Shown: positions 1 through 64,000 of the stretch, in pieces
Position numbering within the stretch: position 1 is the stretch's first letter
How the letters are laid out: each line of letters begins with the position of its first letter
Assembly (NCBI GenBank): GCA_902786465.1
Contig: CADACQ010000013.1
Location: 2,723-66,722, forward strand
From: an uncultured Eubacteriales bacterium
GTDB taxonomy: Bacteria > Bacillota > Clostridia > Christensenellales > CAG-138
Direction: 5' to 3'
Length of the DNA: 64,000 nucleotides
Translations under genes and position numbers: made by a program
Notes under the pieces: model-generated
Told to the model about the DNA's origin: nothing
The model's database searches: none
Seen by the model: the letters and a program-made list of their open reading frames with translations, nothing else

Positions 1-457
1 ACTGGCGCACGACCATCAGCGTGGCCGCCGGAGCGGTGGCCGTGGCGATGGCGCCCAGAACGATGGTGGCCTCGATGGAGATCTTGTCGGGCATGGCAAA
101 ATGCAGGCCGATCAGCGCCAGGTCCACGAACAGCGTGGCTGTCAGGGCCTGACAGATGCCTACGATGACGGCCTGCTTGCCGATGGCTTTGAGCTGGGAA
201 AGCAGAAACTCGTTTCCGATGGAGAAGGCGATGAACCCCAGGGCCGCGTTGATGATCACAGAAAGGTTATCCACCTCGGCAGGGGTGGTGAAGCCGATGC
301 CTTCGATGCCCAAACGACCCAGGCAATGGGGCCCGACGATAAGGCCGGCGATCAAAAACGCCGTCACGTCCGGCAAATGGAGCCGAAGCATTTTGAACAC
401 GCGGGTCATCAGCAGCCCGATGAGCAATGCAATAGCCGCCGCGAGCATTTTTTCCAT
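1..457 (-). CDS. Cation:proton antiporter (CPA2/Kef-type), N-terminal part; runs off the window edge
   Basis: Not in the ORF track; translated by hand from ATG at 457 behind GGGAGG: MEKMLAAAIALLIGLLMTRVFKMLRLHLPDVTAFLIAGLIVGP...ALGFIAFSIGNEF...LGAIATATAPAATLMVVRQ, matching typical Na+/H+ exchanger TM motifs. Confidence 0.85.
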   Translation of the reverse strand, partial: MEKMLAAAIALLIGLLMTRVFKMLRLHLPDVTAFLIAGLIVGPHCLGRLGIEGIGFTTPAEVDNLSVIINAALGFIAFSIGNEFLLSQLKAIGKQAVIVGICQALTATLFVDLALIGLHFAMPDKISIEATIVLGAIATATAPAATLMVVRQ

Positions 458-556
458 ATATGATAAACCTCCCATTCACATCAAACAAGGGTGTATGATA
501 GCACGAAAAGAAATAAAGTCAAGAGCATAAATCTACTGCGAAAAGGGCAAAGCGGT

Positions 557-816
557 ATTTGACCTGCGCTTTGGCGCAGGCAGCAGCCCTCGATCGCTTG
601 CGTGTGAGCCGGGGTGGGATTTGACCTGCGCTGCGGCGCAGGCCATGGGCACGGCTCTGGATCGCCACTGGGGCTTCATTCACTACCGAACCCGTTCCCC
701 CAATTACTTGCGTGAAAGTCGGGGTGGGATTTGACCTGCGCTGCGGCGCAGGCCATGGGTTCGGCTCTGAAGCCCCACCGGGGCTTCATTCACTACCGAA
801 CCCGTTCAAATCCCAC
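557..816 (-). repeat. Tandem copies of a ~100-bp structured tRNA-associated element (full copy 721-816, degenerate copy 611-697, fragment 557-581)
   Basis: GGGGTGGGATTTGACCTGCGCTGCGGCGCAGGCCATGGG...CTTCATTCACTACCGAACCCGTTC repeats with a 110-bp period; a reverse-complement homolog lies at 32317-32418. Confidence 0.85.
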
Positions 817-827
817 AATTTCGGAGA

Positions 828-867
828 CAAGTTTAAAGGGAGGGTCGTAACCCTCCCTTTAAACTTG
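828..867 (-). terminator. Long hairpin directly 3' of tRNA-Ser(GCT), probable terminator
   Basis: CAAGTTTAAAGGGAGGG-tcgtaa-CCCTCCCTTTAAACTTG, 17-bp inverted repeat. Confidence 0.7.
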
Positions 868-958
868 GCGGAGAAAGTGGGATTTGAACCCACGCACCGG
901 TCATCCCAGTCTACTCCCTTAGCAGGGGAGCCCCTTATAGCCACTTGGGTATTTCTCC
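866..958 (-). tRNA. tRNA-Ser(GCT)
   Basis: Reverse complement GGAGAAATACCCAAGTGG...CTCCC-CT GCT AA-GGGAG, long variable arm, GGTTCAAATCC T-arm, encoded CCA. Confidence 0.96.
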
Positions 959-963
959 ATATA

Positions 964-1051
964 TGGCGGAGATGGTAGGATTCGAACCCACGGGCACTTG
1001 CATGCCGACGGTTTTCAAGACCGCTTCCTTAGACCACTCGGACACATCTCC
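964..1051 (-). tRNA. tRNA-Ser(TGA)
   Basis: Reverse complement GGAGATGTGTCCGAGTGG...GCGGT-CT TGA AA-ACCGT, long variable arm, GGTTCGAATCC, encoded CCA. Confidence 0.96.
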
Positions 1052-1124
1052 GTGCTTTCGATGCCCCCCGCTTCCGTTCGAAGGGAAGTATACCAAACCC
1101 CATTTGAATTGTCAATGGTGGTTT

Positions 1125-1961
1125 TCAGTATTCATCCACGCAGAAGCAGGGCCGGTCGGACGCCTTCATTTTTTGCCAAATATCCGCTGCAGCCAGCATG
1201 ACGTTTTGCGGAAGCACCTCCCCCGGGGCGTCTGCATCGGGCGGGAGCTTGGCGGATACCGGCTTTATGTCTGCTATGCGCTGCAGCTCGCAAAGGATAG
1301 GACCATATGCTCGAAGAGACAGTACCTCCTCCCCATAGACTTCCCCTTTATCGTAATAGATGCAGTAACCTGCGGTCTTCCCCCCATCCCTGAGTAAAAA
1401 GCCCATGGCGTCGTCCGCGGCGTAGTCCGCCATCTTCAGGCGGAACGCGTCCCGATCCCGGCGTACGAAGCCGGTATAGCGATCGGCCATGGCTGCATAG
1501 ACCCGAAAGGCTTCTTCCTCCGAAAAAGGAGCGATTTCCCCTTGTGCAAAGCTGCCTTCGCCCTGCCAGTATTTCATGAAGGTACTGGGTCGAAAGCCGA
1601 GATGAGCATAGGTCCCCTGCCGTTGGGGGTGATTGAACAGGGCATGGATGCCCCGTTTCTCCGCCTCTCCCTGCAGAAAGCGCATGGCAGCGTACATATG
1701 CCCCTTCCCCCGTTCTTCGGGTACCGTGGCCACGCCGGAGGTCATTAGGGCTGGGAAGGAGCCGTCCCCCAAGGACAGGTCCATTGGCGTGCCGTGGATG
1801 ACCGATATAAGTTGTCCATCAGTAAAGACGCCTGCAGACCATTCCGGCAGATACCGGTTCTCGAAGAACCAGTCCACGAAGGCAGGCGGATCGTCGAAGG
1901 TGCTCTGCCAGAGGGCTTTAGATTGTGCCCGGTCGTCCGCGGTTAGCAATCGGATCGTCAT
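1125..1961 (-). CDS. GNAT-family N-acetyltransferase (Eis-like N-terminus)
   Basis: Acetyl-CoA binding motif VATVPEERGKGHM and YAHLGF; start overlaps the rodA stop. Confidence 0.8.
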   Translation of the reverse strand: MTIRLLTADDRAQSKALWQSTFDDPPAFVDWFFENRYLPEWSAGVFTDGQLISVIHGTPMDLSLGDGSFPALMTSGVATVPEERGKGHMYAAMRFLQGEAEKRGIHALFNHPQRQGTYAHLGFRPSTFMKYWQGEGSFAQGEIAPFSEEEAFRVYAAMADRYTGFVRRDRDAFRLKMADYAADDAMGFLLRDGGKTAGYCIYYDKGEVYGEEVLSLRAYGPILCELQRIADIKPVSAKLPPDADAPGEVLPQNVMLAAADIWQKMKASDRPCFCVDEY

Positions 1962-3127
1962 GTGATCTGCCCCCGGTTATAGGCCCGATAGTTCACCGAC
2001 AGCACTATGGCCACAGTCACCAGCGTTGCCATGATGTTGCTGCCGCCGTAGCTGATGAGGGGCAGCGGGATGCCGGTCACGGGCATGAGGCCCATGTTCA
2101 TACCGATGTTTTCGAACACGTGGAAGCCCATCATGGCCACCGTGCCCACGCAAAGGCAGCGCCCGAACATATCCTTGGACCGCCGTGCCACCAGCAATAT
2201 GCGCAGCAGAAGCAGGAAGAACAGCAGGATCAAAATGGCGGCGCCTACGAACCCCAGTCCCTCGGCTATGCTGGAGAAGATGAAGTCCGTTTGCCGCTCG
2301 GGCACGTACTTCTTTTGGGACAGGGTGCCCACAGAAAAGTATCCCTTGCCGAACAGACCGCCGGAGCCCACCAGCTCCTTGGAACGAAGCACGTTGTAAC
2401 CGTCGCCCTCCAGATCCAGCGTGGGGTCCAGAAAAACGCGTATGCGGGCCTTCTGATCGTTGGTCAACAGGTATCGATAGATGATGGGCAGACTGATCAC
2501 CGTGGCCGCGCCGCCCCCCAGGATGTAGAGCCAGCTGATCCTGGCGGCGAACACCACGCCGATAAAGATCACGGCAAAGACCATGGCCGTGCCGAAATCC
2601 GGCTGCATCATGACCAGGCCGAAGGGGATGGCGAAGATAATCACCGCCTGCAGCACGTCCCAAAAATTATTGAAATGGCCCCGGCGGTCATAGCACTCCG
2701 AAACGAACTTAGAGAGCGCCACCAGCAGGACCACCTTGCCCAGCTCTGAAGGTTGGAAGGATCGGGAGGTTCCGATCTTGTACCAACCGAACACGCCGCG
2801 AGTGTTCACCTTGACCACCAGCAACAGCACCAGCAGGGCACAGATAACCAGATAAGCCATCTTGACGAAGGGCTTATACTTATCGTAATCGAGAAAGGCG
2901 ATGGGCACGGCTACGACCAGGGAGATGAGGATGCTGACCAACTGCCGGTTGAAATATTCGAGATTCAAGCGGCTCAAAAAGCCTTCCAGGCCTACCTCCG
3001 TGCCGTCGAAAGGATCGGAAAGCACGTTGAGCAGAGAGACAAGGCCAAAAAGGAGCAGCACCGTCACCAGCAAAATGATGACGATGTCCACGCCTTTGGT
3101 TTGTTTGGTCTTGCCAGACTTAGCCAT
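1958..3127 (-). CDS. rodA: FtsW/RodA/SpoVE family SEDS peptidoglycan glycosyltransferase
   Basis: SFQPSELGK, QPDFGT, VPERQTDFIFS, GIPLPLISYGGS motifs; multiple TM helices; start taken at MAKSGK. Confidence 0.85.
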   Translation of the reverse strand: MAKSGKTKQTKGVDIVIILLVTVLLLFGLVSLLNVLSDPFDGTEVGLEGFLSRLNLEYFNRQLVSILISLVVAVPIAFLDYDKYKPFVKMAYLVICALLVLLLVVKVNTRGVFGWYKIGTSRSFQPSELGKVVLLVALSKFVSECYDRRGHFNNFWDVLQAVIIFAIPFGLVMMQPDFGTAMVFAVIFIGVVFAARISWLYILGGGAATVISLPIIYRYLLTNDQKARIRVFLDPTLDLEGDGYNVLRSKELVGSGGLFGKGYFSVGTLSQKKYVPERQTDFIFSSIAEGLGFVGAAILILLFFLLLLRILLVARRSKDMFGRCLCVGTVAMMGFHVFENIGMNMGLMPVTGIPLPLISYGGSNIMATLVTVAIVLSVNYRAYNRGQIT

Positions 3128-3209
3128 TTTACAGGTTGTACGCCGGGTCCTCCGCGGGCCGGGCAGCATCTTGGTAAGGCTTCATACCAACACCTCAAAC
3201 TTGTACTTC

Positions 3210-4022
3210 TCAAAGGTCACAAAGGACGGAACGTACGGATTCGTAGGACGCTTTCAGTTCGGCGAGGCCGGAATACATGTCGCTGTACACCTCCACGAAG
3301 GCGGGGCCTCTGTACCCCTTCTTCACCATGGCGGTCCCCAGGGCCCTGAAGTCGCATTGGCCCTTGCCGGGCATCTTCAAAGACAGCTTCCCGGCTTCGT
3401 CGAAGGCGTAGTCGCACAGATGCCAGTTCTCCAAGTCCTCCCCCACCGCCTCCACGAAGGCGAAGGGGTCCTCACCGGAACGAACGGCTTGCTTGATGTC
3501 CAGTACGAACTTCAGCCGCCCATCCCCCAGTCGCCGCCGCAGCTCTGCGCCGAAGGCTGGGGCGTGGAAGAAGCACCAGCTCACGTTTTCCAGGCACAGG
3601 GTGATTCCGTACTCCGCCGCCACATCGAGGAGCTCCCGGAAGACGGGGACGATCCGCTCAAACTCCAGGTTCTTGGCCGTGCCGCCCAGGTGTGGGGACC
3701 CGTGCATCACGTAGTGGCTGGCGCCCAGGATCCGCCCGGCGTTCAGGGCGTCCCGGTACACGGAGAAGGCGTCCGCCTTCTGCCGGGGATGGATGGAAAA
3801 GAGCTGTGCTTCGAACTGGTTGCTCATGGGATGGACGCTGTATACGCTGAGTCCTGCGTCGTCGATGCGGCTTCTCAGCAAGCGCACGAAGTCCGGCCGG
3901 TACTCGGAGAAGGTGTTGAGGAACACCTCGATCCGCTGGCAACCCATAGGCGAAAGCATGGCGGGGATGTCCTCCACCATGGCTTTGTTGAATATGCTTG
4001 CTGTGGAAACGCCAACGTCCAT
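3210..4022 (-). CDS. Sugar phosphate isomerase/epimerase (xylose isomerase-like TIM barrel)
   Basis: CLENV, VLDIKQ, WHLCD, PGKGQCDF, FVEVY metal-binding motifs; start taken at MDVGVSTAS. Confidence 0.8.
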   Translation of the reverse strand: MDVGVSTASIFNKAMVEDIPAMLSPMGCQRIEVFLNTFSEYRPDFVRLLRSRIDDAGLSVYSVHPMSNQFEAQLFSIHPRQKADAFSVYRDALNAGRILGASHYVMHGSPHLGGTAKNLEFERIVPVFRELLDVAAEYGITLCLENVSWCFFHAPAFGAELRRRLGDGRLKFVLDIKQAVRSGEDPFAFVEAVGEDLENWHLCDYAFDEAGKLSLKMPGKGQCDFRALGTAMVKKGYRGPAFVEVYSDMYSGLAELKASYESVRSVLCDL

Positions 4023-4056
4023 GCTGTTTTTCGGTATGATCCAAATAAAAATGTAA

Positions 4057-4400
4057 CGAGCAAGCAGTAAGCCGAGTTCTGTCACAGGTTTCCCTGCGGA
4101 CGATTATCTATCTGAGGCCGGCTGTTGCCAGACGGCTCATGCGATTATCAGGAGCGCAGCGGGCCGCTGTTGAATGCTCCCATTCCAATCTTGCACCGGG
4201 TGGGGTTTACATGGCCGATCCGTCGCCGGACCGCCGGTGAGCTCTTGCCTCGCCTTTCCATCCTTGCCTGCCGAAGCGGGCGGTTTATTTCTGTTGCACT
4301 TTCCCTGATGTCGCCATCGCCGGGTGTTACCCGGCACCCTGCCCTGCGGTGCTCGGACTTTCCTCAGCCCTTGAGGGGCCGCAATCGTCTTGCTTACTCG
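4057..4400 (-). ncRNA. rnpB: RNase P RNA
   Basis: Reverse complement contains GAGGAAAGTCC near the 5' end and ACAGAACTCGGCTTAC near the 3' end; P1 ends are complementary (CGAGTAAGCA / TGCTTGCTCG); located after the nif3-Zn ribbon genes. Confidence 0.96.
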
Positions 4401-4414
4401 TTACAATCCTGAAC

Positions 4415-5134
4415 CTATTTCTGATAATACAGTATCCGGCCGCAATTCTCGCATTCCAGCACTGTTTCCTGGCTGGTCAGCTTCTTGATGACCGCCATGG
4501 GGATGGACATGTTGCAGCCGCTGCATTTTTCGTTGACCACCGGGACCACCGGCATGCTGTGATGGACCCGAGCCTTCTTATATTTTGCGAGGAACGTGGG
4601 GTCCACCTGCCGCTCCACCGTCTCCATCTCCTTGGTGGCGGCCGATATGCTGGCGGCGCTCTCATTCTTCTCCACCTCGCACACCGCCTTGAGACGATCA
4701 TACTCCTTCTTGGCTCTGCCGCCCAGGGAACGGGCTTTCTGGAAATCGTTGGAGATGCGCTCCAGCTGTTCCAGCAGCGCCTTCACGTCCTTCTCCAGCC
4801 GTCCAAGCTCCCGATTGAGCCGTTCCACATCCTGACGGAATTCGGTGAGTTCCTCGGCGGTCACCTCTTCGTCAGCTTCCAAGGTCTCCATCTCCGAACG
4901 GTTCAGTTCCAGCTCGTGGGTCAGGCTGTCCTGCTGGGAAAGGAGCTTCGCAAGGGCGTTCTGCTGGCCCTCGGCCTCCTCCGTCAGCTTCTGGATGGCG
5001 GTCTGCTGCTCCCGCAGAAGCTTGGTGATCTTGTTCAGCTTTTGGCGGCTCTCCGTGGTGCGGAGACTGTTTTCCAGCTGCTGCTTCTTGAGATCAGCCT
5101 TCTGATACATGAGCAGGTATTCAAGTTTCGTCAT
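4415..5134 (-). CDS. Coiled-coil protein with C-terminal C4 zinc ribbon (DUF164-like)
   Basis: Long heptad region, then CSGCNM...CENCGRILY. Confidence 0.9.
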   Translation of the reverse strand: MTKLEYLLMYQKADLKKQQLENSLRTTESRQKLNKITKLLREQQTAIQKLTEEAEGQQNALAKLLSQQDSLTHELELNRSEMETLEADEEVTAEELTEFRQDVERLNRELGRLEKDVKALLEQLERISNDFQKARSLGGRAKKEYDRLKAVCEVEKNESAASISAATKEMETVERQVDPTFLAKYKKARVHHSMPVVPVVNEKCSGCNMSIPMAVIKKLTSQETVLECENCGRILYYQK

Positions 5135-5147
5135 AGGGTACCTCCTT

Positions 5148-5902
5148 TCAGGAGAATTGCAAAGGAGCCTTCTCCCGAAGCGTTATAGTATATTGTACAT
5201 CAGGCGCGAGCATTTGTAAACGGTCCCGCAAAGATTTCAGCACCACCTGCTCCGTTTCGTAGTGGCCGCAGAGGATCAGGGGGAGCTTCCGTTCCCAGGA
5301 TTCCAAAATATCGTGGTGCTTGGCCTCGCCGGTAAGGTAGGCCTCCGCCCCGGCTTCCTGGGCATATCCGATATCACCGCCGCCGGACCCGCCCAGGACC
5401 GCCACCCGAGAGACGAGCTGGTCCCCGTTTCCGGTATATCCTCCGTGGCTGTCCAATAGCCGGTTGCATCGGGCCGCCAGCTTAGAAAGCTTCATGGGTG
5501 CAGGCAAGGTCCCCACCCGGCCGATGTTTTCCGGAGGGATGGGCGCCACGTCCCGAAGGCCCAGCAGATCGGCCAGGGTGTCGTTCACCCCGCCCTCCGC
5601 TGCGTCCAGATTGGTGTGGGCGGCAAAATGTCCGATGCCGTGGCGCAGGAGCAGGGCCGCTGCCCCGGTGACGGGCGACGAGAAGCCGATGCTCTTCACC
5701 CCGTGGAAGAACTGGGGATGATGGGTGATCAGAAGATCTGCCCCCAGGTCCACGGCCTCCTGGGCCGTGACGGTGGTGCAGTCCAACGCAAGCAGCACTC
5801 TCTTTATCTCGGTGTGGTCCGGCTCCACCAGCAGGCCCACGTTGTCGAAGTCCAGGGCCAAGGCCCGGGGCACGATCCTTTCCATGCAAGCGCAAAACTC
5901 TC

Positions 5903-5912
<10 letters not shown>
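5148..5912 (-). CDS. Nif3-like dinuclear metal-centre protein
   Basis: DNVGLL, ITHHP, HTNLD, GEAKHH, GHYETE motifs. Confidence 0.93.
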
Positions 5913-7755
<1,843 letters not shown>

Positions 7756-7790
7756 CTAAAATCAATTCTGCCGCGTAAAACGGCGATCCC

Positions 7791-7991
7791 TCAGACGCCG
7801 CAGCCCCGGCCGATGGTGCCGGAGTTGCCGCAGCCGCAGCCACAGCCCATGTTGTCGTCGTTGCCGCAGTACCGGGACAGGAGCAGCAGCCAGATCAGCG
7901 TATCGCAGCTGGCGCAGCCCCCGTTGCCGCCTTCGCCCAGGATGAGCAGAAGGACCAGGACCCACATCATGTTATTGTTGCCGAAGTTCAT
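7791..7991 (-). CDS. Small Cys/Gly-rich hydrophobic protein (clostridial high-cysteine type)
   Basis: Strong RBS AAGGAGGT; 66 aa with two hydrophobic stretches and CASC / GCGCGCG. Confidence 0.7.
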   Translation of the reverse strand: MNFGNNNMMWVLVLLLILGEGGNGGCASCDTLIWLLLLSRYCGNDDNMGCGCGCGNSGTIGRGCGV

Positions 7992-8091
7992 GCTTCCTAC
8001 CTCCTTATTTTCAGGCGCTCCAGGCGCCCGTATACATCATAGTACGTTCTTTCGCGCCATTTTGTGCCTGGGGCGGAAAGGGGCCTTTTCC

Positions 8092-8119
8092 TTGACAAAT
8101 CGGACCGGCCGCATATAAT
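8092..8119 (+). promoter_or_regulatory. SigA promoter of glyQS
   Basis: TTGACA-N16-TATAAT. Confidence 0.75.
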
Positions 8120-8159
8120 GGAAAGGAAATACTGTGCCCAGAAGGAAAAGGAGGGCAAT

Positions 8160-9551
8160 ATGAGCGAATTGACGATGGATAAACTGGTTTCCCTGTGCAA
8201 AGGCAGAGGCTTCATCTTTGCGGGGAGCGAGATATACGGGGGCCTCGCCAACACCTGGGACTACGGTCCCCTTGGCGTGGAGCTGAAGAACAACATCAAG
8301 AAGGCCTGGTGGAAGAAGTTCGTCCAGGAGAGCCCCTACAACGTGGGCCTGGACGCCGCCATTTTGATGAACCCCCAGACCTGGCAGGCTTCCGGCCACC
8401 TGGGCGGCTTTGCCGACCCCCTCATGGACTGCCGGGAGTGCAAGGAGCGCTTCCGCGCCGACAAGCTCATCGAGGACTGGGCGGTTGAGCACGGCGTGAC
8501 CCTCGATAAGCCCCTGGACGCCTTCTCCCAGGCGGAGATGAAAGCCTTCATCGAGGACAACAACATCCCCTGCCCCTCCTGCGGCAAGCACAACTTTACG
8601 GACATCCGGCAGTTCAACCTGATGTTCAAGACCTTCCAGGGCGTCACCGAGGACGCCAAGAACACCGTATACCTGCGCCCCGAGACGGCCCAGGGCATCT
8701 TCGTGAACTTTGCCAACGTCCAGCGGACCACCCGCAAAAAGCTCCCCTTCGGCATCGGCCAGATCGGCAAGTCCTTCCGCAACGAGATCACCCCGGGCAA
8801 CTTCATCTTCCGGGTCCGGGAGTTCGAGCAAATGGAGCTGGAGTTCTTCTGCGAGCCGGGCACCGATCTTGAGTGGTTCGACTACTGGCGTTCCTACTGC
8901 CACAACTTCCTCCTGTCCCTGGGCATGAAGGACGAGAATCTGCGGCTCCGTGACCATGATCCCGAGGAGCTGTGCTTCTATTCCAAGGCCACCACGGACT
9001 TCGAATTCCGCTTCCCCTTCGGCTGGGGCGAGCTTTGGGGCGTGGCTGATCGGACCGATTACGACCTGACCCAGCATCAAAACGCCTCCGGCAAGGATCT
9101 GAGTTACTTCGACACTGAGAAGAACGCCCGGTATATCCCCTACGTCATCGAGCCCTCTTTGGGCGTGGAGCGCACCTTCCTGGCGGTGATGTGCAACGCC
9201 TACGAGGAGCAGGAGCTCGATAAGGGCGACGTGCGGGTGGTGCTGCACCTGCATCCGGCCTTGGCCCCCTTCAAGGCGGCGGTGCTGCCGCTGAGCAAGA
9301 AGCTGGGCGAGCAGGCCTCCGCCATCCACGCGGAGCTATCGAAGTGGTTCCCCGTGGACTACGACGAGACCGGCTCCATCGGCAAGCGCTATCGCCGGGA
9401 GGACGAGATCGGCACCCCCATGTGCATCACCTACGACTTCGATTCCGAAGCGGACCACTGCGTCACCGTCCGGGATCGGGACACCATGGAGCAGGTCCGC
9501 CTGCCCATCGACCAGCTCAAGAGCTACATCGAGAGCAAGCTGGCCTTTTAA
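8160..9551 (+). CDS. glyQS: Glycine--tRNA ligase (homodimeric type)
   Basis: [54 protein letters not shown]; RBS AAGGAGG. Confidence 0.97.
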
Positions 9552-9567
9552 GAGAAGCACCCTCGCC

Positions 9568-9598
9568 GTGCCCGCCCACAGAGGGCGGGCACCTGTTT
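9568..9598 (+). terminator. Hairpin after glyQS
   Basis: GTGCCCGCCC-acaga-GGGCGGGCAC followed by CTGTTT. Confidence 0.55.
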
Positions 9599-9610
9599 GA
9601 AAGGAGTTTT

Positions 9611-10462
9611 ATGGCGTTTTTGGAACTGGTATGGGACGTGTTCTATGAGGATTGCCTGATCCTCTTTCCCATCCTGTTTTTGACCTTCTTCTTTATCGAA
9701 TACCTGGAGCACCGGGCCGGGGAGAGGTTCTTGCGCCGTGTCGAAAAAGCGGAAAAGACCGGGCCCCTGTGGGGTGCCCTCATCGGATGCGTGCCTCAGT
9801 GCGGGTTCAGCGTGTCCTGCGCCCACCTGTTCAACGGGGGCATCGTCACCGCGGGCACCCTCATCGCCGTGTTCCTCTCCACCTCCGACGAAGCCCTGCC
9901 CGTGCTCCTCTCCCATCGGAGCGCCCTGCCCGTCATCTGGAAGCTACTCCTCGTGAAGGTGCTCCTGGCAGTGATCGCGGGCTACGCCGTAGACCTTATC
10001 TGGAAGCGGGAGCAGCAGCGCGAGAGCTTCGCGAAAAAGAACATCGAGCACGAGTGCCACATTAAGGAGAGCTCCATCGGCGAGCTTGTCTGGGAAGCCT
10101 TCAAGCGCACCTTGGAGGTGTGGGCAGCCCTGTTCGTCGTGTCCATCGTGCTGACCTTCGTCATGGAACGGGTGCCCAAGGAGAGCATCCAGCGGTTCCT
10201 GCTCAGCGGCTTTTTCCAGCCCTTCCTGGCCGCCCTGTTCGGCTTCATCCCCAACTGCGCTGTGTCCGTGGTGCTGGTGGAGCTGTACCTCTCGGACCTC
10301 ATCAGCTTCGGCGCGGTGGTGGCCGGCCTCTCCTCGGCGGCGGGCCTGGGCATCCTGGCCCTGCTGCGGGGCAAGCGGGGCGTGAAGACTTACGCCGCCA
10401 TCCTGGCGGTTTGCTACCTGGCCGCCTCCCTGGCCGGGACCTTGATCCAGCTTTTGGAGTGA
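9611..10462 (+). CDS. Putative metal (Mn/arsenic-efflux-type) membrane permease
   Basis: Duplicated GxxPQCGFSV / GFIPNCAVSV motifs, STSDEALP, many TM helices; RBS AAGGAG. Confidence 0.75.
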   Translation: MAFLELVWDVFYEDCLILFPILFLTFFFIEYLEHRAGERFLRRVEKAEKTGPLWGALIGCVPQCGFSVSCAHLFNGGIVTAGTLIAVFLSTSDEALPVLLSHRSALPVIWKLLLVKVLLAVIAGYAVDLIWKREQQRESFAKKNIEHECHIKESSIGELVWEAFKRTLEVWAALFVVSIVLTFVMERVPKESIQRFLLSGFFQPFLAALFGFIPNCAVSVVLVELYLSDLISFGAVVAGLSSAAGLGILALLRGKRGVKTYAAILAVCYLAASLAGTLIQLLE

Positions 10463-10463
10463 T

Positions 10464-12653
10464 ATGGAGATCACGGGCATCGTCGACAGGATCATATTCC
10501 GGAACGCCGAGAACGGGTACACCGTCCTCTCGCTCCGCACGGATTCGGAGGAGGGCTTCGCCACCCTCTGCGGTACGTTGCCCCTCGCCTCACCCGGAGA
10601 ACAGCTCCGGGCGGAGGGGACCATCAAATACCATCCGAAATATGGCCAGCAGTTCCTGGTGAATTACGCCGAAACCCTGGCTCCCTCCACCCAGCTTGCT
10701 ATCGAAAACTACCTGGCGGGCGGCACAGTCAAAGGCGTGGGCCCCGCCATGGCCCGGCTCATCGTGGACCGCTTCGGCATGGACACCCTGCAGATCATGG
10801 AGAAGCAGCCGGAACGGCTGTTGGAGGTGCCCGGCATCGGCCGCAAGAAGCTGGAGATGATCGTGGGCTCCTTCCGCGAGAACCGGTCCATGCGGGACAT
10901 CCTGATGGCCCTGGCACCCTACGGGATCACCGTGAACCAGGCCTACCGCATGTATAAGACCTACGGGGATCTGGCCCTCGCTAAGGTCCAGGAGAATCCC
11001 TATCAGCTCATCGACGATATAGACGGCATCGGCTTCATGACCGCCGACGCCATCGCCCAGCGGGTGGCCGGCTTCGAGACCAACTCCGCCGCCCGCTTAT
11101 TCGCTGGAATAAAATACGCTTTGCAAGATGCCAAGAACGAATACGGACACACCTATCTGCCCGCGGAGAAGCTGGTCCTGAAGGCCTGCGGGCTCCTGGG
11201 CGTGGATTCTGAACTGCTGACGGACGCCGTGGACGCCATGATCGCCGAGGGCTCCCTGGTGGAGCAGTTCGTGGGCGAGCAGCGGGGCGTGTTTCTCCCC
11301 TATATCGCCCGCATGGAGTCCAGCATCGCCCAGAAGCTGATGGAGCTTTCTGAACCCCCGGTGGCCAACCCCTTCTGGGACGTGAGCCAATACGAGCGGG
11401 AGCTGGGCCTCACCCTGTCCGAAAGCCAACGCGAAGCGGTAACCCGGGCTCTGGACGCCGGCGTCATGATCATCACCGGTGGGCCCGGCACCGGCAAGAC
11501 CACCATCATCCGCTGCATCACCCACGCCTTCGCCGGCATGGGCATGACCTTTGCTCTGGCCGCCCCCACGGGCCGGGCCGCCAAGCGCATGACCGAGGCC
11601 ACGGGCGCCGACGCCAAGACCATCCACCGGCTCCTCGAATACAACCCCCAGGGGGGCTTCGTCCGCAACAAGGAGAATCCTCTCATCTACGATCTGGTCA
11701 TCGTGGACGAGATGAGCATGGTGGACGTGCCGCTGATGCACGCCCTCCTAAACGCCCTTCCCCGGGGCACCCGGCTGCTGCTGGTGGGGGACGCGGATCA
11801 GCTGCCCCCCGTGGGCTGCGGCGACGTGCTGCGGGACTGTCTGGACAGCGGGCAGCTGCCCGTCATCCGGCTTACGGAGATATTCCGCCAGGCGGCCCAA
11901 AGCCGCATCATCACCAACGCCCATAGGATCAACCAGGGGCAGATGCCCATTTTAAGCAGCGAGGAATCCGATTTTATCTATGAGGAGATATTGCCCCCGG
12001 AGCATATTTTGGAGCGAGTTAAGCAGCTTTGCCAGCGGGAGTGTGCCCGACTCAATACCTCGGAACCGCTGATGGACGTGCAGGTGCTGGCCCCCATGAA
12101 GAAGGGCATGCTGGGGGTAGAGAACCTGAACCGTGTGCTCCAGGCCGCCCTGAACCCCGCCGCCGGGGACAAGCCAGAGCACACCTTCGGCGAGACCCTG
12201 TTCCGCCAGGGAGACAAGATCATGCAGATCAAGAACGACTACAAGATCGCCTGGTACCGGCAGGATGAAAGCGGCCTCATGCAGGAGGGCACTGGAGTCT
12301 TCAATGGGGATCTGGGGACCCTCTACCGACTGGACACCGTCAACCGATCCATGCACGTGCTCTTCGACGACGGGCGGCTGGCGGAGTACAGCTTCACCCA
12401 GAGCGACGAGCTGGACCTTGCGTACTGCATCAGCATCCACAAGAGCCAGGGCAGCGAATTCCCCACGGTGCTGCTGCCCCTCGCCGGCGGTCCCGGCATG
12501 CTGCTGAACCGAAATCTGCTCTACACCGCCGTCACCCGGGCCAAGGGCCTGGTCTATTGTCTCGGGCACCGGGACACTGTGGCGCGGATGGTGCGAACCG
12601 TCCAGTCCCGCCGCCGGTACACCTCCCTGTCCGTTCGCCTTCAGGAGCTGTAG
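10464..12653 (+). CDS. recD2: ATP-dependent RecD-like helicase
   Basis: N-terminal OB/HhH region, GGPGTGKT, APTGRAAKR, DEMSMVD, SIHKSQGSEF, LYTAVTRA. Confidence 0.95.
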   Translation: MEITGIVDRIIFRNAENGYTVLSLRTDSEEGFATLCGTLPLASPGEQLRAEGTIKYHPKYGQQFLVNYAETLAPSTQLAIENYLAGGTVKGVGPAMARLIVDRFGMDTLQIMEKQPERLLEVPGIGRKKLEMIVGSFRENRSMRDILMALAPYGITVNQAYRMYKTYGDLALAKVQENPYQLIDDIDGIGFMTADAIAQRVAGFETNSAARLFAGIKYALQDAKNEYGHTYLPAEKLVLKACGLLGVDSELLTDAVDAMIAEGSLVEQFVGEQRGVFLPYIARMESSIAQKLMELSEPPVANPFWDVSQYERELGLTLSESQREAVTRALDAGVMIITGGPGTGKTTIIRCITHAFAGMGMTFALAAPTGRAAKRMTEATGADAKTIHRLLEYNPQGGFVRNKENPLIYDLVIVDEMSMVDVPLMHALLNALPRGTRLLLVGDADQLPPVGCGDVLRDCLDSGQLPVIRLTEIFRQAAQSRIITNAHRINQGQMPILSSEESDFIYEEILPPEHILERVKQLCQRECARLNTSEPLMDVQVLAPMKKGMLGVENLNRVLQAALNPAAGDKPEHTFGETLFRQGDKIMQIKNDYKIAWYRQDESGLMQEGTGVFNGDLGTLYRLDTVNRSMHVLFDDGRLAEYSFTQSDELDLAYCISIHKSQGSEFPTVLLPLAGGPGMLLNRNLLYTAVTRAKGLVYCLGHRDTVARMVRTVQSRRRYTSLSVRLQEL

Positions 12654-12655
12654 AT

Positions 12656-13288
12656 ATGGATAGGACCCGTGAGCTCCTTCTCTCCCTGGCGGCGCCGCCG
12701 CCCCACCGGTGCTGCCTGTGCGACCGGGAATCCTTGGTGGGCGAGGACGGCCTCTGCGACGAGTGTCGCCGGACACTGAAGATGGCCATCTCCCCCGCCC
12801 CGCCGGAGGGCCTGGACGGGCTCACCGCGGGCCTTCGTTACTGCGACGAGCTGGGCAGCGTCTTCTTCCGCTTCAAGGTCATGGAGCGCCGGGATTACAC
12901 GCCCTTCCTGGCCCAGTTCATCTCTATCCCCGAGGAATGGCGCGCGGAATTACTGGTGCCCGTGCCCCTCCATTGGCTGCGGCTTTACCGGCGCACCTAC
13001 AATCAAAGCTTCCTGTTGTCTGAATACGTGTCCTCCCGGTACGGCATCCCCATCTGCCAGGAGCTGCTGGTCCGCACCCGCCCCACCCGTCAACAGAAGT
13101 TCGCCAAGAACCGTCGCAAGGGGCTCAAGGGGGCGTTCCGGGCCGCGCCGGAATGTCAGGGCCGGTCCATCGTCCTCATCGACGACGTGGTCACCTCCGG
13201 CACCACCCTCTCCGAATGCGCCAGGGCACTAAAAAAGGCCGGCGCAAAGCATGTTTACGCGGCCTGTGTTGCCTGTTCCGACAGGTAA
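12656..13288 (+). CDS. comF: ComF family protein (Zn finger plus PRTase domain)
   Basis: CCLC...LCDEC, VPVPLH, LIDDVVTSGTT. Confidence 0.85.
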   Translation: MDRTRELLLSLAAPPPHRCCLCDRESLVGEDGLCDECRRTLKMAISPAPPEGLDGLTAGLRYCDELGSVFFRFKVMERRDYTPFLAQFISIPEEWRAELLVPVPLHWLRLYRRTYNQSFLLSEYVSSRYGIPICQELLVRTRPTRQQKFAKNRRKGLKGAFRAAPECQGRSIVLIDDVVTSGTTLSECARALKKAGAKHVYAACVACSDR

Positions 13289-13290
13289 TA

Positions 13291-13551
13291 TCACATTTCT
13301 TCCTTTTCGTGCAAATATTTCTCCCTGGTCGCCTGGCCGCCGCGGATATGCCGCTCGGCCTTGTTGGTGTCCAGTACCCGGCGGACCTGAGCGTACAGGC
13401 TGGGGTCGGCCTGCTTCAGCCGCCCTGTGACCAGCTTGTGGACCGTGGACTTGGAGGTGCCGAAGAAGTGGGCGGTCTCCCGGACCGTGGCCCCGTTCTG
13501 CACCATATACCGACCGTACAAACAGGCTTTTTCCTTTCGATCTTGCTTCAT
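13291..13551 (-). CDS. spoIIID: Sporulation transcription regulator SpoIIID
   Basis: ATVRETA..FGTSKSTVHK...NKAERHIRGGQATREKY. Confidence 0.95.
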   Translation of the reverse strand: MKQDRKEKACLYGRYMVQNGATVRETAHFFGTSKSTVHKLVTGRLKQADPSLYAQVRRVLDTNKAERHIRGGQATREKYLHEKEEM

Positions 13552-13580
13552 GCGCTCCCTCGCTCCCTGACCTTTGCTCC

Positions 13581-13609
13581 ACTATATGCGGTCGGGAAAG
13601 AGGGTATGC
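13581..13609 (-). promoter_or_regulatory. SigE-type promoter of spoIIID
   Basis: Minus strand GCATACC-N14-CATATAGT; spoIIID is an established SigE target. Confidence 0.65.
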
Positions 13610-13613
13610 GCTT

Positions 13614-14414
13614 TTAGAATTGATCGATATTCACCTTCTGCACGTTATCGGCTGAAACGGCGTCCAGATACCGGCGGGCGATGTCCAGAAAGCCGGTGTC
13701 CTCGTCGCTGACGAAGTAGGACACCTGATTGGGCGCGCCGCTTTCCGGCAGGTCGAAATCCTGCCTGAGCCCGAAGGAGAGGGCCTTCCCCACGTTGACG
13801 AAGGTAACGTCGGGCATGTGGCGCTCCAGGGTGTTAGCGAGGAAGGGATAATGGGTGCAGCCCATGATGACGGTGTCCACCCCCGTCCCCTGGAAAGCGG
13901 AGAGATACCGTTCCACGGTCATCTCCGTGATGGGATCGTCCGGTGCGAAGCCGTTCTCGATCAGGGGCACGAACAGGGGGCACTCCACCCCCCATGTCTT
14001 CGCTTCGGGGCACAGCTCCCGTATTCGGCGCTCGTAGGCGTGGGAGTTGACGGTGGCCCGGGTGCCGATAACGCCGATGCGCTTCGTCCTGGACGCCTGC
14101 AGCGCCGCCTGGCAGCCCGCGTCGATCACGCCCACGATGGGCAGGGAAAAGCTTTTTTGAAGTGCGGGCAGGCAGTTGGTGCTCACCGTGCCGCAGGCAA
14201 TCAGGATGGCCTGTACGCCTTGGGACAGGAGAAAGCGCACGTCCTGCTCCGCATAGCGGGTGATGGTCTCCACCGTGCGGGAACCGTAGGGGACCCGGGC
14301 CGTGTCGCCGAAGTAGACCACGTCCAGGCCGGAGTTGTATTTACAGACCTCGTTGAGGACGGTGAGCCCGCCCAAGCCGCTGTCGAATACGCCCAATCGT
14401 TTCAGGGTGCCCAT
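13614..14414 (-). CDS. murI: Glutamate racemase
   Basis: GVFDSGLGGL, DTARVPYG, IACGT, GCTHYP. Confidence 0.96.
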   Translation of the reverse strand: MGTLKRLGVFDSGLGGLTVLNEVCKYNSGLDVVYFGDTARVPYGSRTVETITRYAEQDVRFLLSQGVQAILIACGTVSTNCLPALQKSFSLPIVGVIDAGCQAALQASRTKRIGVIGTRATVNSHAYERRIRELCPEAKTWGVECPLFVPLIENGFAPDDPITEMTVERYLSAFQGTGVDTVIMGCTHYPFLANTLERHMPDVTFVNVGKALSFGLRQDFDLPESGAPNQVSYFVSDEDTGFLDIARRYLDAVSADNVQKVNIDQF

Positions 14415-14436
14415 GAGAAAATCCCCTTGCTTCGTA

Positions 14437-14754
14437 TTATTCCCAGTCTATGAGGCCCGCGCTCTCGAGATACGCTTCGCTGTACTCCATATAGTCCTCC
14501 ACGAACCGCATGGCGTACATCTTCTGCTCCGGGAAGGCTTCCTGGAGTTTCTTCATCATATACTCGAAGGCCTGATCGTCGTCGTAGACCGCCCCGTCGT
14601 TGACGCCGGCCTCCGCCATAAACGCTTCGTCCAGGTCCATGACCTTGTCCAGCATCTTTTCGAACACATCCTTGGGCAGGATGTTGAAGTCCCCCTGCTC
14701 CGCGAACTTGTCCGCGATGTACGAACGCGCGTCGGTTCTGCTGTACTCTTCCAT
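14437..14754 (-). CDS. Small acidic hypothetical protein
   Basis: RBS AGGAGG before MEEYSRT; host-like codon usage; in line with murI. Confidence 0.7.
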   Translation of the reverse strand: MEEYSRTDARSYIADKFAEQGDFNILPKDVFEKMLDKVMDLDEAFMAEAGVNDGAVYDDDQAFEYMMKKLQEAFPEQKMYAMRFVEDYMEYSEAYLESAGLIDWE

Positions 14755-14901
14755 ATTTTGCCTCCTGATATCTGTTTGTGGCATAGTATATCATTTTCTT
14801 GGCCTGCCGTCCATAAACCGGATATGAATTTTTCATGACTCCGCAAGAGTTCACCGCAGTTTTACTTGCCATCCGGGCCTTTTTTTGATACACTATCCTA
14901 C

Positions 14902-15717
14902 ATGAAAATCATATTCTCCATCTTCATATGCCTGGCCATGCTCTTCGGTTGCACCCCTGCGCCCGTGAAGGGCATGGATATCTACACCTTTTCCGTAGGC
15001 AAGGCTGACTGTTCCCTCATGTCCTTCGATGGGTACAACGTGCTCATTGACACAGGCGAGGAGGACGACGGGGATGAGATCCTTGAAGCGCTGCATCGAC
15101 TCGAGATCGAGAAGCTGGATCTGGTGATCCTGACCCACTTCGACAAGGACCATATCGGAGGCTTCCCCGAGATCAGCGACGGCATCCCCATCGACAAAGT
15201 CATCCTTCCGGATTACGTACGGGACAGCGACCTCTATTCAGCCATGACGGCGGCCCTCGAAACCCATGCCATCCCCGCGGAGCGGCTGGCGCTGGATACA
15301 TCCTTCTCCCTAGGCCGGGCCGTTTTCGATGTCTGGCCCTCCACCAAGACCTACAACCCGGAGAAAGGGAACGACAACCAGATGTCCCTGGTGACCCGCG
15401 TCGCCTTCGGCCAGGTCCGCCTCCTGTTCCTGGCGGACGCGGAGGGCGGCTGGCTCAAGGAGCTGTGCTATTCCACCTATGAACTGGGCTGCGATATCAT
15501 CAAGATCCCATGTCACGGTAAATGGCAGAAGAACCTCCCCGTTCTCCTTACACTGTCCCTGCCTCAATACGCCATCATCACCGATTCCGATAAGAACCCC
15601 GCCGCTGTGGATACCCTGGACACCCTCAGCGCCATGGAAATCACAGCCCTGCGCACCGCGGACGGCGACGTACATCTGTTCACCGACGGGCAAACCGTGA
15701 CGATCCCGAAGGACTGA
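14902..15717 (+). CDS. MBL-fold metallo-hydrolase lipoprotein (ComEC-like)
   Basis: Lipobox LFGC; VGKAD, IDTG, THFDKDHIGG, PCHG motifs. Confidence 0.8.
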   Translation: MKIIFSIFICLAMLFGCTPAPVKGMDIYTFSVGKADCSLMSFDGYNVLIDTGEEDDGDEILEALHRLEIEKLDLVILTHFDKDHIGGFPEISDGIPIDKVILPDYVRDSDLYSAMTAALETHAIPAERLALDTSFSLGRAVFDVWPSTKTYNPEKGNDNQMSLVTRVAFGQVRLLFLADAEGGWLKELCYSTYELGCDIIKIPCHGKWQKNLPVLLTLSLPQYAIITDSDKNPAAVDTLDTLSAMEITALRTADGDVHLFTDGQTVTIPKD

Positions 15718-15733
15718 TACGTATATAAAATGG

Positions 15734-15766
15734 AAAAGGTGACGGTTTTGCGGCCGTCACCTTTTT
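15734..15766. terminator. Bidirectional intrinsic terminator
   Basis: AAAAGGTGACGG...CCGTCACCTTTTT between convergent genes. Confidence 0.8.
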
Positions 15767-15769
15767 ATG

Positions 15770-16681
15770 CTATTTCTTTCCTCTTCGTACGATCATGATA
15801 GGAGGTTGTTCCTCCTCATCTATCGGCTCCTCTTCCGGCGGCGCTTCCTCGTAGGGCTCCTCCTCGGGTGCCGTCAGGATTTCCTCCTCTTCCTCGTCGT
15901 CTTCAAAATATTTGATGCGAGCCTTGTTCTTGCCCCGCCGCACGATCATGAGCGTCAGGACGACACAAATTAGGAGCGCTACCACGATGAACAGGCCGAA
16001 TACGATATAGGCCAAAACATCGCTGTCCCCATTGTTCGGCTCAGGTAAGGGGCTCGAGCCGGGAGAAAGCGTCACCTCCGTCACCGGGAACCTGGGCTCA
16101 TCCGTAGCCACGGCTGCGGGAGGCTGGCTGTTGACCGGCGCGCTGGTGAAGGGTGGTATGGTGGTGGGAACGCTTTGACCGGTGATCCGCCCCAGATTGA
16201 TGGTGCCGCCCGTATAGCTCTTCTGTGCGCCGGAACTGGCCGTCACAAAGGAATATGAAACCTTCTTCAGCACAAGCATGGTGCTCACGGCGGACAGGAT
16301 CTTGAAGCGAACGTGCATCAGCACGCCGCTGCCGGAGCAACCGTCGGAGGAGGCGGCCGTATAGGCCACCGAACCGGTCTTGGTCGTCACGTTGCAGATA
16401 TACTGGACGCCGAGGATGTTCATGCGATCCTGGGAAAGCTCCTGGATGCCCACAAACTCCAAAGCGGCGCTGTCATACTCCAGCACGAACTGCAGGGAAT
16501 CCATGGTCTGTCCCAGCTTGGGCGGCTCGATGGCGATGTTGATCGCCACAGTCACCGTGTCGCCCACGCTCCCCCGGACGTCCTCCGAGGTGATGGCCAC
16601 GGGGGTCCCGGTCGCCATGGATACGGATATAGGCAGCAAAAGCAATGCTGCTAAAAGAAGAGAAATGATCCTTCGTTTCAT
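15770..16681 (-). CDS. Membrane-anchored single cohesin-like domain protein
   Basis: Signal peptide; GDTVTVAINI...SLQFVLEYDSAALEFV...GVLMHVRFKIL cohesin-like pattern; P/T linker, TM helix, acidic tail. Confidence 0.7.
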   Translation of the reverse strand: MKRRIISLLLAALLLLPISVSMATGTPVAITSEDVRGSVGDTVTVAINIAIEPPKLGQTMDSLQFVLEYDSAALEFVGIQELSQDRMNILGVQYICNVTTKTGSVAYTAASSDGCSGSGVLMHVRFKILSAVSTMLVLKKVSYSFVTASSGAQKSYTGGTINLGRITGQSVPTTIPPFTSAPVNSQPPAAVATDEPRFPVTEVTLSPGSSPLPEPNNGDSDVLAYIVFGLFIVVALLICVVLTLMIVRRGKNKARIKYFEDDEEEEEILTAPEEEPYEEAPPEEEPIDEEEQPPIMIVRRGKK

Positions 16682-16790
16682 CCAAAGCTCCTTCATGTAG
16701 TATGCGCTCACCACGGGGACCTATGCCCGCGGGCCATGCCATCGTATCGAAAGTATTGTACTATCCCTTGCCTCATAAGTCAAATTCGGA

Positions 16791-16819
16791 TTGACAACGT
16801 CATGTAAATTTCATATAAT
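16791..16819 (+). promoter_or_regulatory. SigA promoter of cysS
   Basis: TTGACA-N17-TATAAT, perfect consensus. Confidence 0.85.
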
Positions 16820-16853
16820 TTTCTAAATTTGACAGTGAGAAAGGGATCATTCC

Positions 16854-18245
16854 ATGTACATTTACAATACCATGACCCGCAAGAAGGAGCTGTTCGTGCC
16901 GTTGAAGGAGGGCCAGGTCTCCATGTACGCCTGCGGCCCCACGGTGTACAACTTCTTCCATATCGGCAACGCCCGCCCCTTCATCGTGTTCGACACCCTG
17001 CGCCGGTATCTCGAATACCGCGGCTACAAGGTCACCTTCGTTCAGAACTTCACCGACATCGACGACAAGATGATCCGCCGTGCCAACGAGGAGGGCATCA
17101 CCGTCAAGGAGCTGGGCGACCGGTTCATCAAGGAGTATTACACCGACGCCGACGCTTTGGGCGTGAAGCGGGCCACCGTGAACCCCCGGGCCACGGAGCA
17201 TATCCAGGACATCATCGACCTGGTCGAGACCCTGGTGGAGAAGGGCCACGCCTACCCCGCCCCCAACGGGGACGTATACTTCTCCGTCCGCAGCTGGCCC
17301 GGCTACGGGAAGCTGTCCGGCCAGAACATCGACGATCTTGAAAACGGGGCCCGGGTGGACCCCACCGAGGAGAAGCGGGACCCCCTGGACTTCGCCCTCT
17401 GGAAGGGACAGAAGCCCGGCGAGCCCGCCTGGCCCTCCCCCTGGGGCATGGGCCGTCCCGGCTGGCACATCGAGTGCTCCGCCATGAGCATGGCCATCCT
17501 GGGCCAGAGCTTCGACATCCACGGCGGCGGCCAGGACCTGATCTTCCCCCACCACGAGAACGAGATCGCCCAGTCCGAGGCCGCTACGGGCAAGCCCTTC
17601 GCCCACTACTGGATGCACAACGGCTTCATCAACGTGGACAATCAGAAGATGAGCAAGTCCCTGGGCAACTTCTTCACCGTCCGAGACATCGCCAAGGAAT
17701 ACGATCTCGACGTGGTGCGGCTGTTCATGCTCAGCGTCCAGTATCGGAACCCCATCAACTTCTCCCGTGATTTGATCCAGCAGGCCGCCGTGGCCCTGCA
17801 GCGGCTCCGCACGGCCCTCGATCGGCTGAAGGAGGCCCCCGTAGCCCAGGAGGCCGCTGAAGACGAGCAATCGTTCCTGGATTCCCTGGATGGTTACCGG
17901 ACCCGGTTCAACGAGGCTATGGACGACGATCTCAACACCGCCGACGCCCTGGGCGTGCTGTTCGATCTGGCCCGGGCTGCCAACACCTTCGTCAGCGTCC
18001 CCCGGACCAGGAAGGCCATCGAGGCCGTCATGGCCCTATATACGGAGCTCATGGACGTGCTGGGGCTCATGCCCCGGGAGAAGGCCGAAGAGTTCCCCGC
18101 CGAGGTGCTGGCCCTGCTGGACGAGCGGCAGGCTGCCCGGAAAGCCAAGAACTACGCCCGGGCCGACGAGATCCGGGAGCAGCTCAAAGCCCTTGGTTAC
18201 GCCATCGAGGATTCCCGCCAGGGCGCCAAGCTGAAGAAGCTGTGA
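16854..18245 (+). CDS. cysS: Cysteine--tRNA ligase
   Basis: [44 protein letters not shown]. Confidence 0.98.
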
Positions 18246-18264
18246 GATAAAAGGAGTACCGCCT

Positions 18265-18948
18265 ATGTTTTTTAGTCTGTTGCTGTTAGTCGTAGCCGGC
18301 GTGCTGGCCGTCCCCGTGTTCACCGGCAAGGGAAAGATGATGAACACGGAGAACATCAAGAAGGACAAGCTCCCTAAGTATAAGAAGTGGGTCCGCGTCC
18401 TCTACGCCCTCATGATGGTGACGGTGCTGTTCATGGCCTTCTTCAACTTCGTGGAGAAGGTAGCCTATACCCAGACCAACTATTTCGAGTTCACAGAGCC
18501 TTACGTGGGCGCGGACGGCGTCACCTACGCCGCCGGGGAACCCCATACCACCGATGAGATGCGGGAGATCCTGCTCCCCACGGAGACCAGTCAGAGCCTG
18601 TGCAGCCCCGTGGATACGGAGAGCCTGCCCTACCGGTTCGTGGAGACCACCTACACGCTGGATGAAAAGTACGCCTTCCTGGACTTCGTCCCCTATAAGA
18701 CCGCCCACATCCTGAACTTCGTCACCTTGGGCGTCTCCATGGCTGTCATCTTCGCCCTGTTCGTGTTCATCAACATGATGACCGACAAGGAGGCCCAGAA
18801 GAAGAACTCCCGGGCGGCGAAGCAGAACCCCGTTCGCCCCTCCATGCCCAAGGGCGCTTTCGACTTCTCCGACTACAAGGACGAGGTAGAGGTCAAGGAC
18901 GACCGCTTCGACGGCGAACCACAGGAGATCCCCTCCAAGAAAAAATGA
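18265..18948 (+). CDS. Hypothetical membrane protein (3 TM)
   Basis: RBS AAGGAG; three hydrophobic helices; host-like codon usage. Confidence 0.75.
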   Translation: MFFSLLLLVVAGVLAVPVFTGKGKMMNTENIKKDKLPKYKKWVRVLYALMMVTVLFMAFFNFVEKVAYTQTNYFEFTEPYVGADGVTYAAGEPHTTDEMREILLPTETSQSLCSPVDTESLPYRFVETTYTLDEKYAFLDFVPYKTAHILNFVTLGVSMAVIFALFVFINMMTDKEAQKKNSRAAKQNPVRPSMPKGAFDFSDYKDEVEVKDDRFDGEPQEIPSKKK

Positions 18949-18996
18949 CCATCTTTTCTACAGAGAGGGCAGGCAGCGCTGGTCCTTTTCGCATAC

Positions 18997-19026
18997 AAAA
19001 ACGGCCACCGATTAACTCGGTGGCCG
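18997..19026. terminator. Terminator between the convergent membrane-protein gene and gap
   Basis: AAAAACGGCCACCGA-ttaac-TCGGTGGCCG. Confidence 0.75.
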
Positions 19027-19044
19027 CATTAGTTTTGTGAGAAA

Positions 19045-20115
19045 TTACAGCTCCGCGAAGTACTTGATGGTGCGGACCATCTGGCTGGTGTAGCTGTTCT
19101 CGTTGTCGTACCAGGACACGACCTGGACCTGGTAGGTGTCCTCGTCGATCTTCTGGACCATGGTCTGGTTGGCATCGAACAGGGAGCCGTAGGTCATGCC
19201 GATGATGTCGGAGGAAACCAGCTTCTCGGTGGTGTAGCCGAAGGACTCGCTGGTCTGGGCCTTCATGGCGGCGTTGACCGCTTCCTTGGTGATGTCCTTG
19301 CCCTTGACGACCGCCACCAGGATGGTGGTGGAGCCGGTGGCTACGGGGACGCGCTGGGCGGAGCCGATCAGCTTCCCATTGAGCTCGGGGATGACCAGGC
19401 CGATGGCCTTGGCAGCGCCGGTGCTGTTGGGCACGATGTTGGCGGCGCCGGCACGGGCACGCTGCAGATCGCCCTTCTTATGGGGGCCGTCCAGGATCAT
19501 CTGGTCGCCGGTGTAGGCGTGGACCGTGGTCATGATGCCGGCCTGGATGGGGAAGTTGTCGTTGAGGGCCTTGGTCATGGGCGCCAGGCAGTTGGTGGTG
19601 CAGCTGGCGGCGGAGATGATCTTGTCCTCCTTGGTGAGGATGTTGTTGTTCACATTGAACACCACGGTGGGCAGGTCGTTGCCCGCGGGGGCGGAGATGA
19701 CGACCTTCTTGGCGCCGGCATCGATGTGGGCCTGGGCCTTGGCCTTGCTGGTGTAGAAGCCGGTGCACTCCAGCACCACGTCCACCTTCAGCTTGCCCCA
19801 GGGCAGGTTCTGGGCCTTGGGCTCAGCGGCGTAGATGGTGATCTCCTTGCCGTCCACGGTGATGGAGCCGGGGACCTTCACGGTCTTGCCGTCCTCTTCG
19901 AAGACGGGCTCCTTGGAAGTGACGGTGTGCTTGTTCTCGCCGATCACGCCGCAATAGCCCTTCTGAGCGGTATCGTACTTCAGCAGGTGAGCGAGCATGG
20001 CGGGGCTGGTGAGATCGTTGATGGCGACGATCTTGTACCCCTTTGCGCCGAACATCTGACGGAATGCAAGACGACCGATGCGGCCGAATCCATTGATTGC
20101 AACTCTAATAGCCAT
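19045..20115 (-). CDS. gap: Type I glyceraldehyde-3-phosphate dehydrogenase
   Basis: [25 protein letters not shown]. Confidence 0.98.
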
Positions 20116-20198
20116 AGAAGCCTCCTTGTTTTGATTTCAAGCTATTATACTATAAGACCTTTTGGTTTTCAATAAAAAGATATAATATTTTCAACGAA

Positions 20199-21125
20199 TC
20201 ACAGATTGATCTTCTCCGCAACGATATAGAGGGGCCTCGCCTTGGACTCCTCGAAGATGCGGCCGATGTAAGCCCCCTGGACGCCCAGGAAAAAGAGCAC
20301 CGCGCCGAGGAGCAGGCAGACGCCGCACAGGGCCCAGAGCCATGCCGCCGCGCCCACGGTCAGGGCGCAGATGAGCACCGCCAGGAAGCCCAGCAGAGAG
20401 AGGCCCATCACCGCCCCGCCCAGGTAGAGGGGCATGGTCAAAGGCTTGGTAGAGAAGCCGGTGATCCCGTCCAAAGCGAGCTTCAGCATCTTCTTCAGGG
20501 TGTACTTGGTCTTCCCCGCCGCCCGTTCCTGCCGAACGTATTCGAGAGGCACCGCGTCAAAGCCCATCCAGGCGGACATGCCCCGAAGGAACCGGCCGTG
20601 CTCCCGCATCTTCAAAAATACGTCCGCCACGTTCCGACCGATGAGCCGAAAGTCGCCTGTATCGAGGGGGATCGGGTAGGCGCTCATGCTGGTGAGCAGC
20701 CGATAGTAGCAGGCGGCTGTGAACTTTTTGAAGAAGGTCTCCCCCTCCCGCTTCTTGCGCTTCCCGTAGACGATGTCCGCCCCCTGCTCCCACAGCTTCA
20801 CCATGTCGGGGATCAGCTCCGGTGGGTCCTGCAGATCGGCGTCGATGATGATTAGGGCGTCGCCGGTGGCCTCGTCCATGCCCGCTGTGACCGCCAGCTG
20901 ATGGCCGAAGTTCCGGGAGAAGGACAGCACCTTTACCCGCTGGTCCTCTGCGGCGATCTTCCTCAGCTCCCGCATGGTGCCGTCCCGGCTGCCGTCGTTG
21001 ACGAAGAGGATCTCGTAGTCGTGCCCCGTCTGTTCGAGGGCCGCCTTCATCCTTGGATAGGCGATGGGCAGCACCTCCTCCTCATAGTAGACCGGAACGA
21101 TCAGAGAGATCTTTTTTTCTGACAT
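20199..21125 (-). CDS. GT2 polyisoprenyl-phosphate glycosyltransferase (GtrB/YkcC-like)
   Basis: VNDGSRD, SRNFGHQ, DADLQDPP, GDFRL, two C-terminal TMs; true start MSEKK behind GAGGAGG. Confidence 0.9.
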   Translation of the reverse strand: MSEKKISLIVPVYYEEEVLPIAYPRMKAALEQTGHDYEILFVNDGSRDGTMRELRKIAAEDQRVKVLSFSRNFGHQLAVTAGMDEATGDALIIIDADLQDPPELIPDMVKLWEQGADIVYGKRKKREGETFFKKFTAACYYRLLTSMSAYPIPLDTGDFRLIGRNVADVFLKMREHGRFLRGMSAWMGFDAVPLEYVRQERAAGKTKYTLKKMLKLALDGITGFSTKPLTMPLYLGGAVMGLSLLGFLAVLICALTVGAAAWLWALCGVCLLLGAVLFFLGVQGAYIGRIFEESKARPLYIVAEKINL

Positions 21126-21150
21126 GGCCCGAAGCCTCCTCAAGCACTTT

Positions 21151-21186
21151 ATAGGGAAAGTATACCAGATAGGGAAAGTATACCAG
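21151..21186. repeat. Perfect 18-bp tandem duplication covering the extended -10 of the GT2 promoter
   Basis: ATAGGGAAAGTATACCAG x2; minus strand TTGCTT-N17-TATACT. Confidence 0.85.
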
Positions 21187-21238
21187 TTCCCCGACCGTAA
21201 AGCAAACCTGGACGGGAGTTTTTGCAGTTTTGTTACAG

Positions 21239-21267
21239 TTGCATTTTTCCGTTGCCGCTGATATAAT
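21239..21267 (+). promoter_or_regulatory. SigA promoter of fba
   Basis: TTGCAT-N17-TATAAT with TG extension. Confidence 0.7.
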
Positions 21268-21302
21268 GAAAAAAACGAAAAAACTATAAAGGAGAATATT
21301 CT

Positions 21303-22286
21303 ATGGCAATCGTAACCACCAAAGAAATGTTCAAGAAGGCCTATGACGGCGGCTACGCCATCGGCGCGTTCAACGTGAACAACATGGAGATCATCCAGGG
21401 CATCACCGAGGCAGCCATCGAGCAGCACGCCCCCCTGATCCTTCAGGTGAGCAAGGGCGCCCGGGCTTACGCCAAGCACGTGTACCTGATGAAGCTCATC
21501 GAGGCCGCCATCCAGGACGCGGAGCAGACTGCCGGTTTCGACCTGCCCATCTGCGTGCACCTCGATCACGGCGACACCTTCGAGCTGTGCAAGAGCTGCA
21601 TCGACGGCGGTTTCTCCTCCGTCATGATCGACGGATCCAGCAAGCCCTATGAGGAGAACGTGGCCCTGACCCGCAAGGTGGTGGAATACGCTCACGACCA
21701 CGGCGTGGTGGTGGAAGGCGAGCTCGGCACCCTGGCCGGCATCGAGGATGAGGTCAACGTTTCTGCCGAGGATTCCTCCTACACCCGTCCCGAGGAAGTG
21801 GAGGACTTCGTCACCCGCACGGGCGTGGACTCCCTGGCCATCGCCATCGGCACCAGCCACGGCGCCTACAAGTTCACTGCCGCCCAGTGCACCCGGGACG
21901 CCGACGGCAAGCTGGTGCCCCCGCCCCTCCGGTTCGACATCCTTCGCGAGGTAGAGAAGCGCCTCCCCGGCTTCCCCATCGTGCTCCACGGCTCCTCCTC
22001 CGTGCCCCAGGAGTTCGTCAAGATCATCAACGAGTGCGGCGGCAAGATGCCCGACGCCGTGGGCATCCCCGAGGAGCAGCTCCGGGAAGCGGCCCGGATG
22101 GCTGTCTGCAAGATCAACATCGACTCCGATCTGCGCCTTGCCCTGACCGCCTGCATCCGCAAGCACTTTGTGGAGCATCCGGACCACTTCGATCCTCGCC
22201 AGTACCTGAAGCCCGGCCGGGAGGCCATCAAGGCCATGGTCACCCACAAGCTCATCAACGTGCTGGGCTGCAACGGCAAAGCGTAA
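21303..22286 (+). CDS. fba: Class II fructose-1,6-bisphosphate aldolase
   Basis: GAFNVNN, VHLDHG, SVMIDGS, GTSHGAYK, VLHGSS, KINIDSD. Confidence 0.97.
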   Translation: MAIVTTKEMFKKAYDGGYAIGAFNVNNMEIIQGITEAAIEQHAPLILQVSKGARAYAKHVYLMKLIEAAIQDAEQTAGFDLPICVHLDHGDTFELCKSCIDGGFSSVMIDGSSKPYEENVALTRKVVEYAHDHGVVVEGELGTLAGIEDEVNVSAEDSSYTRPEEVEDFVTRTGVDSLAIAIGTSHGAYKFTAAQCTRDADGKLVPPPLRFDILREVEKRLPGFPIVLHGSSSVPQEFVKIINECGGKMPDAVGIPEEQLREAARMAVCKINIDSDLRLALTACIRKHFVEHPDHFDPRQYLKPGREAIKAMVTHKLINVLGCNGKA

Positions 22287-22384
22287 AGCCTGTAAAAGCG
22301 GGCTGCGTTTTTATCTTTCATGCAACCGATCCCCCTTCTTTCGGCTCTATAGGGGTGTAAGCGCTTACAGAAAGAGAAAGAAAC

Positions 22385-22840
22385 ATGGATCAACAATACT
22401 TTGATCGAATCTACGAATCCACATACCTGCCCCTGCTCCGGTACGCCATCGTGCACCTGAGCGACCCCACGGACGCGGAGGACGCCCTACAAAACGTGTA
22501 CCTCAGCTTCTACCGCCGCATCGAGCGGTACGGCCATCTGGACGTGCTGTTCCCCAAAGCGTTCCTGTTGAAGATGCTGAAGCGGGAGATCATCGAGCAG
22601 TACGCCGAGCGGGAGAAGCACGCCGTACGCCCCCTGGAGGACGTGCCCCAGGAGCGGCTCAAGGACGGGGACACCTATCGGATATTCGTGCTGTACTACG
22701 GGTACGAGCTGACCATCTCGGAGGTCGCCAGGGAGCTGGGCATGGGAGCGGAAGCCGTCAAGAGCCGCCTGTTTCGGGGGCGGAACGCCATCCGGCAATT
22801 TCTGACGGCGGAGGATGCGGATTCGGAGTCTGGGAGGTAA
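22385..22840 (+). CDS. ECF-type RNA polymerase sigma factor (short)
   Basis: Region 2 DAEDALQNVYL; region 4 TISEVARELGMGAEAVKSRLFRGR. Confidence 0.85.
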   Translation: MDQQYFDRIYESTYLPLLRYAIVHLSDPTDAEDALQNVYLSFYRRIERYGHLDVLFPKAFLLKMLKREIIEQYAEREKHAVRPLEDVPQERLKDGDTYRIFVLYYGYELTISEVARELGMGAEAVKSRLFRGRNAIRQFLTAEDADSESGR

Positions 22841-22844
22841 GAGC

Positions 22845-24476
22845 ATGAAAGAAACGAGATTCTACCATAAAGCGCTGCATATGTCGCTGCTGGACGGCAA
22901 GGCCGTCAAGGCAGCGCTGGACCAACAGATCGCACGAGAGCCCATAGAGGCCCGGGAAACCGTCGGCTTCCCCTGGCGCCGGGCAGGCATGGTGGCGGCA
23001 GCCGTTCTGGTGCTGCTGGCCACCACCATCATGGCCATCCCCTCCACCCGAGCGGAGGTCCTTTCCTGGCTGGGGATCATCTCCCGGCCCCAGGATTATC
23101 TGACGGCGGACCCCTCCGAGCGGCCCAGCATCCCGGCCCTGGAGGGCATGATCGCAGAAGCGAAGCCGGAGGATACGGAGGTTAAGGTCCTGCCCATCGA
23201 CCGCACGGATTCCCAGGCAGTGAACAGCGAAGGCGCGCTCAAGGTGGCAGAGTTGCTCAAAAAAGATGTGCGGATCACGGTGGGCGACACCCTTTTTGAC
23301 GGGAACACGGCCTATGTCCGATTGGGCGGCACGGCGGCCCTGCCCCTGCTGGAAAACCGGACGGGCGGCAACCGGACGTGGGTCCAAGTGGACCCGCAGC
23401 GGATGTATGACTTCTTTGAAGGCGGTCCGGACAAAGAATACCTGTCCGGCGAGAAAGAGATGTATTGGGGGTCCACGGCCGAGATCGTGTTAGAGCTTGC
23501 CGACGGGTCAAAACTGGCTGATTTGCTGATGAACGTCTCTGAGACGGAGGCCCTCAAAGCCCACATCGCCGCCCTGGAAGCCAAAAACTTCCATTGGGAC
23601 GATCTCTCGCCGGAGGAGCGGGCCGAGATCAACAGCATGAATCAGGCCTTCCTGGAGAAAAATGAGATCATTGCCACCGCGCAGATGTATAACGAGCGAG
23701 AAAAACTGGAACGAAACGCGGACGAAAACGGAGAAGTGATCGCCAAGGCCTGGTTCAGGGTGTTCGTGGAGGAGGACTATGATCTGCCTGCCACGGAGCT
23801 GCTGAACGTGGAGGTGGGCACGGTGCGGTTCAACGTGGCCGGGTACAAGGCCATGGAGCAGCGCACCGTGCAAGCGGAGGGACAAAAGGTCGTTTGGAAG
23901 GGCGACACCGTCATCACCTATATGGAGCTGGTTGATCCGGAGGATCATGACAAAGAGGCCACAGATTGGAACACCGCCGTACAGATGTACACCAGCTACC
24001 CCGTCTCTCTGGACGGCATGACGCTGGAAGCCCTGCCCCATGCCCACGCCGATGATTTGAGCATCTATGATCTGGATGTACAGATCACCCTGCCGGACAG
24101 CATCCAAGGGGAAGCCCGGGCCGCCTGGACAGGCTTTGCTTCCATATTCCCCATCGACTTCAAGATCCTGATCGACGGACAGGAGGGCAGTTGGTATCCC
24201 GGCGGCTTCGGCATGACAGAGAACGGCGACGGCACGTTTACCTATCACATCGTGGAGGTCCGGGGTCTGGATCTGGAGACTATCGATCAAATCAGGACCG
24301 TCACCCTTGTCCCTGTACTGCGGTATGTGAAGGGCTTTGAGGATAGGGACCAACGCTTTACGGAGCTGCCCCTCAACACCCGCACGGCGCAGCCGCCAAC
24401 AGGGGACGGCTATATGGGCGCCCGGTTCGCGACCACCGAGTACCCTGAGTACGCCCTCACCTTCACCCTGGGATAA
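22845..24476 (+). CDS. Putative anti-sigma factor: single TM with a large extracytoplasmic domain
   Basis: Starts 4 nt after the sigma stop behind GGAGG; short cytoplasmic N-terminus, TM helix followed by AIPSTRAEVLSWLG, large acidic C-terminal region. Confidence 0.65.
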   Translation: MKETRFYHKALHMSLLDGKAVKAALDQQIAREPIEARETVGFPWRRAGMVAAAVLVLLATTIMAIPSTRAEVLSWLGIISRPQDYLTADPSERPSIPALEGMIAEAKPEDTEVKVLPIDRTDSQAVNSEGALKVAELLKKDVRITVGDTLFDGNTAYVRLGGTAALPLLENRTGGNRTWVQVDPQRMYDFFEGGPDKEYLSGEKEMYWGSTAEIVLELADGSKLADLLMNVSETEALKAHIAALEAKNFHWDDLSPEERAEINSMNQAFLEKNEIIATAQMYNEREKLERNADENGEVIAKAWFRVFVEEDYDLPATELLNVEVGTVRFNVAGYKAMEQRTVQAEGQKVVWKGDTVITYMELVDPEDHDKEATDWNTAVQMYTSYPVSLDGMTLEALPHAHADDLSIYDLDVQITLPDSIQGEARAAWTGFASIFPIDFKILIDGQEGSWYPGGFGMTENGDGTFTYHIVEVRGLDLETIDQIRTVTLVPVLRYVKGFEDRDQRFTELPLNTRTAQPPTGDGYMGARFATTEYPEYALTFTLG

Positions 24477-24489
24477 ATCGACAGACAGC

Positions 24490-24519
24490 AAAAGAGCCGG
24501 GGCTCCTTCCCCGGCTCTT
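24490..24519. terminator. Bidirectional terminator
   Basis: AAGAGCCGGGG-ctcctt-CCCCGGCTCTT. Confidence 0.75.
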
Positions 24520-24533
24520 CCTGTGTTTTGGGC

Positions 24534-26684
24534 TCAGCAGGCGCTCTTCTGCTCGTGCTCCAGCTCGCTCTCGTCCAGGACGAACTTCTTGCGCAACACG
24601 TACTCCTCCTTCTTTCCGGCGTTGAAGTTCTGCACGGGGCGAAGGTAACCCACCACCCGGCTCCAAACCTCCGTGGCCTTGCCGCACTCCGGGCAGGTGA
24701 AGTGCTCGCCGGAGATGTAGCCGTGCTCCTCGCAGATGGAGAAGGTGGGCGTGATGGAGATGTAGGGCATCTTGTACTTGGTGAAGATGGTGCGTATGAG
24801 GTCCTTCACCGTCTCCACGTCGTTGATCCGCTCCCCGAGGTACAGGTGCTGGACCGTGCCGCCGGTGTACAGGGACTGGAGCTCGTCCTGCAGATCCATG
24901 CACTCGAAGATGTCGTCCGTGTAGGTCACAGGCAGCTGGGTGCTGTTGGTGTACTGAGGCTCGTCGTGGCCGCTCTGGATGATGTTGGGGTACTTCTCCT
25001 TGTCCAGCCGGGCCAGGCGATAGCTGGTGCCCTCGGCGGGGGTGGCCTCCAGGTTGTAGCTGTGGCCCGTCTCCTCCTGGAACTCCACCATGAGATCCCG
25101 CAGGAAGTGCATGACCTCCAGGGCGAAGGCCAGGCCCTCCTGGCTGCCGATGTCCTTCCCGAGGAAGTTGAGGCAGGCTTCGTTCATGCCCACGAGGCCG
25201 ATGGTGTTGAAGTGGTTGTACCAATATTCCCCGGTCCGGGCCTTCACGTTCCGCAGGTAATGGGCGGAATAGGGGTACAGCCCCCGGTCCGTCTGGTGCT
25301 CGATGATCTTGCGCTTGATCTCTAAACTGACCTTGCCGAGCTCCGCCACATGCCGCAGCCGAGCGAAGAAGTCTGCTTTGTCGGTGGCGAGATATCCGAT
25401 CCTAGGCAGGTTGATGGTGTACACGCCGATGCTGCCCGTCATAGGGTTGCTGCCGAAGAGGCCGCCGCCCCGCTTGCGAAGCTCCCGCTTGTCGAGGCGC
25501 AGCCGGCAGCACATGCTCACCGCGTCCTCCGGGGACAGGTCGGAGTTCACGTAGTTGGCGAAGTAGGGGATGCCGTACTTGCAGGTGATCTCCATGAAGC
25601 TGTTGACCACCGGGCTGTCCCAATCGAAATCCTTTGTGATGTTGATGGTGGGGATGGGGAACGTGAACACCCGGCCCTTGGAATCCCCCTCCAGCATGAC
25701 GGCGCAGAAGGCCTGGTTGAAGAGATCCATTTCCTTCTGGAAGTCGCCGTAGGTCCTGTCCTTATACTCGCCCCCGATGATGACGGGCTCCTCCCGAAGG
25801 GTGCTGGGCACCTTGATGTCGAAGGTCAGGTTGGAGAAGGGGCACTGGAAGCCCACCCGGGTGGGCACGTTGATGTTGAAGACGAACTCCTGCAAACACT
25901 GCTTCACCTGCTCGAAGGTCATGTGATCGTAGTAGATGAATGGGGCGCAGTAGGTGTCGAAGGAGGACCAGGCCTGGGCGCCGGCGGTCTCGCCCTGGGT
26001 GGTGAAGGTGGAGTTGACCACCTGACCCAGGAACGAGCGAAGGTGCCTGGCGGGGCTCGATTCTACCTTCCCCTCCACGCCGCCGAAGCCGTCCATCAAA
26101 AGCTGCCGCAGGTCCCAGCCCGCGCAGTAGGGGCCGAAGAAGCCGAGATCGTGGATATGGGCGTCGCCGCTTTCGTGGGCCTGGCGCACGTCCTCGGGGT
26201 AGACCTTGTAGAGCCAGTATTTCTTGGTGAAGGACTCCCGGACGTAGTTGTTGAGGCCGTTGACGCTGCGCTGCATGTTGGCGTTTTCCTTGGTGCCCAC
26301 GCTGCGCTGCATGTTGGCGTTTTCCTTGGTGCCCCAGTCCTTGTCGTCCAGATAGTCGGCGAACATGTCGATGGTGGCGCCAATCATGGCGTTGATCTCC
26401 CGGGTGGCCCGTCGCTTCTCCCGATAGAGGATGTAGGCCTTGGCGGTCTTGGCGTGGCCGTTCTCGATGAGGACCTTCTCCACCGCGTCCTGGATATCCT
26501 CCACCTCGGGGATGGCGTCCGTGTACCGTTCGGAGATGATCTCCACCACCTGGTCCGCCAAATCCTCCGCGATGGCCTCGTTGGTGCCACCCACGGCCTT
26601 GGCCGCCTTCCAAATGGCGTTCTTGATCTTCTCCTGATCGAAGGATTCGATGCGTCCGTCACGCTTTTTGATCTGTCGAATCAT
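24534..26684 (-). CDS. nrdD: Anaerobic (class III) ribonucleoside-triphosphate reductase with ATP cone
   Basis: IKKRDG ATP cone, SMCCRL, LEATPAEG, C..HG...CPEC, SRVVGYLRP glycyl-radical motif; RBS AGGAGG. Confidence 0.95.
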   Translation of the reverse strand: MIRQIKKRDGRIESFDQEKIKNAIWKAAKAVGGTNEAIAEDLADQVVEIISERYTDAIPEVEDIQDAVEKVLIENGHAKTAKAYILYREKRRATREINAMIGATIDMFADYLDDKDWGTKENANMQRSVGTKENANMQRSVNGLNNYVRESFTKKYWLYKVYPEDVRQAHESGDAHIHDLGFFGPYCAGWDLRQLLMDGFGGVEGKVESSPARHLRSFLGQVVNSTFTTQGETAGAQAWSSFDTYCAPFIYYDHMTFEQVKQCLQEFVFNINVPTRVGFQCPFSNLTFDIKVPSTLREEPVIIGGEYKDRTYGDFQKEMDLFNQAFCAVMLEGDSKGRVFTFPIPTINITKDFDWDSPVVNSFMEITCKYGIPYFANYVNSDLSPEDAVSMCCRLRLDKRELRKRGGGLFGSNPMTGSIGVYTINLPRIGYLATDKADFFARLRHVAELGKVSLEIKRKIIEHQTDRGLYPYSAHYLRNVKARTGEYWYNHFNTIGLVGMNEACLNFLGKDIGSQEGLAFALEVMHFLRDLMVEFQEETGHSYNLEATPAEGTSYRLARLDKEKYPNIIQSGHDEPQYTNSTQLPVTYTDDIFECMDLQDELQSLYTGGTVQHLYLGERINDVETVKDLIRTIFTKYKMPYISITPTFSICEEHGYISGEHFTCPECGKATEVWSRVVGYLRPVQNFNAGKKEEYVLRKKFVLDESELEHEQKSAC
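26263..26334. repeat. Perfect 36-bp in-frame tandem duplication in nrdD
   Basis: ACGCTGCGCTGCATGTTGGCGTTTTCCTTGGTGCCC x2 (GTKENANMQRSV x2). Confidence 0.9.
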
Positions 26685-26714
26685 ACGCCCCTCCTGCTGT
26701 ATCCTTGCAGCTGA

Positions 26715-26772
26715 AGTATACCCACTGCCATATTTTGTGTCAACCGCCCGAAATGAATACAATATCTTGCTC
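26715..26772 (-). promoter_or_regulatory. nrdD SigA promoter overlapped by two NrdR boxes
   Basis: Minus strand TTGACA-N17-TATACT (26743-26715); NrdR-like 16-mers CTGCCATATTTTGTGT (26725-26740) and ATACAATATCTTGCTC (26757-26772), 32 bp apart. Confidence 0.8.
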
Positions 26773-27029
26773 ATGTTTTGGGTATGCGATGAATAAACCC
26801 TGTGGAAAAACCAAAAAGCGGCCCCCAAAAGGCGAGCCGCCGCGGTTTTGGATATGCACCTATGCGAGAAACTATTCAGCCAAAATGCATAGGTCCTGAA
26901 TGGGCGTGAGTATCTATAAATAATGTTTAAGGAGCGTTCAAAAATGATTCATGACTCATTCAATTTTCCGTCATGGCTCATTCAACATGTTGTGTACGGC
27001 CTGTGAACGGGTCACAAGGGGCTGTTGCC

Positions 27030-28376
27030 TCAGCCCAAAAGGCGGTGGATCTCCCGCCGCCCTTCCCGGTACAGCCGACCCTCGTCCACGGTCAGTATCT
27101 GCCCCGCCTGGACCGTCAGTTTTCCGTTCACGAACACCAGGTCGCAGGGCCTGTGGTAGCCCACGTTCCCGAAGAGGTCCAGGGGGTCCAGCTCCGCGCA
27201 GAGAAGATCCGGCTGCTCCTTCTGGATCAGGAAGCAGTCCGCTGACTTCCCCTCCTCGATAGTGCCGATATCGCTTCGGCCCAGGAGGGCGGCGCTGCCC
27301 GCCGTGGCCATCTTCAACAGCTCATACCCCGTAGGCGCTTTCTCGCCCCAGGTGAGGCGGTGCAGCAGGAAGGCGGACCGGATCTCGTCCATCATGTTGC
27401 TGCTGTCGTTGCTGGCGGAGCCGTCTACAGCGAGACCCACCTTCACGCCCCGGCGGAGCATGTCCGGCACCCGGCAGACGCCGCTGTGGAGCTTCATGTT
27501 GGAATTGGGGCAATGGGCCACCCCTGTGCCTGTGGCGGCCAGCAGGTCCAGCTCCTCGTCGTTCATATGGATGCCGTGAGCGTACCACACGTCCGGCCCC
27601 ACCCAGCCCAGAGATTCCATGTAGGCCACGGGCCGCATGCCGAACCGGGCGAGAGTATAGTCCTCCTCGTCCCGGGTCTCCCCCACGTGGGTGTGGAGCC
27701 GGACCCCGTAGGCCCGGGCCAGCCGGGCGCTCTCCCGCATCAAATCGCCGCTGACGGAGAAGGGCGAGCAGGGGGCCAGGACGATGTCGTGCATATGGTC
27801 CGTATCCGGGTGATGCCAGGTTTCGATGAGCCGCTGGCTGTCCGCCATGATCTCATCGATGGTTTGTACCACGCTGTCCGGCGGCAAGCCACCGTCCTTC
27901 TTGGACAGGTCCATGCTGCCCCGGGAGGCCACGAAGCGGATGCCCAGCTCATCCGCCGCCGCCATCTGCCGAACGATCAGGTCCCCCGCCCCCTGGGGGA
28001 ATACGTAGTGATGGTCGAAGCAGGTGGTGCAGCCGTAGCGCATGAGCTCCCCCATGGCGGACAGGGAGGAAAGAAAGACCGTGTCCCCGTTGAGATTCTT
28101 CCATATCTCGTAGAGGGTCTTGAGCCAGTCGAAGAGCTCCATGCCCTGGACCTGCCGCAGGCTCCGGGTGAAATATTGGTATAGATGATGATGGGTGTTT
28201 ACGAAGCCGGGATAGAGGAGCATCCCCGTACAGTCGAAGGCCTGATCCGCCACCTGGTCCAGGGGGCCGATGTGCTCGATCACCCCGTCCCTGAACCAAA
28301 CATCCGTATTCCTGTACACCCGATCCGCCCCGTCGCAGGAAATGATGGTGTCCACAGCTTTCAGCAGCGTGCGCAT
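27030..28376 (-). CDS. Amidohydrolase, 8-oxoguanine deaminase/AtzB-like
   Basis: PGFVNTHHHLYQ, APCSPFSVS, LHTHVGE, AHCPNSN, VDGSASND. Confidence 0.88.
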   Translation of the reverse strand: MRTLLKAVDTIISCDGADRVYRNTDVWFRDGVIEHIGPLDQVADQAFDCTGMLLYPGFVNTHHHLYQYFTRSLRQVQGMELFDWLKTLYEIWKNLNGDTVFLSSLSAMGELMRYGCTTCFDHHYVFPQGAGDLIVRQMAAADELGIRFVASRGSMDLSKKDGGLPPDSVVQTIDEIMADSQRLIETWHHPDTDHMHDIVLAPCSPFSVSGDLMRESARLARAYGVRLHTHVGETRDEEDYTLARFGMRPVAYMESLGWVGPDVWYAHGIHMNDEELDLLAATGTGVAHCPNSNMKLHSGVCRVPDMLRRGVKVGLAVDGSASNDSSNMMDEIRSAFLLHRLTWGEKAPTGYELLKMATAGSAALLGRSDIGTIEEGKSADCFLIQKEQPDLLCAELDPLDLFGNVGYHRPCDLVFVNGKLTVQAGQILTVDEGRLYREGRREIHRLLG

Positions 28377-28483
28377 AGTCCCACCTCCCTTTACGGTCAG
28401 TATACCATGATCCCCCCTGTGGATTTCAGGCTTGTTTTATGGGCCGGTCCTTGGTATAATGAAATAGTTTTGGAGGAGAGAAA

Positions 28484-29305
28484 ATGATCGAATTCAAAGG
28501 CGTACGATTCCGATACGACAACGAGGGACCCGAGGCGCTCCAGGGCATCGACCTCATGATCCCCGACGGCATCTTCCTGGTGGTGGCCGGACACAACGGC
28601 AGCGGCAAGAGCACTTTGTCAAAGCACATCAACGGGCTCCTGCTCCCCACGGAGGGGCAGGTGCTGGTGAACGGCCTGGACACCCGGGACGAAAACAACC
28701 TCCTTTCCATCCGCCAGCAGGTGGGCATGGTGTTCCAGAACCCGGACAACCAGCTGGTGACCACCATCGTGGAGGAGGACGTGGCCTTCGGGCCCGAGAA
28801 TTTGGGCGTCCCCTCCCCCGAGATACGGGTGCGGGTGGACAAAGCCCTCCAAAAGGTGGGCATGACCGCCTACGCCGAGAGCGCCGCCCACCGTCTGTCC
28901 GGCGGCCAGAAGCAGCGTATCGCCATCGCCGGGATGTTGGCCATGGAGCCGAAGATCTTGGTGCTGGACGAGGCCACCGCCATGCTGGACCCCAAGGGCC
29001 GGGAGGAGCTTTTACAAACGGTCTACGAGCTGAACCGGAAGAACGGCATGACCGTGATCATGATCACCCAGTACATGGAGGAGGCGGTCATGGCGGATAG
29101 GGTGGTGGTCATGAACGGGGGCCAGATCGTCATGGACGACGTGCCCCAGGCCATCTTCTCCCAGGGGGACGAGCTCCGCGCTCTGGGGCTCGACGTGCCG
29201 GAGATCGTGCGCATCCGGGAGGACCTACAAAAGGCGGGCGTCTCCCTTCCTCTCACCGTGTTGACCGACAGCCAGCTTGCGGAGGCCCTATGCCCATTGT
29301 TTTAG
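28484..29305 (+). CDS. ecfA1: ECF transporter ATPase A
   Basis: GHNGSGKS, FQNPDNQ, LSGGQKQR, DEATAMLD. Confidence 0.93.
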   Translation: MIEFKGVRFRYDNEGPEALQGIDLMIPDGIFLVVAGHNGSGKSTLSKHINGLLLPTEGQVLVNGLDTRDENNLLSIRQQVGMVFQNPDNQLVTTIVEEDVAFGPENLGVPSPEIRVRVDKALQKVGMTAYAESAAHRLSGGQKQRIAIAGMLAMEPKILVLDEATAMLDPKGREELLQTVYELNRKNGMTVIMITQYMEEAVMADRVVVMNGGQIVMDDVPQAIFSQGDELRALGLDVPEIVRIREDLQKAGVSLPLTVLTDSQLAEALCPLF

Positions 29306-30135
29306 AGCATCTTTCCCATACCTATTTCGACGGCGCAACGTCCAACGCTGCGGTGAAGGACGTGTCCTTGGAGATCCGGGAGGGCGAGTTCTTGTCCGTC
29401 ATCGGTCACACCGGCTGCGGCAAGACCACGTTGGTCCAGCATCTCAACGGCCTGCTGCTCCCCAGCGCCGGCCGGGTGCTGGTGGACGGCCTCGACACGG
29501 CGGACAAGAAGCAGCGGCCCTCCATTCGCGCCCTGGTGGGCATGGTGTTCCAGTACCCGGAGTACCAGCTCTTTGCGGACACAGTCCGGGAGGACGTGGG
29601 CTTCGGCCCCAAGAACATGAAGCTATCCGAAGAGGAGATCGCCCTGCGGGTCAGCGAGGCCATGTCCATGGTGAGTCTCTCCATGGAGGAGTTCGCCGAA
29701 AAATCCCCCTTCGAGCTGTCCGGCGGCGAGAAGCGCAGGGCGGCCCTGGCGGGGATCCTCGCTATGCGGCCCAAGTACCTGGTGCTGGACGAGCCCATGG
29801 CGGGCCTCGATCCCCAGGGGCGGCAGAACATCCTCTCCATGCTGGAAAAGCTTCGGCAGGACACGGGCTGCAGCATCATCATGGTCTCCCACTCCATGGA
29901 GGACGTGGCCCGGCATGCGGACCGCATATTGGTCATGGACCATGGGGAGGTCAAGTATCTCGATACCCCCAAGGCGGTCTTCTCCCACAGCGACGAGCTC
30001 TCTCAAATGGGCCTCTCCCTCCCCGCCCCCTGCCGGGTGGCGGCTCTGCTGCGGCAGAAGGGCGTGGACGCCCCGGCGGACATCTGCACCCGGGAGGACC
30101 TGGAAGCGTTTTTGACGAGGAGGCTGAAGGCATGA
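29290..30135 (+). CDS. ecfA2: ECF transporter ATPase A'
   Basis: GHTGCGKT, FQYPEYQLF, SPFELSGG. Confidence 0.93.
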   Translation: MPIVLEHLSHTYFDGATSNAAVKDVSLEIREGEFLSVIGHTGCGKTTLVQHLNGLLLPSAGRVLVDGLDTADKKQRPSIRALVGMVFQYPEYQLFADTVREDVGFGPKNMKLSEEEIALRVSEAMSMVSLSMEEFAEKSPFELSGGEKRRAALAGILAMRPKYLVLDEPMAGLDPQGRQNILSMLEKLRQDTGCSIIMVSHSMEDVARHADRILVMDHGEVKYLDTPKAVFSHSDELSQMGLSLPAPCRVAALLRQKGVDAPADICTREDLEAFLTRRLKA

Positions 30136-30944
30136 CAGACATTACCTTAGGCCAATTCATCCCCGGCAACTCCTGCATCCACCGGCTGGACCCCCGGACG
30201 AAGATCGTGCTGATGCTGGTCTACATCGTCATGGTGTTCCTGGTGAAGTCCCTGCCCCTGTTCTTGGTGCCCCTCATCTACGTGTTTCTGTGCCTGGGGC
30301 TGGGGCATATCTCCTTCAGCTACTTCGGCAAGGCCATCAAGCCCATCCGGTTCCTGCTGGTGTTCATGTTCCTGCTGAACCTGTTCATCACCCCGGGGGA
30401 CAATGTGCTCTTCAGCTGGAAGTTCATCCATATCACTAAGGAAGGCCTGCTGCAGGCAGTCTATATCTCCCTGCGGCTCATTCTGCTGGTGACCGGGGCC
30501 TCCATCATGACGTTGACCACCTCCCCCATCGCCCTGACGGACGGCCTCGAACGGATGCTCTCGCCCCTCAAGGTCTTCAAGTTCCCCGCCCACGAGCTGG
30601 CCATGATGATGACCATCGCCCTTCGGTTCATCCCCACCCTCATGGAGGAGGCGGACAAGATCCGCAAGGCCCAGATGGCCCGGGGCGCGGACTTCGAGTC
30701 CGGCAACATCATCGCCCGGGCAAAGGCCATGATCCCCATCCTGATCCCCCTGTTCGTGTCCGCGTTCCGGCGGGCGGACGAGCTCGCCATGGCCATGGAG
30801 TCCCGCTGCTACCACGGCGGCGAGGGCCGGACCAAGCTCCACCAGCTGAAGCTGGGTCGGAACGATCTCGTGGCGGCGCTGGTGACGGCGGCCTTCCTGG
30901 CCCTGATCCTGATCGTGCAGGGGCTGTTCCCGGGGCTCGTGTAA
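30132..30944 (+). CDS. ecfT: ECF transporter transmembrane component T
   Basis: LDPRTK, ALRFIP, AQMARG, AMESRCY; ATGA coupling to ecfA2. Confidence 0.93.
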   Translation: MTDITLGQFIPGNSCIHRLDPRTKIVLMLVYIVMVFLVKSLPLFLVPLIYVFLCLGLGHISFSYFGKAIKPIRFLLVFMFLLNLFITPGDNVLFSWKFIHITKEGLLQAVYISLRLILLVTGASIMTLTTSPIALTDGLERMLSPLKVFKFPAHELAMMMTIALRFIPTLMEEADKIRKAQMARGADFESGNIIARAKAMIPILIPLFVSAFRRADELAMAMESRCYHGGEGRTKLHQLKLGRNDLVAALVTAAFLALILIVQGLFPGLV

Positions 30945-30945
30945 G

Positions 30946-31719
30946 ATGCGGCGCATCCGGACCATAATTTCATACGACGGCACGGACTATGTGGGCTGGC
31001 AGACCCAGCCCAACGGTATAGCTGTGCAAGAGGTGATCGAAAAAGCCATCCTGGAGGTGACCGGCGAACAGACCACCCTCCAGGGCAGCGGCCGCACGGA
31101 CTCCGGCGTCCACGCCCGGGCCCAGGTGGCCCACTTTGACACGGAGACCCGCATGGCGGCGGACAAGTTCGCCATCGCCCTAAACACCCACCTGCCCGCC
31201 GATATCCGGGTCCTCTATTCTGAGGAGGTCTCCCCCGATTTCCACGCCCGCTTCTCCGCCAAGGAGAAGCAGTATCGCTACTTCGTCCAGACCGGTCCCC
31301 ACGCCGACGTGTTCGCCCGCAAATACGCCCTCCACGCCTATATGCCTCTCGATCTGGACCTGATGAACGAGGCCGCCGCCCTGGCGGTGGGCACCCACGA
31401 CTTCTCGGCCTTCATGTCCACGGGCCGGGAGGTGGAAACCGCCGTCCGCACCGTGAGCCTGTCAAAATGGGAGAAACAGGGCAAGTTTTTGGTTTACACC
31501 GTCCAGGGGAACGGGTTCCTCTACAACATGGTCCGCATCCTGGTGGGTACCATGGTGGGCATGGGCAGCGGCCGCATCCCGAAGGACAGCATGGAGAAGG
31601 CCCTCGCCTCCCTGTCCCGGAAGGACGCCGGTCCCACGGCCCCGCCCCACGGCCTGGTGCTGTGGCGGGTGAAGTACCCCGACTTCGACACGGAGGAGGT
31701 GCTCTCCCGTGAACCATGA
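30946..31719 (+). CDS. truA: tRNA pseudouridine(38-40) synthase
   Basis: YDGT.Y.GWQ.Q, GRTDSGVHA, GFLYNMVR, TAPPHGL. Confidence 0.97.
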   Translation: MRRIRTIISYDGTDYVGWQTQPNGIAVQEVIEKAILEVTGEQTTLQGSGRTDSGVHARAQVAHFDTETRMAADKFAIALNTHLPADIRVLYSEEVSPDFHARFSAKEKQYRYFVQTGPHADVFARKYALHAYMPLDLDLMNEAAALAVGTHDFSAFMSTGREVETAVRTVSLSKWEKQGKFLVYTVQGNGFLYNMVRILVGTMVGMGSGRIPKDSMEKALASLSRKDAGPTAPPHGLVLWRVKYPDFDTEEVLSREP

Positions 31720-32149
31720 CGAACGCTGGATACTGGAAGCCCTGAAGGAGGCCCGTGCCGCCTTGCAGGAGGACGAGGTGCCCGTAGGCGCCGTCGTCGT
31801 CAAGGACGGCGAGATCGTGGCCCGGGCCCACAACCTGTCCCGGCAGCAGAACGATCCCACCCTCCACGCGGAGGTCCTGGCCCTTCGCGAAGCTCAAAAA
31901 CAGCTTGGGTCCCTCACCGGCTGCACCCTCTATGTGACCATGGAGCCCTGCGCCATGTGCGCCGGAGCCATGGTGCTGCTGAAGCTCCCCCGGCTGGTCT
32001 TCGGGGCCTTCGATCCAAGCTGCGGTTGCACCGGCTCCCGGGTGGATCTGACGGACCACTGGTTCTATCACTCCGTGGAGACCTGGGGCGGCGTCCTCGA
32101 AGGGGACTGCGCCGCCCTGCTGACGGAATTCTTTCAAAGAAAGCGTTGA
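31709..32149 (+). CDS. tadA: tRNA adenosine(34) deaminase
   Basis: EVPVGAV, HAE, EPCAMC, FFQRKR. Confidence 0.9.
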   Translation: MNHDERWILEALKEARAALQEDEVPVGAVVVKDGEIVARAHNLSRQQNDPTLHAEVLALREAQKQLGSLTGCTLYVTMEPCAMCAGAMVLLKLPRLVFGAFDPSCGCTGSRVDLTDHWFYHSVETWGGVLEGDCAALLTEFFQRKR

Positions 32150-32174
32150 TTTTTTGTTTTTGATACGGTATACT
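32146..32174 (+). promoter_or_regulatory. SigA promoter of tRNA-Ser(CGA)
   Basis: TTGATT-N17-TATACT, 11 nt upstream of the tRNA. Confidence 0.65.
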
Positions 32175-32185
32175 ACCCTCTGCCT

Positions 32186-32274
32186 GGAGACGTATCGAAG
32201 TGGTCATAACGGGGCTGACTCGAAATCAGTTTGCGTGAAAGCGCACGTGGGTTCGAATCCCACCGTCTCCGCCA
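32186..32274 (+). tRNA. tRNA-Ser(CGA)
   Basis: GGAGACGTATCGAAGTGG...GCTGA-CT CGA AA-TCAGT, long variable arm, GGTTCGAATCC, encoded CCA. Confidence 0.96.
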
Positions 32275-32312
32275 AAAACAAAACCACCCAACCGGGTGGT
32301 TTTGTTTTTGGC
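32271..32312 (+). terminator. Intrinsic terminator after tRNA-Ser(CGA)
   Basis: GCCAAAAACAAAACCACCC-aacc-GGGTGGTTTTGTTTTTGGC. Confidence 0.8.
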
Positions 32313-32316
32313 TATT

Positions 32317-32418
32317 GGAGACGGTGGATTCGAACGGGTTCGGTAGTGAATGAAGCGCCTGTGGCGCTTCAGAGCCGAGCCCATGGCCCGCCGCGCACGG
32401 CGGGTCGAATCCCACCCC
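32317..32418 (+). repeat. Structured tRNA-associated element, homolog of 721-816
   Basis: GGATTCGAAC GGGTTCGG TAGTGAAT GAAGCGCC-TGT-GGCGCTTC AGAG CCGAGCCC ATGG CCCGCCG-CGCA-CGGCGGG TCGAATCCCACCCC. Confidence 0.85.
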
Positions 32419-32632
32419 AGCTTACACGTACCCCCCTGGGGGCCGCAAGCCACCCGCCTAGTATCTTTCTTTGTTGGAGTTCAATCAAAACCTTAGGTTT
32501 GGAAAATGATACTTTTAATCCAAGTTGTCTTATTATTTCTTTACCGTTATCCACGCACATGATATAATTATGTTTAAGATTATGTCTATTCTTGTTTTTG
32601 CCTCTATTCTTTTGATTCGGGAGGGAAGAATA

Positions 32633-34036
32633 ATGCCTTATACTGAGATTTCGAGAAAGCCTTATAAGTCGCCCTGCGCATGCGGTAATGGATTCTTGCG
32701 TTTTTATATAATAACAAAAGAAAACGATACTGATTATGTTAAAACTATAGAGAAAAAAACTGAAGTAGAGATCCTATGCGATTATTGCAAAAACAATTAT
32801 CATTTCGAATGGTCAGATGATGAATGTGGATTTCTTGTCCCAAATGGTTTAACTTTTCCTCCTAGAATTCCTTATCTTGATAGTAAATATGATTACACTA
32901 CAGATGAAAAGTTTATCGGCAACCACGATAAAGGTGTTATTGAGAAAATGATTTCTGATATGACTGCGCCTAAGCATAGATTTATTCAAGACCTTACATT
33001 CGAACCTGCAATTGCTTTTGCAAATAATTGGGCATATAGAACAAAAAAACGCTCTTTAGCGCCAATGGTCAAATATCTTGAGAAAACTCTATCTAATTAT
33101 GATGCTATATTCACATCGCGCGCAAATAAAGAACCACATAATATTGAATACAAAAAACAGCATGAAGATAGAATACAGCGAATTGAACAAGTTAAGAACC
33201 AGAGCTATAAAGCAAATTTTGTATTTGATTCAGAACAAGATGAGATTGACCACGCGAAAGCTCGGAAAGAAAGAATTGCTCATCAATACGATCCTTTTCA
33301 AGCTATGGTGACTTATCATAATTCATATAAGGTTGATGCGACTGGACGTTATTGGGACACCCTTCATATTCTAAAATGCGTTGAACCACGATATTTTGTA
33401 CAAGAAAGCGCTTATCATCTTTCTATTGTAAAAAGGTATCTATGCAAGTGCACAATATGCAACAAGAAGCTGGTTGTTACTTCATCTGATTTTGAAATAT
33501 TATATGATGAATACGAAGGATACTTTCCTGCAGTTAAGTGTGACTGCCATATAGTATCATCATTTGAGGCAAAAGCAATGGATATCCTTAATCGCTTAGG
33601 GATTTCATATGCGCGCGAGTACTCATTTGACGATTTAGTTGGTAACAAAGATGTACCGTTACGTTTTGATTTTGCAATATTTGAACCAGATTCACAACAT
33701 AATAATTCCAGTAAAAAGATTCGACTGCTAATCGAATTGCAAGGCCCACATCATTATACGCGTGGCATATATGATAAAGATGGTAATTTTATAGAAGATA
33801 AAAGAGGAACATCTTTTTCCGCCAGAATTCGACTAAATAAGCAAAAATGCTATGATGGTTTGAAGCAACAATACTGCAAGGAGCACGAGATCATTTTAGA
33901 AACCATAAAACACGATGAAAGCGATTATACTACACTGGAAAAGCGACTGATAGATATTCTGAATCAAAATGGTTTTAATTGCAAGCAGGCTGAATTATAT
34001 ATTGACTCGGAAGAAGATTTGTTTGATCTTGATTAG
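32633..34036 (+). CDS. AT-rich orphan protein with Cys clusters and a C-terminal Vsr/DUF559-like endonuclease domain
   Basis: Strongly AT-rich versus flanks; CxC...CxxC at N-terminus; C-terminal S.FE...L....I.Y.REYSFDDL...LRFDFAI...LIELQGPHHY...D.LK.QYC....I.L..I pattern; start taken at MPYTE behind GGAGG. Confidence 0.7.
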   Translation: MPYTEISRKPYKSPCACGNGFLRFYIITKENDTDYVKTIEKKTEVEILCDYCKNNYHFEWSDDECGFLVPNGLTFPPRIPYLDSKYDYTTDEKFIGNHDKGVIEKMISDMTAPKHRFIQDLTFEPAIAFANNWAYRTKKRSLAPMVKYLEKTLSNYDAIFTSRANKEPHNIEYKKQHEDRIQRIEQVKNQSYKANFVFDSEQDEIDHAKARKERIAHQYDPFQAMVTYHNSYKVDATGRYWDTLHILKCVEPRYFVQESAYHLSIVKRYLCKCTICNKKLVVTSSDFEILYDEYEGYFPAVKCDCHIVSSFEAKAMDILNRLGISYAREYSFDDLVGNKDVPLRFDFAIFEPDSQHNNSSKKIRLLIELQGPHHYTRGIYDKDGNFIEDKRGTSFSARIRLNKQKCYDGLKQQYCKEHEIILETIKHDESDYTTLEKRLIDILNQNGFNCKQAELYIDSEEDLFDLD

Positions 34037-34047
34037 TTCTTCTCTAC

Positions 34048-34076
34048 TTGACTTTTTCTATCATCCTTTATATACT
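34048..34076 (+). promoter_or_regulatory. SigA promoter of the ABC-F gene, giving a ~175-nt leader
   Basis: TTGACT-N17-TATACT. Confidence 0.65.
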
Positions 34077-34256
34077 TGAGCCAACAACACAAAGGAGCAC
34101 TTCATTTAAGGCATGCGCAACTGATCGATTTTGAACGTCACATCATCCCTGCGGCACCCGGGTGTCGCTTAGTGTGTGCGCTCAAAGGATCACGACCGCA
34201 GGCTTTTTCTATTCTGCCGGACGTGCTTTTTCTGAGCGCGGAAATGGGAGGCAGAT

Positions 34257-35789
34257 ATGCTGCAAATTCGAAACGTTACCATAGTATCTCGAAAGGACGA
34301 CCGTCTGCTGGCGGACGACCTTTCCTTCACCCTGCACAAGGGCGAGCGAGCGGCCCTCATCGGCGAGGAGGGCAACGGCAAGTCCACCCTTTTAAAATGG
34401 ATATACGACCCCAACCTGGTGGAAAGCTACGCCCTGGTCAGGGGTCAGCGGGTCGTGGAGGGCAAGATGGGGTATCTCCCCCAGGAGCTGCCGCCCGAGG
34501 AGAAGGCCCTGCCCGTCTGCGCCTATATGGAGGGGGCCTGCGGGTTCTACGCCCTGTCCCCCAAGGAGATCAACGACGCAGCGGATCGGCTGGGCCTGTC
34601 CCCCGCCCTCTTCGAGGAAGCCCGGCCCATGGACACCCTATCCGGCGGAGAGCGGGTGAAGATCCAGATGGCCGCCCTCCTCCTGAGCCAATGCGATATC
34701 CTGCTGCTGGACGAGCCCTCCAACGACCTGGACATCGAGACCCTGGAATGGCTGTCTGACTTTATGAACGCCTTCCCCGGGGCCGTGCTCTACATCTCCC
34801 ACGACGAGGTCCTCTTGGAGGAGACGGCGGACGTGATCATCCACCTGGAGCAGGTGCGCCGAAAGACCATCTGCCGGTCCACCGTGTCCCGGGAGGGGTA
34901 TCGGGCGTATATGGAGAAGCGGGCCCGGCAGTTCGCCCATCAGGAACAGCAGGCCCGGTTCGAGCAGGCGGACTTTCGCAAGAAGAAGGAGCGGTATCTC
35001 TCCATCTACAACGCCGTGGAGCACGCCCAGGAAAACATAAGTCGACAAGCTCCTGCTGCCGGCAGACTACTGAAAAAGAAGATGCATGCGGTGAAGTCCA
35101 TGGGGCGGCGCCTGGACAAGGAGGAGGAAAGCCTGACCCAGCTCCCCGAAGCGGAGTGGGCCATCCTGCCCAAGTGGGAGCCGGGCATCGAGCTGAGCCG
35201 GGGCAAGGTGGTCCTGGACTTTGTTTTGGACGAGCTGCTGGTAGGCGACCGGCTGTTGTCGAAGGATATCCGGCTCAAGATCGTGGGGCCGGAAAAGGTG
35301 TGTATTTTGGGGCCCAACGGCTGCGGCAAGAGCACGCTGATGGACCGGATCGCCGAGGAGCTCCTGGCCCGCAGGGACATCCGCTGCACCTATATGCCCC
35401 AGCGCTACGGGGAGGGCGTGAGCTACAGCATGCGACCCGAGGAATTCCTTGCCCCGGACGGAGACAAGGAGAGCGTGACGAAGGCCCGGATCTATCTCGG
35501 CAGCATGAAGTACACCACCGACGAGATGAGCCACGCCGTCAGCGACCTTTCGGGGGGCCAGCGGGCCAAGCTCCTGCTGCTGAAGGCCATCCTGGACAGG
35601 AGCAACGTGCTGTTGCTGGACGAGCCCACCCGGAACTTCAGCCCCCTGTCCTGCCCCGCCGTGCGCAAGCTTCTCAGCGAGTTCCCCGGCTGCATCCTGG
35701 CCGTGTCCCACGATCGGAAGTTCATAGAGGAGGTCACTCCCGTCCTCTACACCCTGACGGAAGAGGGCTTGCAGCGGATATACAGATAG
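34257..35789 (+). CDS. ABC-F family ATPase
   Basis: Two ABC cassettes (GEEGNGKS / LSGGE / DEPSN and GPNGCGKS / LSGGQ / DEPTRN), helical linker, no TM domain. Confidence 0.9.
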   Translation: MLQIRNVTIVSRKDDRLLADDLSFTLHKGERAALIGEEGNGKSTLLKWIYDPNLVESYALVRGQRVVEGKMGYLPQELPPEEKALPVCAYMEGACGFYALSPKEINDAADRLGLSPALFEEARPMDTLSGGERVKIQMAALLLSQCDILLLDEPSNDLDIETLEWLSDFMNAFPGAVLYISHDEVLLEETADVIIHLEQVRRKTICRSTVSREGYRAYMEKRARQFAHQEQQARFEQADFRKKKERYLSIYNAVEHAQENISRQAPAAGRLLKKKMHAVKSMGRRLDKEEESLTQLPEAEWAILPKWEPGIELSRGKVVLDFVLDELLVGDRLLSKDIRLKIVGPEKVCILGPNGCGKSTLMDRIAEELLARRDIRCTYMPQRYGEGVSYSMRPEEFLAPDGDKESVTKARIYLGSMKYTTDEMSHAVSDLSGGQRAKLLLLKAILDRSNVLLLDEPTRNFSPLSCPAVRKLLSEFPGCILAVSHDRKFIEEVTPVLYTLTEEGLQRIYR

Positions 35790-35790
35790 C

Positions 35791-35817
35791 AAAAAGGAGG
35801 CGCCCTTCGACGCCTCC
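35791..35817. terminator. Terminator between convergent genes
   Basis: AAAAAGGAGGCG-cccttcga-CGCCTCC. Confidence 0.65.
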
Positions 35818-35832
35818 CGTGCTATTATCCGC

Positions 35833-37014
35833 TTATTTCGCCATGCGGAAGATATTGGCCATGTCCGCCTCGTAGAGGACCATGGCGCTGCCCACCTTGC
35901 CGCCGGTGGCCAGGGCGCAATTCTTGGCGAGGAGGGCTATCTCCTCCTCGGTGATCTCCTTGCCCAGGAGCTCCCGGATGGTCACAGGCATGCCGATGGA
36001 CCTAAAGTAGTCCTCCATGGCAGCGATGCCCTGCAGTGCCGTTTCCTCGTCGGAAGCGCCCGGGGCCACGCCCATGACGTTCACGGCGAACTTTACGAAC
36101 CGGGGCAGGCAGTTTTTATACACGTACCGAGCCCAGCTGGGCCACACGGCGGTGAGGCCCGCCCCGTGGGTCACTCCGTAGAGGGCCCCCAGCTCGTGCT
36201 CCAGCCGGTGGGAGGCGAAGTCGTTCCCATCGTTCCCGCAGCCGGTGAGACCGTTGTGAGAGAGGCTCCCGGCCCACATGATCTCCGCCCGGGCCTGGTA
36301 GTTCAGGGGGTCCTTGTGGAGGACGGCGGCGAATTGCATCACAGTCCGCAGGAGCCCCTCGGCCAGGGCGTCCGTGATCTCCAGCTTGCTGCCGCTGGTG
36401 AAGTACCGCTCCAAGGTGTGCATCAGGATGTCGGAGCAGCCCGCGCAGGTATGATAATCCGGCAGGGTCATGGTGAGCTCCGGGTCCATGATGGCGAACT
36501 TGGGCCGGCACAGGTCGCTGTTGTAACCCCGCTTCTTGTCCTCGTAGGAGATGACGCTGCTGTCGCTCATCTCGCTTCCCGAGGCGGCGATGGTCAGGAT
36601 GGTCCCAACGGGGAAGCAGGCCTTGGCCGTGCGGGTGTGCTCGTATAGCTCCTTCACGTCGTATTCCGGCTCCGCGAGAGCGTAGGCGATGGCCTTGGCC
36701 GAGTCGATGACGGACCCGCCGCCCACGGCCAGCAGGAAGTCCACGCCGTTCGCCTTCGCGAGCTCGATCCCCTCGTACACCTTGGAAAGCTGGGGATTGG
36801 GCACCACGCCGCCCAACTCCACGTGGAAGACGCCCGCCGCATCCAGGGACGCTTTCACCCGGTCGATGAGGCCCGAGCGAACAGCACTGCTGCCGCCGTA
36901 GTGGATGAGAACCCGGCTGCCGCCGAAGGCGCTGACCAGCTCGCCCGCTTTCTCCTCCGTCTTCCGTCCAAAGACCACCTTAGTGGGGGTATAGAGTGTA
37001 AAGTCTCCGTTCAT
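35833..37014 (-). CDS. Iron-containing alcohol dehydrogenase (butanol dehydrogenase-like)
   Basis: YGGSSAVRSG, AVGGGSVID, ASGSEM, H.LEH.L...Y.VTHGAGL. Confidence 0.92.
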   Translation of the reverse strand: MNGDFTLYTPTKVVFGRKTEEKAGELVSAFGGSRVLIHYGGSSAVRSGLIDRVKASLDAAGVFHVELGGVVPNPQLSKVYEGIELAKANGVDFLLAVGGGSVIDSAKAIAYALAEPEYDVKELYEHTRTAKACFPVGTILTIAASGSEMSDSSVISYEDKKRGYNSDLCRPKFAIMDPELTMTLPDYHTCAGCSDILMHTLERYFTSGSKLEITDALAEGLLRTVMQFAAVLHKDPLNYQARAEIMWAGSLSHNGLTGCGNDGNDFASHRLEHELGALYGVTHGAGLTAVWPSWARYVYKNCLPRFVKFAVNVMGVAPGASDEETALQGIAAMEDYFRSIGMPVTIRELLGKEITEEEIALLAKNCALATGGKVGSAMVLYEADMANIFRMAK

Positions 37015-37308
37015 ATGCTGCCTCCCTTTTCGTATTGAAATAAGTATACCTCATACGCGTTCTTTTTCAAAGCGTTTTATATGCTTAGATCGAAAAAATG
37101 TCGACAACACCCCTGCTCCCATCGGTTTCTCGTTCTTTTTTTGTAAGAATCCGAAAAAGAATGCTGTACAAATCTTGATTGTTCTGTTAAAATAAGGTCG
37201 TGCATTTATTTGGTGAAGGATTTGTTCACGCGAGCGTGACAATATCTTAACAGGATTGTAAGACCATAGGTCTGCAATAAAACCTACAAAATAGGAGGAA
37301 GTATCTTA

Positions 37309-38508
37309 ATGAAACGCTTTTTGGCAATCATGATGTGTCTGGTGATGGTTCTCGCCATCGTTGGCTGCAAGGGCACCAAGCCCGCCGAGGAGCCCGCAAA
37401 GAAGGTCAAGGTAGGCTTTATCTGCCTGCATGACGAGCAGTCCACCTACGACCTGAACTTCATCAACGCCGCCAAGGCTGCCTGCGAGAAGCTGGGTGTC
37501 GAGATGGTTCTGAAGACCGGCATCAACGAGGACAACAGCTGCTACGAGACTGCTGCCGATATGGCCAGCTCCGGCTGCATCGCCGTCTTCGCCGACAGCT
37601 TCGGCCATGAGGATTACATGATCCAGGCCGCCAAGGAGTTCCCCAACGTACAGTTCTGCCACTCCACCGGCACCAAGGCCCACACCGAGAATCTGGCCAA
37701 CTATCACAACGCCTTTGCGGCCATCTATGAGGGCCGTTACCTGGCGGGCGTGGTCGCTGGTCTGAAGCTCAACGAGATGATCGAAGCCGGCAAGTTCACC
37801 GCTGAGGAAGCCAAGGTCGGTTACGTCGGCGCCTTCACCTACGCCGAGGTTATCTCCGGTTACACCTCCTTCTTCCTGGGCGTCCGGTCCGTGTGCCCCA
37901 CCGCCACCATGGAGGTCACCTTCACCGGTTCCTGGTACGATCCCACCGCTGAGAAGGAAGGCGCTCAGAAGCTGATCCAGGGCGGCTGCAAGCTCATCAG
38001 CCAGCACGCCGACTCCCTGGGCGCTCCCTCCGCCTGTGAAGAAGCTGGTATCCCCGACGTGTCCTACAACGGCAGCACCAAGGAAGCCGGCCCCAACACC
38101 TACCTGATCTCCTCCCGTATCGACTGGGAGCCCTACTATGAGTACGCCATCACCGCGGCCATGAACGGCAAGCCCATCGACACCGACTGGACCGGCACCA
38201 TCGCCACCGGCTCCGTGAAGCTCACCGAGCTTAACGAGGGCGTCGTGGCCGCCGGCACCAAGGAGAAGCTGGAAGAGGTCCAGAAGGCCCTCGAAGCCGG
38301 CACCCTCCATGTGTTCGACACCGCCACCTTCACCAAGGACGGCGCGCCCCTGACCAGCTACCTGGCCGATGTGGACACCGACGCGGCGTTCACTCCCGAC
38401 ACCGAGGTCATCAAGGACGGCTACTTCCATGAGTCCGAGTACCGCAGCGCTCCTTACTTCGACGTCCAGATCGACGGCATCACGCTGCTGGATGTGAACT
38501 TCGGTTAA
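37309..38508 (+). CDS. BMP family ABC transporter substrate-binding lipoprotein (nucleoside/purine type)
   Basis: Lipobox IVGC; DSFGHE, YEGRYLAG, GSWYD, SQHADS; RBS AGGAGG. Confidence 0.9.
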   Translation: MKRFLAIMMCLVMVLAIVGCKGTKPAEEPAKKVKVGFICLHDEQSTYDLNFINAAKAACEKLGVEMVLKTGINEDNSCYETAADMASSGCIAVFADSFGHEDYMIQAAKEFPNVQFCHSTGTKAHTENLANYHNAFAAIYEGRYLAGVVAGLKLNEMIEAGKFTAEEAKVGYVGAFTYAEVISGYTSFFLGVRSVCPTATMEVTFTGSWYDPTAEKEGAQKLIQGGCKLISQHADSLGAPSACEEAGIPDVSYNGSTKEAGPNTYLISSRIDWEPYYEYAITAAMNGKPIDTDWTGTIATGSVKLTELNEGVVAAGTKEKLEEVQKALEAGTLHVFDTATFTKDGAPLTSYLADVDTDAAFTPDTEVIKDGYFHESEYRSAPYFDVQIDGITLLDVNFG

Positions 38509-38525
38509 TCCTCAATCTGCTCCCG

Positions 38526-38555
38526 ACAGGCCGCACCTCGTGCGGCCTGTTTTTT
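38526..38555 (+). terminator. Intrinsic terminator after the BMP gene
   Basis: ACAGGCCGCAC-ctc-GTGCGGCCTGT followed by a T tract. Confidence 0.85.
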
Positions 38556-38676
38556 GATCCAAAAAGTTTTTTTGACGACCCGCATTTTTGATTTACAACC
38601 TGGTTTACGTATGATAAAATGTTAAATAATCGAGTTTTAGATATATTTTGACGCTCGGTGGAAAGGATGCTCTGCC

Positions 38677-40218
38677 TTGGAAGCTGTAAGGAACGCCATC
38701 AAAATGGAGGGGATCACCAAGCGATTCGGCAGCGTGGTCGCCAACAACGCCATCAATCTGGAGCTGCACGAGGGGGAGATCCTGTCCCTCCTGGGTGAGA
38801 ACGGCAGCGGGAAGACCACGTTGATGAATATGCTTTCCGGCATATACTACCCCGACGAAGGCCAGATCTACATCCACGACAAGCCCGTGACCATCGCCTC
38901 CCCTAAGGACGCCTTCGACAACGGCATCGGCATGATCCATCAGCACTTCAAGTTGGTGGACGTGTTCACCGCCACCGAGAACATCATCCTGGGCCTCAAC
39001 GAGGACGGGAAGATGAATCTGAAGGAGGCCGGCAAGCGGATCAAGGAGATCAGCCAGAAATACGGCTTTGAGATCGACCCGGACCAGAAGGTCTACAACA
39101 TGTCCGTCTCCCAGAAGCAGACCGTGGAGATCGTCAAGGTCCTGTACCGGGGCGCGGACATCCTGATCCTGGACGAGCCCACCGCCGTGCTGACCCCCCA
39201 GGAGACAGATCGGCTCTTCGCCGTCATGCGCAACATGCAGAAGGACGGCAAGTCCCTCATCATCATCACCCACAAGCTCCACGAGGTGCTGGAGGTCTCC
39301 GACCGGGTGGCCATCCTGCGCAAGGGCGAATACATCGGCGATGTGCTCACCAAAGACGCGGACCAGCAGAGTCTGACGGACATGATGGTGGGCCGGGCCG
39401 TGAGCCTGAATATCGACCGGCCCATGCCTGTGGACCCCCAACCCCGCCTTGAGGTGAAGGGTCTGACGGTCTACGATGAGCTGGGCGTAAAGCGTCTCAA
39501 CAACATCAACTTCACCGCCTACAGCGGCGAGATCTTGGGCATCGCCGGCGTGGCCGGGTCCGGCCAACGGGAGCTCCTCGAGGCCATCTCCGGCCTCTAC
39601 CCCATCGCCGAAGGCTCCATCATCTACCACAATCCCAAGACTAACAAGACCGGCGACTTAGCCGGGAAAGACCCTCTGGAGATCCAGAAGGCCGGCATCT
39701 CCATGGCCTTCGTGCCGGAGGACCGGCTGGGCATGGGTCTTGTGGGCTCCATGGGCATGACGGGTAACATGATGCTCCGGTCCTGGCGCAAGAACAAGGG
39801 CATGTTCCTGGACAAGAAGGAGCCCGAGCGGGTGGCCAACGAAGTATGGAAGGAGCTGGAGGTGGTGACCCCCAGCATCGACTTCCCCGTGCGGCGCATG
39901 TCCGGCGGCAACGTGCAAAAGGTGCTGGTGGGCCGGGAGATCGCCCAGGACCCGGCGGTGCTCATGACCGCCTACGCGGTCCGGGGCTTGGATATCAACA
40001 CCTCGTATACCATCTACAACCTGCTCACCGCCGAGAAGATGAAGGGCGTAGCCGTCATCTACGTGGGCGAGGATCTGGACGTGCTGCTGGAGCTCTGCGA
40101 TCGGCTTCTGGTCCTATGCGGCGGACAGGTCTCCGGCGTGGTGGACGCCCGGACTACCGACAAGCGGCAGGTTGGCGTGCTGATGACCCGTGTGGGAGGA
40201 AAGACCAATGAAAAATAA
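38677..40218 (+). CDS. Nucleoside/sugar ABC transporter ATPase (double cassette)
   Basis: GENGSGKT, HQHFKLV, DEPTAVL, VPEDRL, MSGGNVQK; TTG start behind GAAAGGA. Confidence 0.92.
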   Translation: MEAVRNAIKMEGITKRFGSVVANNAINLELHEGEILSLLGENGSGKTTLMNMLSGIYYPDEGQIYIHDKPVTIASPKDAFDNGIGMIHQHFKLVDVFTATENIILGLNEDGKMNLKEAGKRIKEISQKYGFEIDPDQKVYNMSVSQKQTVEIVKVLYRGADILILDEPTAVLTPQETDRLFAVMRNMQKDGKSLIIITHKLHEVLEVSDRVAILRKGEYIGDVLTKDADQQSLTDMMVGRAVSLNIDRPMPVDPQPRLEVKGLTVYDELGVKRLNNINFTAYSGEILGIAGVAGSGQRELLEAISGLYPIAEGSIIYHNPKTNKTGDLAGKDPLEIQKAGISMAFVPEDRLGMGLVGSMGMTGNMMLRSWRKNKGMFLDKKEPERVANEVWKELEVVTPSIDFPVRRMSGGNVQKVLVGREIAQDPAVLMTAYAVRGLDINTSYTIYNLLTAEKMKGVAVIYVGEDLDVLLELCDRLLVLCGGQVSGVVDARTTDKRQVGVLMTRVGGKTNEK

Positions 40219-41302
40219 ACGCACTCTGTTCCACATCGTCAAGCGGGAGGCCCTCCCCTGGTACCAGGCGTGGATGATCCGGGGCGCGGCCATCCTGCTG
40301 GCCCTGATCGTGTGTTCCCTGGTCACGGTCATGGTCACGGGGCTGAACCCCCTGGACCTCTATAAGTCCATGTTCTACGGTGCCTTCGGCACCGAGCGGA
40401 AGACCTGGGTCCTGTTCCAGAAGCTGGCTATCCTGTTGGGTATCTCCCTGGCGGTGACCCCAGCCTTCAAGATGCGGTTCTGGAACATCGGCGCTGAGGG
40501 ACAGGTCATGGCCGGCGCCCTGGCCTGTGCCACCGTTATGATCACCCTGGGCAACAAGATCACCTCCAACTGGCTCATGCTCCTCATCATGCTGGTGGTC
40601 AGCGTGGCCGCAGGGGCCCTGTGGGGCTTTTTGCCTGCCTTCTTCAAGGCCCACTGGAACACCAACGAGACCTTGTTCACCCTGATGATGAACTACATCG
40701 CCATCCAGCTGGCCGCCTACTTCATCATCATCTGGGAGGTACCCAAGGGGTCCGGTAAGATCGGCATGATCAACCAGAACACCCGTATCGGCTGGCTCCC
40801 CTATATCGGCGGCAAGCAGTACGCCATCATCATCATCCTGATCGCGATCTTGACGGTATTGCTGCACATCTACCTCAAATACAGCAAGCAGGGCTATGAG
40901 ATAGCTGTGGTGGGCGAAAGCGAGCGGACCGCCCGGTACGCGGGCATCAAGGTGGAATGGGTCATCATCCGCACCATGATCCTTTCCGGCGCCCTGTGCG
41001 GTTTCATCGGGATGCTCCTGGCCGGCGGCACGGACCACACCTTGTCCACGGACATCGTTGGCGGCCGAGGCTTCACCGCCGTCATGGTGTCCTGGCTCGC
41101 CAAGTTCAATCCCATCGTCATGATCCTGACCAGCTTCCTGCTTGTGTTCCTGCAGTTGGGGGCCAAAGAGGTGGCCACCAGCTTCTACCTGAACGAATCC
41201 TTCTCGGAGATCTTGACGGGCATCATCCTGTTCTTCATCATCGGCTGCGAATTCTTCATCACCTACAAGATCCAGTTCGCCAAGAGCGGTAAGGAGGCAT
41301 AA
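40208..41302 (+). CDS. Nucleoside ABC transporter permease
   Basis: WNIGAEGQ, NETLFTLMMNY, GFTAVMVSWLA. Confidence 0.9.
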   Translation: MKNKRTLFHIVKREALPWYQAWMIRGAAILLALIVCSLVTVMVTGLNPLDLYKSMFYGAFGTERKTWVLFQKLAILLGISLAVTPAFKMRFWNIGAEGQVMAGALACATVMITLGNKITSNWLMLLIMLVVSVAAGALWGFLPAFFKAHWNTNETLFTLMMNYIAIQLAAYFIIIWEVPKGSGKIGMINQNTRIGWLPYIGGKQYAIIIILIAILTVLLHIYLKYSKQGYEIAVVGESERTARYAGIKVEWVIIRTMILSGALCGFIGMLLAGGTDHTLSTDIVGGRGFTAVMVSWLAKFNPIVMILTSFLLVFLQLGAKEVATSFYLNESFSEILTGIILFFIIGCEFFITYKIQFAKSGKEA

Positions 41303-41304
41303 CG

Positions 41305-42300
41305 ATGCTGAACTTTCTCGTGACCTTTATCCCGCGGGCCATCATGCAGGGCATCCCCCTGCTGTACGGCAGCACCGGCGAGATCCTGACGGAGAAATCC
41401 GGCAACCTGAACCTGGGCATCCCGGGTATCATGTACATGGGGGCCATCTCCAGCGTCATCGGCGCCTTCTACTACGAGACCTTCACCCCCAAGGGCATGA
41501 TGAACCCGGTGCTGGCGGTGCTGATCCCCCTGGTCTGCTGCCTTATCGGCTCCTTCCTGACGGGCCTTCTCTACTGCTTCCTCACCGTCTCCCTCCGGGC
41601 CAACCAGAACGTGACCGGCCTTGCCATCACCACCTTCGGCGTGGGCTTCGGCAACTTCTTCGGCGGGTCCCTCATCAAGCTCTCCAACGCGGAGGTCCCC
41701 GCCATCGTGCTGGGCGGCACCAGCGGCTACATCAAGACTACCCTGCCCTTCGCCAACAAGCTGGGCTGGTTCGGCCAGGTGTTCCTTTCCTACGGGTTTT
41801 TGGCGTACCTCGCCATCGTGATCGCCATCGTGGCCTCCTACATCCTCAAGCGCACCCGGACGGGCCTGCACCTGAGGGCCGTGGGCGAGAGCCCCGCCAC
41901 GGCGGACGCCGCCGGCATCAACGTGGTCAAGTACAAGTACGTGGCTACCTGCGTGGGCAGCATGATTGCGGGTCTGGGCGGTCTCTACTACGTGCTGGAC
42001 TACTCCAACGGCATCTGGTCTCACAACGCCTTCGGCGACAGAGGGTGGCTGGCCATCGCTCTGGTCATCTTCACCATCTGGCGGCCCAGCGTGAGCATCC
42101 TGGCCTCCATCCTCTTCGGCGGCCTCTATATCCTGTACCTGTACATCCCCACGGGCACGGAGATGGCCATCAAGGAGATCTACAAGATGTTCCCCTACAT
42201 CATCACCCTGCTGGTGCTCATCATCGTGTCCCTCCGCAAAAAGCGGGAGGATCAGCCCCCCATGTCGTTGGGTCTCCCCTACTTCCGCGAGGAGCGCTGA
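41305..42300 (+). CDS. Nucleoside ABC transporter permease
   Basis: EKSGNLNLGIPG, RANQNVTG, LRAVGESP..AD..GINV, RGWLAIALV. Confidence 0.9.
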   Translation: MLNFLVTFIPRAIMQGIPLLYGSTGEILTEKSGNLNLGIPGIMYMGAISSVIGAFYYETFTPKGMMNPVLAVLIPLVCCLIGSFLTGLLYCFLTVSLRANQNVTGLAITTFGVGFGNFFGGSLIKLSNAEVPAIVLGGTSGYIKTTLPFANKLGWFGQVFLSYGFLAYLAIVIAIVASYILKRTRTGLHLRAVGESPATADAAGINVVKYKYVATCVGSMIAGLGGLYYVLDYSNGIWSHNAFGDRGWLAIALVIFTIWRPSVSILASILFGGLYILYLYIPTGTEMAIKEIYKMFPYIITLLVLIIVSLRKKREDQPPMSLGLPYFREER

Positions 42301-42314
42301 ACCGAATACATGCG

Positions 42315-42345
42315 AAAGCAGCAGGCCGAAACCTGCTGCTTTTTT
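42315..42345. terminator. Bidirectional terminator
   Basis: AAAGCAGCAGG-ccgaaa-CCTGCTGCTTTTTT. Confidence 0.8.
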
Positions 42346-42357
42346 GTTGCCTATAGT

Positions 42358-43200
42358 TTATTCTCCGTCCTGGATATGGAACCCCTGCTCCCACAGGAAC
42401 CGGATAGCCAGCTCCGGCCAGTCCCGGACCCCGTCACTGACGGGCGGCAGATTTTCCCGCCGGTATACGAGATCGTCCGCCGTGGCGAGGCCGTGGCGGC
42501 CTTCGGCGAACACGTGGAGGGCGAAGGCCACGTCCTGCTCCGCCAGAGCTAACGCGAGGCGCATGGTCCCGTCCACGGGCACGGAATCGTCGGTCCGGGT
42601 GTGCCACAGGAACACGGGCATCATGTCCCGCCGGACCAAATGGTCCAGGGAAAGCCTATCTTTCAGAGCCTGATCCTCCCCGCAGAGGTTGTTGAAGCTG
42701 TCCTCGTGGGTCCGGCCGTGGGCGGCGGAGACGGGATAGCAGAGCACCAGGGCGTCGGGCCGGATCATGTCAGAGGGGGCGATATCCGCCACCTCCGGGG
42801 CGTCGTAGAGTGTGCCCAATGTGCCGCACAGGTGTCCCCCGGCGGAAAAGCCCAGGGCAGCCACCCTGTGGGGGTCCACATGGAGCCGGTCCGCCTGCTC
42901 CCGAAGGAAGCGCATGGCCATGGCCGCCTCACGGAGGGCCACAGGGAACCGGGCGGGAGCGCAGGAATAGTTGAGGATGGCGCAGGTGAAGCCCCGGCTG
43001 AGGAACCGCATGGCCACGGGTTCCGCCTCCCGGGGGGACACCCACGAATAGGCTCCGCCGGGCAGGATCAGCAGCGCAGGGAACCGGCGGTCAGGGTCTA
43101 CCTTGGGAATGGGCTCCAAAGCATAGACGACCAACTGCCCACCGTCGCCGGGGGCAGCCAGATGGTAGTGCTCGTATAGGTTTATGGTCTCAATATGCAT
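42358..43200 (-). CDS. Alpha/beta hydrolase (acetyl esterase-like)
   Basis: PGGAY oxyanion motif, GFSAGG nucleophile, D.SVP and G.HGL; start MHIET overlaps the upstream stop. Confidence 0.88.
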   Translation of the reverse strand: MHIETINLYEHYHLAAPGDGGQLVVYALEPIPKVDPDRRFPALLILPGGAYSWVSPREAEPVAMRFLSRGFTCAILNYSCAPARFPVALREAAMAMRFLREQADRLHVDPHRVAALGFSAGGHLCGTLGTLYDAPEVADIAPSDMIRPDALVLCYPVSAAHGRTHEDSFNNLCGEDQALKDRLSLDHLVRRDMMPVFLWHTRTDDSVPVDGTMRLALALAEQDVAFALHVFAEGRHGLATADDLVYRRENLPPVSDGVRDWPELAIRFLWEQGFHIQDGE

Positions 43201-44153
43201 CAGCGCAGGGCGGCCATGACCAGCAGCCCCGTCAGGGCGCAGATGAGCTGGACGATGGCGAAGCGGAATACGGTCTGGGTGTCGGACCAGTGGCGCTTCT
43301 TCCGGGTCTCGTCGTGGAGGGGCGTCAACAGCCACATCATGAAGGTCTTGCTGTGGAAGGTGCGCATGACGGCCAGCTTGAGTAGGCCCAGGCCCCCATC
43401 CAACAGGATGACGATAGCGAAGGGCAGGCACAGCAGGAAGTTCCCCGTCTGCAGCACCAGGATGCCCATGAACAGGCCGATGGCCCGGCTGCCCGCATCG
43501 CCCATCATGACGAGGCAGGGATGGGCGTTAAAAAGCAGATAGGCAAGGACACAGCCTATAAGTGTCAAGACGCAGTGGGCCCAATCCTGGCCCTCACAGA
43601 AGGCGTACAGGGCGTACCCCAGAGCCCCCAGGGCGATGACGGACAGGGTGCCGAAGTGGCCGTCCACCCCGTCGGCACAGTTGCAGCAGTTGATGAAAGC
43701 CCACAGCAAAAACAACCCGATTGGCGCAAACAGCCACCAGGGCAGAGCCACCCGCCATCCAAAGAGGGTGAAGCCGTAGTCGCTATGGGTGTTCATAAAG
43801 GTAACAAGGGCCAGCAGGCAGATGGCCAGGTCCAACAGTCCCTTCTTAAGCTCGCCCCAAGGCAGGTCCGACCGATCGTCCAGATAGCCGGTCAGCATGG
43901 CGGCCAAGGTCAAAAACAGGTAGGCGCAACGCTCCCAGGAGAAGGGCGTCACCAGCAGGGACACCGCCGCGAACACGGGGATGAACACCACGCCGCTGCC
44001 CCGGGCCTTGCCCTTGGTCATCTGGCCGTCCACCGCGTAGGCCCGGCCGTGGTCCTGGGGGAGCTTGTCCCGCAGCAAAGCGATGAGGGCCCCGCTCAGG
44101 ACGAACCCGAGCAGCAGCCCCAGCAGGGCGGAGATGGGTGAAAGTGCCAGCAT
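43200..44153 (-). CDS. MraY-like polyprenyl-phosphate transferase (GT4 family)
   Basis: GYLDD, N..N.ADGVDG, MMGDAGS, TPLHD; many TMs; not in a dcw cluster. Confidence 0.8.
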   Translation of the reverse strand: MLALSPISALLGLLLGFVLSGALIALLRDKLPQDHGRAYAVDGQMTKGKARGSGVVFIPVFAAVSLLVTPFSWERCAYLFLTLAAMLTGYLDDRSDLPWGELKKGLLDLAICLLALVTFMNTHSDYGFTLFGWRVALPWWLFAPIGLFLLWAFINCCNCADGVDGHFGTLSVIALGALGYALYAFCEGQDWAHCVLTLIGCVLAYLLFNAHPCLVMMGDAGSRAIGLFMGILVLQTGNFLLCLPFAIVILLDGGLGLLKLAVMRTFHSKTFMMWLLTPLHDETRKKRHWSDTQTVFRFAIVQLICALTGLLVMAALR

Positions 44154-44168
44154 GGCGGGTCCTCCCGA

Positions 44169-46457
44169 TCAGAACAGGTTCAGGGTGTATTGGTGGGGGA
44201 AGGGCTTCAAGTCCCAGATGTCCCGGGCGTAGTCCAGCACCGTGCGGTCCGAGGAGAAATATCCGGCGCTGGCAGTATTCATAAGGGCCTTGCGGCCGAA
44301 GGACAGGGGGTCCTGGGTGTCGTAGATGGCGTCCAGCTTCCGATCGATATAGGGGAGCAGCTCGTAGAGCACGAAGTAATAGTCCGGCTTCTGCCAGCTG
44401 TTGCCGGTGACCAGGGAGTTGTACAGGCTCCGGAACACACCCGTGCCCCCGTCCTGGAAGGTGCCGTTCACCAGGGTGTCCACCACCCGCTTCACCCGAG
44501 GCTCGTGCTCGTAGATGGCCTTGGGGTCGTAGTGGGGCCGCAGCTCGTTGAGGGTGTCCACACTGGCGCCGAAGCGGTAGTTGTTCTCCTCCCCCGCCGC
44601 GTCCAAAATCTCGATGTTGGCCCCGTCGTAGGTGCACAGGCTCACCGCGCCGTTGAGCATCAGCTTCATGTTGCCGGTGCCGGAGGCCTCGGTGCCCGCC
44701 GGGGAGATCTGTTCGGAGATGTCCGCCGCGGGGATGATGTGCTCAGCGTAGGAACAGTTGTAGTTCTGGACGAAGACCACCCGCATGCGGTCGTTGACGG
44801 AGTCGTCGTTGTTGATGAGCTTGGCGATCTCGTTGATGAATTTGATGACCGTCTTGGCGATGATGTAGCCCGGGGCGGACTTAGCGCCGAAGAGGAATGC
44901 CGTGGGCGGGAAGTCCTTGATCCGGCCGTCCTTGATGCCGTAGTAGATGTCCAGGATGGCAAAGGCGTTCATCAGCTGCCGCTTATACTCGTGCATGCGC
45001 TTGATCTGCACGTCGAAGACGAAGTTCTCCGGCAGGCGCACGCCCTCCCGGGCGTAGACGTAATCGGACAGGGCGCGCTTGTTCTGGCGCTTCACCTCCA
45101 GGAATTCCCGGATGTCGGTGGAGGTCATGTGCTCCTTCAGCTTCTCGAGCTCGGAAAGGTCCAGCAGCCACCCGTCGCCGATCCGCTTGGTGATGTAGGC
45201 GGCGAGCCCCGGGTTGCAGAGGCCCAGCCAGCGGCGCTGGGTGATGCCGTTGGTCTTGTTCTGGAAGCGTTCGGGATAGAGCTCGTACCAGTTCTTCAGC
45301 ACGTCGTTCTTCAAAATCTCGGAGTGGATCTTGGCCACGCCGTTCACCGCATGGCTCACGTACACGGCGAGATTCGCCATGTGGATCCGGTTCCCCTGGA
45401 TGATGGCGTAGGAGGAGCAGTCGATCCCTCGGCTCATGAGCTCGCCGCAGAGCTTGGCGTTGATGCGGTAGATGATGTCGAAGATCTCAGGCAGCAGCTC
45501 CTGGAACAGGTCCGCATCCCACTTCTCCAACGCCTCCTGCATGACCGTGTGGTTGGTGTAGCCGAAGGTCTTTTGGGCGATGTCGAAGCTCTGCTCGAAG
45601 GTGAGCCCCTCGTTCATCAGCAATCGGATCAGCTCCGGGATGCTGACGGTGGGATGGGTGTCGTTGAGCTGGATGGCGTTGTGAGCGGCGAACTTCTCCA
45701 TGGACAGGTTCTCCCGCTTGAACCGGAGCATCAGGTCCTGCAGCGACGCGGAGGACAGGAAATACTGCTGCTTCAGCCGCAGCTTCTTGCCGGCGCGGGT
45801 GGTGTCGTTGGGGTACAGGACCCGGGTGATGTCCTCCACCGCGTTCTTCTCCTTCAGCGTGCCGATGTTATCCGTATGGTAGCCGATGATGGGCATGTCG
45901 TAGGGCACGGCCCGGACGGTCTGGTCCGCGAACTTCACCAGCACCTCGTGGGTGGAGCGGCGGCGGCTCCAGGGGTCCCCGAACCGCTGCCAGTCGTCGG
46001 CGGCTTCGTGCTGATAGCCGTCCCGCCAGCTCTGCTTGAACAGGCCGTACTTATACCGGATGCCGTAGCCGTCCAGAGGCAGATCGTGGGTGGCGGCGGA
46101 GTCCAGGAAGCAGGCGGCGAGACGCCCCAAACCGCCGTTGCCCAAGGCGCAGTCCTCGATCTCCTCGAACATGTTGATATCCAGCCCGTGCTCGGCGAAA
46201 GCCGCCTTCACCTGGTCCAGAAGCCCCAGGTTATACAGGTTGTTATAGACCATGCGGCCCGTAAGATACTCGGCGGAGAAATAGTAAGCGCCCCGGCTCC
46301 GCTCATGCATATGACGGCTTTCGTACCAGGTGTCGGCGATGCCGTCCATGATCAGCTTGCTCAGGGCGTCGTGGATCTGATATACGGTGGCCTCGTTGGG
46401 CGTCACCTGATGATCCTGTTTCAGTCGCAGCTCTATCTTCTCGAAAATCTTATCCAT
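44169..46457 (-). CDS. glgP: Glycogen/alpha-glucan phosphorylase, with an apparent internal in-frame deletion
   Basis: LGNGGLGRLAAC, LNDTHP, KTNGITQRRW, KRMHEYKRQ, EASGTGNMK. Confidence 0.93.
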   Translation of the reverse strand: MDKIFEKIELRLKQDHQVTPNEATVYQIHDALSKLIMDGIADTWYESRHMHERSRGAYYFSAEYLTGRMVYNNLYNLGLLDQVKAAFAEHGLDINMFEEIEDCALGNGGLGRLAACFLDSAATHDLPLDGYGIRYKYGLFKQSWRDGYQHEAADDWQRFGDPWSRRRSTHEVLVKFADQTVRAVPYDMPIIGYHTDNIGTLKEKNAVEDITRVLYPNDTTRAGKKLRLKQQYFLSSASLQDLMLRFKRENLSMEKFAAHNAIQLNDTHPTVSIPELIRLLMNEGLTFEQSFDIAQKTFGYTNHTVMQEALEKWDADLFQELLPEIFDIIYRINAKLCGELMSRGIDCSSYAIIQGNRIHMANLAVYVSHAVNGVAKIHSEILKNDVLKNWYELYPERFQNKTNGITQRRWLGLCNPGLAAYITKRIGDGWLLDLSELEKLKEHMTSTDIREFLEVKRQNKRALSDYVYAREGVRLPENFVFDVQIKRMHEYKRQLMNAFAILDIYYGIKDGRIKDFPPTAFLFGAKSAPGYIIAKTVIKFINEIAKLINNDDSVNDRMRVVFVQNYNCSYAEHIIPAADISEQISPAGTEASGTGNMKLMLNGAVSLCTYDGANIEILDAAGEENNYRFGASVDTLNELRPHYDPKAIYEHEPRVKRVVDTLVNGTFQDGGTGVFRSLYNSLVTGNSWQKPDYYFVLYELLPYIDRKLDAIYDTQDPLSFGRKALMNTASAGYFSSDRTVLDYARDIWDLKPFPHQYTLNLF

Positions 46458-46584
46458 GAAAAACCTTTCCTAAATATGGGCCCGATCGCCCAATATGGTG
46501 GAATTATACCATACCCGGCGCTTCAATGCAATAGGAAAGTCCAGCCATTGCGTCATATTCCGGCAGGAAGCGCCCTTTGGACAC

Positions 46585-47373
46585 TCACTTTCGGAACCGT
46601 TTTTCGAGCAAGGCCACCGCCCCGTACATGAGGGCCGCCAGCACGCACAGGATCACCACCGAGGCCATGACGAGGTCCAGCTTGAACACCTGGCCCCCGT
46701 AGACGATCAGGTATCCGAGGCCCGACTTGCTCACCAGGTATTCCCCCACGATGACGCCCACCCAGCTCATGCCCACGGAGATCTTCAGGGCAGACATCAT
46801 ATGGGGCACCCCCGCGGGCAGGACCACCTTCTCGAAGGTCTGCCCCTTTTTTGCCCCCAAGGTGCGCATCAAAAACTGCTTCTCCGCCGCCGCGGCGGTG
46901 AAGCCGGAGAGGACCGTCACCGTGGTCACCACCAGGGAGATGAGCACCGCCATGACGATGATGGAGCCCATGCCCGCCCCGATCCAGACGATGAGCACCG
47001 GCCCAAGGGCGATCTTCGGCAGAGCGTTCAGCACCACCAGATAGGGGTCCATGACCTCGTTGACAAAGGGCAGCCACCATAGGAGCACGGCCAGCAGGAT
47101 GCCGAGACCCGTGCCCAGCAGGAAGCCCATAATGGTCTCGTAGAGGGTCACGCCCACATGGAGGAACAAACTCCCCTCCCCCCACAACCGCCCGATGGCC
47201 GCCAGGACCCGGCTGGGGCTCGAAAGGATAAACACGTCGAACCACCCAAGGCGCGCCCCCAGCTCCCAGAAGCCCAGCAGGAGGACCAGTACCAAAATGC
47301 GGCACAGGCCCACCGTCCAACCATGGATGCGGATGGCCCGCAGATACGCTGCATGCTCTTTTGTATAGTTCAT
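46585..47373 (-). CDS. NitT/TauT/SsuC-type ABC permease
   Basis: LSSPS, NALPKIALGP, W.GVIVGEYL.S..GLGY. Confidence 0.88.
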   Translation of the reverse strand: MNYTKEHAAYLRAIRIHGWTVGLCRILVLVLLLGFWELGARLGWFDVFILSSPSRVLAAIGRLWGEGSLFLHVGVTLYETIMGFLLGTGLGILLAVLLWWLPFVNEVMDPYLVVLNALPKIALGPVLIVWIGAGMGSIIVMAVLISLVVTTVTVLSGFTAAAAEKQFLMRTLGAKKGQTFEKVVLPAGVPHMMSALKISVGMSWVGVIVGEYLVSKSGLGYLIVYGGQVFKLDLVMASVVILCVLAALMYGAVALLEKRFRK

Positions 47374-48116
47374 CTTTCCAGCTCCTTCCAGATGGCGGCG
47401 AAGTGGTCCTGAAACGCGGGCGTTCCCCGGCGCTCGAGGGGCGTCATCCCCCGGGGGTATTCGAGGACCACCTCCCGCTTCAGGGTGGCGGGCCGGTCCG
47501 AGAACACCAGCACCCGGTCCGCCATGGACACGGCCTCCCCGATGTCGTGGGTCACCAGCAGGGCGGTCTTCCCCTCTTGCCGGATGATGGAGAACACCTC
47601 GTCGGCCAGGGTCAGCCTTGTCTGATAATCGAGGGCTGAAAAGGGTTCGTCCAATAGCAGCAGCTCCGGGTCTAAAGCCAGGGTCCTTATCAGGGCCGCC
47701 TTCTGCCGCATGCCTCCGGAGAGCTGGCTGGGATAGTGGGAAAGGAAGTCGCCCAGGCCGTACTTCTTCAGCAGGGCCACGGTCTTTGCCCGGCTTTCCT
47801 CAGTGAGCTTGTGCTGGACCTCCAGACCCAGCACAGCATTCTTTTCCAAGGTGCGCCACTCCAGCAAATTATCCCGCTGGAGCATGTACCCCATGGGGCA
47901 GGGCCCTAGTGGGAAGCGAACCCGACCCTTGGAGGGCGGGTTCAGCCCCATGATGAGGGACAGCATGGTGGTCTTGCCGCAGCCCGAGGGCCCCACTACC
48001 GCCACGAACTCCCCCTTGGCTACCTGAAAGCTAAGGTCCCGCACCGCCTCCGTCTCCCCCTGGGGCGTGTGATAGTACACGGATACGTTTTCCACCGACA
48101 ACAAGGCTCCTTCCAT
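47370..48116 (-). CDS. NitT/TauT-type ABC ATPase
   Basis: GPSGCGKT, YPSQLSGGMRQ, DEPFSALD, VTHD. Confidence 0.9.
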   Translation of the reverse strand: MEGALLSVENVSVYYHTPQGETEAVRDLSFQVAKGEFVAVVGPSGCGKTTMLSLIMGLNPPSKGRVRFPLGPCPMGYMLQRDNLLEWRTLEKNAVLGLEVQHKLTEESRAKTVALLKKYGLGDFLSHYPSQLSGGMRQKAALIRTLALDPELLLLDEPFSALDYQTRLTLADEVFSIIRQEGKTALLVTHDIGEAVSMADRVLVFSDRPATLKREVVLEYPRGMTPLERRGTPAFQDHFAAIWKELER

Positions 48117-48226
48117 GGGCAGCCTCCTTCACAAAATACATGATACATGTATCCTATGCCCGCTGACAAATTTCGGGAACCTTTCGCCAATGGGCTGCGT
48201 ACCATGTACTATGGGGGTGCTTTCCT

Positions 48227-48397
48227 ATGAAAAGAGCCAAATGTTTTTGCTGCGTCAACTGGCGCAACGTGATCCTGTATCTTCTGCTGACGGTGCTGGC
48301 CGTGATCCTCCTCTGCCTGTTGCCCCGGTGGGTGCTGTGCTTTTTGGTGGTGACCCTTGCCTGTGGATGTCTGGCACTGGTAATGATGAAGCGATAG
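48227..48397 (+). CDS. Small Cys-rich two-TM protein (56 aa), below the ORF-track cutoff
   Basis: Hand translation MKRAKCFCCVNWRNVILYLLLTVLAVILLCLLPRWVLCFLVVTLACGCLALVMMKR; RBS GGGGGTG; fills the intergenic gap. Confidence 0.65.
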   Translation: MKRAKCFCCVNWRNVILYLLLTVLAVILLCLLPRWVLCFLVVTLACGCLALVMMKR

Positions 48398-48399
48398 TT

Positions 48400-49794
48400 T
48401 CAATCGCCCTCGCGATTGATGATGGACCCGTCCACGGCGTTGATGGTCAAAAAGGGCTTAAGGCCGTTGGTGGCCCAGTCCACGACGCCGTCATAGGGGC
48501 TCTCCACGTGGGCGTAGCCCAGGAAGGTCCAGGCGGGGACCAGGAGGCCGTTTTCGGAATTCTTCTCCGGGATGTTCACGAGACCCAGCTCCACTCTTTG
48601 GATGTGGTAGGTCATGTAGGTCTTGTCCCGGGTGCCGTCGTTCAGGTTATTATCATAGATCAGGATCATCTTGTCGAAGATCTCCTCGATTTTTGAGAAC
48701 GGCATCAGGTTCGTCTTCTCCGCCAGGGTCTCCATCATCGTGTATGGCGCGTCGTAGCGGACTCCGGCTACCCCGTCCTTGTCCACGGTCACCAGGAGCT
48801 TCTCATAGTCCCGCTGGTGGTTGTAGCCCTCGTCCCGGGTGCACTCTGCGTTGGTGATGGTCTCCCGGGCGCTGCCGTAGGCCCGGCCAAAGAAGAACCG
48901 CCAGCAGGGCTCGGTGCCGTTGCCATAGAGGTCATACTTCTCCGGCCAGGCGACGCTCAGGGCAAAATCCCCGATGGGGAGCTTGTTCACCAGCGCCACG
49001 GCCGCCGCCTCCGCCGTCCGGTAGTCCAGGTCGTTAGGGATCCTATTCTTATAGATCACGTTGGGGTTGTCATGGTCGTTGCGGATATACTCGATCCGGT
49101 CCACCGTGCCGTCCCAGGGATTGGAGAACACGTATATGCTGGACAGGGTCGCGTCGTCCACCGTGGCCTGCCACCAGCCCAGCATACCCAAGTCCTCCCG
49201 GGCTATCCGGGGCATCTTCTCCGGGGCCAGGCTCTGCTCCGTCAGGGTCTCGGCGAGGCGCTTCTCCACGTCCGCTTTGGTGGAATCGTCGTTGTCGAAG
49301 AGGGCGCTGCCGCCCTCGTCCCAGTGGTCGATGGCACACTGCATGAGCTGGATGGTGGGCACATACCAGGCCTTGGACCGGAGGTAATAGGTCTTTTCCT
49401 CGTTCACCTCCAGGACCTGGGGCGTGACGAACTCCGCCCCCGCAGGCAGCACCGCGTCAGCGAACTGAAGCAGCCACGCCTTGGTCAAGGCCCGCTCCGG
49501 TTCCACCCGGATGATGGGCAGCTCGTTCTCCGGCAGGATCACCTGGGCGTCCACGTCCACCATGAGCCGCCCGCCCGTGCCGGAGAGCTGTTTTTGAAAG
49601 GTCCTGGGCGCGCCCAACCGTTCATAGAAGTCCACCGGCTCCGCCGCCGGTTCCGGCTTCGATTCCTCCACTCTCTTGGCCGTTTCCAGCATCTTCTCCT
49701 GCTCGTTCTGAATGACGAAGGGCTGTTCCGGCGTGGGCTGGCAGGCACTGAGCAGGCACAGCAGGGACAAGCATAGGATCATCATGCGTTTCAT
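48400..49794 (-). CDS. CQPTP lipoprotein paralog 3 (DUF6034-like)
   Basis: Lipobox LSAC-QPTPE; C-terminal LMPF...ELGL...LVPAW.F.G...INAVDGS; RBS AGGAGG. Confidence 0.75.
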   Translation of the reverse strand: MKRMMILCLSLLCLLSACQPTPEQPFVIQNEQEKMLETAKRVEESKPEPAAEPVDFYERLGAPRTFQKQLSGTGGRLMVDVDAQVILPENELPIIRVEPERALTKAWLLQFADAVLPAGAEFVTPQVLEVNEEKTYYLRSKAWYVPTIQLMQCAIDHWDEGGSALFDNDDSTKADVEKRLAETLTEQSLAPEKMPRIAREDLGMLGWWQATVDDATLSSIYVFSNPWDGTVDRIEYIRNDHDNPNVIYKNRIPNDLDYRTAEAAAVALVNKLPIGDFALSVAWPEKYDLYGNGTEPCWRFFFGRAYGSARETITNAECTRDEGYNHQRDYEKLLVTVDKDGVAGVRYDAPYTMMETLAEKTNLMPFSKIEEIFDKMILIYDNNLNDGTRDKTYMTYHIQRVELGLVNIPEKNSENGLLVPAWTFLGYAHVESPYDGVVDWATNGLKPFLTINAVDGSIINREGD

Positions 49795-49881
49795 AGATAC
49801 ACCTCCTGTTCGATGTCTGCCTCATTGTACCGGTCAAATGCGGACGAATTGCAACACGCCTATGAACAGCGCCCCCAAAGA

Positions 49882-49909
49882 TGTTACGTTCTTGTAATGA
49901 TCTTGTAAT
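49882..49909. promoter_or_regulatory. Triple direct repeat with 11-bp period (OmpR/WalR-like box)
   Basis: TGTTAC-N5-TGTAAT-N5-TGTAAT upstream of paralog 3. Confidence 0.55.
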
Positions 49910-49925
49910 TTTGGTGGACAGCCCG

Positions 49926-51344
49926 TCAATACCCGTATTCCCCGTGGACGATGGACCCGTCCACGGCGTTGAGGATCAGGGCCTCCTGCATGACCTGGGG
50001 GTTGTCTACTAGGTCCGCCTGGCCGTCGTTCCAGGTGAAAAATACCACCCAGCAGGGCATCTCGTAGTAGTCGTCACTGTCCTTCACCCGTACGGTACAG
50101 GTGGTGAGCAGCAGCCGGTAGATGGTGCAGGGGATGGGCTGGTCCAGCTTGGCCGTGCCCATGCCCGTCACCAGGGCGTTCTTGATCCGCATCTGGACCT
50201 GCTCGAAGGGCAGCAGCTCCACGTTTTCACTCTCCTGCGATACCACCTCCTTGGGGTTTAGGCAGCGAAGGGCCTGGAGGCCGTTTTCATCTATAAATAT
50301 CTCCAGCATCTCGTCGGGGATGGGACGGTTGTAAACGAGGGTGTCCTGGTCCCCGTAGAGCAGGGCCCGGGAGTCCATGAAGCTCACCGCGCTCAGGGGG
50401 TACCCGCCGTAGCTCCGTCGAACCTGGAACCCCCACCCGGCGGACTGGGGCCTCTGGCTGTCGTTGCGACCGATGACGCACAGGTTGGCTGGGGCTGCCC
50501 TTGACACGGTGAAGCCGGAAAGGCCCAGACGGTCCAGTTCTCGATGCAAGGCCTCTTCCGCCGCTTCCCGGCTCATCTTCACCGTCAAAAATGGTTTCAC
50601 CTCCCCCAGCTCCTTCTCCCGCTCATAGGTGTACTGGTAGTAGATGTATCCGGAGCCGCTGCAGCCCTTGAAGACGTCTATGCTGACAAAGCTGCTGTAT
50701 GCCATGGCCTCCACGGTGGCCTTGGAGCCGTCAGCGAGCTCATAGACCCGGGCGCCCTCGTTCAGCTTCAGACCGGAATAATCAGAAACGGGGGTGGTTG
50801 TGAGCTCGTCCGGGGCCTCGGCGATGAGCCGCTGATACTCCTTGGAGATGCGGTCGATCTCCTCTGCGCTCATCATAGCCTCATCCCGGTCCATCCCGTC
50901 CTGGGGCTTGCCCGCGGTCACCCAGGCCTGCTGCTCCGCCAGATCGTCCAGCCATTCCTGGTAGGACTGCTGCCAATCCACCTTGGTGTCCACGGGGATG
51001 GTCACGGAGGTGGGCGGCGGCAGCAGCTGTTCCACCAGCGCTACCACCTCCTCCTGAGTCACGGCGTGCTGCCGGGTACGGTACACGGGATAGAGCCCAT
51101 CTTCCTTCACGACCACCTCCGCCCGGACGGTCAAGGTCAGCCGATCGTTTACCGTCTCCGGCCCCTCGTCCCACCGATCCGGGAAGGTCTGCCGCCCCTC
51201 CCCCGCCGTTCCGTCCTGGACCGCCGCCAGCTTCTCCTCGACCACATCGTCCCCTTTGTTCACCACGAACTCTACCTCCGGTGTTGGCTGGCAGGCAGTG
51301 CATAACAGCAACGTTGATAGTATAAACATACATATCTTTTTCAT
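49926..51344 (-). CDS. CQPTP lipoprotein paralog 2 (DUF6034-like)
   Basis: CTAC-QPTPEVEFVVNKGD; C-terminal LLPFEQV...MPCW...LNAVDGS. Confidence 0.75.
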   Translation of the reverse strand: MKKICMFILSTLLLCTACQPTPEVEFVVNKGDDVVEEKLAAVQDGTAGEGRQTFPDRWDEGPETVNDRLTLTVRAEVVVKEDGLYPVYRTRQHAVTQEEVVALVEQLLPPPTSVTIPVDTKVDWQQSYQEWLDDLAEQQAWVTAGKPQDGMDRDEAMMSAEEIDRISKEYQRLIAEAPDELTTTPVSDYSGLKLNEGARVYELADGSKATVEAMAYSSFVSIDVFKGCSGSGYIYYQYTYEREKELGEVKPFLTVKMSREAAEEALHRELDRLGLSGFTVSRAAPANLCVIGRNDSQRPQSAGWGFQVRRSYGGYPLSAVSFMDSRALLYGDQDTLVYNRPIPDEMLEIFIDENGLQALRCLNPKEVVSQESENVELLPFEQVQMRIKNALVTGMGTAKLDQPIPCTIYRLLLTTCTVRVKDSDDYYEMPCWVVFFTWNDGQADLVDNPQVMQEALILNAVDGSIVHGEYGY

Positions 51345-51360
51345 TATATTCATTCTCCTC

Positions 51361-52710
51361 TCACTCCATATTTGCTGTGCCGATCAGCGTCCCGTCGGCG
51401 GCGTTGAAGATCAGCAGGGCGCCCTCCTTGGTTTTGTTGGAATAAGCGATTATATCTCCGGTGTCCAGGTCCGTGGAGAAGCCGCTGTCCGTGACCGTGC
51501 CCACCACCGCCCAGGCGGGAACCAGGAGCCAGCTCTGCTCATTTGGGGTCCGGATGCGCTTGTAGCCGAAGCGCAGCTCCTGTATATTCACTTGTCGACT
51601 GCGGATATTCTCGTTGGTCCAGCTCATCAGGAACCGAAGATCGTTCTGTACCAGAGCCTGCACCTCAGGGAAGGGCAATAGGGCGGTGTCCTCTGTCATC
51701 GGCCGCAACAGCTCGCTACGACCCACCCAGGAAAGGACGCAAAGCTTCTTTACCGCCTTGTCCATTGTCACCTCGAAACATTCCTCCGGCGCGAAGGTGG
51801 CCCAGTCGAACTCGTTCTCCTCCTCGCAGCCGGAGAGATACTCTATCCCGTCTACCAGCGGTCCGAAGATCAGGGTGATGGTGGCGGAGCTTTCGTATGC
51901 CTTCTGCAACCCATACCTGTTCCCATAGCCCAGGGCATCCAGCAGGGATCGGGCCCAAACTGTGGCTTCCTCTTTGCTGGACACGGTCATCTCTCCTATC
52001 CCTCCGCTCATGGCCCTCAGATGCACCTGCTCCCGCTGGCGGCCTGTACCGTCGAACACTAGCGTCATATCCGCCACCCGTCGGCCTTCCCGGTCGAAAA
52101 GGCCTAAATCCCCCTGGAAACCCTCCTCCTGCAGGGTGGACAGATCCTCGATGGGCTGGGGCGTCTCGTCGCTGGCTTCCTGATATTGGCGCATCAGCTC
52201 CTGGTTGGCTGCCTCCAGGTCCCGTAGATAGATATCCAGCTCCTTCTGGCTGGCGTCCGGCTGCAGCTCCCTGGCGTGGTCCATGCGCCATCTGTTCTGC
52301 TCCATCTCCGCCTGGATCCGATCCTTTGTCCACACGGCTGAGCCGAATTCGTCCACCGGGATTCTGGACAGGTACCCGCCTGGGACTAGCGCCTGTACCA
52401 GCTTTTCCACCGCGTCCAGGTCCACGCCGCCGGGCACGGTCTCCCATATGGGCACCCGATCCACCGCCGGGAAGGTGACGGGCCCGTTGGCCGTGACCGT
52501 CACAGCCCCGTTGCCCACGTCCAGCAGTTCTTCCCACCGTTCGGGCAGGCCGGTTTTATATGCCGCCGCGTCGAAGCCCTCTCCGTTCTCCCGAATCACC
52601 GCCTGCAGGGTATCGTCCCCCTTGTTGGGGATCACCTCCGCCTTAGGCGTAGGCTGGCAGGCAGTGAATAAAACCATAGTAAAAAGTATAATAATGCAGA
52701 TACGCATCAT
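51361..52710 (-). CDS. CQPTP lipoprotein paralog 1 (DUF6034-like)
   Basis: FTAC-QPTPKAEVIPNKGD; C-terminal LLPFPEV...LVPAW...FNAADGT; RBS AAGGAG. Confidence 0.75.
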   Translation of the reverse strand: MMRICIIILFTMVLFTACQPTPKAEVIPNKGDDTLQAVIRENGEGFDAAAYKTGLPERWEELLDVGNGAVTVTANGPVTFPAVDRVPIWETVPGGVDLDAVEKLVQALVPGGYLSRIPVDEFGSAVWTKDRIQAEMEQNRWRMDHARELQPDASQKELDIYLRDLEAANQELMRQYQEASDETPQPIEDLSTLQEEGFQGDLGLFDREGRRVADMTLVFDGTGRQREQVHLRAMSGGIGEMTVSSKEEATVWARSLLDALGYGNRYGLQKAYESSATITLIFGPLVDGIEYLSGCEEENEFDWATFAPEECFEVTMDKAVKKLCVLSWVGRSELLRPMTEDTALLPFPEVQALVQNDLRFLMSWTNENIRSRQVNIQELRFGYKRIRTPNEQSWLLVPAWAVVGTVTDSGFSTDLDTGDIIAYSNKTKEGALLIFNAADGTLIGTANME

Positions 52711-52819
52711 GGCATGCACTCCTTTCATCTTCAACATCCTACCAGGTATATTCGGACAAACCGCAACAAGGTTATGAACGAGACGTAATAGAGTTGTAAA
52801 ATCCTGGATAAAAGCAAAC

Positions 52820-52858
52820 CAAGAGGAGCGCGAACCATAATAGCTCGCGCTCCTCTTG
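52820..52858 (-). terminator. Terminator after the family-5 solute-binding protein gene
   Basis: CAAGAGGAGCGCGA...TCGCGCTCCTCTTG; T-rich run follows on the minus strand. Confidence 0.7.
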
Positions 52859-52896
52859 CAAATGGTGTGTCCCTTCTTGTAAAGGTACTGTTCGAT

Positions 52897-54975
52897 TTAT
52901 GAATTGGGTTTCAGATAGCTCTCCAGAATCGCCTGTGCCCAAGTCCCATGAGCTGTGATATCGTAGTTCTGCAACTCGGGTATATAGAAGTCATAGTAAG
53001 TATTCGAATACACAGGGATGGCCGGCAGAACTTTGTTGTACTGCTTCTGGAATGCGATCCACTTAGACAGATACGCATACACGTCACCCGGCTCCGTTTT
53101 GCGCATATCCACAGCCAAACGATAGAGCGTCTCGTCATTGGTATACATGGTATTCCACTGCTCATGATTCACGCTGGTATCGGTGCTGAGCAGGATCGCA
53201 GGATCATACACGGTGTTGAAATTGGTCGCCAGGAAGATCATTTCCGCCGTCCGTTCCGTCTGCCGATAATAGGCGGAAAGCAGATCCTGTCCAGATGTGG
53301 GCACCAAAGTCAGCTTGATGCCGCAAGCATTCAGGTTTTCCACCGCACTCGCCTGGATGACGTCACCGATCCGGCTTCCCTCCAGATACATCAGCTTCAG
53401 ATCCAGCGCCACCAATTCGCCATCCACCTTCTTGCAGCGCACTTCGTCCGTGCCTGCGCGATAGGATGTCCCATCTTGATTCAACGTCCAGCCTGCATTG
53501 TTCAGCAAGGCATTGGCTTTGTCCACATTCACCGCATACTCGGTAAGATCGTTCATGGACAAAGCGCGCCATCTGGTAAGTATCCGCATGTATTCCTGTT
53601 TGTCATGCGCATAGCGATTTGCAAATGCAGAGGAACCATCATCCGCTGCCGCAGGACCGTCTTCGCTGTCATATCCTTTCAGTATAGGATATCCGATCTT
53701 GCCTTCTACCATCAGATACTCCCACTGCTGCAATCCATAGAAGCCATCCATACGGACGCCGTAGGAGCCACAATACTCCGAAGTGATACGATCCCTGTCG
53801 ATGCACCATGCGATCGCCTGGCGAACCGCCTGCTCTCGCACCGCAGGCAGCTCATAGCTGAAGGTCAGGAAGGATAGGCCCACCCGTGGATAGGAGCTGT
53901 TTTTAATCTGTTCCGCTTTGCGCACGGAATCGATCACAGACCCATCGACTACCTTGTTCACAAGATGCAGCTCACCGTTCAACAGTTTGTCCTGAATATC
54001 CTCGTTCTTGACATAAGTATATCCGATCTTTTGGATGCTTGGTTTAACCAGGGTATGCTCGTTTCCGTTACCATCAACGATCGTCACCAGGTTTTCCCGA
54101 TCGAGATCAGCAGCAGAACGATCGCCCAGCCAAACGCCCTTGAAATAGGGGTTGAGCGCGAAATGGCAGGTAATGCCGTCATAACTGGTCAACACATAGG
54201 CGCCGCTGGTCACGGAAGGATGAGAATTATAACCTGTATCCGGATCCAGGATCGTCTTTTTCAGCAAATCAGCTGTAAAGCCGCTTTCTCCGATGCCGTC
54301 CTCGTTGCCAATATAGGCGCCCTCACCGTCATCAAAGACCTTGCAGCCGGGTGCGATCACCGAAATGGGATAGGGCAGGCAAAGGAGCAACCCTTCCTCA
54401 TAGTAATGAGGAAGATAGGCGCTGTCCAGCGTAATTGCTAATTCTTGATCGCTGATGACGCGCACCCCCCTCAGGGCCTTGCTCTCCCCCTTCAGGTATT
54501 CAGCATTTCCAAGAATATGCTCAGCCAGATAGATCTTGCCGCCGATCTCTTCGATTTCAGAGCTCATCTGCAGCAGCAGAGAAAAGGCGTAGTCCCACGC
54601 CGTGATCTTCGATCCGTCGGAGTAGCAAAGATCGTCCCACAGCTTGAACTGATAGGTCTTGTTCCCCTGAGCATCCATCTCCGTCGTGTAGGAGTAAACT
54701 ACGGAGGGATCCACCGCATACTCCCCTTGAGACTGATCCCAGTTTATCAGATTGTAGCCGTGTATCAATGCTCTCACATCAAGATCAGCGCTATTGGTAC
54801 CGAACATATCTGCAAAGAAGTCACCACGGGTAGGATTTGGATTGCCCACCATCAGTTCCTCGGGCTGAGATGCATCTGCCCTGGCGCTGGCTGGCATTCC
54901 GAAGAATGCCGCCAGCAGGAACATCAACGTGAACATCAAGGTCATCGTTCGCTTTATGCTGATGTATTTCATCAT
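52897..54975 (-). CDS. Orphan family-5 (OppA/DppA-like) solute-binding protein
   Basis: YQFKLWDDLCYSDGSKITAWDYAFS, SGAYVL, VRQAIAWCIDR, A..LL..AGW, LPAIPVY; cleavable signal without lipobox Cys; no permease genes adjacent. Confidence 0.8.
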   Translation of the reverse strand: MMKYISIKRTMTLMFTLMFLLAAFFGMPASARADASQPEELMVGNPNPTRGDFFADMFGTNSADLDVRALIHGYNLINWDQSQGEYAVDPSVVYSYTTEMDAQGNKTYQFKLWDDLCYSDGSKITAWDYAFSLLLQMSSEIEEIGGKIYLAEHILGNAEYLKGESKALRGVRVISDQELAITLDSAYLPHYYEEGLLLCLPYPISVIAPGCKVFDDGEGAYIGNEDGIGESGFTADLLKKTILDPDTGYNSHPSVTSGAYVLTSYDGITCHFALNPYFKGVWLGDRSAADLDRENLVTIVDGNGNEHTLVKPSIQKIGYTYVKNEDIQDKLLNGELHLVNKVVDGSVIDSVRKAEQIKNSSYPRVGLSFLTFSYELPAVREQAVRQAIAWCIDRDRITSEYCGSYGVRMDGFYGLQQWEYLMVEGKIGYPILKGYDSEDGPAAADDGSSAFANRYAHDKQEYMRILTRWRALSMNDLTEYAVNVDKANALLNNAGWTLNQDGTSYRAGTDEVRCKKVDGELVALDLKLMYLEGSRIGDVIQASAVENLNACGIKLTLVPTSGQDLLSAYYRQTERTAEMIFLATNFNTVYDPAILLSTDTSVNHEQWNTMYTNDETLYRLAVDMRKTEPGDVYAYLSKWIAFQKQYNKVLPAIPVYSNTYYDFYIPELQNYDITAHGTWAQAILESYLKPNS

Positions 54976-55002
54976 TTCGTACCTCCTCTTTTCCTACCCT
55001 GC

Positions 55003-58000
55003 TCACTCGAAGCATTCGCCGAACTGGCTGCCCAAATAGCCTGCTTGAGGTGCGTTCTTCTCAAGTTCAGCAAGGATAGTCAGCTTGCCGATTACAGTAG
55101 TGATCTTATAGTTCTTCGCCTTTGTGTTCTCGTTCAGCTTGTACGTAAAGCCATTGTTGCTTGTACCGACTTCTGTACGATAACCCGTCACGTTATAAGT
55201 CGCACCTTCACCATCTACGAAGCCATCACCGCTTACCGTAACGGTAGCTATGCGCAAAGGCGTACCGTCGTACCACTTGCTTCCTGTTGCACTAGTCAGT
55301 ATGATTTCACGCGGTGTCACCTTCAAATAGAAGCCATCCATTTGAGCTGTCTCGTATCCTACCTTCGTCGCACGGACGGAGAAGGTTGTATTGCCGACAT
55401 CCGTCAATTCAGGTGCAGTCGTGCTCCAGCTTGAACCGCCATCAGTACTATACTCGATGATCGCGTCATCGATATTCGACGTTGCCGTGACCGTATGAGC
55501 TTTGCCATCGTATTTCACCGATACACTTTCGCTGTCAACGGTCATGCCTTTCAGTAGTCCGACAGGATCTGTGACCGTGTCAGAATCCTCAACGGTCGGG
55601 TTCTTAGGATCAGGGCTCGTACCCTTCGCCGTCGCCTCGTTAACGACCTTGAGCGCTTCAACATCGGTATCGTTCACAACATGACTGTCGGTGTATACCT
55701 TGTCCTCACCAGGCGCCATAGATGCGATCGTCCACACGTTGCCTGTGAGTATATCCGTCACGGTAATGTTCGTGATCGTCAGATTGCCGTCGTTGGTCAC
55801 CGTGATCTTGTAGGCAATCATCTCACCCAGTACGTACTTGCCATCCTCGGCTGCGGCCGTCGATGTGGTCTCCTTCGTGATAGTGATATGGCCTTTTTGT
55901 TCAGCAGTCACTGTTGCACTTGCGCTTGCTTCTGCTGGGTTTTCGCCACGTACCGCCGTCGCGTTCGCCTTTACCACGTTCACAATCGAACCTGCGTCAA
56001 CGTCTGCCTGCGTCACTTCGTACGTGTACGTGAAGGTCGCTTCCTCATTGGGAGCCAAATCGAAGGTCTTGTCGCTCAGATCGGCGTGATCGTCTGCCAG
56101 ATTGCCGTCCTTCACGCTCACGTTGCCGCTGTTCGTTACTACAACCGTGTACGTGACCTTGTCGCCTACCTTCACGCCGCTCTCAGGAGACGCCGTCTTC
56201 TCGACCGTCAGCGCCGTGACCTCTGCATCGTCAGATGCCGTCACTTCATTATTCTTCGGATCCTTACCGGTTGCAGTCACTTCGTTCTCGATCTTGCCCG
56301 CATCCACGTCGGCCTGCGTCACCGTGTACTCGTAGGTGATCGTCTTCGTCCCGGCAGGCGCCAGATCGAACGCGGCCTCACTCAAGGTGACCAGCGTATC
56401 GCTCAGCGCAATGCCGCTCACCGTCACGTTGCCGCTGTTCGTTACCTCACCGTCACGTTGCCGCTGTTCGTTACGACCACCGTGTACGTGACCGTCTCGC
56501 CCACGCCCACACCGGAGGTAGGATCGGCGCTCTTCGTCACCGTCAGCGCCGCTGCGATCTCTTCGGTGTGGACCGTATCGCTGGCGGTATAGTTCTTGCC
56601 TTCCAGCTTTGCGGTGACCGTGTTCGTGAAGCTGCCCGCAGCCATATCGGCAGGGGTGATGACGTAGGTCGCCGTGGTGGTACGAGTCTCACCTGCAGGA
56701 ACATCTGTGAAGGTGGTATCCGCCAGCGTCACGCCCGTGATCTCAGTGAGGGTGATCGTCTTGGCTTCAGCATAGATATTCTTGACGGTGATGGTGAAGG
56801 TTACCGTCTCGCCTTCGGCGTAAGTCGCATCGTCCGCCTTGCCGTCGTTCTTGGTCACGATCAGGCTCGGATCGATATTCTCGTCCGTGACCGTCAGCGT
56901 GCCCGGCGTGTACGTGATGTTGTAGTTCGCCGTCACGTCGACGCCGTCACCGTTCTTGATGACCGCTACGCTCGGCGTGTTCGCACTGCTGCCCACCTCG
57001 GTCTGGCTGCCCGTTACCGTCACGTTATCAACTGTGTCAGTGCCCTGCAGACCAACAGGCGCTGTATCCTGCCATCCGTCATCCGTCAGCGCCGTGCCGT
57101 CATAGGGCTTGCTGGTGGAATCCGCCGTAATCGTCAGCGGCGCCTTCGTGATGGTCAACTTGCCGGCGATCGGAGTAATGGTCGTGTAGAACTCGGCAGT
57201 GATATCTTCCCCGTCGCGAGTGATGGTTATATCGGCATGCTCGAAGCTGCCGTTTTCGTAGGTGGCAACATTGGTGCCGGTAGCGGACACATAATCAGTG
57301 ATGATCAAAACGTCGCCCGCTGCAAGGCCTTCGATCGTATATTCATCCGTATCGATCGTATCGCCGGTACCAATGATGGGGTCGGTGAAGCCATAACCAT
57401 TTTGAGCGCTGCCATTGTAGACCTTAGAAGCGTCCTTGGCAGTGATCTTGATCGTCGCACCGGTGACCGTCAGGGTACCGAGATTATCGGTGATCGTGTA
57501 ATTGCTTGCCTTGGCAGTGTCCCACTCGATCGTATAGGTATTCTCGGTGCTGCCAGGGTCGGTGATCGTTCCGTTCGCCGTAGCCGTCGCCGTTTCGCCA
57601 TCAACCAGCCCTTCGATAGTCGCCTCGGAATTCGTCAGCGGCGTACCGTCGTATGCCTTGGTGTCGCTGGCCGTGGTGACCGTAACGGGCTTGGGCTTGA
57701 TCTCCAAGCGACCGGAACGGACAAACAGGCTGACGCTGTAGTTATCATTCTGCGGCAAGTCTGCCAGAGTGAAATCTATATAATAGGTATAATCGCCCGC
57801 ATCCGCATATGCGATCGCCACATAGCCCAGACCGACGGCGCTGTCATCATGGGTGACCTGTGAATAATTGGTTTCGCCCGAAACGTGAGCGCTGTTGACA
57901 GCAGCCCAAATAGTATTCAGATACTGCGCCTTGTAGCCGTCATGGCTGATCGCGACATAGTCCTCGATGCCCTTGCCGGTGTTGGTGAAACCGGTCTTCC

Positions 58001-61000
58001 TAACCGTACCGTCATAGACGTTGCCGGTCCAGCGGTCGGGCTCGATACGGACGTTGACGTTGATCTTGGTGACTTCGAGCGTGCCGCTGATATAGCGGAC
58101 CGTATAGTAGTTTTCGGTTGCGCCGGTAATGACGGCATCGTGCGGCGTGACCGTCGCGACGCCCGCATTCAAACGGCCCTTGGAATCGTTCGAATCCGCT
58201 TCAGTATAGGTATACTGGATCGAATTCAGCGAGTGACCGTCCAGCAGGCCCTCTACCGTGACCTGATCCGCCAGACTCTCAGGCAGAGTCAGCGCGGTGC
58301 CGTCATACTGCTTGCTTCGGGGCTCCACCGTGATGGTGAGCTTCTTCTGATAGAACAGTGTGAAGACCAGGCCGTCGCCTTCCGCGACTGCATCCGTGAT
58401 CTTATAATCCGTACCTGCAGCGGTTCCGCCGTAAGCAATGCCTTCGACCGCCTTGTTGAGCTCCCATCCGGCGATCGGCGTGCGCGCCAAAGTAAAGGTC
58501 TTGCCGACCTTCAGGTGCTGCACGTCCGCCGTGATACCGGGAATGGGATTGCCGTCCATGTCAACAAAGTTGACCGTAACGAGCGCGTTCTTGTAGCTCG
58601 AATAAATGAACGTATAGACGTTGTTCTCTTCGATCGCCGTCAGAACGAAGGTCTTTTCGGACGCATCCGGGAAGAACTCGATGCCGTCCAGTTCGGGATG
58701 CGCCGCGTAGAGCGTCGTATAATCGACCGCCTTTGCAAGCTCGATGACGGATGCCGTATCGCCGGGAACGTCATTGACCGTCTTTTCCTCCGCAACCGGG
58801 ATATCACCTGCGTACTCTTCCGGGTCGATGATGTATCTGACCTTATAGCTGGTCTTATCGCCCTTTACTCTGTAAACAAAGGTGATCTCGTTGCCTTCAA
58901 CCGCAAGCTCGATCGTCTGCGTATCGGTCTCCGGACGGTAGCCCGCGACTGCGATCGCGGATTCCGTGATGCTCTGACCGACCGTGAAGTTCGGGTTGGA
59001 GACTTCCTTGTCCGGCGCAACCGGATTACCGTCTTCATCCACATAGTGGACGACGTAGCTCAGCGTCGCGCGGGTCCAGTGCGCATAGACCGTGGTATTC
59101 GCCGTGATCTGCATGCCGAAGTCAAACAGATCATTGCCGTCCGCCGCGGTGTACCAACCGTCGAAGACGTAGCCCGCCTTGGTGGGTGTGCCGGGGTTCG
59201 TCGCCTTCTTGTACTTTTCGACCGTCTGATCCGCAAACAGATTCGTCGAAGTGGCTTCACCGTCTACAAAGCTGACCGTGAAGCTCGGCGCCGTCCACTT
59301 GGCATAGAGCACAAGGTTGCTCGCCGGCATCGTGGCAAAGGTATACTTTGCGGTCAGACCGGAATCGGAATACCAGCCGTCGAACGTATAGTCGTCGTCC
59401 ACGCCGCACTGCGCCGCGGTGGGCGTCCAGTCATACGTCGCCGTATTGATGTTGGCTCCGAATCTGACCGTTTTGCTGTTGTTCAGATCCCTGCTCAGGT
59501 AATAGTAATCGATAACGTACTGATACCGATCATAGTACAGATTCATGTAGGGATTCTTATGATTGCCCGTATACTCCCAGGTACCGTCCGGGGTGCTCAG
59601 GCTTTCGTTATAGATATAGCCGTTAATCGGGTCGTGTGAATATGTAGTAGCCCACTGCCGACCCGACCAGCCGTCAGCTACAAAGCTTTGGCTGTAAATT
59701 TCCGACAGAGTGTAGCCGTCATCATCCGCATTTTGCAGATAAATGTTGATCCTATATGTTGTGTCACCATCCGTCCATACACCAGTATAAGTGATGGTCG
59801 TGCCGCTTTCGGGAAGCAAGCCGGTGGTCAACCGATACTGCTTCAGGTCCTGATATACAGTAGTATCGGTCGGTTTCCGCCAACCGGCAAGTGTAACGTC
59901 ATAATAGTCGTAATAGTATGTTCCAGTCCCTGCGGAAGGCCACAGGTTGGTGATATTCTGTCCGATTTTCGCGGTAAACGAATAGTTCAGCAATCCCGTA
60001 CCGGAAACGTTTTTGCCGGTCAGCGTCGCATTAACATTATAACGACCAAAAGTACCTGCATTAAACTGGAAAGTGTACTCGACCAGTTTATAGTATACAT
60101 TCAATACGGAAGAGCCATCCGCCGCGATTTCCACGCTGGAGGTTGCGTTCTTTGCGGTATCCACTTCCCAACCGGCTCTGGTGATGGTCGGCGCGGAAGA
60201 CGCCTGCACCGTAGTGCCAACCGTACCGGTTGCATTTCTGGAATTATCATACACGTAGGAAGATTCTGTTCCGGTATCGTTATACTTCTCGAACATATAG
60301 ACGATCGTATAATCGACCGTATCGCCCGTCCACTTCGCATAGAGCGTAGTGTTGCCGTTGACGGTGACCGTGCTGCCCGCCGCTGTCGTCAAGGCTTCGT
60401 CCGTATACCATCCTGCGAAGGTGTAGCCGTCGCGGGTCGGGACGGTTTCGGTGACCGCCTGCTCGGTGCCATAAGGCACGGTGACGCCGCCGACGTAGGA
60501 ACCGCCGTTGGATTCGTAGGTCAACTGGAAGCTCTTGCGGGTATAGTAGACTTTCAGCTCCTGCTTCGGCTGACCGTTAATACCGGAGGTCTCGATGGTT
60601 GCGCCTTCCGCGCGCTCAAGCGTTGCGTATGTAAAGGTCTTGACCGTCGGAGTGACATAGCTGTTCAGAACGCCCTCTACGTAGCTCTCTCTGTCGATCT
60701 CGGTATAACCGTCGCCGGTGAGATCTTTCAGCATGTACACAAAGTCATAGACCGCCGTGTACGGAACGTACTTGACCCGGACCAGGCAATGCTTGTCGTT
60801 GTCGAAATCGGTTTCTTTGACTTCAACCGTCGGCGTTTCCGGATAGTAGATCGGTGCGCCGGTAACTTCGTTGGGATCCGTCTTCGTCGTGGAGGGCGCC
60901 GTGATCGTATACGGCAGCTCGCTGTGTTCTACCTGCAGAAGTTCGGTGCTGAAGATGACTTCACCGTTATTGCCGATATAGTAGTATTCCACCGTGATGT

Positions 61001-63722
61001 TATAAACATCGACGGTACGGAACTGCGCAACGGCGACGATATTGCCATTGACGACTGTAGCGGCAGTGACGTCTGCACCGGTCTCCTGATCAACCCACTT
61101 CTCGAAGATCTTGCCTTCGATGAAGGGATCCTGCGGCATGGTGCCGATGGGGTCGCCTTCGGTGCGGAAGTACTGCGACAGGGTCTCGATGACTGTTACG
61201 CCATCGTCGTCCAGAATGACGAAGCGGACGTAGAACTCGTCCCTAAACTCCGCGATGATCTCCATATCGGAGGTAACCGGGGTGCCTGCGCTGATCGGTT
61301 GATCGTTGTATAACCAACGCACAAATTCCTTGCCTTCGACTACGGGCTCCGCGGGAAGGACAAGTTCATCGTTCTTATTATACTTCTCGGTCTTGTAGCT
61401 GTTGCCTTCCACCTTGAAGACAACGGTGAAGACGTTCTGGTCATACGCGGGCCAAACGTTCGTGTCGGCGCTCACCGCCACCTGATTGGTGAAATCACCG
61501 CCGGAGTATACCCACTTGCCCAGGCTGCCGCTCTGGGCGGGGACTGCCGGCATGTCGTTCACGCAGTAGTTGGAGTCCGCGGTGACCGTCCTGGTAGCAA
61601 TGGGTTCGCCAGTGCAGGTTTCGTCCGCATAGAAGGTCACCGTATAGGTGATCTTGTCATAATCAGGACCGATGGTCAGATCGTCATTGACCGGGATGGT
61701 GGTGGTAGTGATCCTCTCGCTGGCTGTCCACGTTTGCTGGCCTTCGCCAGTGACCGTGCCATAGGCCCAGTACGCGGTGTACCCGTCGCGGGGGATCAGA
61801 TCGGTGGAAGGCAGGGTGATCTCCGTGCCGTCATCGACCGTCCTGGTCTCCAGCAGGTTAGCGTCTCTGTCGTAGAATTTGACCGTCCAGACCTTGACGT
61901 AGGACGCGGTGACGGTCATGTCGCCGGTGGGAACGGTGTCGGCGTCGACCGCTTCATTATTGGAAACCCACTTGTCGAAGCGATAGCCTTCCTTTGCGGG
62001 CGCAGCGGGGAACTCGCCGATGGCGGAACCCTTGGCGACAGAGCGGGTCTCCAGGGTTTCGTCGTCAGCAACGAAGGTGACCGTCCAGGATTCGTTATGC
62101 GCGGCATACAGGACGCCGTAATACCAATCATCGCCGCCCTGGCCATCGGGGCGGAAGTAGATCGTGTAGCTTCCGGCATCGTTTATCGTCAGGTTGGAGC
62201 CTTCACCGGGATACCAGACGTCGTTCGAGCCTTTTACCTTGAGCTGTGTGTTCGCCGGAAGACTCACCGTGATCATATACTCGGTGTCTACGTTAGCGCT
62301 GAGCTTATAATCACCGCTGATCGTCCAATTGTTCATGGTGCCAACCAGATAGTAACTAACGGCCGGCGCCTTAATGGGCCCGCCCATACCAGGCTTGACG
62401 CCATTAAGCTCGGAATCGGTCTCACCGTTGTCCATCGCCTCGCCGGGTTCGGCAGGGTCGACAGGCTCTACGGATTCAGCGGGCTCAGGGAAGGAAAGCG
62501 TCAGCGTGCCTTCCACGCCCTCGTCAGTGGTGAAGGTGATGACGACGGTATCGAAACGGACACCTGCCTGGGGCCGGAGCACGAACTCGCCGGGATCACT
62601 CGCCTCGACGATGACCAGGTCGGGCAGGTCCACGGACATCCGGGCTACGCCGCTGGTCTCATAACCGGCATCGCGAAGGAAGCCGGCCAAACGGATATAG
62701 TCTGCTTCCGACGTGAACGTATAAGACAAGGTTATGGGCTCCGCCGGTGTTTCAGGATCGGCATCCTCTTCGGTCTGCTCGGCAGCGGAAACCAGAACCA
62801 GGGCTACACCAATCGTGCCTTCAGCATTTACTGAAAGGTTGACCTGGCTTCCCTGGGACAAGTCGACCTTGATGGGAGCGTCGGAGAGACTGTTGTCAAC
62901 CAGAGAATAGAACACCAAGGACTCCCCTTCGCTAAGCGCGGGAAGCGTACGAAGAACGACTGAGAGAGTGATCTCAGTGTGGTTATCGAGTCCGTTGACG
63001 GCCACGGTTTCCAGGACGGTGAGGCTACCGGCATTGACTGCGCCGATTGCCGATATGGAGGGAACATCATGAGTGTCATTGTACGTCCCACTGGCGACGG
63101 CACTGAGATAGGCGCCGGTGTACTCCTGGCTGAAAGCAGCTTCGTGCTTGCCCAGCTCGGATTCCTCCTCGTCTTCCTCATCAGTATGCTCGCTGTCCTC
63201 GGCGCCCATGGTGGCTTCCTCACCATCTTCCGCGCCTTCGGTCTGCTCCGCGCCATCGATGTTCTCGGAGTCCTCGGCGCCCTCGGTGGCTTCCTCGCCA
63301 TCTTCCACGCCTTCGGTCTGCTCCGCGCCCTCAGTGGTCTCGGAGTCCTCAGCGCCGTCGGTGGCTTCAGCAGACACCTCATCGGGACCGGGTACGCGAA
63401 TCACCACCGTGGCGGGTTCGGCCACAGCATCAGATTCGGCAGACGCGTCCGGAACAGCGTCGGATTCGGCAGACGCGTCCGGAACAGCGTCGGATTCGCC
63501 ATATGCGTCCGGATCAGCGTCGGATACGGCAGACGCGTTCGGATCAGCGTCGGATACTTCCTCCGCATTGTCCGTAGCAGCGGGCTGTACCACTTGCTGT
63601 GTCGTTTCTTCCACACCATCGGTCTCCGTTCTGGTCTCGGTGCCATCGTCTGCGAACGCAGAGACAGGGCACAGCGAAATTACCATCAGGATGCTCAGCA
63701 GCAGGGAAATCGCTCTTCTCAT
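55003..63722 (-). CDS. Giant repetitive surface protein (~2896 aa if the 29-bp duplication is removed); frameshifted in this sequence into 56442-63722 and 55003-56427
   Basis: Signal peptide, acidic repeats, a carbohydrate-binding-like module, Listeria-Bacteroides (InlB-B) repeats (P.RDGYTFAGWY...TTLYAKW), MucBP-like, MBG-like (LTITADSTSKPYDGT) and DUF11/DUF7507-like (VTYTVVVTNSGNV) repeats; 8720-29=8691 nt, an exact multiple of 3. Confidence 0.85.
56417..56474. repeat. Perfect 29-bp tandem duplication causing the frameshift
   Basis: CTCACCGTCACGTTGCCGCTGTTCGTTAC x2. Confidence 0.92.
63190..63557 (-). repeat. Acidic intragenic tandem repeats (30-bp unit at 63424-63557; ~66-bp unit at ~63190-63365)
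   Basis: SDA(D/V)P(D/N)ASA(E/V) about 4.5 times, and GAEDSE...GAEQTEG.EDGEEAT about 2.5 times. Confidence 0.8.
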
Positions 63723-64000
63723 TTTTTTTACCTCTTTCCAGTAAGTCAAACTGTCAGAATCAAAAGTTTCGTTGTTCGATCACGTAGTTATGTCAGTTCG
63801 GGCGTAATCTTTGTCTTTATCTTTCTTGTCATGCTGAAAGAACTACTTTTGTAGATCAATCAAGGCGCTTTATAGTTCATCTCTATGGCCATCCTCGCCC
63901 GTTTCTACAGTTATTCGCACATATGTGCATAATATATCACTATATTGATACTTATGCAGTATACGCCATTTAGGCTAGTTTAGTCAATAGTTATTTTTTT

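Follow-up and report, generated by a model that had tools for sequence, protein, structure and literature searches.

An uncatalogued tRNA-linked repeat family in gut Clostridia, with flanking arms that match the neighbouring tRNA gene

The 64,000-nt stretch of Clostridial DNA analysed here (the window) carries near its beginning, on the minus strand, a pair of tRNA-Ser genes that is followed by a hairpin ("hairpin T") and then by an array of short repeated units, which stops short of the promoter-like site of a gene of the Na/H-exchanger family (Table 1). The array consists of two ~110-bp units and a fragment in window positions 552-816. Tandem Repeats Finder reports a period of 110 with 1.9 copies and 91% matches over 597-807, and a second repeat search finds two 110-nt copies (587-696 and 697-806, at 88%) and a partial third at 537-581; both searches thus bear out the decaying tandem array that an earlier, sequence-only reading of this DNA had described behind the tRNA-Ser pair. 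The same reading had placed a terminator hairpin directly after the tRNAs. A hairpin is indeed present at 829-865, but the name "terminator" is not confirmed for it, since a simple terminator scan gives 0 sites in 400-1200 and does not call this hairpin; its counterparts at other loci have a clear T-tract.

The unit has the order X' - arm 1 - arm 2 - X, in which X' and X are predicted to pair and so close a three-way junction. In unit 1 the X' strand (804-816, 13 nt) is 100% complementary to positions 877-889 of tRNA-Ser(GCT), and the X strand (724-734, 11 nt) is in turn 100% complementary to 806-816, exactly as expected from the earlier claim that the 5' strand is antisense to the tRNA T-arm and the 3' strand mimics it. 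In the window units X contains only 11 identical tRNA nucleotides, and CCA is absent. Arm 1 is made up of an outer stem, an internal loop whose two strands are TAGTGAAT and AGAG, an 8-bp inner stem and an NGT triloop. The minimum free energy (MFE) fold of 715-825 on the minus strand is the closing stem with two arms that had been proposed; its energy is -60.9 kcal/mol, and 200 shuffled sequences average -36.25 +/- 3.52 with 0 of the 200 as low (z = -7.0). The plus strand folds equally well (-62.3 kcal/mol, z -6.78). The window contains a second such locus at 32186..32415, where the unit behind tRNA-Ser(CGA) scores 97.9 bits with covariance model R1 (described below).

Table 1. Features of the two element loci in the window
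Feature	Position	Strand	Basis or remark
tRNA-Ser(TGA), first gene of the pair	964..1051	-	ARAGORN; Rfam tRNA, 55 bits
tRNA-Ser(GCT), last gene of the operon; the stretch from T-loop to 3' end is copied by the element	866..958	-	ARAGORN; Rfam tRNA, 56.4 bits
Promoter-like site of the tRNA-Ser pair	1115-1087	-	
Hairpin T, terminator-like, between tRNA-Ser(GCT) and unit 1	829..865	-	Part of a 30-nt inverted repeat
X' of unit 1, forming the closing stem on its 5' side; antisense to the T-arm of tRNA-Ser(GCT)	804..816	-	100% complementary to 877-889
Arm 1 of unit 1	757..803	-	MFE fold; covariation in helices 2 and 3
Arm 2 of unit 1, hairpin of 7 bp, loop CGCA	735..752	-	MFE fold; helix 4 of the alignment
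X of unit 1, forming the closing stem on its 3' side; repeats T-loop and T-stem 3' strand in the sense direction	724..734	-	11-mer identical to 877-887; pairs with 806-816
Spacer and truncated X' of unit 2	694..723	-	
Arm 1 of unit 2, chimera	647..693	-	3'-half type intact in G011 and G016
Arm 2 (625-642) and X (614-624) of unit 2	614..642	-	
Third-unit fragment, degenerate arm 2 and X only	552..580	-	
Promoter-like site of the Na/H-exchanger family gene that comes next; bounds the array distally	495..522	-	10/12 matches
Next gene, Na/H-exchanger family	2-475	-	Pfam PF00999
tRNA-Ser(CGA)	32186-32274	+	ARAGORN
Hairpin T (terminator hairpin) at the tRNA-Ser(CGA) locus	32274-32311	+	
X' of the tRNA-Ser(CGA) unit	32317-32335	+	
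Arm 1 of the tRNA-Ser(CGA) unit	32336-32382	+	
Arm 2 of the tRNA-Ser(CGA) unit	32387-32404	+	
X of the tRNA-Ser(CGA) unit	32405-32415	+	

These units belong to a repeat family that lies behind nearly every tRNA operon, and behind the tmRNA gene, of a genus of gut Clostridia. A combination of BLAST and a motif scan of the genome from which the window derives (G000; 58 contigs, 71% complete) found 14 copies with an intact arm-1 core, 12 of which sit 60-224 nt behind a tRNA gene on the same strand (Leu-TAA, Ala-CGC, Lys-CTT, Ser-GGA twice, Ser-GCT twice, Ser-CGA, Arg-ACG twice, Glu-CTC and Trp-CCA); the binomial probability of this linkage is ~1e-31, taking 250-nt zones behind 29 tRNAs. Its near-complete relative G009 has 16 of 19 model matches behind a tRNA or tmRNA gene, and ten of these start 42-50 nt past the end of the gene. 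Orientation is strict: all 69 copies found no more than 400 nt behind a tRNA or tmRNA gene point the same way as the gene, and 0 point the opposite way. The suggestion of a non-autonomous mobile or amplifying element that targets tRNA 3' ends fares well in so far as the units are gene-less, amplifying and linked to those ends; the word "mobile" does not, since no mobilising enzyme was found (below).

The flanking strands X' and X track the local tRNA at every locus and do not follow one common sequence. We compared them with the tRNA genes at 56 loci (the proximal copies from G000 and other contigs). For X' the match to the tRNA complement is 0.82-0.96 over T-loop and T-stem 3' strand and 0.3-0.45 over the acceptor region; X, which starts at the T-loop of the tRNA, agrees with it at a level of at least 0.95 through the T-stem and at 0.63-0.86 across the acceptor strand to CCA. 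Matching arms are present for at least 13 tRNA species in one genome.

Covariance model R1, built from the G000 copies, has 15 matches in G000 itself. Of the 16 other species of the genus, 15 have matches, at most 21 in any one genome; there is no match in one species filed in the genus, whose tRNA-Ser is divergent. Outside the genus R1 finds matches in two of 20 other genera of the family and in one of 24 other families sampled. The exact core pattern is rare in an even sample of the order (4/301 genomes, 3/150 genera), and it is present in at least 120 contig stretches of metagenome-assembled genomes of gut and rumen Clostridia (labelled Oscillospiraceae, Acutalibacteraceae and others) and in 13 viral contigs. 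The loci outside the genus were gathered with the core pattern and are hence a biased sample; among them, 147 core hits in 133 loci include 37 within 400 nt behind a same-strand tRNA and 91 with no tRNA in the locus. These latter, "general-type" copies have the same arm 1 and linker with other flanking hairpins, and their neighbours are ordinary genes or phage genes. By crude ORF calls, 28 of them lie on the same strand as the upstream gene, 24 on the opposite strand and 15 could not be called, which amounts to no preference. The arm-1 hairpin is therefore a module that the tRNA-linked units have in common with a dispersed repeat that has no tRNA linkage, a feature which escaped the sequence-only reading; G000 was found to contain the tRNA-linked type alone.

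At gathering scores Rfam has no family for either type. A search of the whole window matched RNase P and three tRNAs only, leaving the repeat element unmatched, and eight general-type loci gave 0 matches. The earlier reader could not assign a family name; in architecture the element does have a named relative, the E. coli TLR/RtT repeats, which are discussed below. Our literature searches found no description of the repeat family, and a search with the core string returned unrelated primers alone.

The arrays differ from one species to another. At the locus orthologous to the Ser(TGA)-Ser(GCT) pair, tRNA identity is 94-99% for four species of the genus and 82% for the divergent G002, whereas hairpin T, the stems of arm 1 and arm 2, and the copy number (1 to 5) all vary. 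The array of G011 has five units with identical spacers, built from three arm-1 types and two arm-2 types that are also met in other species; many units of this array have no hairpin T. Arm 1 of unit 2 in the window has a 5' half of the unit-1 type and a 3' half of a type that is intact in G011 and G016, and G007 has a similar chimera with a different breakpoint. Judging from these sequences, the chimeras probably arose when adjacent units recombined at their conserved loops, either unequally or through microhomology. The X'/X frame can also hold other cores, as it does behind tRNA-Pro(CGG) and tRNA-Arg(CCG) in G000; at the orthologous Ser(CGA) locus of G009 and G003 the core is different, with the frame and even its 4-nt bulge preserved. 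A search for X'-X frames without any core gave none; all 10 frames that lack the exact core have a gap of 47-76 nt, and an order of events in which the frame came first and the core later is unsupported, as X' is never directly beside X.

An alignment of 13 copies from G000 supports four helices, with 89.5% of the cells paired. Changes on both sides of the pair are present in 22 of 30 pairs, a number reached by 0 of 500 shuffles, and controls in which the alignment was slid are 31-47% paired, so the covariation for which the sequence-only reading had suggested looking is strong in the stems. The unpaired TAGTGAAT, the unpaired AGAG and the GT of the NGT triloop are invariant in 13/13 copies. 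Among 159 distinct copies the inner stem has Watson-Crick pairs at 1241 of 1272 positions (~98%), with 8 G-T and 7 A-C, and the outer stem at 837 of 954, with 6 G-T and 10 A-C; in the closing stem, by an ungapped mapping, there are 70 G-T and 117 A-C. None of the three stems has an excess of G-T over A-C, and the stem differences among copies are fully compensated changes. In an RNA whose structure is selected, G-U is normally tolerated much more readily than A-C. A G-T pair that is as rare as A-C, together with compensated stem changes, is what one would expect if the repeats were DNA palindromes in which one arm is copied from the other. These base-pair statistics, the dispersed and unoriented core, and the variation among arrays with the chimeric second copy in the window point to a repeat that acts at the level of DNA in preference to an RNA gene.

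The rival that has to be weighed first is a functional trailer RNA similar to RtT, for which transcription would read through past the hairpin, the X'-X stem would be cut by tRNA-processing nucleases and the internal loop would be bound by a protein. Such an RNA would agree with the strict orientation (69/69), with unpaired bases that are conserved between covarying stems, and with the fact that the same tRNAs keep the element in different species. Contigs from four RNA libraries partly cover positions 601-800 in two of the four runs (X4 and X6) and cover 801-1000 in X4, X6 and X7, with 401-600 uncovered in all four; these contigs carry neither strand nor ends and may include DNA carry-over, so they are a weak hint that transcription through unit 1 is possible. 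Excerpts of PMC8144298 describe the E. coli TLRs, moreover, as being transcribed and processed, with in vitro binding of Hfq and CsrA by three of them. On the other hand, the lack of a G-T excess in any stem is unusual for an RNA that is selected for its structure, and both strands fold equally well. A hairpin stands between the tRNA and the unit, the distal units decay, the core hairpin occurs elsewhere without regard to the direction of neighbouring genes, and the X of the window units has only 11 tRNA nucleotides and no CCA. We therefore consider a trailer RNA doubtful, and the "structured pre-tRNA trailer RNA" that had been offered as an alternative is unsupported in the form in which it was stated.

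Several loci have other DNA among the units. At tRNA-Trp the order is tRNA-Trp, T, unit, X, GNAT-family gene, T, unit, X (across a contig join of 99 identical bases), and in the tmRNA array of G009 an AT-rich segment of 0.35 kb lies between two units. Larger inserts lie ahead of an X remnant, after which come T and units; in locus L084 the insert has a methylase, a restriction enzyme and an ATPase, and in L201 it has phage tail genes. The distance between integrase genes and the orphan copies of G000 and G009 is 17-60 kb; for two of the copies in G009 there is no tRNA in the 20 kb upstream of each, and integrases are ~17 kb away. G000 has one integrase 4.5 kb after tRNA-Met. Ordinary islands and prophages probably enter the tRNA gene and push the pre-existing element away from it, the tRNA at the far end having been observed for tRNA-Met alone. 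The units then mark the ancestral 3' flank of the tRNA, and so they can help to delimit islands and prophages that were inserted there.

No mobilising enzyme linked to the repeat was found. Tyrosine integrases adjoin the islands and not the units. The Y1 HUH transposase family (PF01797) is present in one of five genomes of the genus and in none of the contigs of G000 (71% complete), the one match being at the level of the family with no RAYT identity implied, and reverse transcriptase (PF00078) is likewise found in one of five. Among 139 of the 192 ORFs that flank core copies (the 11 longest were left out of this Pfam set) there are two integrases, 0 transposases and 0 reverse transcriptases, and 14 of the other 53, scanned separately, include no transposase or reverse transcriptase.

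A second rival is that the unit is the folded single-strand attachment site of miniature integrative cassettes, comparable to the hairpin attP of phage CTX or to integron attC. A circle with the arrangement X - (cargo) - T - X' - core would, on folding, restore the duplex of the tRNA 3' end from X' and X. A recombinase would then insert the circle at the T-loop, the product being tRNA-X - cargo - T - X' - core - X, and further units would join the array on the tRNA side. The order of the arrays matches this product exactly, including cargo between X and T (the GNAT gene at tRNA-Trp, the 0.35-kb segment of G009). The T-loop is a classic integrase crossover site, and X starts there; tRNA and tmRNA genes are the targets, the proximal unit in the window is intact while the distal ones have decayed, and Watson-Crick stems fit folded DNA. 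Against this, no recombinase is linked to the units (two integrases in 139 flanking ORFs), and matching arms for at least 13 tRNA species in one genome would need as many switches of specificity. The larger cargo resembles ordinary islands or prophages that displace the element (L084, L201), the breakpoints of the chimeras differ in a way that fits microhomology better than one crossover point, and many units of the G011 array have no hairpin T. We regard such cassettes as quite unlikely. That the units are attR scars of successive conventional genomic islands, integrated in the tRNA gene and then lost, is very improbable: integrases do leave direct repeats of tRNA 3' ends, and integrase islands occupy some of the same tRNAs, but scars explain neither the antisense copy X', the constant offset of 42-50 nt and the presence of the core away from tRNAs nor a covarying hairpin core common to at least 12 tRNA loci, which already contradicts them.

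Among described repeats the closest in design are the tRNA-linked repeats (TLRs) of E. coli. [quoted passage not shown] Excerpts of a mobilome-sequencing preprint report no circular DNA at tyrT. There is no accepted origin for the TLRs. At tyrT-tyrV of E. coli K-12 we find four copies that match Rfam RtT (RF00391) with 133-138 bits, and in the RtT consensus two hairpins are enclosed by a closing stem in which an antisense stretch pairs with the 3' end of tRNA-Tyr. Both systems thus lie directly behind stable-RNA genes in the same orientation, both form tandem arrays, and both close an antisense strand against a copied end with two hairpins inside; at its end the unit repeats the 3' end of the RNA gene before it, over 18-19 bp in E. 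coli (by the same excerpts) and up to the whole T-loop-to-CCA stretch here. They differ in sequence. RtT has no match up to E = 10 on positions 480-1100 of the window, and R1 scores only 7.6-10.2 bits (E 0.2-1) on the RtT copies. The Clostridial core hairpin is distinct and has invariant loops of its own, a hairpin parts the tRNA from the first unit, the hosts are gut Clostridia and so of another phylum, and the core is in common with a dispersed repeat. On sequence comparison the element is best classed as having the RtT/TLR architecture without being a member of RtT, that is, as a separate and apparently uncatalogued family; what is new is the tRNA-linked family, and the kind is already known from E. 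coli.

A sequence family unrelated to the E. coli TLRs has the same design. It is conceivable, if unlikely, that tRNA-linked repeats from E. coli RtT to those of gut Clostridia are one widespread class, which builds its own closing stem from the T-arm and 3' end of the gene that it adjoins and is retargeted with no specificity determinant or enzyme gene. If so, they would propagate by an as yet undescribed mechanism that can install a hairpin core behind any tRNA or tmRNA gene. The question of the TLRs in any case becomes testable outside E. coli, with target-templated arms, a folded att site and a processed trailer RNA as the models.

Other known systems resemble the element in part. Like REP, BIME and REPIN sequences, the Clostridial repeats are short imperfect extragenic palindromes with a fixed motif beside a variable stem and a mosaic make-up; the letters GTAG occur in the loop region of arm 1, the stems are Watson-Crick at the DNA level, and the general type (though not the tRNA-linked one) has dispersed intergenic copies with no preferred orientation. 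They differ from REPs in that PF01797, the family that includes the RAYTs, is missing from four of five genomes of the genus, and in that the closing stem of the tRNA-linked form derives from the gene beside it, something that is not known for REPs. The CTX attP and integron attC have inverted copies of a target with a structured spacer, folding of which would rebuild the target duplex, and they add units in tandem at one site; the Clostridial element differs from them in having no recombinase that we could find, no GTTRRRY-type core motif (by eye) and more than 10 different target sequences in one genome. Islands and prophages of tRNA and tmRNA genes use the same target genes and are flanked by direct repeats of the tRNA 3' end. 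The Clostridial units, unlike these, are gene-less and carry an antisense copy and a conserved hairpin, and real islands occur additionally, between tRNA and element.

A number of further candidates were rejected. The unit does not fit a MITE, which has conserved terminal inverted repeats and a short target-site duplication, as its terminal stem is specific to and copied from each tRNA, and the flanking direct repeat is the tRNA end itself. Inspection by eye found only partial motifs of a hammerhead core, absent from the Ser-type units (and Rfam gave no ribozyme match), a misfit of the arm-1 internal loop to the K-turn and loop E consensus, and no integron attC core motif. The logic of a retroviral primer-binding site cannot put X' and X on one strand, and flip/flop of the type seen in AAV is not indicated, with 0 of 69 copies inverted.

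We read the element as a palindromic repeat of the REP/BIME type that is specialised for the 3' flanks of stable-RNA genes, and as neither a conventional RNA gene nor an integrase scar. With middling confidence we favour a hairpin element that is REP-like and acts at the level of DNA: the adjacent tRNA gene would provide the template for its arms, recombination would drive the turnover of its arrays, and a protein would read its invariant loops. The templating of the arms would be a matter of DNA copying, which might occur by template switching during replication or by quasipalindrome correction around the T-arm and terminator hairpins, and which would give a product of the order X - hairpin - X' - hairpin - X. 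The second terminator that such a fold-back predicts after the last X is present at some loci (Ser-GGA, tmRNA) but not at most, which counts against it. Arrays would grow and shrink by unequal or microhomology recombination. Template switching alone would be insufficient, because the invariant TAGTGAAT, AGAG and NGT need either selection or a very recent spread, and a protein would recognise these unpaired bases when the hairpin is folded. If the element also serves read-through tRNA transcripts as an additional barrier or processing module, that role would be secondary. The elements are kept at orthologous loci across species (by eye) even where the flanking genes have diverged, and this retention fits a host function at least as well as it fits selfish DNA.

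The DNA directly 3' of the tRNA-Ser(CGA) element in the window differs strongly in composition from its neighbourhood, with a GC content of 35-45% compared to about 62% in the surroundings. It contains an open reading frame whose 503-aa product matches no Pfam family above threshold. Since the stretch is absent from the equivalent position in the genomes of two other species of the same genus (G003 and G009), it is probably foreign DNA that was inserted behind the element.

Positions of features discussed in the text
Feature	Sequence	Position	Remark
Low-GC stretch	Window	32460-34200	Directly 3' of tRNA-Ser(CGA) element
503-aa open reading frame	Window	32525-34036	Inside low-GC stretch
Duplication around core unit	L067 (G009 C6)	940-1260	Counterpart in G000: C3, 3' of tRNA-Cys
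Array of three units	L059 (G009 C1:93500-98000)		3' of tmRNA gene; minus strand
tRNA-Met region	G000 C3	30703-91366	Tyrosine integrase gene 4.5 kb after tRNA-Met
Small defence-type gene set	L084	1827-5280	Uncultured Clostridia contig
REP-like hairpin	L216 (E. coli K-12)	780-830	Just past last RtT repeat; minus strand
Bacterial RNase P RNA class A	Window	4053-4400	271.5 bits; minus strand

In G009 a duplication of about 95 bp flanks a core unit. The duplicated piece runs from the final 9 nt of tRNA-Cys through the terminator to a stretch like X' (the antisense copy of the tRNA T-loop and T-stem); the source genome (G000) has a single copy of this piece downstream of its tRNA-Cys (contig C3), without the core. 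Two contig ends of the source genome (C43:14409 to C15:233; L008 and L009) overlap by 99 identical bases, from the end of C43 to the start of C15, and in the joined sequence a GNAT acetyltransferase gene lies 3' of tRNA-Trp between two nearly identical terminator-plus-element copies. The tmRNA array of G009 includes a unit with a divergent form of arm 1, the second of the three, and an AT-rich segment of 0.35 kb with a 46-codon open reading frame lies between units 2 and 3.

On a larger scale, a decayed tRNA-Met 3' end, accompanied by a terminator and two units, is found 60 kb downstream in C3 of the source genome, which suggests that a 60-kb island lies between tRNA-Met and this decayed copy. 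The defence-type set (an N6/N4 DNA methylase with a nuclease domain, an MjaI-family restriction endonuclease and an AAA_21/AAA_15 ATPase) is just upstream of a remnant of X (the sense copy of the tRNA 3' end), followed by a terminator and element.

General-type copies of the core (L203, L205, L097 and other loci), which are dispersed and not linked to tRNAs, adjoin terminase and portal genes in phage-like contigs and also flank an ABC-transporter operon on both sides; their 5' module often contains the string GCGAAGC. The E. coli REP-like hairpin has a loop string of this same type, as does the interior of RtT, although its occurrence in all three repeats may be a coincidence.

Among the RNA-library contigs, the RNase P RNA stretch of the window has by far the deepest cover.

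What the first reader, a model, noticed from the sequence alone, without database searches (positions are those of the whole stretch)
32252..32430. Second copy shows compensatory changes in three stems, and its ends co-vary with the neighbouring tRNA
Seen: compared with 721-816 the stems change on both sides (GAAGCCCC/GGGGCTTC to GAAGCGCC/GGCGCTTC; CCTGCGC/GCGCAGG to CCCGCCG/CGGCGGG; GATTTGA/TCAAATC to GATTCGA/TCGAATC), while the single-stranded parts (TAGTGAAT, AGAG, ATGG, CGCA) stay fixed. The closing stem follows the local tRNA: TTCAAAT T-loop at Ser(GCT), TTCGAAT here. GGAGACGGTGGATTCGAAC (32317-32335) is a near-perfect inverted copy of this tRNA's own 3' end, so tRNA 3' end, terminator and element form one long palindrome. 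Inference: the element end is templated by, or selected to pair with, its host tRNA. It could be an RNA switch on tRNA maturation, a scar of a tRNA-primed insertion, or a structure that affects integrase attB use.
Basis: partly seen in the sequence, partly recalled or inferred. Interest (0 to 1): 0.85.

Follow-up and report, generated by a model that had tools for sequence, protein, structure and literature searches.

The report
Structured repeat built on tRNA ends
A small, strongly folded, previously uncatalogued repeat sits behind many tRNA genes of this gut bacterium, and its two ends are copies (one inverted, one direct) of the neighbouring tRNA's tail, which is why they change with the tRNA.

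Summary
Window 32317-32428 (+) and 711-816 (-) are copies of a ~100-nt three-way-junction element with invariant unpaired motifs (NAGTGAAT / AGAG, C-NGT-G tip, CGCA loop) and freely co-varying stems: 14 of 16 core pairs show compensatory changes. No Rfam 15 family matches it.

The own genome has 15 cores. All lie just downstream of tRNA genes, or of tRNA remnants, on the tRNA's strand. 15 of 16 other genomes of the genus have copies. A 150-genome sample of the class gave 9 genomes with 1-4 copies each, and the element also occurs in phage contigs.

The ends do track the tRNA. The 3' flank is a direct copy of the cognate tRNA from the T-loop onward (cognate is the best match in 31 of 36 units; the block starts in the T-loop in 39 of 50). 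The 5' flank is an inverted copy, usually only of the T-loop and T-stem (cognate is best in 17 of 36, with 8 ties). So the "co-variation" of the closing stem comes from DNA templating (forward, inverted, forward), not from stepwise compensation.

What the conserved core does is not shown. My best guess (0.45) is an RNA module in tRNA trailer transcripts with a tRNA-like closing helix. A selfish hairpin DNA repeat is nearly as likely. No HUH transposase, TnpB or reverse transcriptase co-occurs with it.

The parts
32186..32274 (+). tRNA-Ser(cga), CCA encoded. Its T-loop-to-3'-end segment 'a' is 32250-32274.
   Evidence: ARAGORN; Rfam tRNA 55.1 bits; promoter-like site at 32146-32174 just upstream.
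32272..32311 (+). Palindromic hairpin (CCAAAAACAAAACCACCC AACC GGGTGGTTTTGTTTTTGG), read as a two-way intrinsic terminator. It starts inside the tRNA's CCA.
   Evidence: Read; forms in the folds; NOT flagged by the consensus terminator scan.
32317..32335 (+). a': inverted copy of tRNA 32252-32271 (T-loop, T-stem 3' strand, acceptor 3' strand) with one base missing. Its 3' part is the 5' strand of closing stem P1.
   Evidence: The own tRNA is the best match among 29 tRNAs (score 16 against 13.5). It is conserved in the orthologous locus of 4 other species, whereas the terminator varies.
32336..32382 (+). Core arm P2: P2a GGGTTCGG/CCGAGCCC; internal loop TAGTGAAT (32344-32351) opposite AGAG (32371-32374); P2b GAAGCGCC/GGCGCTTC; tip TGT.
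   Evidence: Fold; alignment A1 and model R1; covariation counts.
32383..32404 (+). Joiner ATGG and hairpin P3 (CCCGCCG CGCA CGGCGGG).
   Evidence: The P3 stem changes with compensation between copies and species.
32405..32416 (+). Distal 'a': direct copy of tRNA 32253-32264 (T-loop 3' part plus T-stem 3' strand); 3' strand of P1. In this copy the match stops after CCCACC.
   Evidence: Exact 12-nt repeat at 32253 and 32405.
711..816 (-). First copy behind tRNA-Ser(gct), with ends GGGATTTGAAC ... GTCAAATCCCAC that follow that tRNA's TTCAAAT T-loop.
601..700 (-). Second, partly decayed tandem copy (5' arm and P2b imperfect). A further P3-plus-arm remnant lies at about 540-590.
   Evidence: (families D6, D16).
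866..958 (-). tRNA-Ser(gct), last gene of a two-tRNA unit with tRNA-Ser(tga) at 964-1051. A hairpin at about 828-865 lies between it and the element.
   Evidence: (I16).

Best explanation
What it is. This is one copy of an uncatalogued structured repeat of about 100 nt. It is a three-way junction with three parts:
- a long arm (P2) carrying an invariant asymmetric internal loop (5' NAGUGAAU opposite 3' AGAG) and an invariant C-NGU-G tip;
- a short hairpin (P3, CGCA loop);
- a closing stem (P1).

The family occurs at 1-4 copies per genome in scattered uncultured gut Clostridia and in some phage contigs. In the genus of this window it has multiplied to about 15-20 copies. Every copy follows a tRNA gene or tRNA operon on the tRNA's strand.

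Shown. The sequence after the core is a second, direct copy of the neighbouring tRNA. It starts inside the T-loop and runs to CCA or beyond, often through the terminator. The sequence before the core is an inverted copy of the same tRNA segment. The two flanks pair to make P1. So the ends change with the tRNA because they are DNA copies of it, arranged forward, inverted, forward around two hairpins. They are not the product of base-by-base compensatory evolution.

Inferred.
- New tRNA-linked copies arise by recombination or template switching in the T-loop, the one stretch shared by all tRNAs, and at the hairpins.
- The core is kept by selection because it is read as RNA in the tRNA read-through, trailer or operon transcript.
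- There P1 gives the core a T-arm/acceptor-like helix with a tRNA 3' end, so it could be handled by tRNA end-processing enzymes.
- The invariant loop is a docking site for an unknown partner.

The function of the core is not shown.
For: Structure and conservation.
- 14 of 16 P2 pairs are compensatory in the own genome and across the genus.
- The loops are nearly invariant in 39 distinct cores found with the model.
- Orthologous Ser(cga) copies in G007 and G016 keep the fold with changed stems.

Link to tRNA.
- All 15 own-genome cores follow a tRNA or a tRNA remnant. 9 of 16 visible tRNA-unit ends carry the element, and 2 more carry a hairpin-only variant.
- Of 201 distinct cores, 79 have a tRNA within 700 nt upstream on the same strand, 3 have one upstream on the opposite strand, and 0 have one downstream on the opposite strand.

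Templated ends.
- The 3' flank matches the cognate tRNA best in 31 of 36 units.
- The identity block starts at -23..-19 from the tRNA end (the T-loop) in 39 of 50 units, while its end ranges from -11 to beyond +60.
- P1 arms are unit-specific: a perfect complement of 9 nt or more in 54 of 101 units with their own partner, against 71 of 995 with foreign partners.
- The inverted copy is absent from the element-free genome G002 at the same tRNA.

RNA reading.
- In three tRNA-Asp loci (L064, L122, L135) the unit follows the tRNA after only 33-39 nt with no hairpin. In L122 and L135 another tRNA follows.
- In 21 of 29 tRNA-type units outside the genus a terminator-like hairpin follows 36-164 nt after the core, right behind the distal ...CCA in most.
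- In non-tRNA copies the upstream ORF is co-directional in 36 of 46, against 17 of 37 for the downstream ORF (crude ORF calls).
- The sense strand folds better than the antisense strand in 75 of 106 and 62 of 74 units.
- There is no predicted promoter between tRNA and element, so the tRNA promoter is the only visible source of such an RNA.

No transposase link and no recurrent neighbouring protein.
Against: - A terminator-like hairpin stands between the tRNA and most copies (22 of 29 units outside the genus; both loci of this window). An RNA would therefore need read-through.
- The stems are almost pure Watson-Crick, with no strand signal. G-U against A-C is 15 against 8 of about 1200 pairs, 6 against 3, and 5.9% against 5.6% in the two strands' folds. 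This fits a DNA hairpin at least as well as an RNA.
- The patchy distribution (9 of 150 sampled class genomes), the lineage burst, tandem arrays, displaced copies and presence in phage contigs are the habits of selfish repeats.
- In phage contig L186 the element is antisense to the flanking portal and terminase genes.
- Between close species the core stems differ at several pairs. The G007 version equals the P2b stem of other own-genome paralogues. This suggests swapping of cores rather than in-place selection.
- A variant with the same tRNA-derived arms but a plain hairpin in place of the core ('type B') shows the arms do not need the core.
Confidence: 0.45

Rival explanations
1. A selfish hairpin DNA repeat (REP/MITE-like, acting as folded single-stranded or cruciform DNA). 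It spreads to hairpin-rich sites such as tRNA T-arms and terminators. The tRNA copies are target duplications, and the invariant loops are the recognition site of a trans-acting recombinase or host factor. No RNA role is needed.
For: - Multi-copy, patchy, with a genus-level burst.
- Tandem arrays of up to 5 units.
- A displaced unit with exact unit boundaries and a displaced unit next to a 13-nt tRNA-Met remnant.
- Presence and absence, and type A against type B, at one orthologous locus.
- Copies in phage contigs, in both orientations.
- Direct repeats flank the insert.
- Stems are Watson-Crick only, equally on both strands.
Against: - No candidate enzyme tracks it: Y1_Tnp 1 of 5, RVT_1 1 of 5, TnpB 0 of 5 genus genomes, and none in the own 71%-complete genome.
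- No recurrent neighbouring gene.
- The 'target duplication' has a fixed start but an end that varies over more than 70 nt, unlike a staggered cut.
- Unpaired motifs are conserved while the stems are free to change, which is the pattern of folded single strands, not of duplex transposon ends.
- Strict orientation relative to tRNAs (79 to 3 to 0).
- Most genomes that have it hold only 1-4 copies.
Confidence: 0.33
2. Scars or miniature satellites of integrase-mediated integration into tRNA genes. The direct tRNA-tail repeat would be attL/attR of T-loop-type integration, and the core would be part of the attP arm or a folded single-stranded att site (as in integron attC or CTX phage).
For: - An identity block that starts in the T-loop and runs to or past the tRNA 3' end is the classic signature of such integration (recalled: Williams 2002, not read here). 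It is seen in 39 of 50 units.
- Foreign single-gene inserts lie right after the distal copy at several loci.
- At the Trp locus a GNAT gene is flanked by two 97%-identical units, as after a single crossover of a circle carrying one unit.
Against: - One core family sits at 19 or more different tRNA species, 9 of them in one genome. That would need many integrase specificities, or one that ignores everything but the T-loop.
- The units carry no gene.
- Many family members elsewhere have no tRNA-like flanks at all (64 of 84 cores of the first 80 loci lack an upstream tRNA).
- The attC boxes RYYYAAC / GTTRRRY are not met (the sequences are TTCGAAC / GTTCGAA, read).
Confidence: 0.1
3. An RNA switch on tRNA maturation. 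In read-through RNA the inverted copy captures the tRNA's 3' half, and the distal direct copy competes for it.
For: - Predicted minimum-energy folds of the read-through RNAs pair a' with the tRNA's own 3' half through the terminator (-141.5 and -131.2 kcal/mol).
- a' at Ser(cga) is invariant in 5 species although the terminator beside it varies.
Against: - In most units a' covers only about 12 nt of T-loop and T-stem (median score 12, equal to the best non-cognate).
- Many family members have no tRNA at all.
- Nothing shows read-through or regulation.
Confidence: 0.05

Closest known systems
REP/BIME-type intergenic hairpin repeats and their RAYT (HUH Y1) transposases
   Same: Short, multi-copy, strongly folding intergenic repeats, often in tandem, placed after genes. 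Even a GTAG tetranucleotide precedes the inner hairpin (GGTAGTGAAT).
   Different: - No Y1 transposase in the own genome or in 4 of 5 genus genomes.
- The element is a three-way junction with an 8/4-nt invariant internal loop, not a simple palindrome.
- Its orientation relative to the upstream gene is fixed.
- Its arms are copied from the neighbouring tRNA.
Displaced tRNA 3'-end repeats left by integrases that cross over in the T-loop (genomic islands, prophages; recalled knowledge)
   Same: A direct repeat of the tRNA from the T-loop to or past the 3' end, bounding inserted DNA next to an intact tRNA. Variable cargo lies nearby.
   Different: The 'island' is 100-170 nt with no gene. The same core occurs at many tRNA species. 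An additional inverted copy of the tRNA tail is present. Relatives exist without any tRNA.
Folded single-stranded recombination sites (integron attC; CTX phage attP(+)) - recalled
   Same: Two inverted copies of a target-like sequence, separated by a spacer, fold to imitate the double-stranded target. Structure is conserved more than stem sequence.
   Different: The attC R boxes are not met. No integron integrase or Xer link was tested. The units sit in the chromosome in the unrecombined form.
tRNA-like RNAs with an acceptor/T-arm mimic (tmRNA tRNA-like domain, bacterial YrlA, viral tRNA-like structures) - recalled
   Same: The 5' and 3' ends pair into a helix whose 3' strand is a tRNA T-stem/acceptor strand, in many copies ending in NCCA. 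The body is replaced by another module. A weak sub-threshold hit to permuted tmRNA (27.7 bits, gathering score 47) spans the tRNA tail, hairpin and a'.
   Different: No T-loop is left free, because it is paired in P1. There is no Rfam match at gathering score. The mimic changes with the neighbouring tRNA instead of being fixed. No evidence of processing or charging.
[quoted passage not shown]
   Same: The motif words are alike: T-box Stem I has AGAGA and ..GGUGAAA (consensus seen), and the element has AGAG and AGUGAAU. In RNase P the module is also the two strands of an internal loop.
   Different: The defining pattern AGNNA ... UGNNA is not met. AGUGA fits the first half, but the other strand (AGAGC) has no UGNNA, and UGAAU ends in U. 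No T-box hit even at E up to 10.
Inverted triplications and quasi-palindrome correction by replication template switching (ODIRA, PMC11790251: search listing and start of abstract only; quasi-palindrome mutagenesis recalled)
   Same: A forward, inverted, forward arrangement of one segment, with the junctions at hairpin-forming inverted repeats.
   Different: The scale is 12-60 nt instead of kilobases. The process would have to recur at many tRNA loci and always with this core at the second junction. The mechanism is inferred, not shown.

Membership tests
Any Rfam 15 family | Covariance-model match at the family's gathering score | tested here: not met
   The window at gathering score gives only 3 tRNAs and RNase P. 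At E up to 10 on both loci nothing covers the core. 10 loci of the non-tRNA form gave 0 matches.
REP element with RAYT | A Y1 HUH transposase gene in genomes that carry the repeat | tested here: not met
   PF01797: 0 in the own genome (71% complete); 1 of 5 genus genomes, although 4 of those 5 carry 14-18 copies.
IS200/IS605-derived element (PATE or omega-RNA remnant) | TnpA (Y1) or TnpB present in the genome | tested here: not met
   PF07282: 0 in the own genome and 0 of 5 genus genomes. Y1 as in the row above.
Retroelement-derived repeat (tRNA-primed) | A reverse transcriptase in genomes that carry the repeat | tested here: not met
   PF00078: 0 in the own genome, 1 of 5 genus genomes.
Integron attC site | Outer boxes R'' RYYYAAC and R' GTTRRRY (recalled consensus) around an imperfect palindrome | tested here: not met
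   The outer sequences are ..TTCGAAC and GTTCGAA... The fourth-from-last and fourth bases break the consensus. An integron integrase was not searched.
tRNA-gene integration site duplication (T-loop class) | A direct repeat of the tRNA that starts in the T-loop and runs to or beyond the 3' end | tested here: met
   The block starts at -23..-19 in 39 of 50 units and ends between -11 and beyond +60. The cognate tRNA is the best match in 31 of 36.
tRNA-gene integration site duplication (T-loop class) | An integrase gene and cargo between the repeats | tested here: not met
   Between the repeats lie only the hairpin, a' and the core, 100-170 nt with no ORF.
MITE | Terminal inverted repeats of the element's own sequence plus a fixed-length target duplication | tested here: not met
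   The inverted arms are copies of the local tRNA and differ from locus to locus. The duplicated target varies from about 12 to more than 80 nt.
Double T-loop tRNA-elbow docking module | AGNNA ... UGNNA on the two loop strands (PMC3664808, section 9) | tested here: not met
   The 5' strand is NAGUGAAU and the 3' strand AGAG(C), invariant. There is no UGNNA partner.
Kink-turn (recalled definition: C stem, 3-nt bulge, tandem G.A/A.G) | Tandem sheared G.A pairs next to a 3-nt bulge | tested here: inconclusive
   Read on paper, CGGU-AGU-GA.. opposite ..GA-GCCG can be drawn that way. However, it needs an extra bulged A, and the -1 pair is U, G or C opposite G.
tRNA-like RNA (acceptor/T-arm minihelix mimic) | A helix whose 3' strand is the T-stem plus acceptor strand, followed by NCCA | tested here: inconclusive
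   The sequence is present in many units (for example Ala, Ser(gga) and Trp; L059, L087 and L125). In this window's copy the match stops after the T-stem, and the T-loop is paired.
tRNA-like RNA (acceptor/T-arm minihelix mimic) | Processing by RNase P or CCA-adding enzyme, or a stable RNA | not testable with these tools
   Only assembled RNA-run contigs were available.

The most novel reading that the evidence does not exclude
The units are expressed as a set of chimeric tRNA mimics, one per tRNA species. Each would be a conserved docking module (the invariant NAGUGAAU/AGAG loop arm) fused to the T-arm/acceptor 3' strand and CCA of the neighbouring tRNA. They would be released by the tRNA-processing machinery and act in trans as decoys, sensors or primers for factors that work on tRNA 3' ends (RNase P, CCA-adding enzyme, tRNA-targeting toxins or phage nucleases). 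Alternatively, the core could be a new self-cleaving ribozyme class that trims tRNA trailers.
Probability: 0.12. Interest if true: 0.85.

Novelty: new variant of a known kind. Interest (0 to 1): 0.64.

Why it matters
If the core is an RNA, this is a widespread and still unnamed structured RNA of gut Clostridia and their phages. It would have an unusual design: a constant module whose closing helix is rewritten from whatever tRNA it follows. That gives a natural series of tRNA-tail mimics to test against RNase P, CCA-adding enzyme and tRNA-directed toxins.

If it is DNA-level, it is a clean natural case of hairpin- and T-loop-guided copying (forward, inverted, forward) that remodels the 3' side of most tRNA genes in a genus. 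It also marks spots where single genes (APH, GNAT and unknown ORFs) are picked up.

Either way it explains a class of 'tRNA fragments' that island-finding and tRNA-annotation tools will meet in these genomes, and it supplies a covariance model to annotate them.

Tried and rejected
- **Known RNA family.** Rfam at gathering and at permissive thresholds on both window loci and on 10 loci of the non-tRNA form gave nothing on the core.

- **Double T-loop / T-box likeness.** I fetched a T-box of the own genome to see the consensus and read PMC3664808 (outline, sections 8 and 9; a 'find' with 5 terms returned nothing). The AGNNA...UGNNA rule is not met, so I dropped the idea.

- **Transposase or reverse-transcriptase partner.** No link was found.

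- **Recurrent neighbouring protein.** An all-against-all BLAST of ORFs within 2.5 kb of 84 cores found no family in more than 3 loci.

- **Autonomous master element.** Two phage-contig pairs of copies lie 3.65 kb apart. They enclose ordinary phage genes (terminase beside portal; CHAP), not a recombinase.

- **Expression.** In X7 a contig with a tandem form of the element has depth 31.9, against 7-16 for neighbouring genes. In X8, X12 and X13 the bin 32276-32509 has depth 0.06-3.8, while the tRNA bin has 15-143. Contigs cannot show transcription, ends or strand, and the family is multi-copy, so I draw no conclusion either way.

- **Strand of the structure from G-U against A-C counts and from folding both strands.** There is no usable asymmetry.

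- **Terminators around non-tRNA copies.** 10 of 44 upstream and 15 of 44 downstream, no different from the antisense control of 11 and 13.

- **Defining exact insertion boundaries from an empty orthologous site.** G002 lacks the element, but its flanks at Ser(cga) do not align downstream. The Ala(cgc) locus is rearranged among species. No clean filled/empty pair was obtained.

- **Literature.** Six searches found no description of such an element. These covered tRNA-downstream repeats, tRNA-like minihelix repeats, T-box motifs, tRNA elbow, the motif strings, and MITE/tRNA/T-loop. This covers only the held open-access library; supplementary files were not requested.

- **Limits of the collection scans.** Searches used the first 80 loci (L059-L138). 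Searches used everything held up to L200. Cores found with that pattern have the loop motifs by construction, so loop invariance is claimed only from model-found cores.

Full report
**1. What is at the coordinates**

Window 32186-32274 (+) is tRNA-Ser(cga). It is followed by these parts, all read:
- a palindromic A-run / GC-stem / T-run hairpin that begins in the CCA (32272-32311);
- five bases;
- a 19-nt stretch (32317-32335) that is the reverse complement of the tRNA's T-loop-to-acceptor segment with one base missing;
- a 47-nt hairpin arm (32336-32382);
- the joiner ATGG;
- a 7-bp hairpin with a CGCA loop (32387-32404);
- a 12-nt exact repeat of the tRNA's TCGAATCCCACC (32405-32416).

The stretch folds as a three-way junction at -60.8 kcal/mol, z = -5.5.

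The reverse strand of 711-816 holds the same thing behind tRNA-Ser(gct). A second, partly decayed copy lies at 601-700 and a remnant at about 540-590.

**2. Is it more than chance?**

Yes. The own genome is a 1.99-Mb, 58-contig assembly, 71% complete. It holds 15 cores.

An alignment of 13 cores gives these counts:
- 93.8% of cells paired;
- 14 of 16 pairs changed on both sides;
- 0 of 500 shuffles as good;
- slid controls at 29-49% paired.

A covariance model built from that alignment (R1) finds the element in 15 of 16 other genomes of the genus, at 2-20 matches each. The exception is G002, which is 95% complete. Only 3 of 44 genomes of other genera in the relatives sample have it.

Among 39 distinct model-found cores of the genus:
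- 98.2% of cells pair;
- again 14 of 16 pairs are compensatory;
- the unpaired words NAGTGAAT, AGAG and C-NGT-G are nearly invariant.

No Rfam 15 family matches the core.

**3. The link to tRNAs**

In the own genome every core lies just downstream of a tRNA on its strand, or of a tRNA remnant. The tRNAs are Leu(taa), Ala(cgc), Lys(ctt) at the end of an 8-tRNA operon, Ser(gga) x2, Ser(gct) x2, Ser(cga), Arg(acg) x2, Glu(ctc) and Trp(cca).

Two further loci look like orphans:
- One follows a 13-nt remnant of a tRNA-Met tail and has Met-like arms.
- The other is an exact second copy of the Trp unit (hairpin, a', core, a; 97% identical). It lies about 0.75 kb further on, across the C43/C15 contig junction, with a GNAT-family ORF between the two units.

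Nine of the 16 tRNA-unit ends that can be seen carry the element. Two more, Pro(cgg) and Arg(ccg), carry the same tRNA-derived arms around a plain hairpin ('type B').

Pooling everything held gives 201 distinct cores. A tRNA lies within 700 nt as follows:
- upstream on the same strand: 79;
- upstream on the opposite strand: 3;
- downstream on the same strand: 6;
- downstream on the opposite strand: 0.

**4. Do the ends follow the tRNA?**

Yes, but unevenly.

For 36 tRNA-adjacent units from other genomes (19 anticodons), the 3' flank matches the neighbouring tRNA better than any tRNA of another anticodon in 31 of 36. Median score is 18.5 against 12. The 5' inverted flank does so in 17 of 36, with 8 ties, and a median of 12 against 12. 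In the own genome the adjacent tRNA is the best match of the 3' flank for 10 of 12 adjacent cores.

The identity block with the tRNA starts at -23 to -19 from the tRNA's last base, that is inside the T-loop, in 39 of 50 units. Its end is spread from -11 to beyond +60, and 14 of 50 include the hairpin.

The two arms are unit-specific. A perfect complement of 9 nt or more is found in 54 of 101 units with their own partner, against 71 of 995 with foreign partners.

The same anticodon in different lineages has different T-stems, and the arms follow each of them (Arg(acg)).

At the orthologous Ser(cga) locus:
- G007 and G016 have the element, with changed stems.
- G003 and G009 have a' and a around a type-B hairpin.
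- G016 has both in tandem.
- The element-free G002 has neither the element nor a'.

So the closing stem 'co-varies' because both strands are copies of the local tRNA tail, arranged forward (tRNA), inverted (a'), forward (a). The constant junction is in the T-loop.

**5. The wider family**

By record titles almost all hits are uncultured Clostridia, Oscillospiraceae, Acutalibacteraceae and 'Eubacteriales' MAGs from animal and other guts.

In a 150-genome sample of the class, 9 genomes have 1-4 copies. Eighteen viral contigs also carry it. One of them has portal and terminase genes on either side of a copy.

In the first 80 loci only 20 of 84 cores have an upstream tRNA. The others share the core and P3 (...GACCGAG-CCGCAG-CGAGA...) but have different surroundings:
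- GGGTAGCGAAGCG in place of the T-loop complement;
- an extra variable hairpin;
- ...CTGAGGG at the 3' side;
- a small CCCTC-loop-GAGGG hairpin just upstream.

No protein family recurs beside them.

With crude ORF calls, the nearest upstream ORF is co-directional in 36 of 46 and the downstream one in 17 of 37. The element therefore tends to sit behind genes in sense orientation, as it does behind tRNAs.

**6. RNA or DNA?**

This is not settled.

For RNA:
- The orientation rules above.
- Units placed like a gene inside tRNA operons with no hairpin before them (three Asp loci).
- A terminator-like hairpin right after the distal ...CCA in most of 29 tRNA-type units outside the genus (21 of 29).
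- Conserved unpaired words with free stems.
- The sense strand slightly more stable (75 of 106 and 62 of 74).

Against RNA:
- A hairpin that looks like a terminator precedes most units (22 of 29).
- No promoter is predicted between tRNA and element.
- G-U pairs are as rare as A-C.
- The distribution is patchy and includes phages.
- Cores look swapped between orthologues.

The RNA-run contigs are uninformative (see Tried and rejected).

Candidate mobilising enzymes do not track the element.

**7. Comparison with known things**

It behaves like a REP/MITE-type repeat in copy-number habits. It behaves like a T-loop-class integration scar in its tRNA-tail repeat. On paper it looks like a tRNA-like RNA in its closing helix.

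It fails the defining tests of the following, as set out in Membership tests:
- REP/RAYT;
- IS200/IS605 derivatives;
- retroelements;
- attC;
- MITEs;
- the double T-loop tRNA-elbow module.

The double T-loop test used PMC3664808 (abstract and sections 8 and 9 read) and the T-box consensus.

I found no description of it in six literature searches of the held library.

**8. Verdict**

- The inference 'ends templated by the host tRNA' is supported, strongly for the 3' end and moderately for the 5' end.
- Best reading (0.45): a conserved, uncatalogued structured module that lives in tRNA trailer or operon transcripts. Its closing helix is copied from the local tRNA by T-loop and hairpin-guided DNA copying.
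- Nearly as likely (0.33): a selfish hairpin DNA repeat doing the same copying with no RNA role.
- Interest is moderate to high. The family is new to the catalogues, widespread in gut Clostridia and phages, and has a design (a constant core with a tRNA-rewritten stem) that I could not find described.

Noticed in passing
window 32465-34045: A 1.6-kb, 35-45% GC insert with one 503-aa ORF (32525-34036). The only Pfam hit is below cut-off (an endonuclease family, 20.1 bits against 24.2). It lies between the element and the conserved promoter region of the next gene. It is absent at the orthologous locus of G016, G003 and G009, and G007 has a different AT-rich insert at the same place.
   Followed up: partly
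L006:1720-2196 (own genome C43, continuing into C15:1-232) and C15:345-497: At the tRNA-Trp locus a GNAT-family ORF is flanked by two 97%-identical units (hairpin, a', core, a). This is what a single crossover of a small circle carrying one unit plus the gene would leave.
   Followed up: partly
L205:2453-3292 (G016) and L203:2544-3002, minus strand (G014): At the tRNA-Ala(cgc) locus, different single genes sit directly after the element's distal tRNA-tail copy: an APH-family phosphotransferase ORF in G016 and a GNAT acetyltransferase ORF in G014. The own genome has none there. I only described them.
   Followed up: partly
L051, L052 (G003, G009), L050 (G016); own genome C5:4530-4640 and C28:15915-16080: 'Type B' units: the same inverted and direct tRNA-tail arms, but around a plain A/T-flanked GC hairpin instead of the conserved core. 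They occur at Ser(cga), Pro(cgg) and Arg(ccg).
   Followed up: partly
L024 (G011:C3), reverse strand about 1340-1930: Five tandem units of about 113 nt behind tRNA-Ser(gct). The P2 and P3 stems differ between units but are always paired. Only the last unit ends in the full tRNA tail.
   Followed up: yes
L186:9075-9107 (+) and 12727-12759 (-): In a phage contig, two copies of the non-tRNA form lie 3.65 kb apart in opposite orientation. One sits between the portal and terminase genes and is antisense to them.
   Followed up: partly
window 4053-4400 (-): Bacterial RNase P RNA, class A, 271.5 bits.
   Followed up: no
window 31709-32149 (+): The gene just upstream of tRNA-Ser(cga) is a cytidine/adenosine-deaminase-family protein (MafB19-deam and dCMP_cyt_deam_1 hits), probably the tRNA adenosine deaminase (my reading). 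The gene after the insert (34257-35789) is a two-domain ABC ATPase.
   Followed up: no
window 63179-63573: Tandem repeats with 75-nt and 30-nt periods (repeat finder families D17 and D2), probably inside a coding region. Not examined.
   Followed up: no
flanks of many non-tRNA copies, e.g. L088, L096, L129: Another short palindromic repeat of the type GCCTCCCCT-nnnn-AGGGGAGGC recurs near the elements in other Clostridia MAGs. It may be a separate REP-like family.
   Followed up: no

Follow-up and report, generated by a model that had tools for sequence, protein, structure and literature searches.

How very large adhesins are mounted on the cells of anaerobic gut and rumen Clostridia is largely unknown, and many of these proteins are annotated without any anchor. 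The question is raised by a 64,000-nt stretch of DNA from an uncultured Eubacteriales bacterium (hereafter the window), in which a giant secreted repeat protein is encoded next to a family-5 solute-binding protein (SBP), with both genes and all the others of the locus on the minus strand. The C-terminal tag of the giant protein, together with the neighbouring peptide-binding protein, suggests that surface proteins are mounted or handled in a manner not described so far, and according to structure prediction the partner probably grips the tail.

Organization of the locus and the giant surface protein

In the assembly, the gene of the giant protein is divided into two open reading frames. The N-terminal piece (56442..63722, minus strand; 2426 aa from an ATG) begins with the signal peptide MRRAISLLLSILMVISLCPVSAFA and continues with an acidic low-complexity region, InlB-type B repeats (five Flg_new matches), MBG and DUF7507 domains, while the C-terminal piece (55003..56427, minus strand; 474 aa from a GTG, with the frame open from 56688) contains three DUF7507 domains, DUF11 and MBG-like repeats. 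An earlier reading made from the sequence alone (the sequence-only reading) had described one secreted repeat protein of about 2900 aa; a signal peptide and repeats are present, but the assembly has two frames of 2426 and 474 aa. The gene is put out of frame by an exact 29-nt tandem duplication, the two abutting copies of which occupy 56417..56474 (minus strand). In run X1, independent contigs stop or start precisely where one copy gives way to the other (56445|56446); there, a repeat piece of depth 578 abuts a unique contig of depth 23, and no contig piece bridging this border is found among those listed. Furthermore, the homologue in L051 reads through the region. The frameshift is probably an assembly artefact, namely an unmerged contig overlap.

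The upstream frame terminates in APQAGYLGSQFGECFE, which together with the stop codon occupies 55003..55053 (minus strand; TGA at 55003-55005), and its last ten residues, LGSQFGECFE, are encoded by 55006-55035, with Cys third from the end. It is followed by a 27-nt intergenic spacer with an AGGAGG ribosome-binding site (54976..55002, minus strand) and by the gene of the SBP-like protein (52897..54975, minus strand; 692 aa), which starts at 54975, exactly 27 nt downstream of the tagged frame. Directly after this gene lies an intrinsic-terminator-like hairpin with an 18-bp stem and a T-rich tail (52820..52858, minus strand), and the gene past it is the first of three DUF6034 lipoprotein paralogues. 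Spacing, strand and terminator were all as first noticed, and judging from this arrangement the tagged ORF and the SBP gene are probably co-transcribed. That no permease or ATPase genes occur near the SBP gene, as had also been stated, holds in that none adjoins it and none is Opp-like; however, an ABC ATPase (47370-48116) and a single BPD_transp_1 permease (46585-47373), SsuBC/TauBC-like rather than Opp-like in look, are encoded 4.8 kb downstream, separated from the SBP gene by the terminator and the three DUF6034 genes. On reading of the ORF lists, this ABC pair was not seen beside the orthologous loci of the related genomes G016 and G079.

The sequence and domain scan bore out that the C-terminus of the giant protein has no LPXTG, SLH, transmembrane helix or basic tail, and no Gram_pos_anchor match was obtained. 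The tail LAELEKNAPQAGYLGSQFGECFE is likewise devoid of an LPXTG-like motif, a hydrophobic segment or a basic tail, and no hydrophobic stretch follows the motif. No cohesin-dockerin, SLH, WxL or CWB2 domain was detected in the giant protein or the SBP, and sortase (PF04203) was not found in the organism's own genome (G000, 71% complete).

A portable tag at the extreme C-terminus

The pattern G[DE]C[FYW][DE]$ was found once in the own genome (10,863 ORFs of at least 80 aa) and once each in G016 and G079, and it reappears at the same place in orthologous loci; this single occurrence per own-genome ORF set, combined with the conserved place, is more than chance. In the orthologues the tail is kept, whereas the linker preceding it diverges. 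The motif is unique only within the own genome, and the window's version is one variant of a widespread tag, which takes the forms ...Y.TPLG....INHVGDCFD, MNVGDCFE and LG[SN]Q.GECFE. In most tails a conserved Y.TPLG stands just ahead of the final ~13 residues; tails of the window's clade lack the PLG motif.

The sequence-only reading had proposed that G(D/E)CF(E/D) C-termini occur on large surface proteins of related gut or rumen Clostridia. Large secreted proteins of these bacteria do bear such a terminus: an exhaustive profile search of 1.84 billion representatives retrieved 292 clusters at E<=0.001. Among the best 150 of these 292 clusters, the tag stands at the very last residue in 150/150 and Cys at position -3 in 147/150, the three exceptions having Thr or Ser. 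With a single tail as query, 94 clusters were obtained; every one terminates in INHVGDCF[DE] (94/94), and none of them shows an LPXTG-like motif (LP.T[GAN]) in the last 60 aa (0/94), a hydrophobic segment or a basic tail. Across metagenome loci, 48 distinct 22-aa tails were collected. In a few tails, the Cys at -3 is replaced by Thr, Ser or Tyr.

Tagged proteins range from 317 aa up to 6034 aa and carry Cna_B (up to 22 repeats), FctA/Spy0128, SpaA, DUF7601, DUF5979, Flg_new, MBG and DUF7507 domains, with a Pro/Lys-rich linker before the tag. These are mutually unrelated passengers typical of sortase substrates, so that the tag appears, from its distribution, to be a portable module. At E<=10, NCBIfam gave no match for three 45-aa tails and none over the tag in three longer tagged proteins. 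The tag is covered by no Pfam or NCBIfam model, including those of curated sorting tags (PEP-CTERM, GlyGly-CTERM, PGF-CTERM and similar), no known anchor domain matches the C-terminus, and no paper describing the tag was found.

Strict linkage of the tag to one SBP subfamily

The proposed adjacency of tag and SBP subfamily proved to be general. Among the 80 metagenome loci retrieved with the SBP alignment, a tagged ORF ends less than 600 nt upstream on the same strand in 76, and the remaining four are cut off, with at most 242 nt of upstream sequence. The same arrangement is present in G016 and G079, and the pairing holds even for SBPs only 42% identical and for passengers unrelated to one another. 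GECFE pairs with SBPs at least 63% identical to that of the window, INHVGDCFD with SBPs 46-56% identical and MNVGDCFE with SBPs 42-45% identical to it; the tag variant tracks the SBP clade, a correspondence confounded by kinship.

In the window's own clade there is one tagged substrate per genome, unlike in sorting pathways; this resembles a dedicated pair more closely than a sorting route of general use. The pair does not replace sortase, because relatives possessing it also encode sortases (one in G016, one in G012 and four in G079), and at two loci (L054 and L075) it adjoins sortase or LPXTG-pilin genes.

Such strict one-to-one gene linkage, with probable co-transcription and ordinary signal peptides on both proteins, would also suit an export or folding helper, in which contact between the SBP-like protein and the tail, on the outer side of the membrane, would be brief, protecting the very long repeat protein from proteases or aiding its folding, and would lead to no lasting complex. 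Nevertheless, tagged proteins extend from 317 aa to more than 6000 aa, so that size-related folding help is no common need, and a sharply conserved terminal motif would be needless for a chaperone; we regard this alternative as highly doubtful.

An OppA/AppA-fold protein outside transport operons

The downstream protein matches Pfam SBP_bac_5 (PF00496) over residues 103-597, scoring 113.9 bits where the gathering cut-off is 32.4, whereas all NCBIfam equivalogs remain far below their cut-offs (at best Opp4A, 86 bits versus 650; NikA, 46.7 versus 393; OppA not reached). Its AF2 model (pLDDT 86.3) has the two-lobed cluster C fold, with B. subtilis AppA holding a nonapeptide (1xoc_A) as best Foldseek match (E 6.8e-29, TMt 0.81) and 3drg_A at TMt 0.77. 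The closest solved structures are therefore Gram-positive AppA and OppA with bound nonapeptides, although sequence identity to solved relatives is only ~14%; PrgZ is among these sequence relatives. Within the subfamily, identity is 48-99% among the 120 clusters listed.

The N-terminus, MMKYISIKRTMTLMFTLMFLLAAFFGMPASARAD, contains no Cys and hence no lipobox, and has a signal-peptidase-I type signal, in agreement with the original description of a family-5 SBP free of a lipobox. A lipobox occurs in a minority of the subfamily (4-6 of the 120 clusters listed, plus the human-gut clade); lipoprotein SBPs are those of the human-gut clade, G079 and L053, and most rumen-clade SBPs have cleavable-looking signals. 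The own genome encodes two opp-like operons on contig C12, as judged by sequence, the SBPs of which have AVAC and VVAC lipoboxes. No Opp-type permease or ATPase was present in a set of 111 representative ORFs flanking related loci, and opp-like operons were found only beside distant homologues, at most 35% identical to the window's SBP. By its genomic context, the protein does not appear to be a transport SBP.

These features bear on another possibility, namely that the tail is a signal or recycling peptide, cut off, for example, after PLG ~13 residues from the end, bound in free form by the orphan SBP and passed to a shared Opp permease. In Gram-positive bacteria, the C-terminal end of exported precursors is a frequent source of mature signalling peptides, and PrgZ and TraC of enterococcal plasmids are lipoproteins that hand a free heptapeptide to the host Opp permease. 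The kinship to PrgZ, the two opp-like permease sets elsewhere in the own genome, the Y.TPLG before the last ~13 residues of most tails and the lipoprotein nature of the gut-clade SBPs are all in line with such a scheme. However, most SBPs of the subfamily lack the lipid anchor that the own genome's transport SBPs have, the window-clade tails lack PLG, and the scan of the 111 flanking ORFs yielded no RRNPP-type regulator family, only lone regulators of the LysR and LacI types in single loci. In addition, carriers of up to 6034 aa would make a costly source of signal. This explanation is unlikely.

Predicted binding of the tail in the SBP cleft

That the C-terminal peptide is captured by the SBP-like partner, as had been suggested, gained support from the complex model, in which ipSAE reached 0.67, 0.72 and 0.75 (median 0.72) against 0.00 for the best of three controls (unrelated peptides). 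In the calibration, that mark was reached by 58/80 solved complexes and 2/110 mismatched pairs, counts that are only rough, own alignments having been used. The runs agree in at least 42% of contacts; the pLDDT of the tail is 39-43, so that the fold of this partner itself is uncertain. Contacts are predicted between residues 36-45 of the 45-residue tail, that is, its last ten residues, and residues of the SBP cleft. Conservation is higher at the predicted contact residues than at the remaining positions (0.79 versus 0.64; Mann-Whitney p=0.003, the sequences not being independent), and little or no variation is seen across the three tag classes at R68, N75, K341, Y401, L565, Y569, L582, A583, T584, N585, F586 and D591. 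The model may pass partly by likeness, because OppA-peptide complexes are well represented among solved structures; tail binding and the identity of the contact residues are predictions of the model.

The family-5 fold and the similarity to OppA/AppA would equally suit an ordinary nutrient-peptide SBP that stands beside an adhesin gene by chance. With the same pairing in 76/80 loci, involving SBPs down to 42% identity and unrelated passengers, no cognate permease genes nearby and scores of 0.00 for unrelated control peptides, this is very unlikely.

The near-constant Cys at -3 raises the further alternative of covalent chemistry, with the SBP-fold protein positioning the tail for this residue to react. 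The Cys might be tied to the SBP through a disulfide or a metal; or the Asp/Glu-Cys bond might undergo an N-to-S acyl shift, freeing the last three residues and joining the protein to an acceptor. Cys stands at -3 in 147 of the best 150 profile matches, and the Thr and Ser of the exceptions are also possible nucleophiles. The SBP has two nearly invariant cysteines, Cys211 and Cys391; metal could be bound by the acidic tail residues at -4 and -1 together with the carboxylate, and the family-5 proteins NikA and CntA bind metal chelates. Against it, one tail (L098) has Tyr at -3, none of the SBP cysteines combines invariance with a predicted contact in all three tag classes, and we know of no family-5 SBP that is an enzyme. 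Such chemistry is distinctly unlikely.

A dedicated tag-receptor pair and its relation to known systems

On balance, it seems somewhat probable that the giant protein and the SBP-like protein form a dedicated tag-receptor pair, which docks or retains a stalk-like surface protein by its C-terminal end. The signal peptide would export the giant protein, the last ~10 residues of which would serve as a portable tag (LGSQFGECFE-COOH here, INHVGDCFD or MNVGDCFE in sister clades) in the place that LPXTG occupies in sortase substrates. The adjoining OppA/AppA-fold protein would have lost its link to ABC permease genes, and its lobes would close on the tethered tag as those of OppA do on a free nonapeptide, the rest of the adhesin leaving the cleft; docking or retention of the stalk would be the most likely purpose. 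Where the SBP is a lipoprotein (human-gut clade, G079, L053), it could provide a membrane anchor. By contrast, the window's SBP has no lipobox or recognisable anchor, although the own genome's transport-type family-5 SBPs are lipoproteins, and an anchoring role, itself an inferred one, therefore needs a second attachment. A more far-reaching version is conceivable, though we advance it tentatively and would not expect it to prevail: a transporter-derived OppA-fold clamp as receptor for a ~10-residue tag (consensus N-H-V-G-D-C-F-D-COOH) that takes the place of LPXTG on adhesins of the Cna_B, pilin-type and giant repeat kinds, with the nearly invariant Cys perhaps locking the complex through a thiol-based covalent linkage or a bridging metal, would be a surface-display principle not described before in Gram-positive anaerobes. 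The pair would then also be a natural, compact module of peptide tag and receptor.

With B. subtilis AppA and L. lactis OppA (cluster C, SBP_bac_5), the window's protein shares the family, the fold and an extended peptide of about nine residues between two lobes. L. lactis OppA takes peptides much longer than its cavity, the excess protruding, and a tethered ligand is therefore structurally conceivable. Unlike these proteins, the subfamily has no cognate permease or ATPase genes and mostly no lipid anchor, and it presumably binds the C-terminal end of one particular giant protein encoded alongside, in place of free peptides taken up as nutrients. PrgZ and TraC are comparable as OppA-like proteins that serve a single specific peptide and whose genes lie apart from those of permeases; in the present case, the presumed peptide terminates a large structural protein with its gene in cis. 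Sortase-dependent sorting of MSCRAMM adhesins and pilins involves the same passengers (Cna_B, FctA/Spy0128, SpaA, GramPos-pilin-like, MBG and InlB repeats) and a signal at the extreme C-terminus behind a Pro/Lys-rich linker, whereas the tagged proteins lack LPXTG and their partner has an SBP fold instead of being a cysteine transpeptidase. Cohesin-dockerin, WxL, SLH and CWB2 systems are alike in logic only, in that a short C-terminal element fixes varied passengers to a cognate receptor; here the element is a linear peptide of ~10-20 residues and the putative receptor a transporter-derived clamp. Finally, PEP-CTERM/exosortase, GlyGly-CTERM/rhombosortase and T9SS CTD/PorU also combine a conserved C-terminal tag on diverse secreted proteins with a genome-linked partner, but in those systems the tag contains a transmembrane helix with a basic cluster or is a folded CTD, and a protease or transpeptidase acts as partner.

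If the proposed pair is real, a tag and a transporter-derived receptor would account for a group of Cna_B, pilin-like and InlB-repeat proteins regarded as "anchor-less" and extend the roles of a protein fold that is among the best studied, and a short, specific C-terminal tag with a natural high-confidence binder might become a tool for protein engineering. For annotation, the tag pattern combined with a profile of the SBP subfamily would re-label several hundred protein clusters that are now named "ABC transporter substrate-binding protein" or "hypothetical".

Gene context of the giant surface protein and the adjoining solute-binding protein

Sequence comparison and structural modelling indicate that the giant surface protein and the solute-binding protein (SBP) encoded behind it most likely form a dedicated tag-receptor pair. 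The giant secreted repeat protein is encoded on the minus strand from a start at position 63722 to 55006, where TGA follows, and begins with the signal peptide MRRAISLLLSILMVISLCPVSAFA. Domain scans detected InlB-type B repeats (Flg_new, five stretches), MBG, DUF7507 and DUF11, and the C-terminus reads ...LAELEKNAPQAGYLGSQFGECFE. Neither the sequence nor the domain scan revealed an LPXTG motif, a hydrophobic segment, a basic tail, SLH or any other anchor domain, in agreement with the sequence-only reading, which had described the protein as anchor-less. Its length of about 2900 residues, as given in that reading, holds if a break in the reading frame is an artefact, since the assembly shows two ORFs of 2426 and 474 aa, the frame being shifted by two abutting exact 29-nt copies (56417-56474). 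At the border of both copies, 56445|56446, independent contigs from X1, a sequencing run containing 90% of the words of the stretch, end and begin exactly; this is evidence at contig level, with a 354-nt piece of depth 578 (collapsed repeat) on one side versus a 7018-nt contig of depth 23 on the other, and none of the contig pieces listed for X1 bridges the border. The homologue in metagenome locus L051 reads through the break region, its match switching from frame 1 to frame 3 at the break. Exactly such a 29-nt duplication is expected where contigs are abutted with their k-mer overlap unmerged; the duplication is thus probably an unmerged assembly overlap and the frameshift not real. Given the contig border and the L051 read-through, the giant protein is treated here as one polypeptide of ~2.9 kaa.

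The SBP gene (54975..52897, minus strand) starts 27 nt past the end of the giant gene, behind an AGGAGG site, and encodes 692 aa with a family-5 solute-binding domain (113.9 bits vs a cut-off of 32.4). There is no lipobox, because the signal region holds no Cys, and an 18-bp hairpin terminator (52858..52820) follows the gene, so that spacing, strand, lipobox and terminator are all as first described. The earlier statement that no permease or ATPase genes lie nearby is correct for Opp-type genes, but an ABC ATPase and one BPD_transp_1 permease are located 4.8 kb downstream of the SBP (46585-48116, minus strand). This pair looks SsuBC/TauBC-like rather than Opp-like, its best NCBIfam matches being far under the cut-off. 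It has no recognisable SBP and is directly preceded by three tandem DUF6034 paralogues (458, 475 and 464 aa; 48400-52737, minus strand), which lie after the terminator, the first with a lipobox (LFTAC), and which might be its binding component. Neither the DUF6034 trio nor the ABC pair is counted as belonging to the system: beyond the window, DUF6034 comes after the SBP in just one relative's genome (G012), Pfam gave no DUF6034 match among 111 flank representatives, and neither element was recognised when the ORF lists of two other relatives, G016 and G079, were read by eye.

The genome to which the window belongs also carries two complete opp-like operons on contig C12 (~61000-79200, minus strand). 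Their family-5 SBPs, of 768 and 994 aa, exceed the usual length and have lipoboxes, with Pro/Glu/Thr/Lys-rich linkers after the lipid-anchor Cys. The window SBP departs from this local norm in having neither a lipobox nor Opp neighbours.

The C-terminal tag as a portable terminal module

The suggestion that G(D/E)CF(E/D) termini occur on large surface proteins of related gut or rumen Clostridia was borne out by database searches. When the tail alignment A2 was run exhaustively as an HMM against 1.84 billion representative proteins, 292 clusters were retrieved at E<=0.001 (137 at E<=1e-10), and in each of the best 150 the match reaches the last residue. Among these 150, at least 1000 aa are encoded in 33, the longest being 6034 aa. 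A word-based search with one tail gave 94 clusters of 362-1154 aa, all ending in INHVGDCF[DE] and none showing an LPXTG-like motif within 60 residues of the C-terminus. The tagged passengers comprise Cna_B (up to 22 repeats), FctA/Spy0128-type pilin domains, SpaA, DUF7601, DUF5979, InlB-type repeats, MBG and DUF7507, the same repertoire that is found in sortase substrates, and a Pro/Lys-rich linker usually stands before the tag. No Pfam model covers the tails, and NCBIfam models gave no tail match even at E<=10. Searches with the motif strings returned only unrelated papers, and no paper describing the tag-SBP pair appeared in result listings and the opening lines of abstracts; we know of no described system with an SBP fold as the cognate partner of a surface-protein C-terminal tag.

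Within the window's own genome (1.99 Mb, 58 contigs, 71% complete), G[DE]C[FYW][DE] at the C-terminus occurs in one of 10,863 ORFs of at least 80 aa and does not recur. In the window clade there is one tagged protein per genome, and the pair is accordingly read as private, not as a general pathway. In G016, of the same genus, the SBP orthologue is 69% identical and the ORF before it ends in ...PLAFPGYLGNQTGECFE; in G079, of another genus of the same family, an ORF ending in ...PLAAPAAALGNQVGECFE is followed by an orthologous SBP with a lipobox. In both, the tail is kept and the preceding linker has diverged. The strict back-translated pattern LG[SN]Q.G[DE]C[FY][DE], applied to one genome per species, matched 12 stretches, two of them real ORF ends with a stop (matching the G016 and G079 contigs in length and position) and ten due to chance; being too narrow for the INHVGDCFD and MNVGDCFE variants, it carries little information on distribution. 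With the looser pattern G[DE]C[FY][DE] plus stop, 240 genomes of the family gave 17 matches, three of them true tags, versus 10 in the reversed control. An SBP search of 399 scored genomes sampled from the class gave a match at E<=1e-60 only in the window's own genome; either few species representatives carry the subfamily or its lineages were missed by this sample.

Linkage of the tag to one SBP subfamily

Rumen and gut metagenomes contain many members of the SBP subfamily, of which the best 120 clusters (P0001-P0120) are 48-99% identical over their full length of 675-892 aa. With an alignment of 39 of them (A1), 80 metagenome loci were fetched, and in 76 of these the SBP gene has, at most 600 nt upstream, the end of a same-strand ORF whose final residues carry the tag; the remaining four have at most 242 nt of upstream sequence. 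These counts come from a frame-by-frame scan, longest-ORF clustering having been discarded as high-GC antisense ORFs displaced real genes. The adjacency first noted in the window recurs in these loci, and mere coincidence of an SBP and an adhesin gene as neighbours is scarcely credible. The other neighbours of the SBP vary by lineage. In related loci, the 111 representative ORFs that lie no more than 6 kb from the SBP include no Opp-type permease and no ABC ATPase; two BPD_transp_1 matches in the flanks belong to a sugar-uptake cluster on the opposite strand, and permease- and ATPase-like ORFs, as judged by sequence, adjoin only distant homologues of at most 35% identity.

The 48 distinct 22-aa tails of the loci fall into three classes: ...[FI][DE][DE]Y.T[PA]LG....INHVGDCFD in rumen loci, ...DDYGVPLGLGNITMNVGDCFE in human-gut loci, which are nearly identical to each other, and ...LG[SN]Q.GECFE in the window clade. 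Most tags (tails of L054-L130) have [DE][DE]Y.T[PA]LG, then V, L or I, about 13 residues from the C-terminus. Metalloproteases classically cleave at PLG where a hydrophobic residue follows, and this resemblance makes the element a possible release site. The tail might be released and the free peptide imported, on the PrgZ/TraC model, via a shared Opp permease, to which we give a small though real chance: in two of the three tag classes PLG is conserved some 13 residues before the C-terminus. The window clade has ..PLA.P.. or NAPQAG at this position instead.

A second tagged gene lies near the same SBP in three loci, as a tandem of two upstream in L099 (1617-7846) and L076 and as one tagged gene downstream in L060. 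In one rumen lineage (L080-L082, ~10100-16500), a secreted protein of ~1200 aa, extremely acidic in its middle region and bearing long (EAPT)n PT repeats, is encoded 3' of the cassette; the next secreted gene clusters by sequence with the tagged-carrier family (cluster c3), its N-terminal part in L080 giving no Cna_B-type Pfam match and its end lying beyond the loci.

Predicted fold of the SBP and its complex with the tag

The AF2 model of the SBP (pLDDT 86.3) is closest to B. subtilis AppA (1xoc_A, E 6.8e-29, TMt 0.81) and lactococcal OppA (3drg_A, TMt 0.77), both with bound nonapeptides, at ~14% identity. The protein is an ordinary transporter component by fold and not by context. Capture of the tail by the SBP, proposed from the sequence alone, was modelled with the mature SBP (residues 34-692, A1) and the last 45 residues of the giant protein (A2). 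Three runs scored 0.67, 0.72 and 0.75 (median 0.72), and the best of three controls, two with unrelated peptides in place of the tail and one with an unrelated protein in place of the SBP, scored 0.00; such scores are predictions, the models know OppA-peptide complexes well, and the alignments used were our own. As a rough calibration, 58 of 80 solved complexes and 2 of 110 mismatched pairs attain this level. At least 42% of contacts were common to the runs, with a partner pLDDT of 39-43.

In the model, only tail residues 36-45 (LGSQFGECFE) touch the SBP, and the predicted contacts line the inter-lobe cleft: 46-48, 56, 60-62, 65, 68, 75, 198, 200, 341, 343, 368, 401, 531, 534, 536, 562, 565-566, 569, 581-587, 589-591 and 594-595. 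Conservation at these positions is 0.79 vs 0.64 elsewhere in the SBP (p=0.003, from 72 paired SBPs whose sequences are not independent). The contact core is the same in the three tag classes (R68, N75, K341, Y401, L565, Y569, L582-F586, D591), and positions 47, 531, 534, 562, 587 and 590 depend on class. A reaction of the tag Cys, by disulfide, metal bridge or acyl shift, would fit its presence at position -3 in 147 of the 150 listed clusters; the other three have Thr or Ser, rare tails in the loci have another residue in place of the Cys (INHVGDTFD, LVNQFGDYFE) or of the Asp (GYCFD, GHCFD), and we regard such chemistry as rather unlikely. An invariant cleft Cys as partner for the tag was rejected, no SBP Cys being both invariant in the three classes and a predicted contact.

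Proposed docking of tagged proteins

In the tag-receptor pair favoured here, the exported stalk protein would present its free C-terminal peptide, the last ~10 residues of which would be clamped by the OppA-fold protein while the chain exits the cleft. The likeliest purpose is docking or retention via the C-terminal end, since the tag occupies the place of LPXTG in proteins of the same architecture. The sorting-tag interpretation put forward from the sequence is thus supported by sequence, context and modelling, and the anchoring function itself is inferred. Where the SBP is a lipoprotein, as in the gut clade (LTGC), G079, L053 and 4-6 of the 120 clusters, it would provide a membrane anchor for the tagged protein. 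The majority of SBPs, including that of the window, have cleavable-looking signals and no anchor, which is the weak point of the docking reading. A role of the SBP as a transient helper is another reading, which we consider quite improbable.

An acidic C-terminal extension of at least 18 aa is present in 74 of the 120 SBP clusters and absent from the four clear lipoprotein SBPs. At its end there are usually two hydrophobic residues and then [DE]D, often with F (ALFFDD, LAVFDD, TFFDDF), faintly like the CFD end of the adhesin tag. Self-docking of this tail in cis was not supported by an AF2 single-chain model of one SBP that bears it, in which the tail stays disordered (tail pLDDT 34, residues 719-739 <50).

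The pair is not a sortase replacement, because relatives that have it also have sortases, and two loci have sortase or LPXTG-pilin genes next to the tag-SBP cassette. In L054 (724-1668), a sortase-like gene is directly upstream of the cassette; in L075 (3004-5164), a signal-peptidase-like S26 gene and an LPXTG pilin (GramPos_pilinBB and SpaA) are directly downstream.
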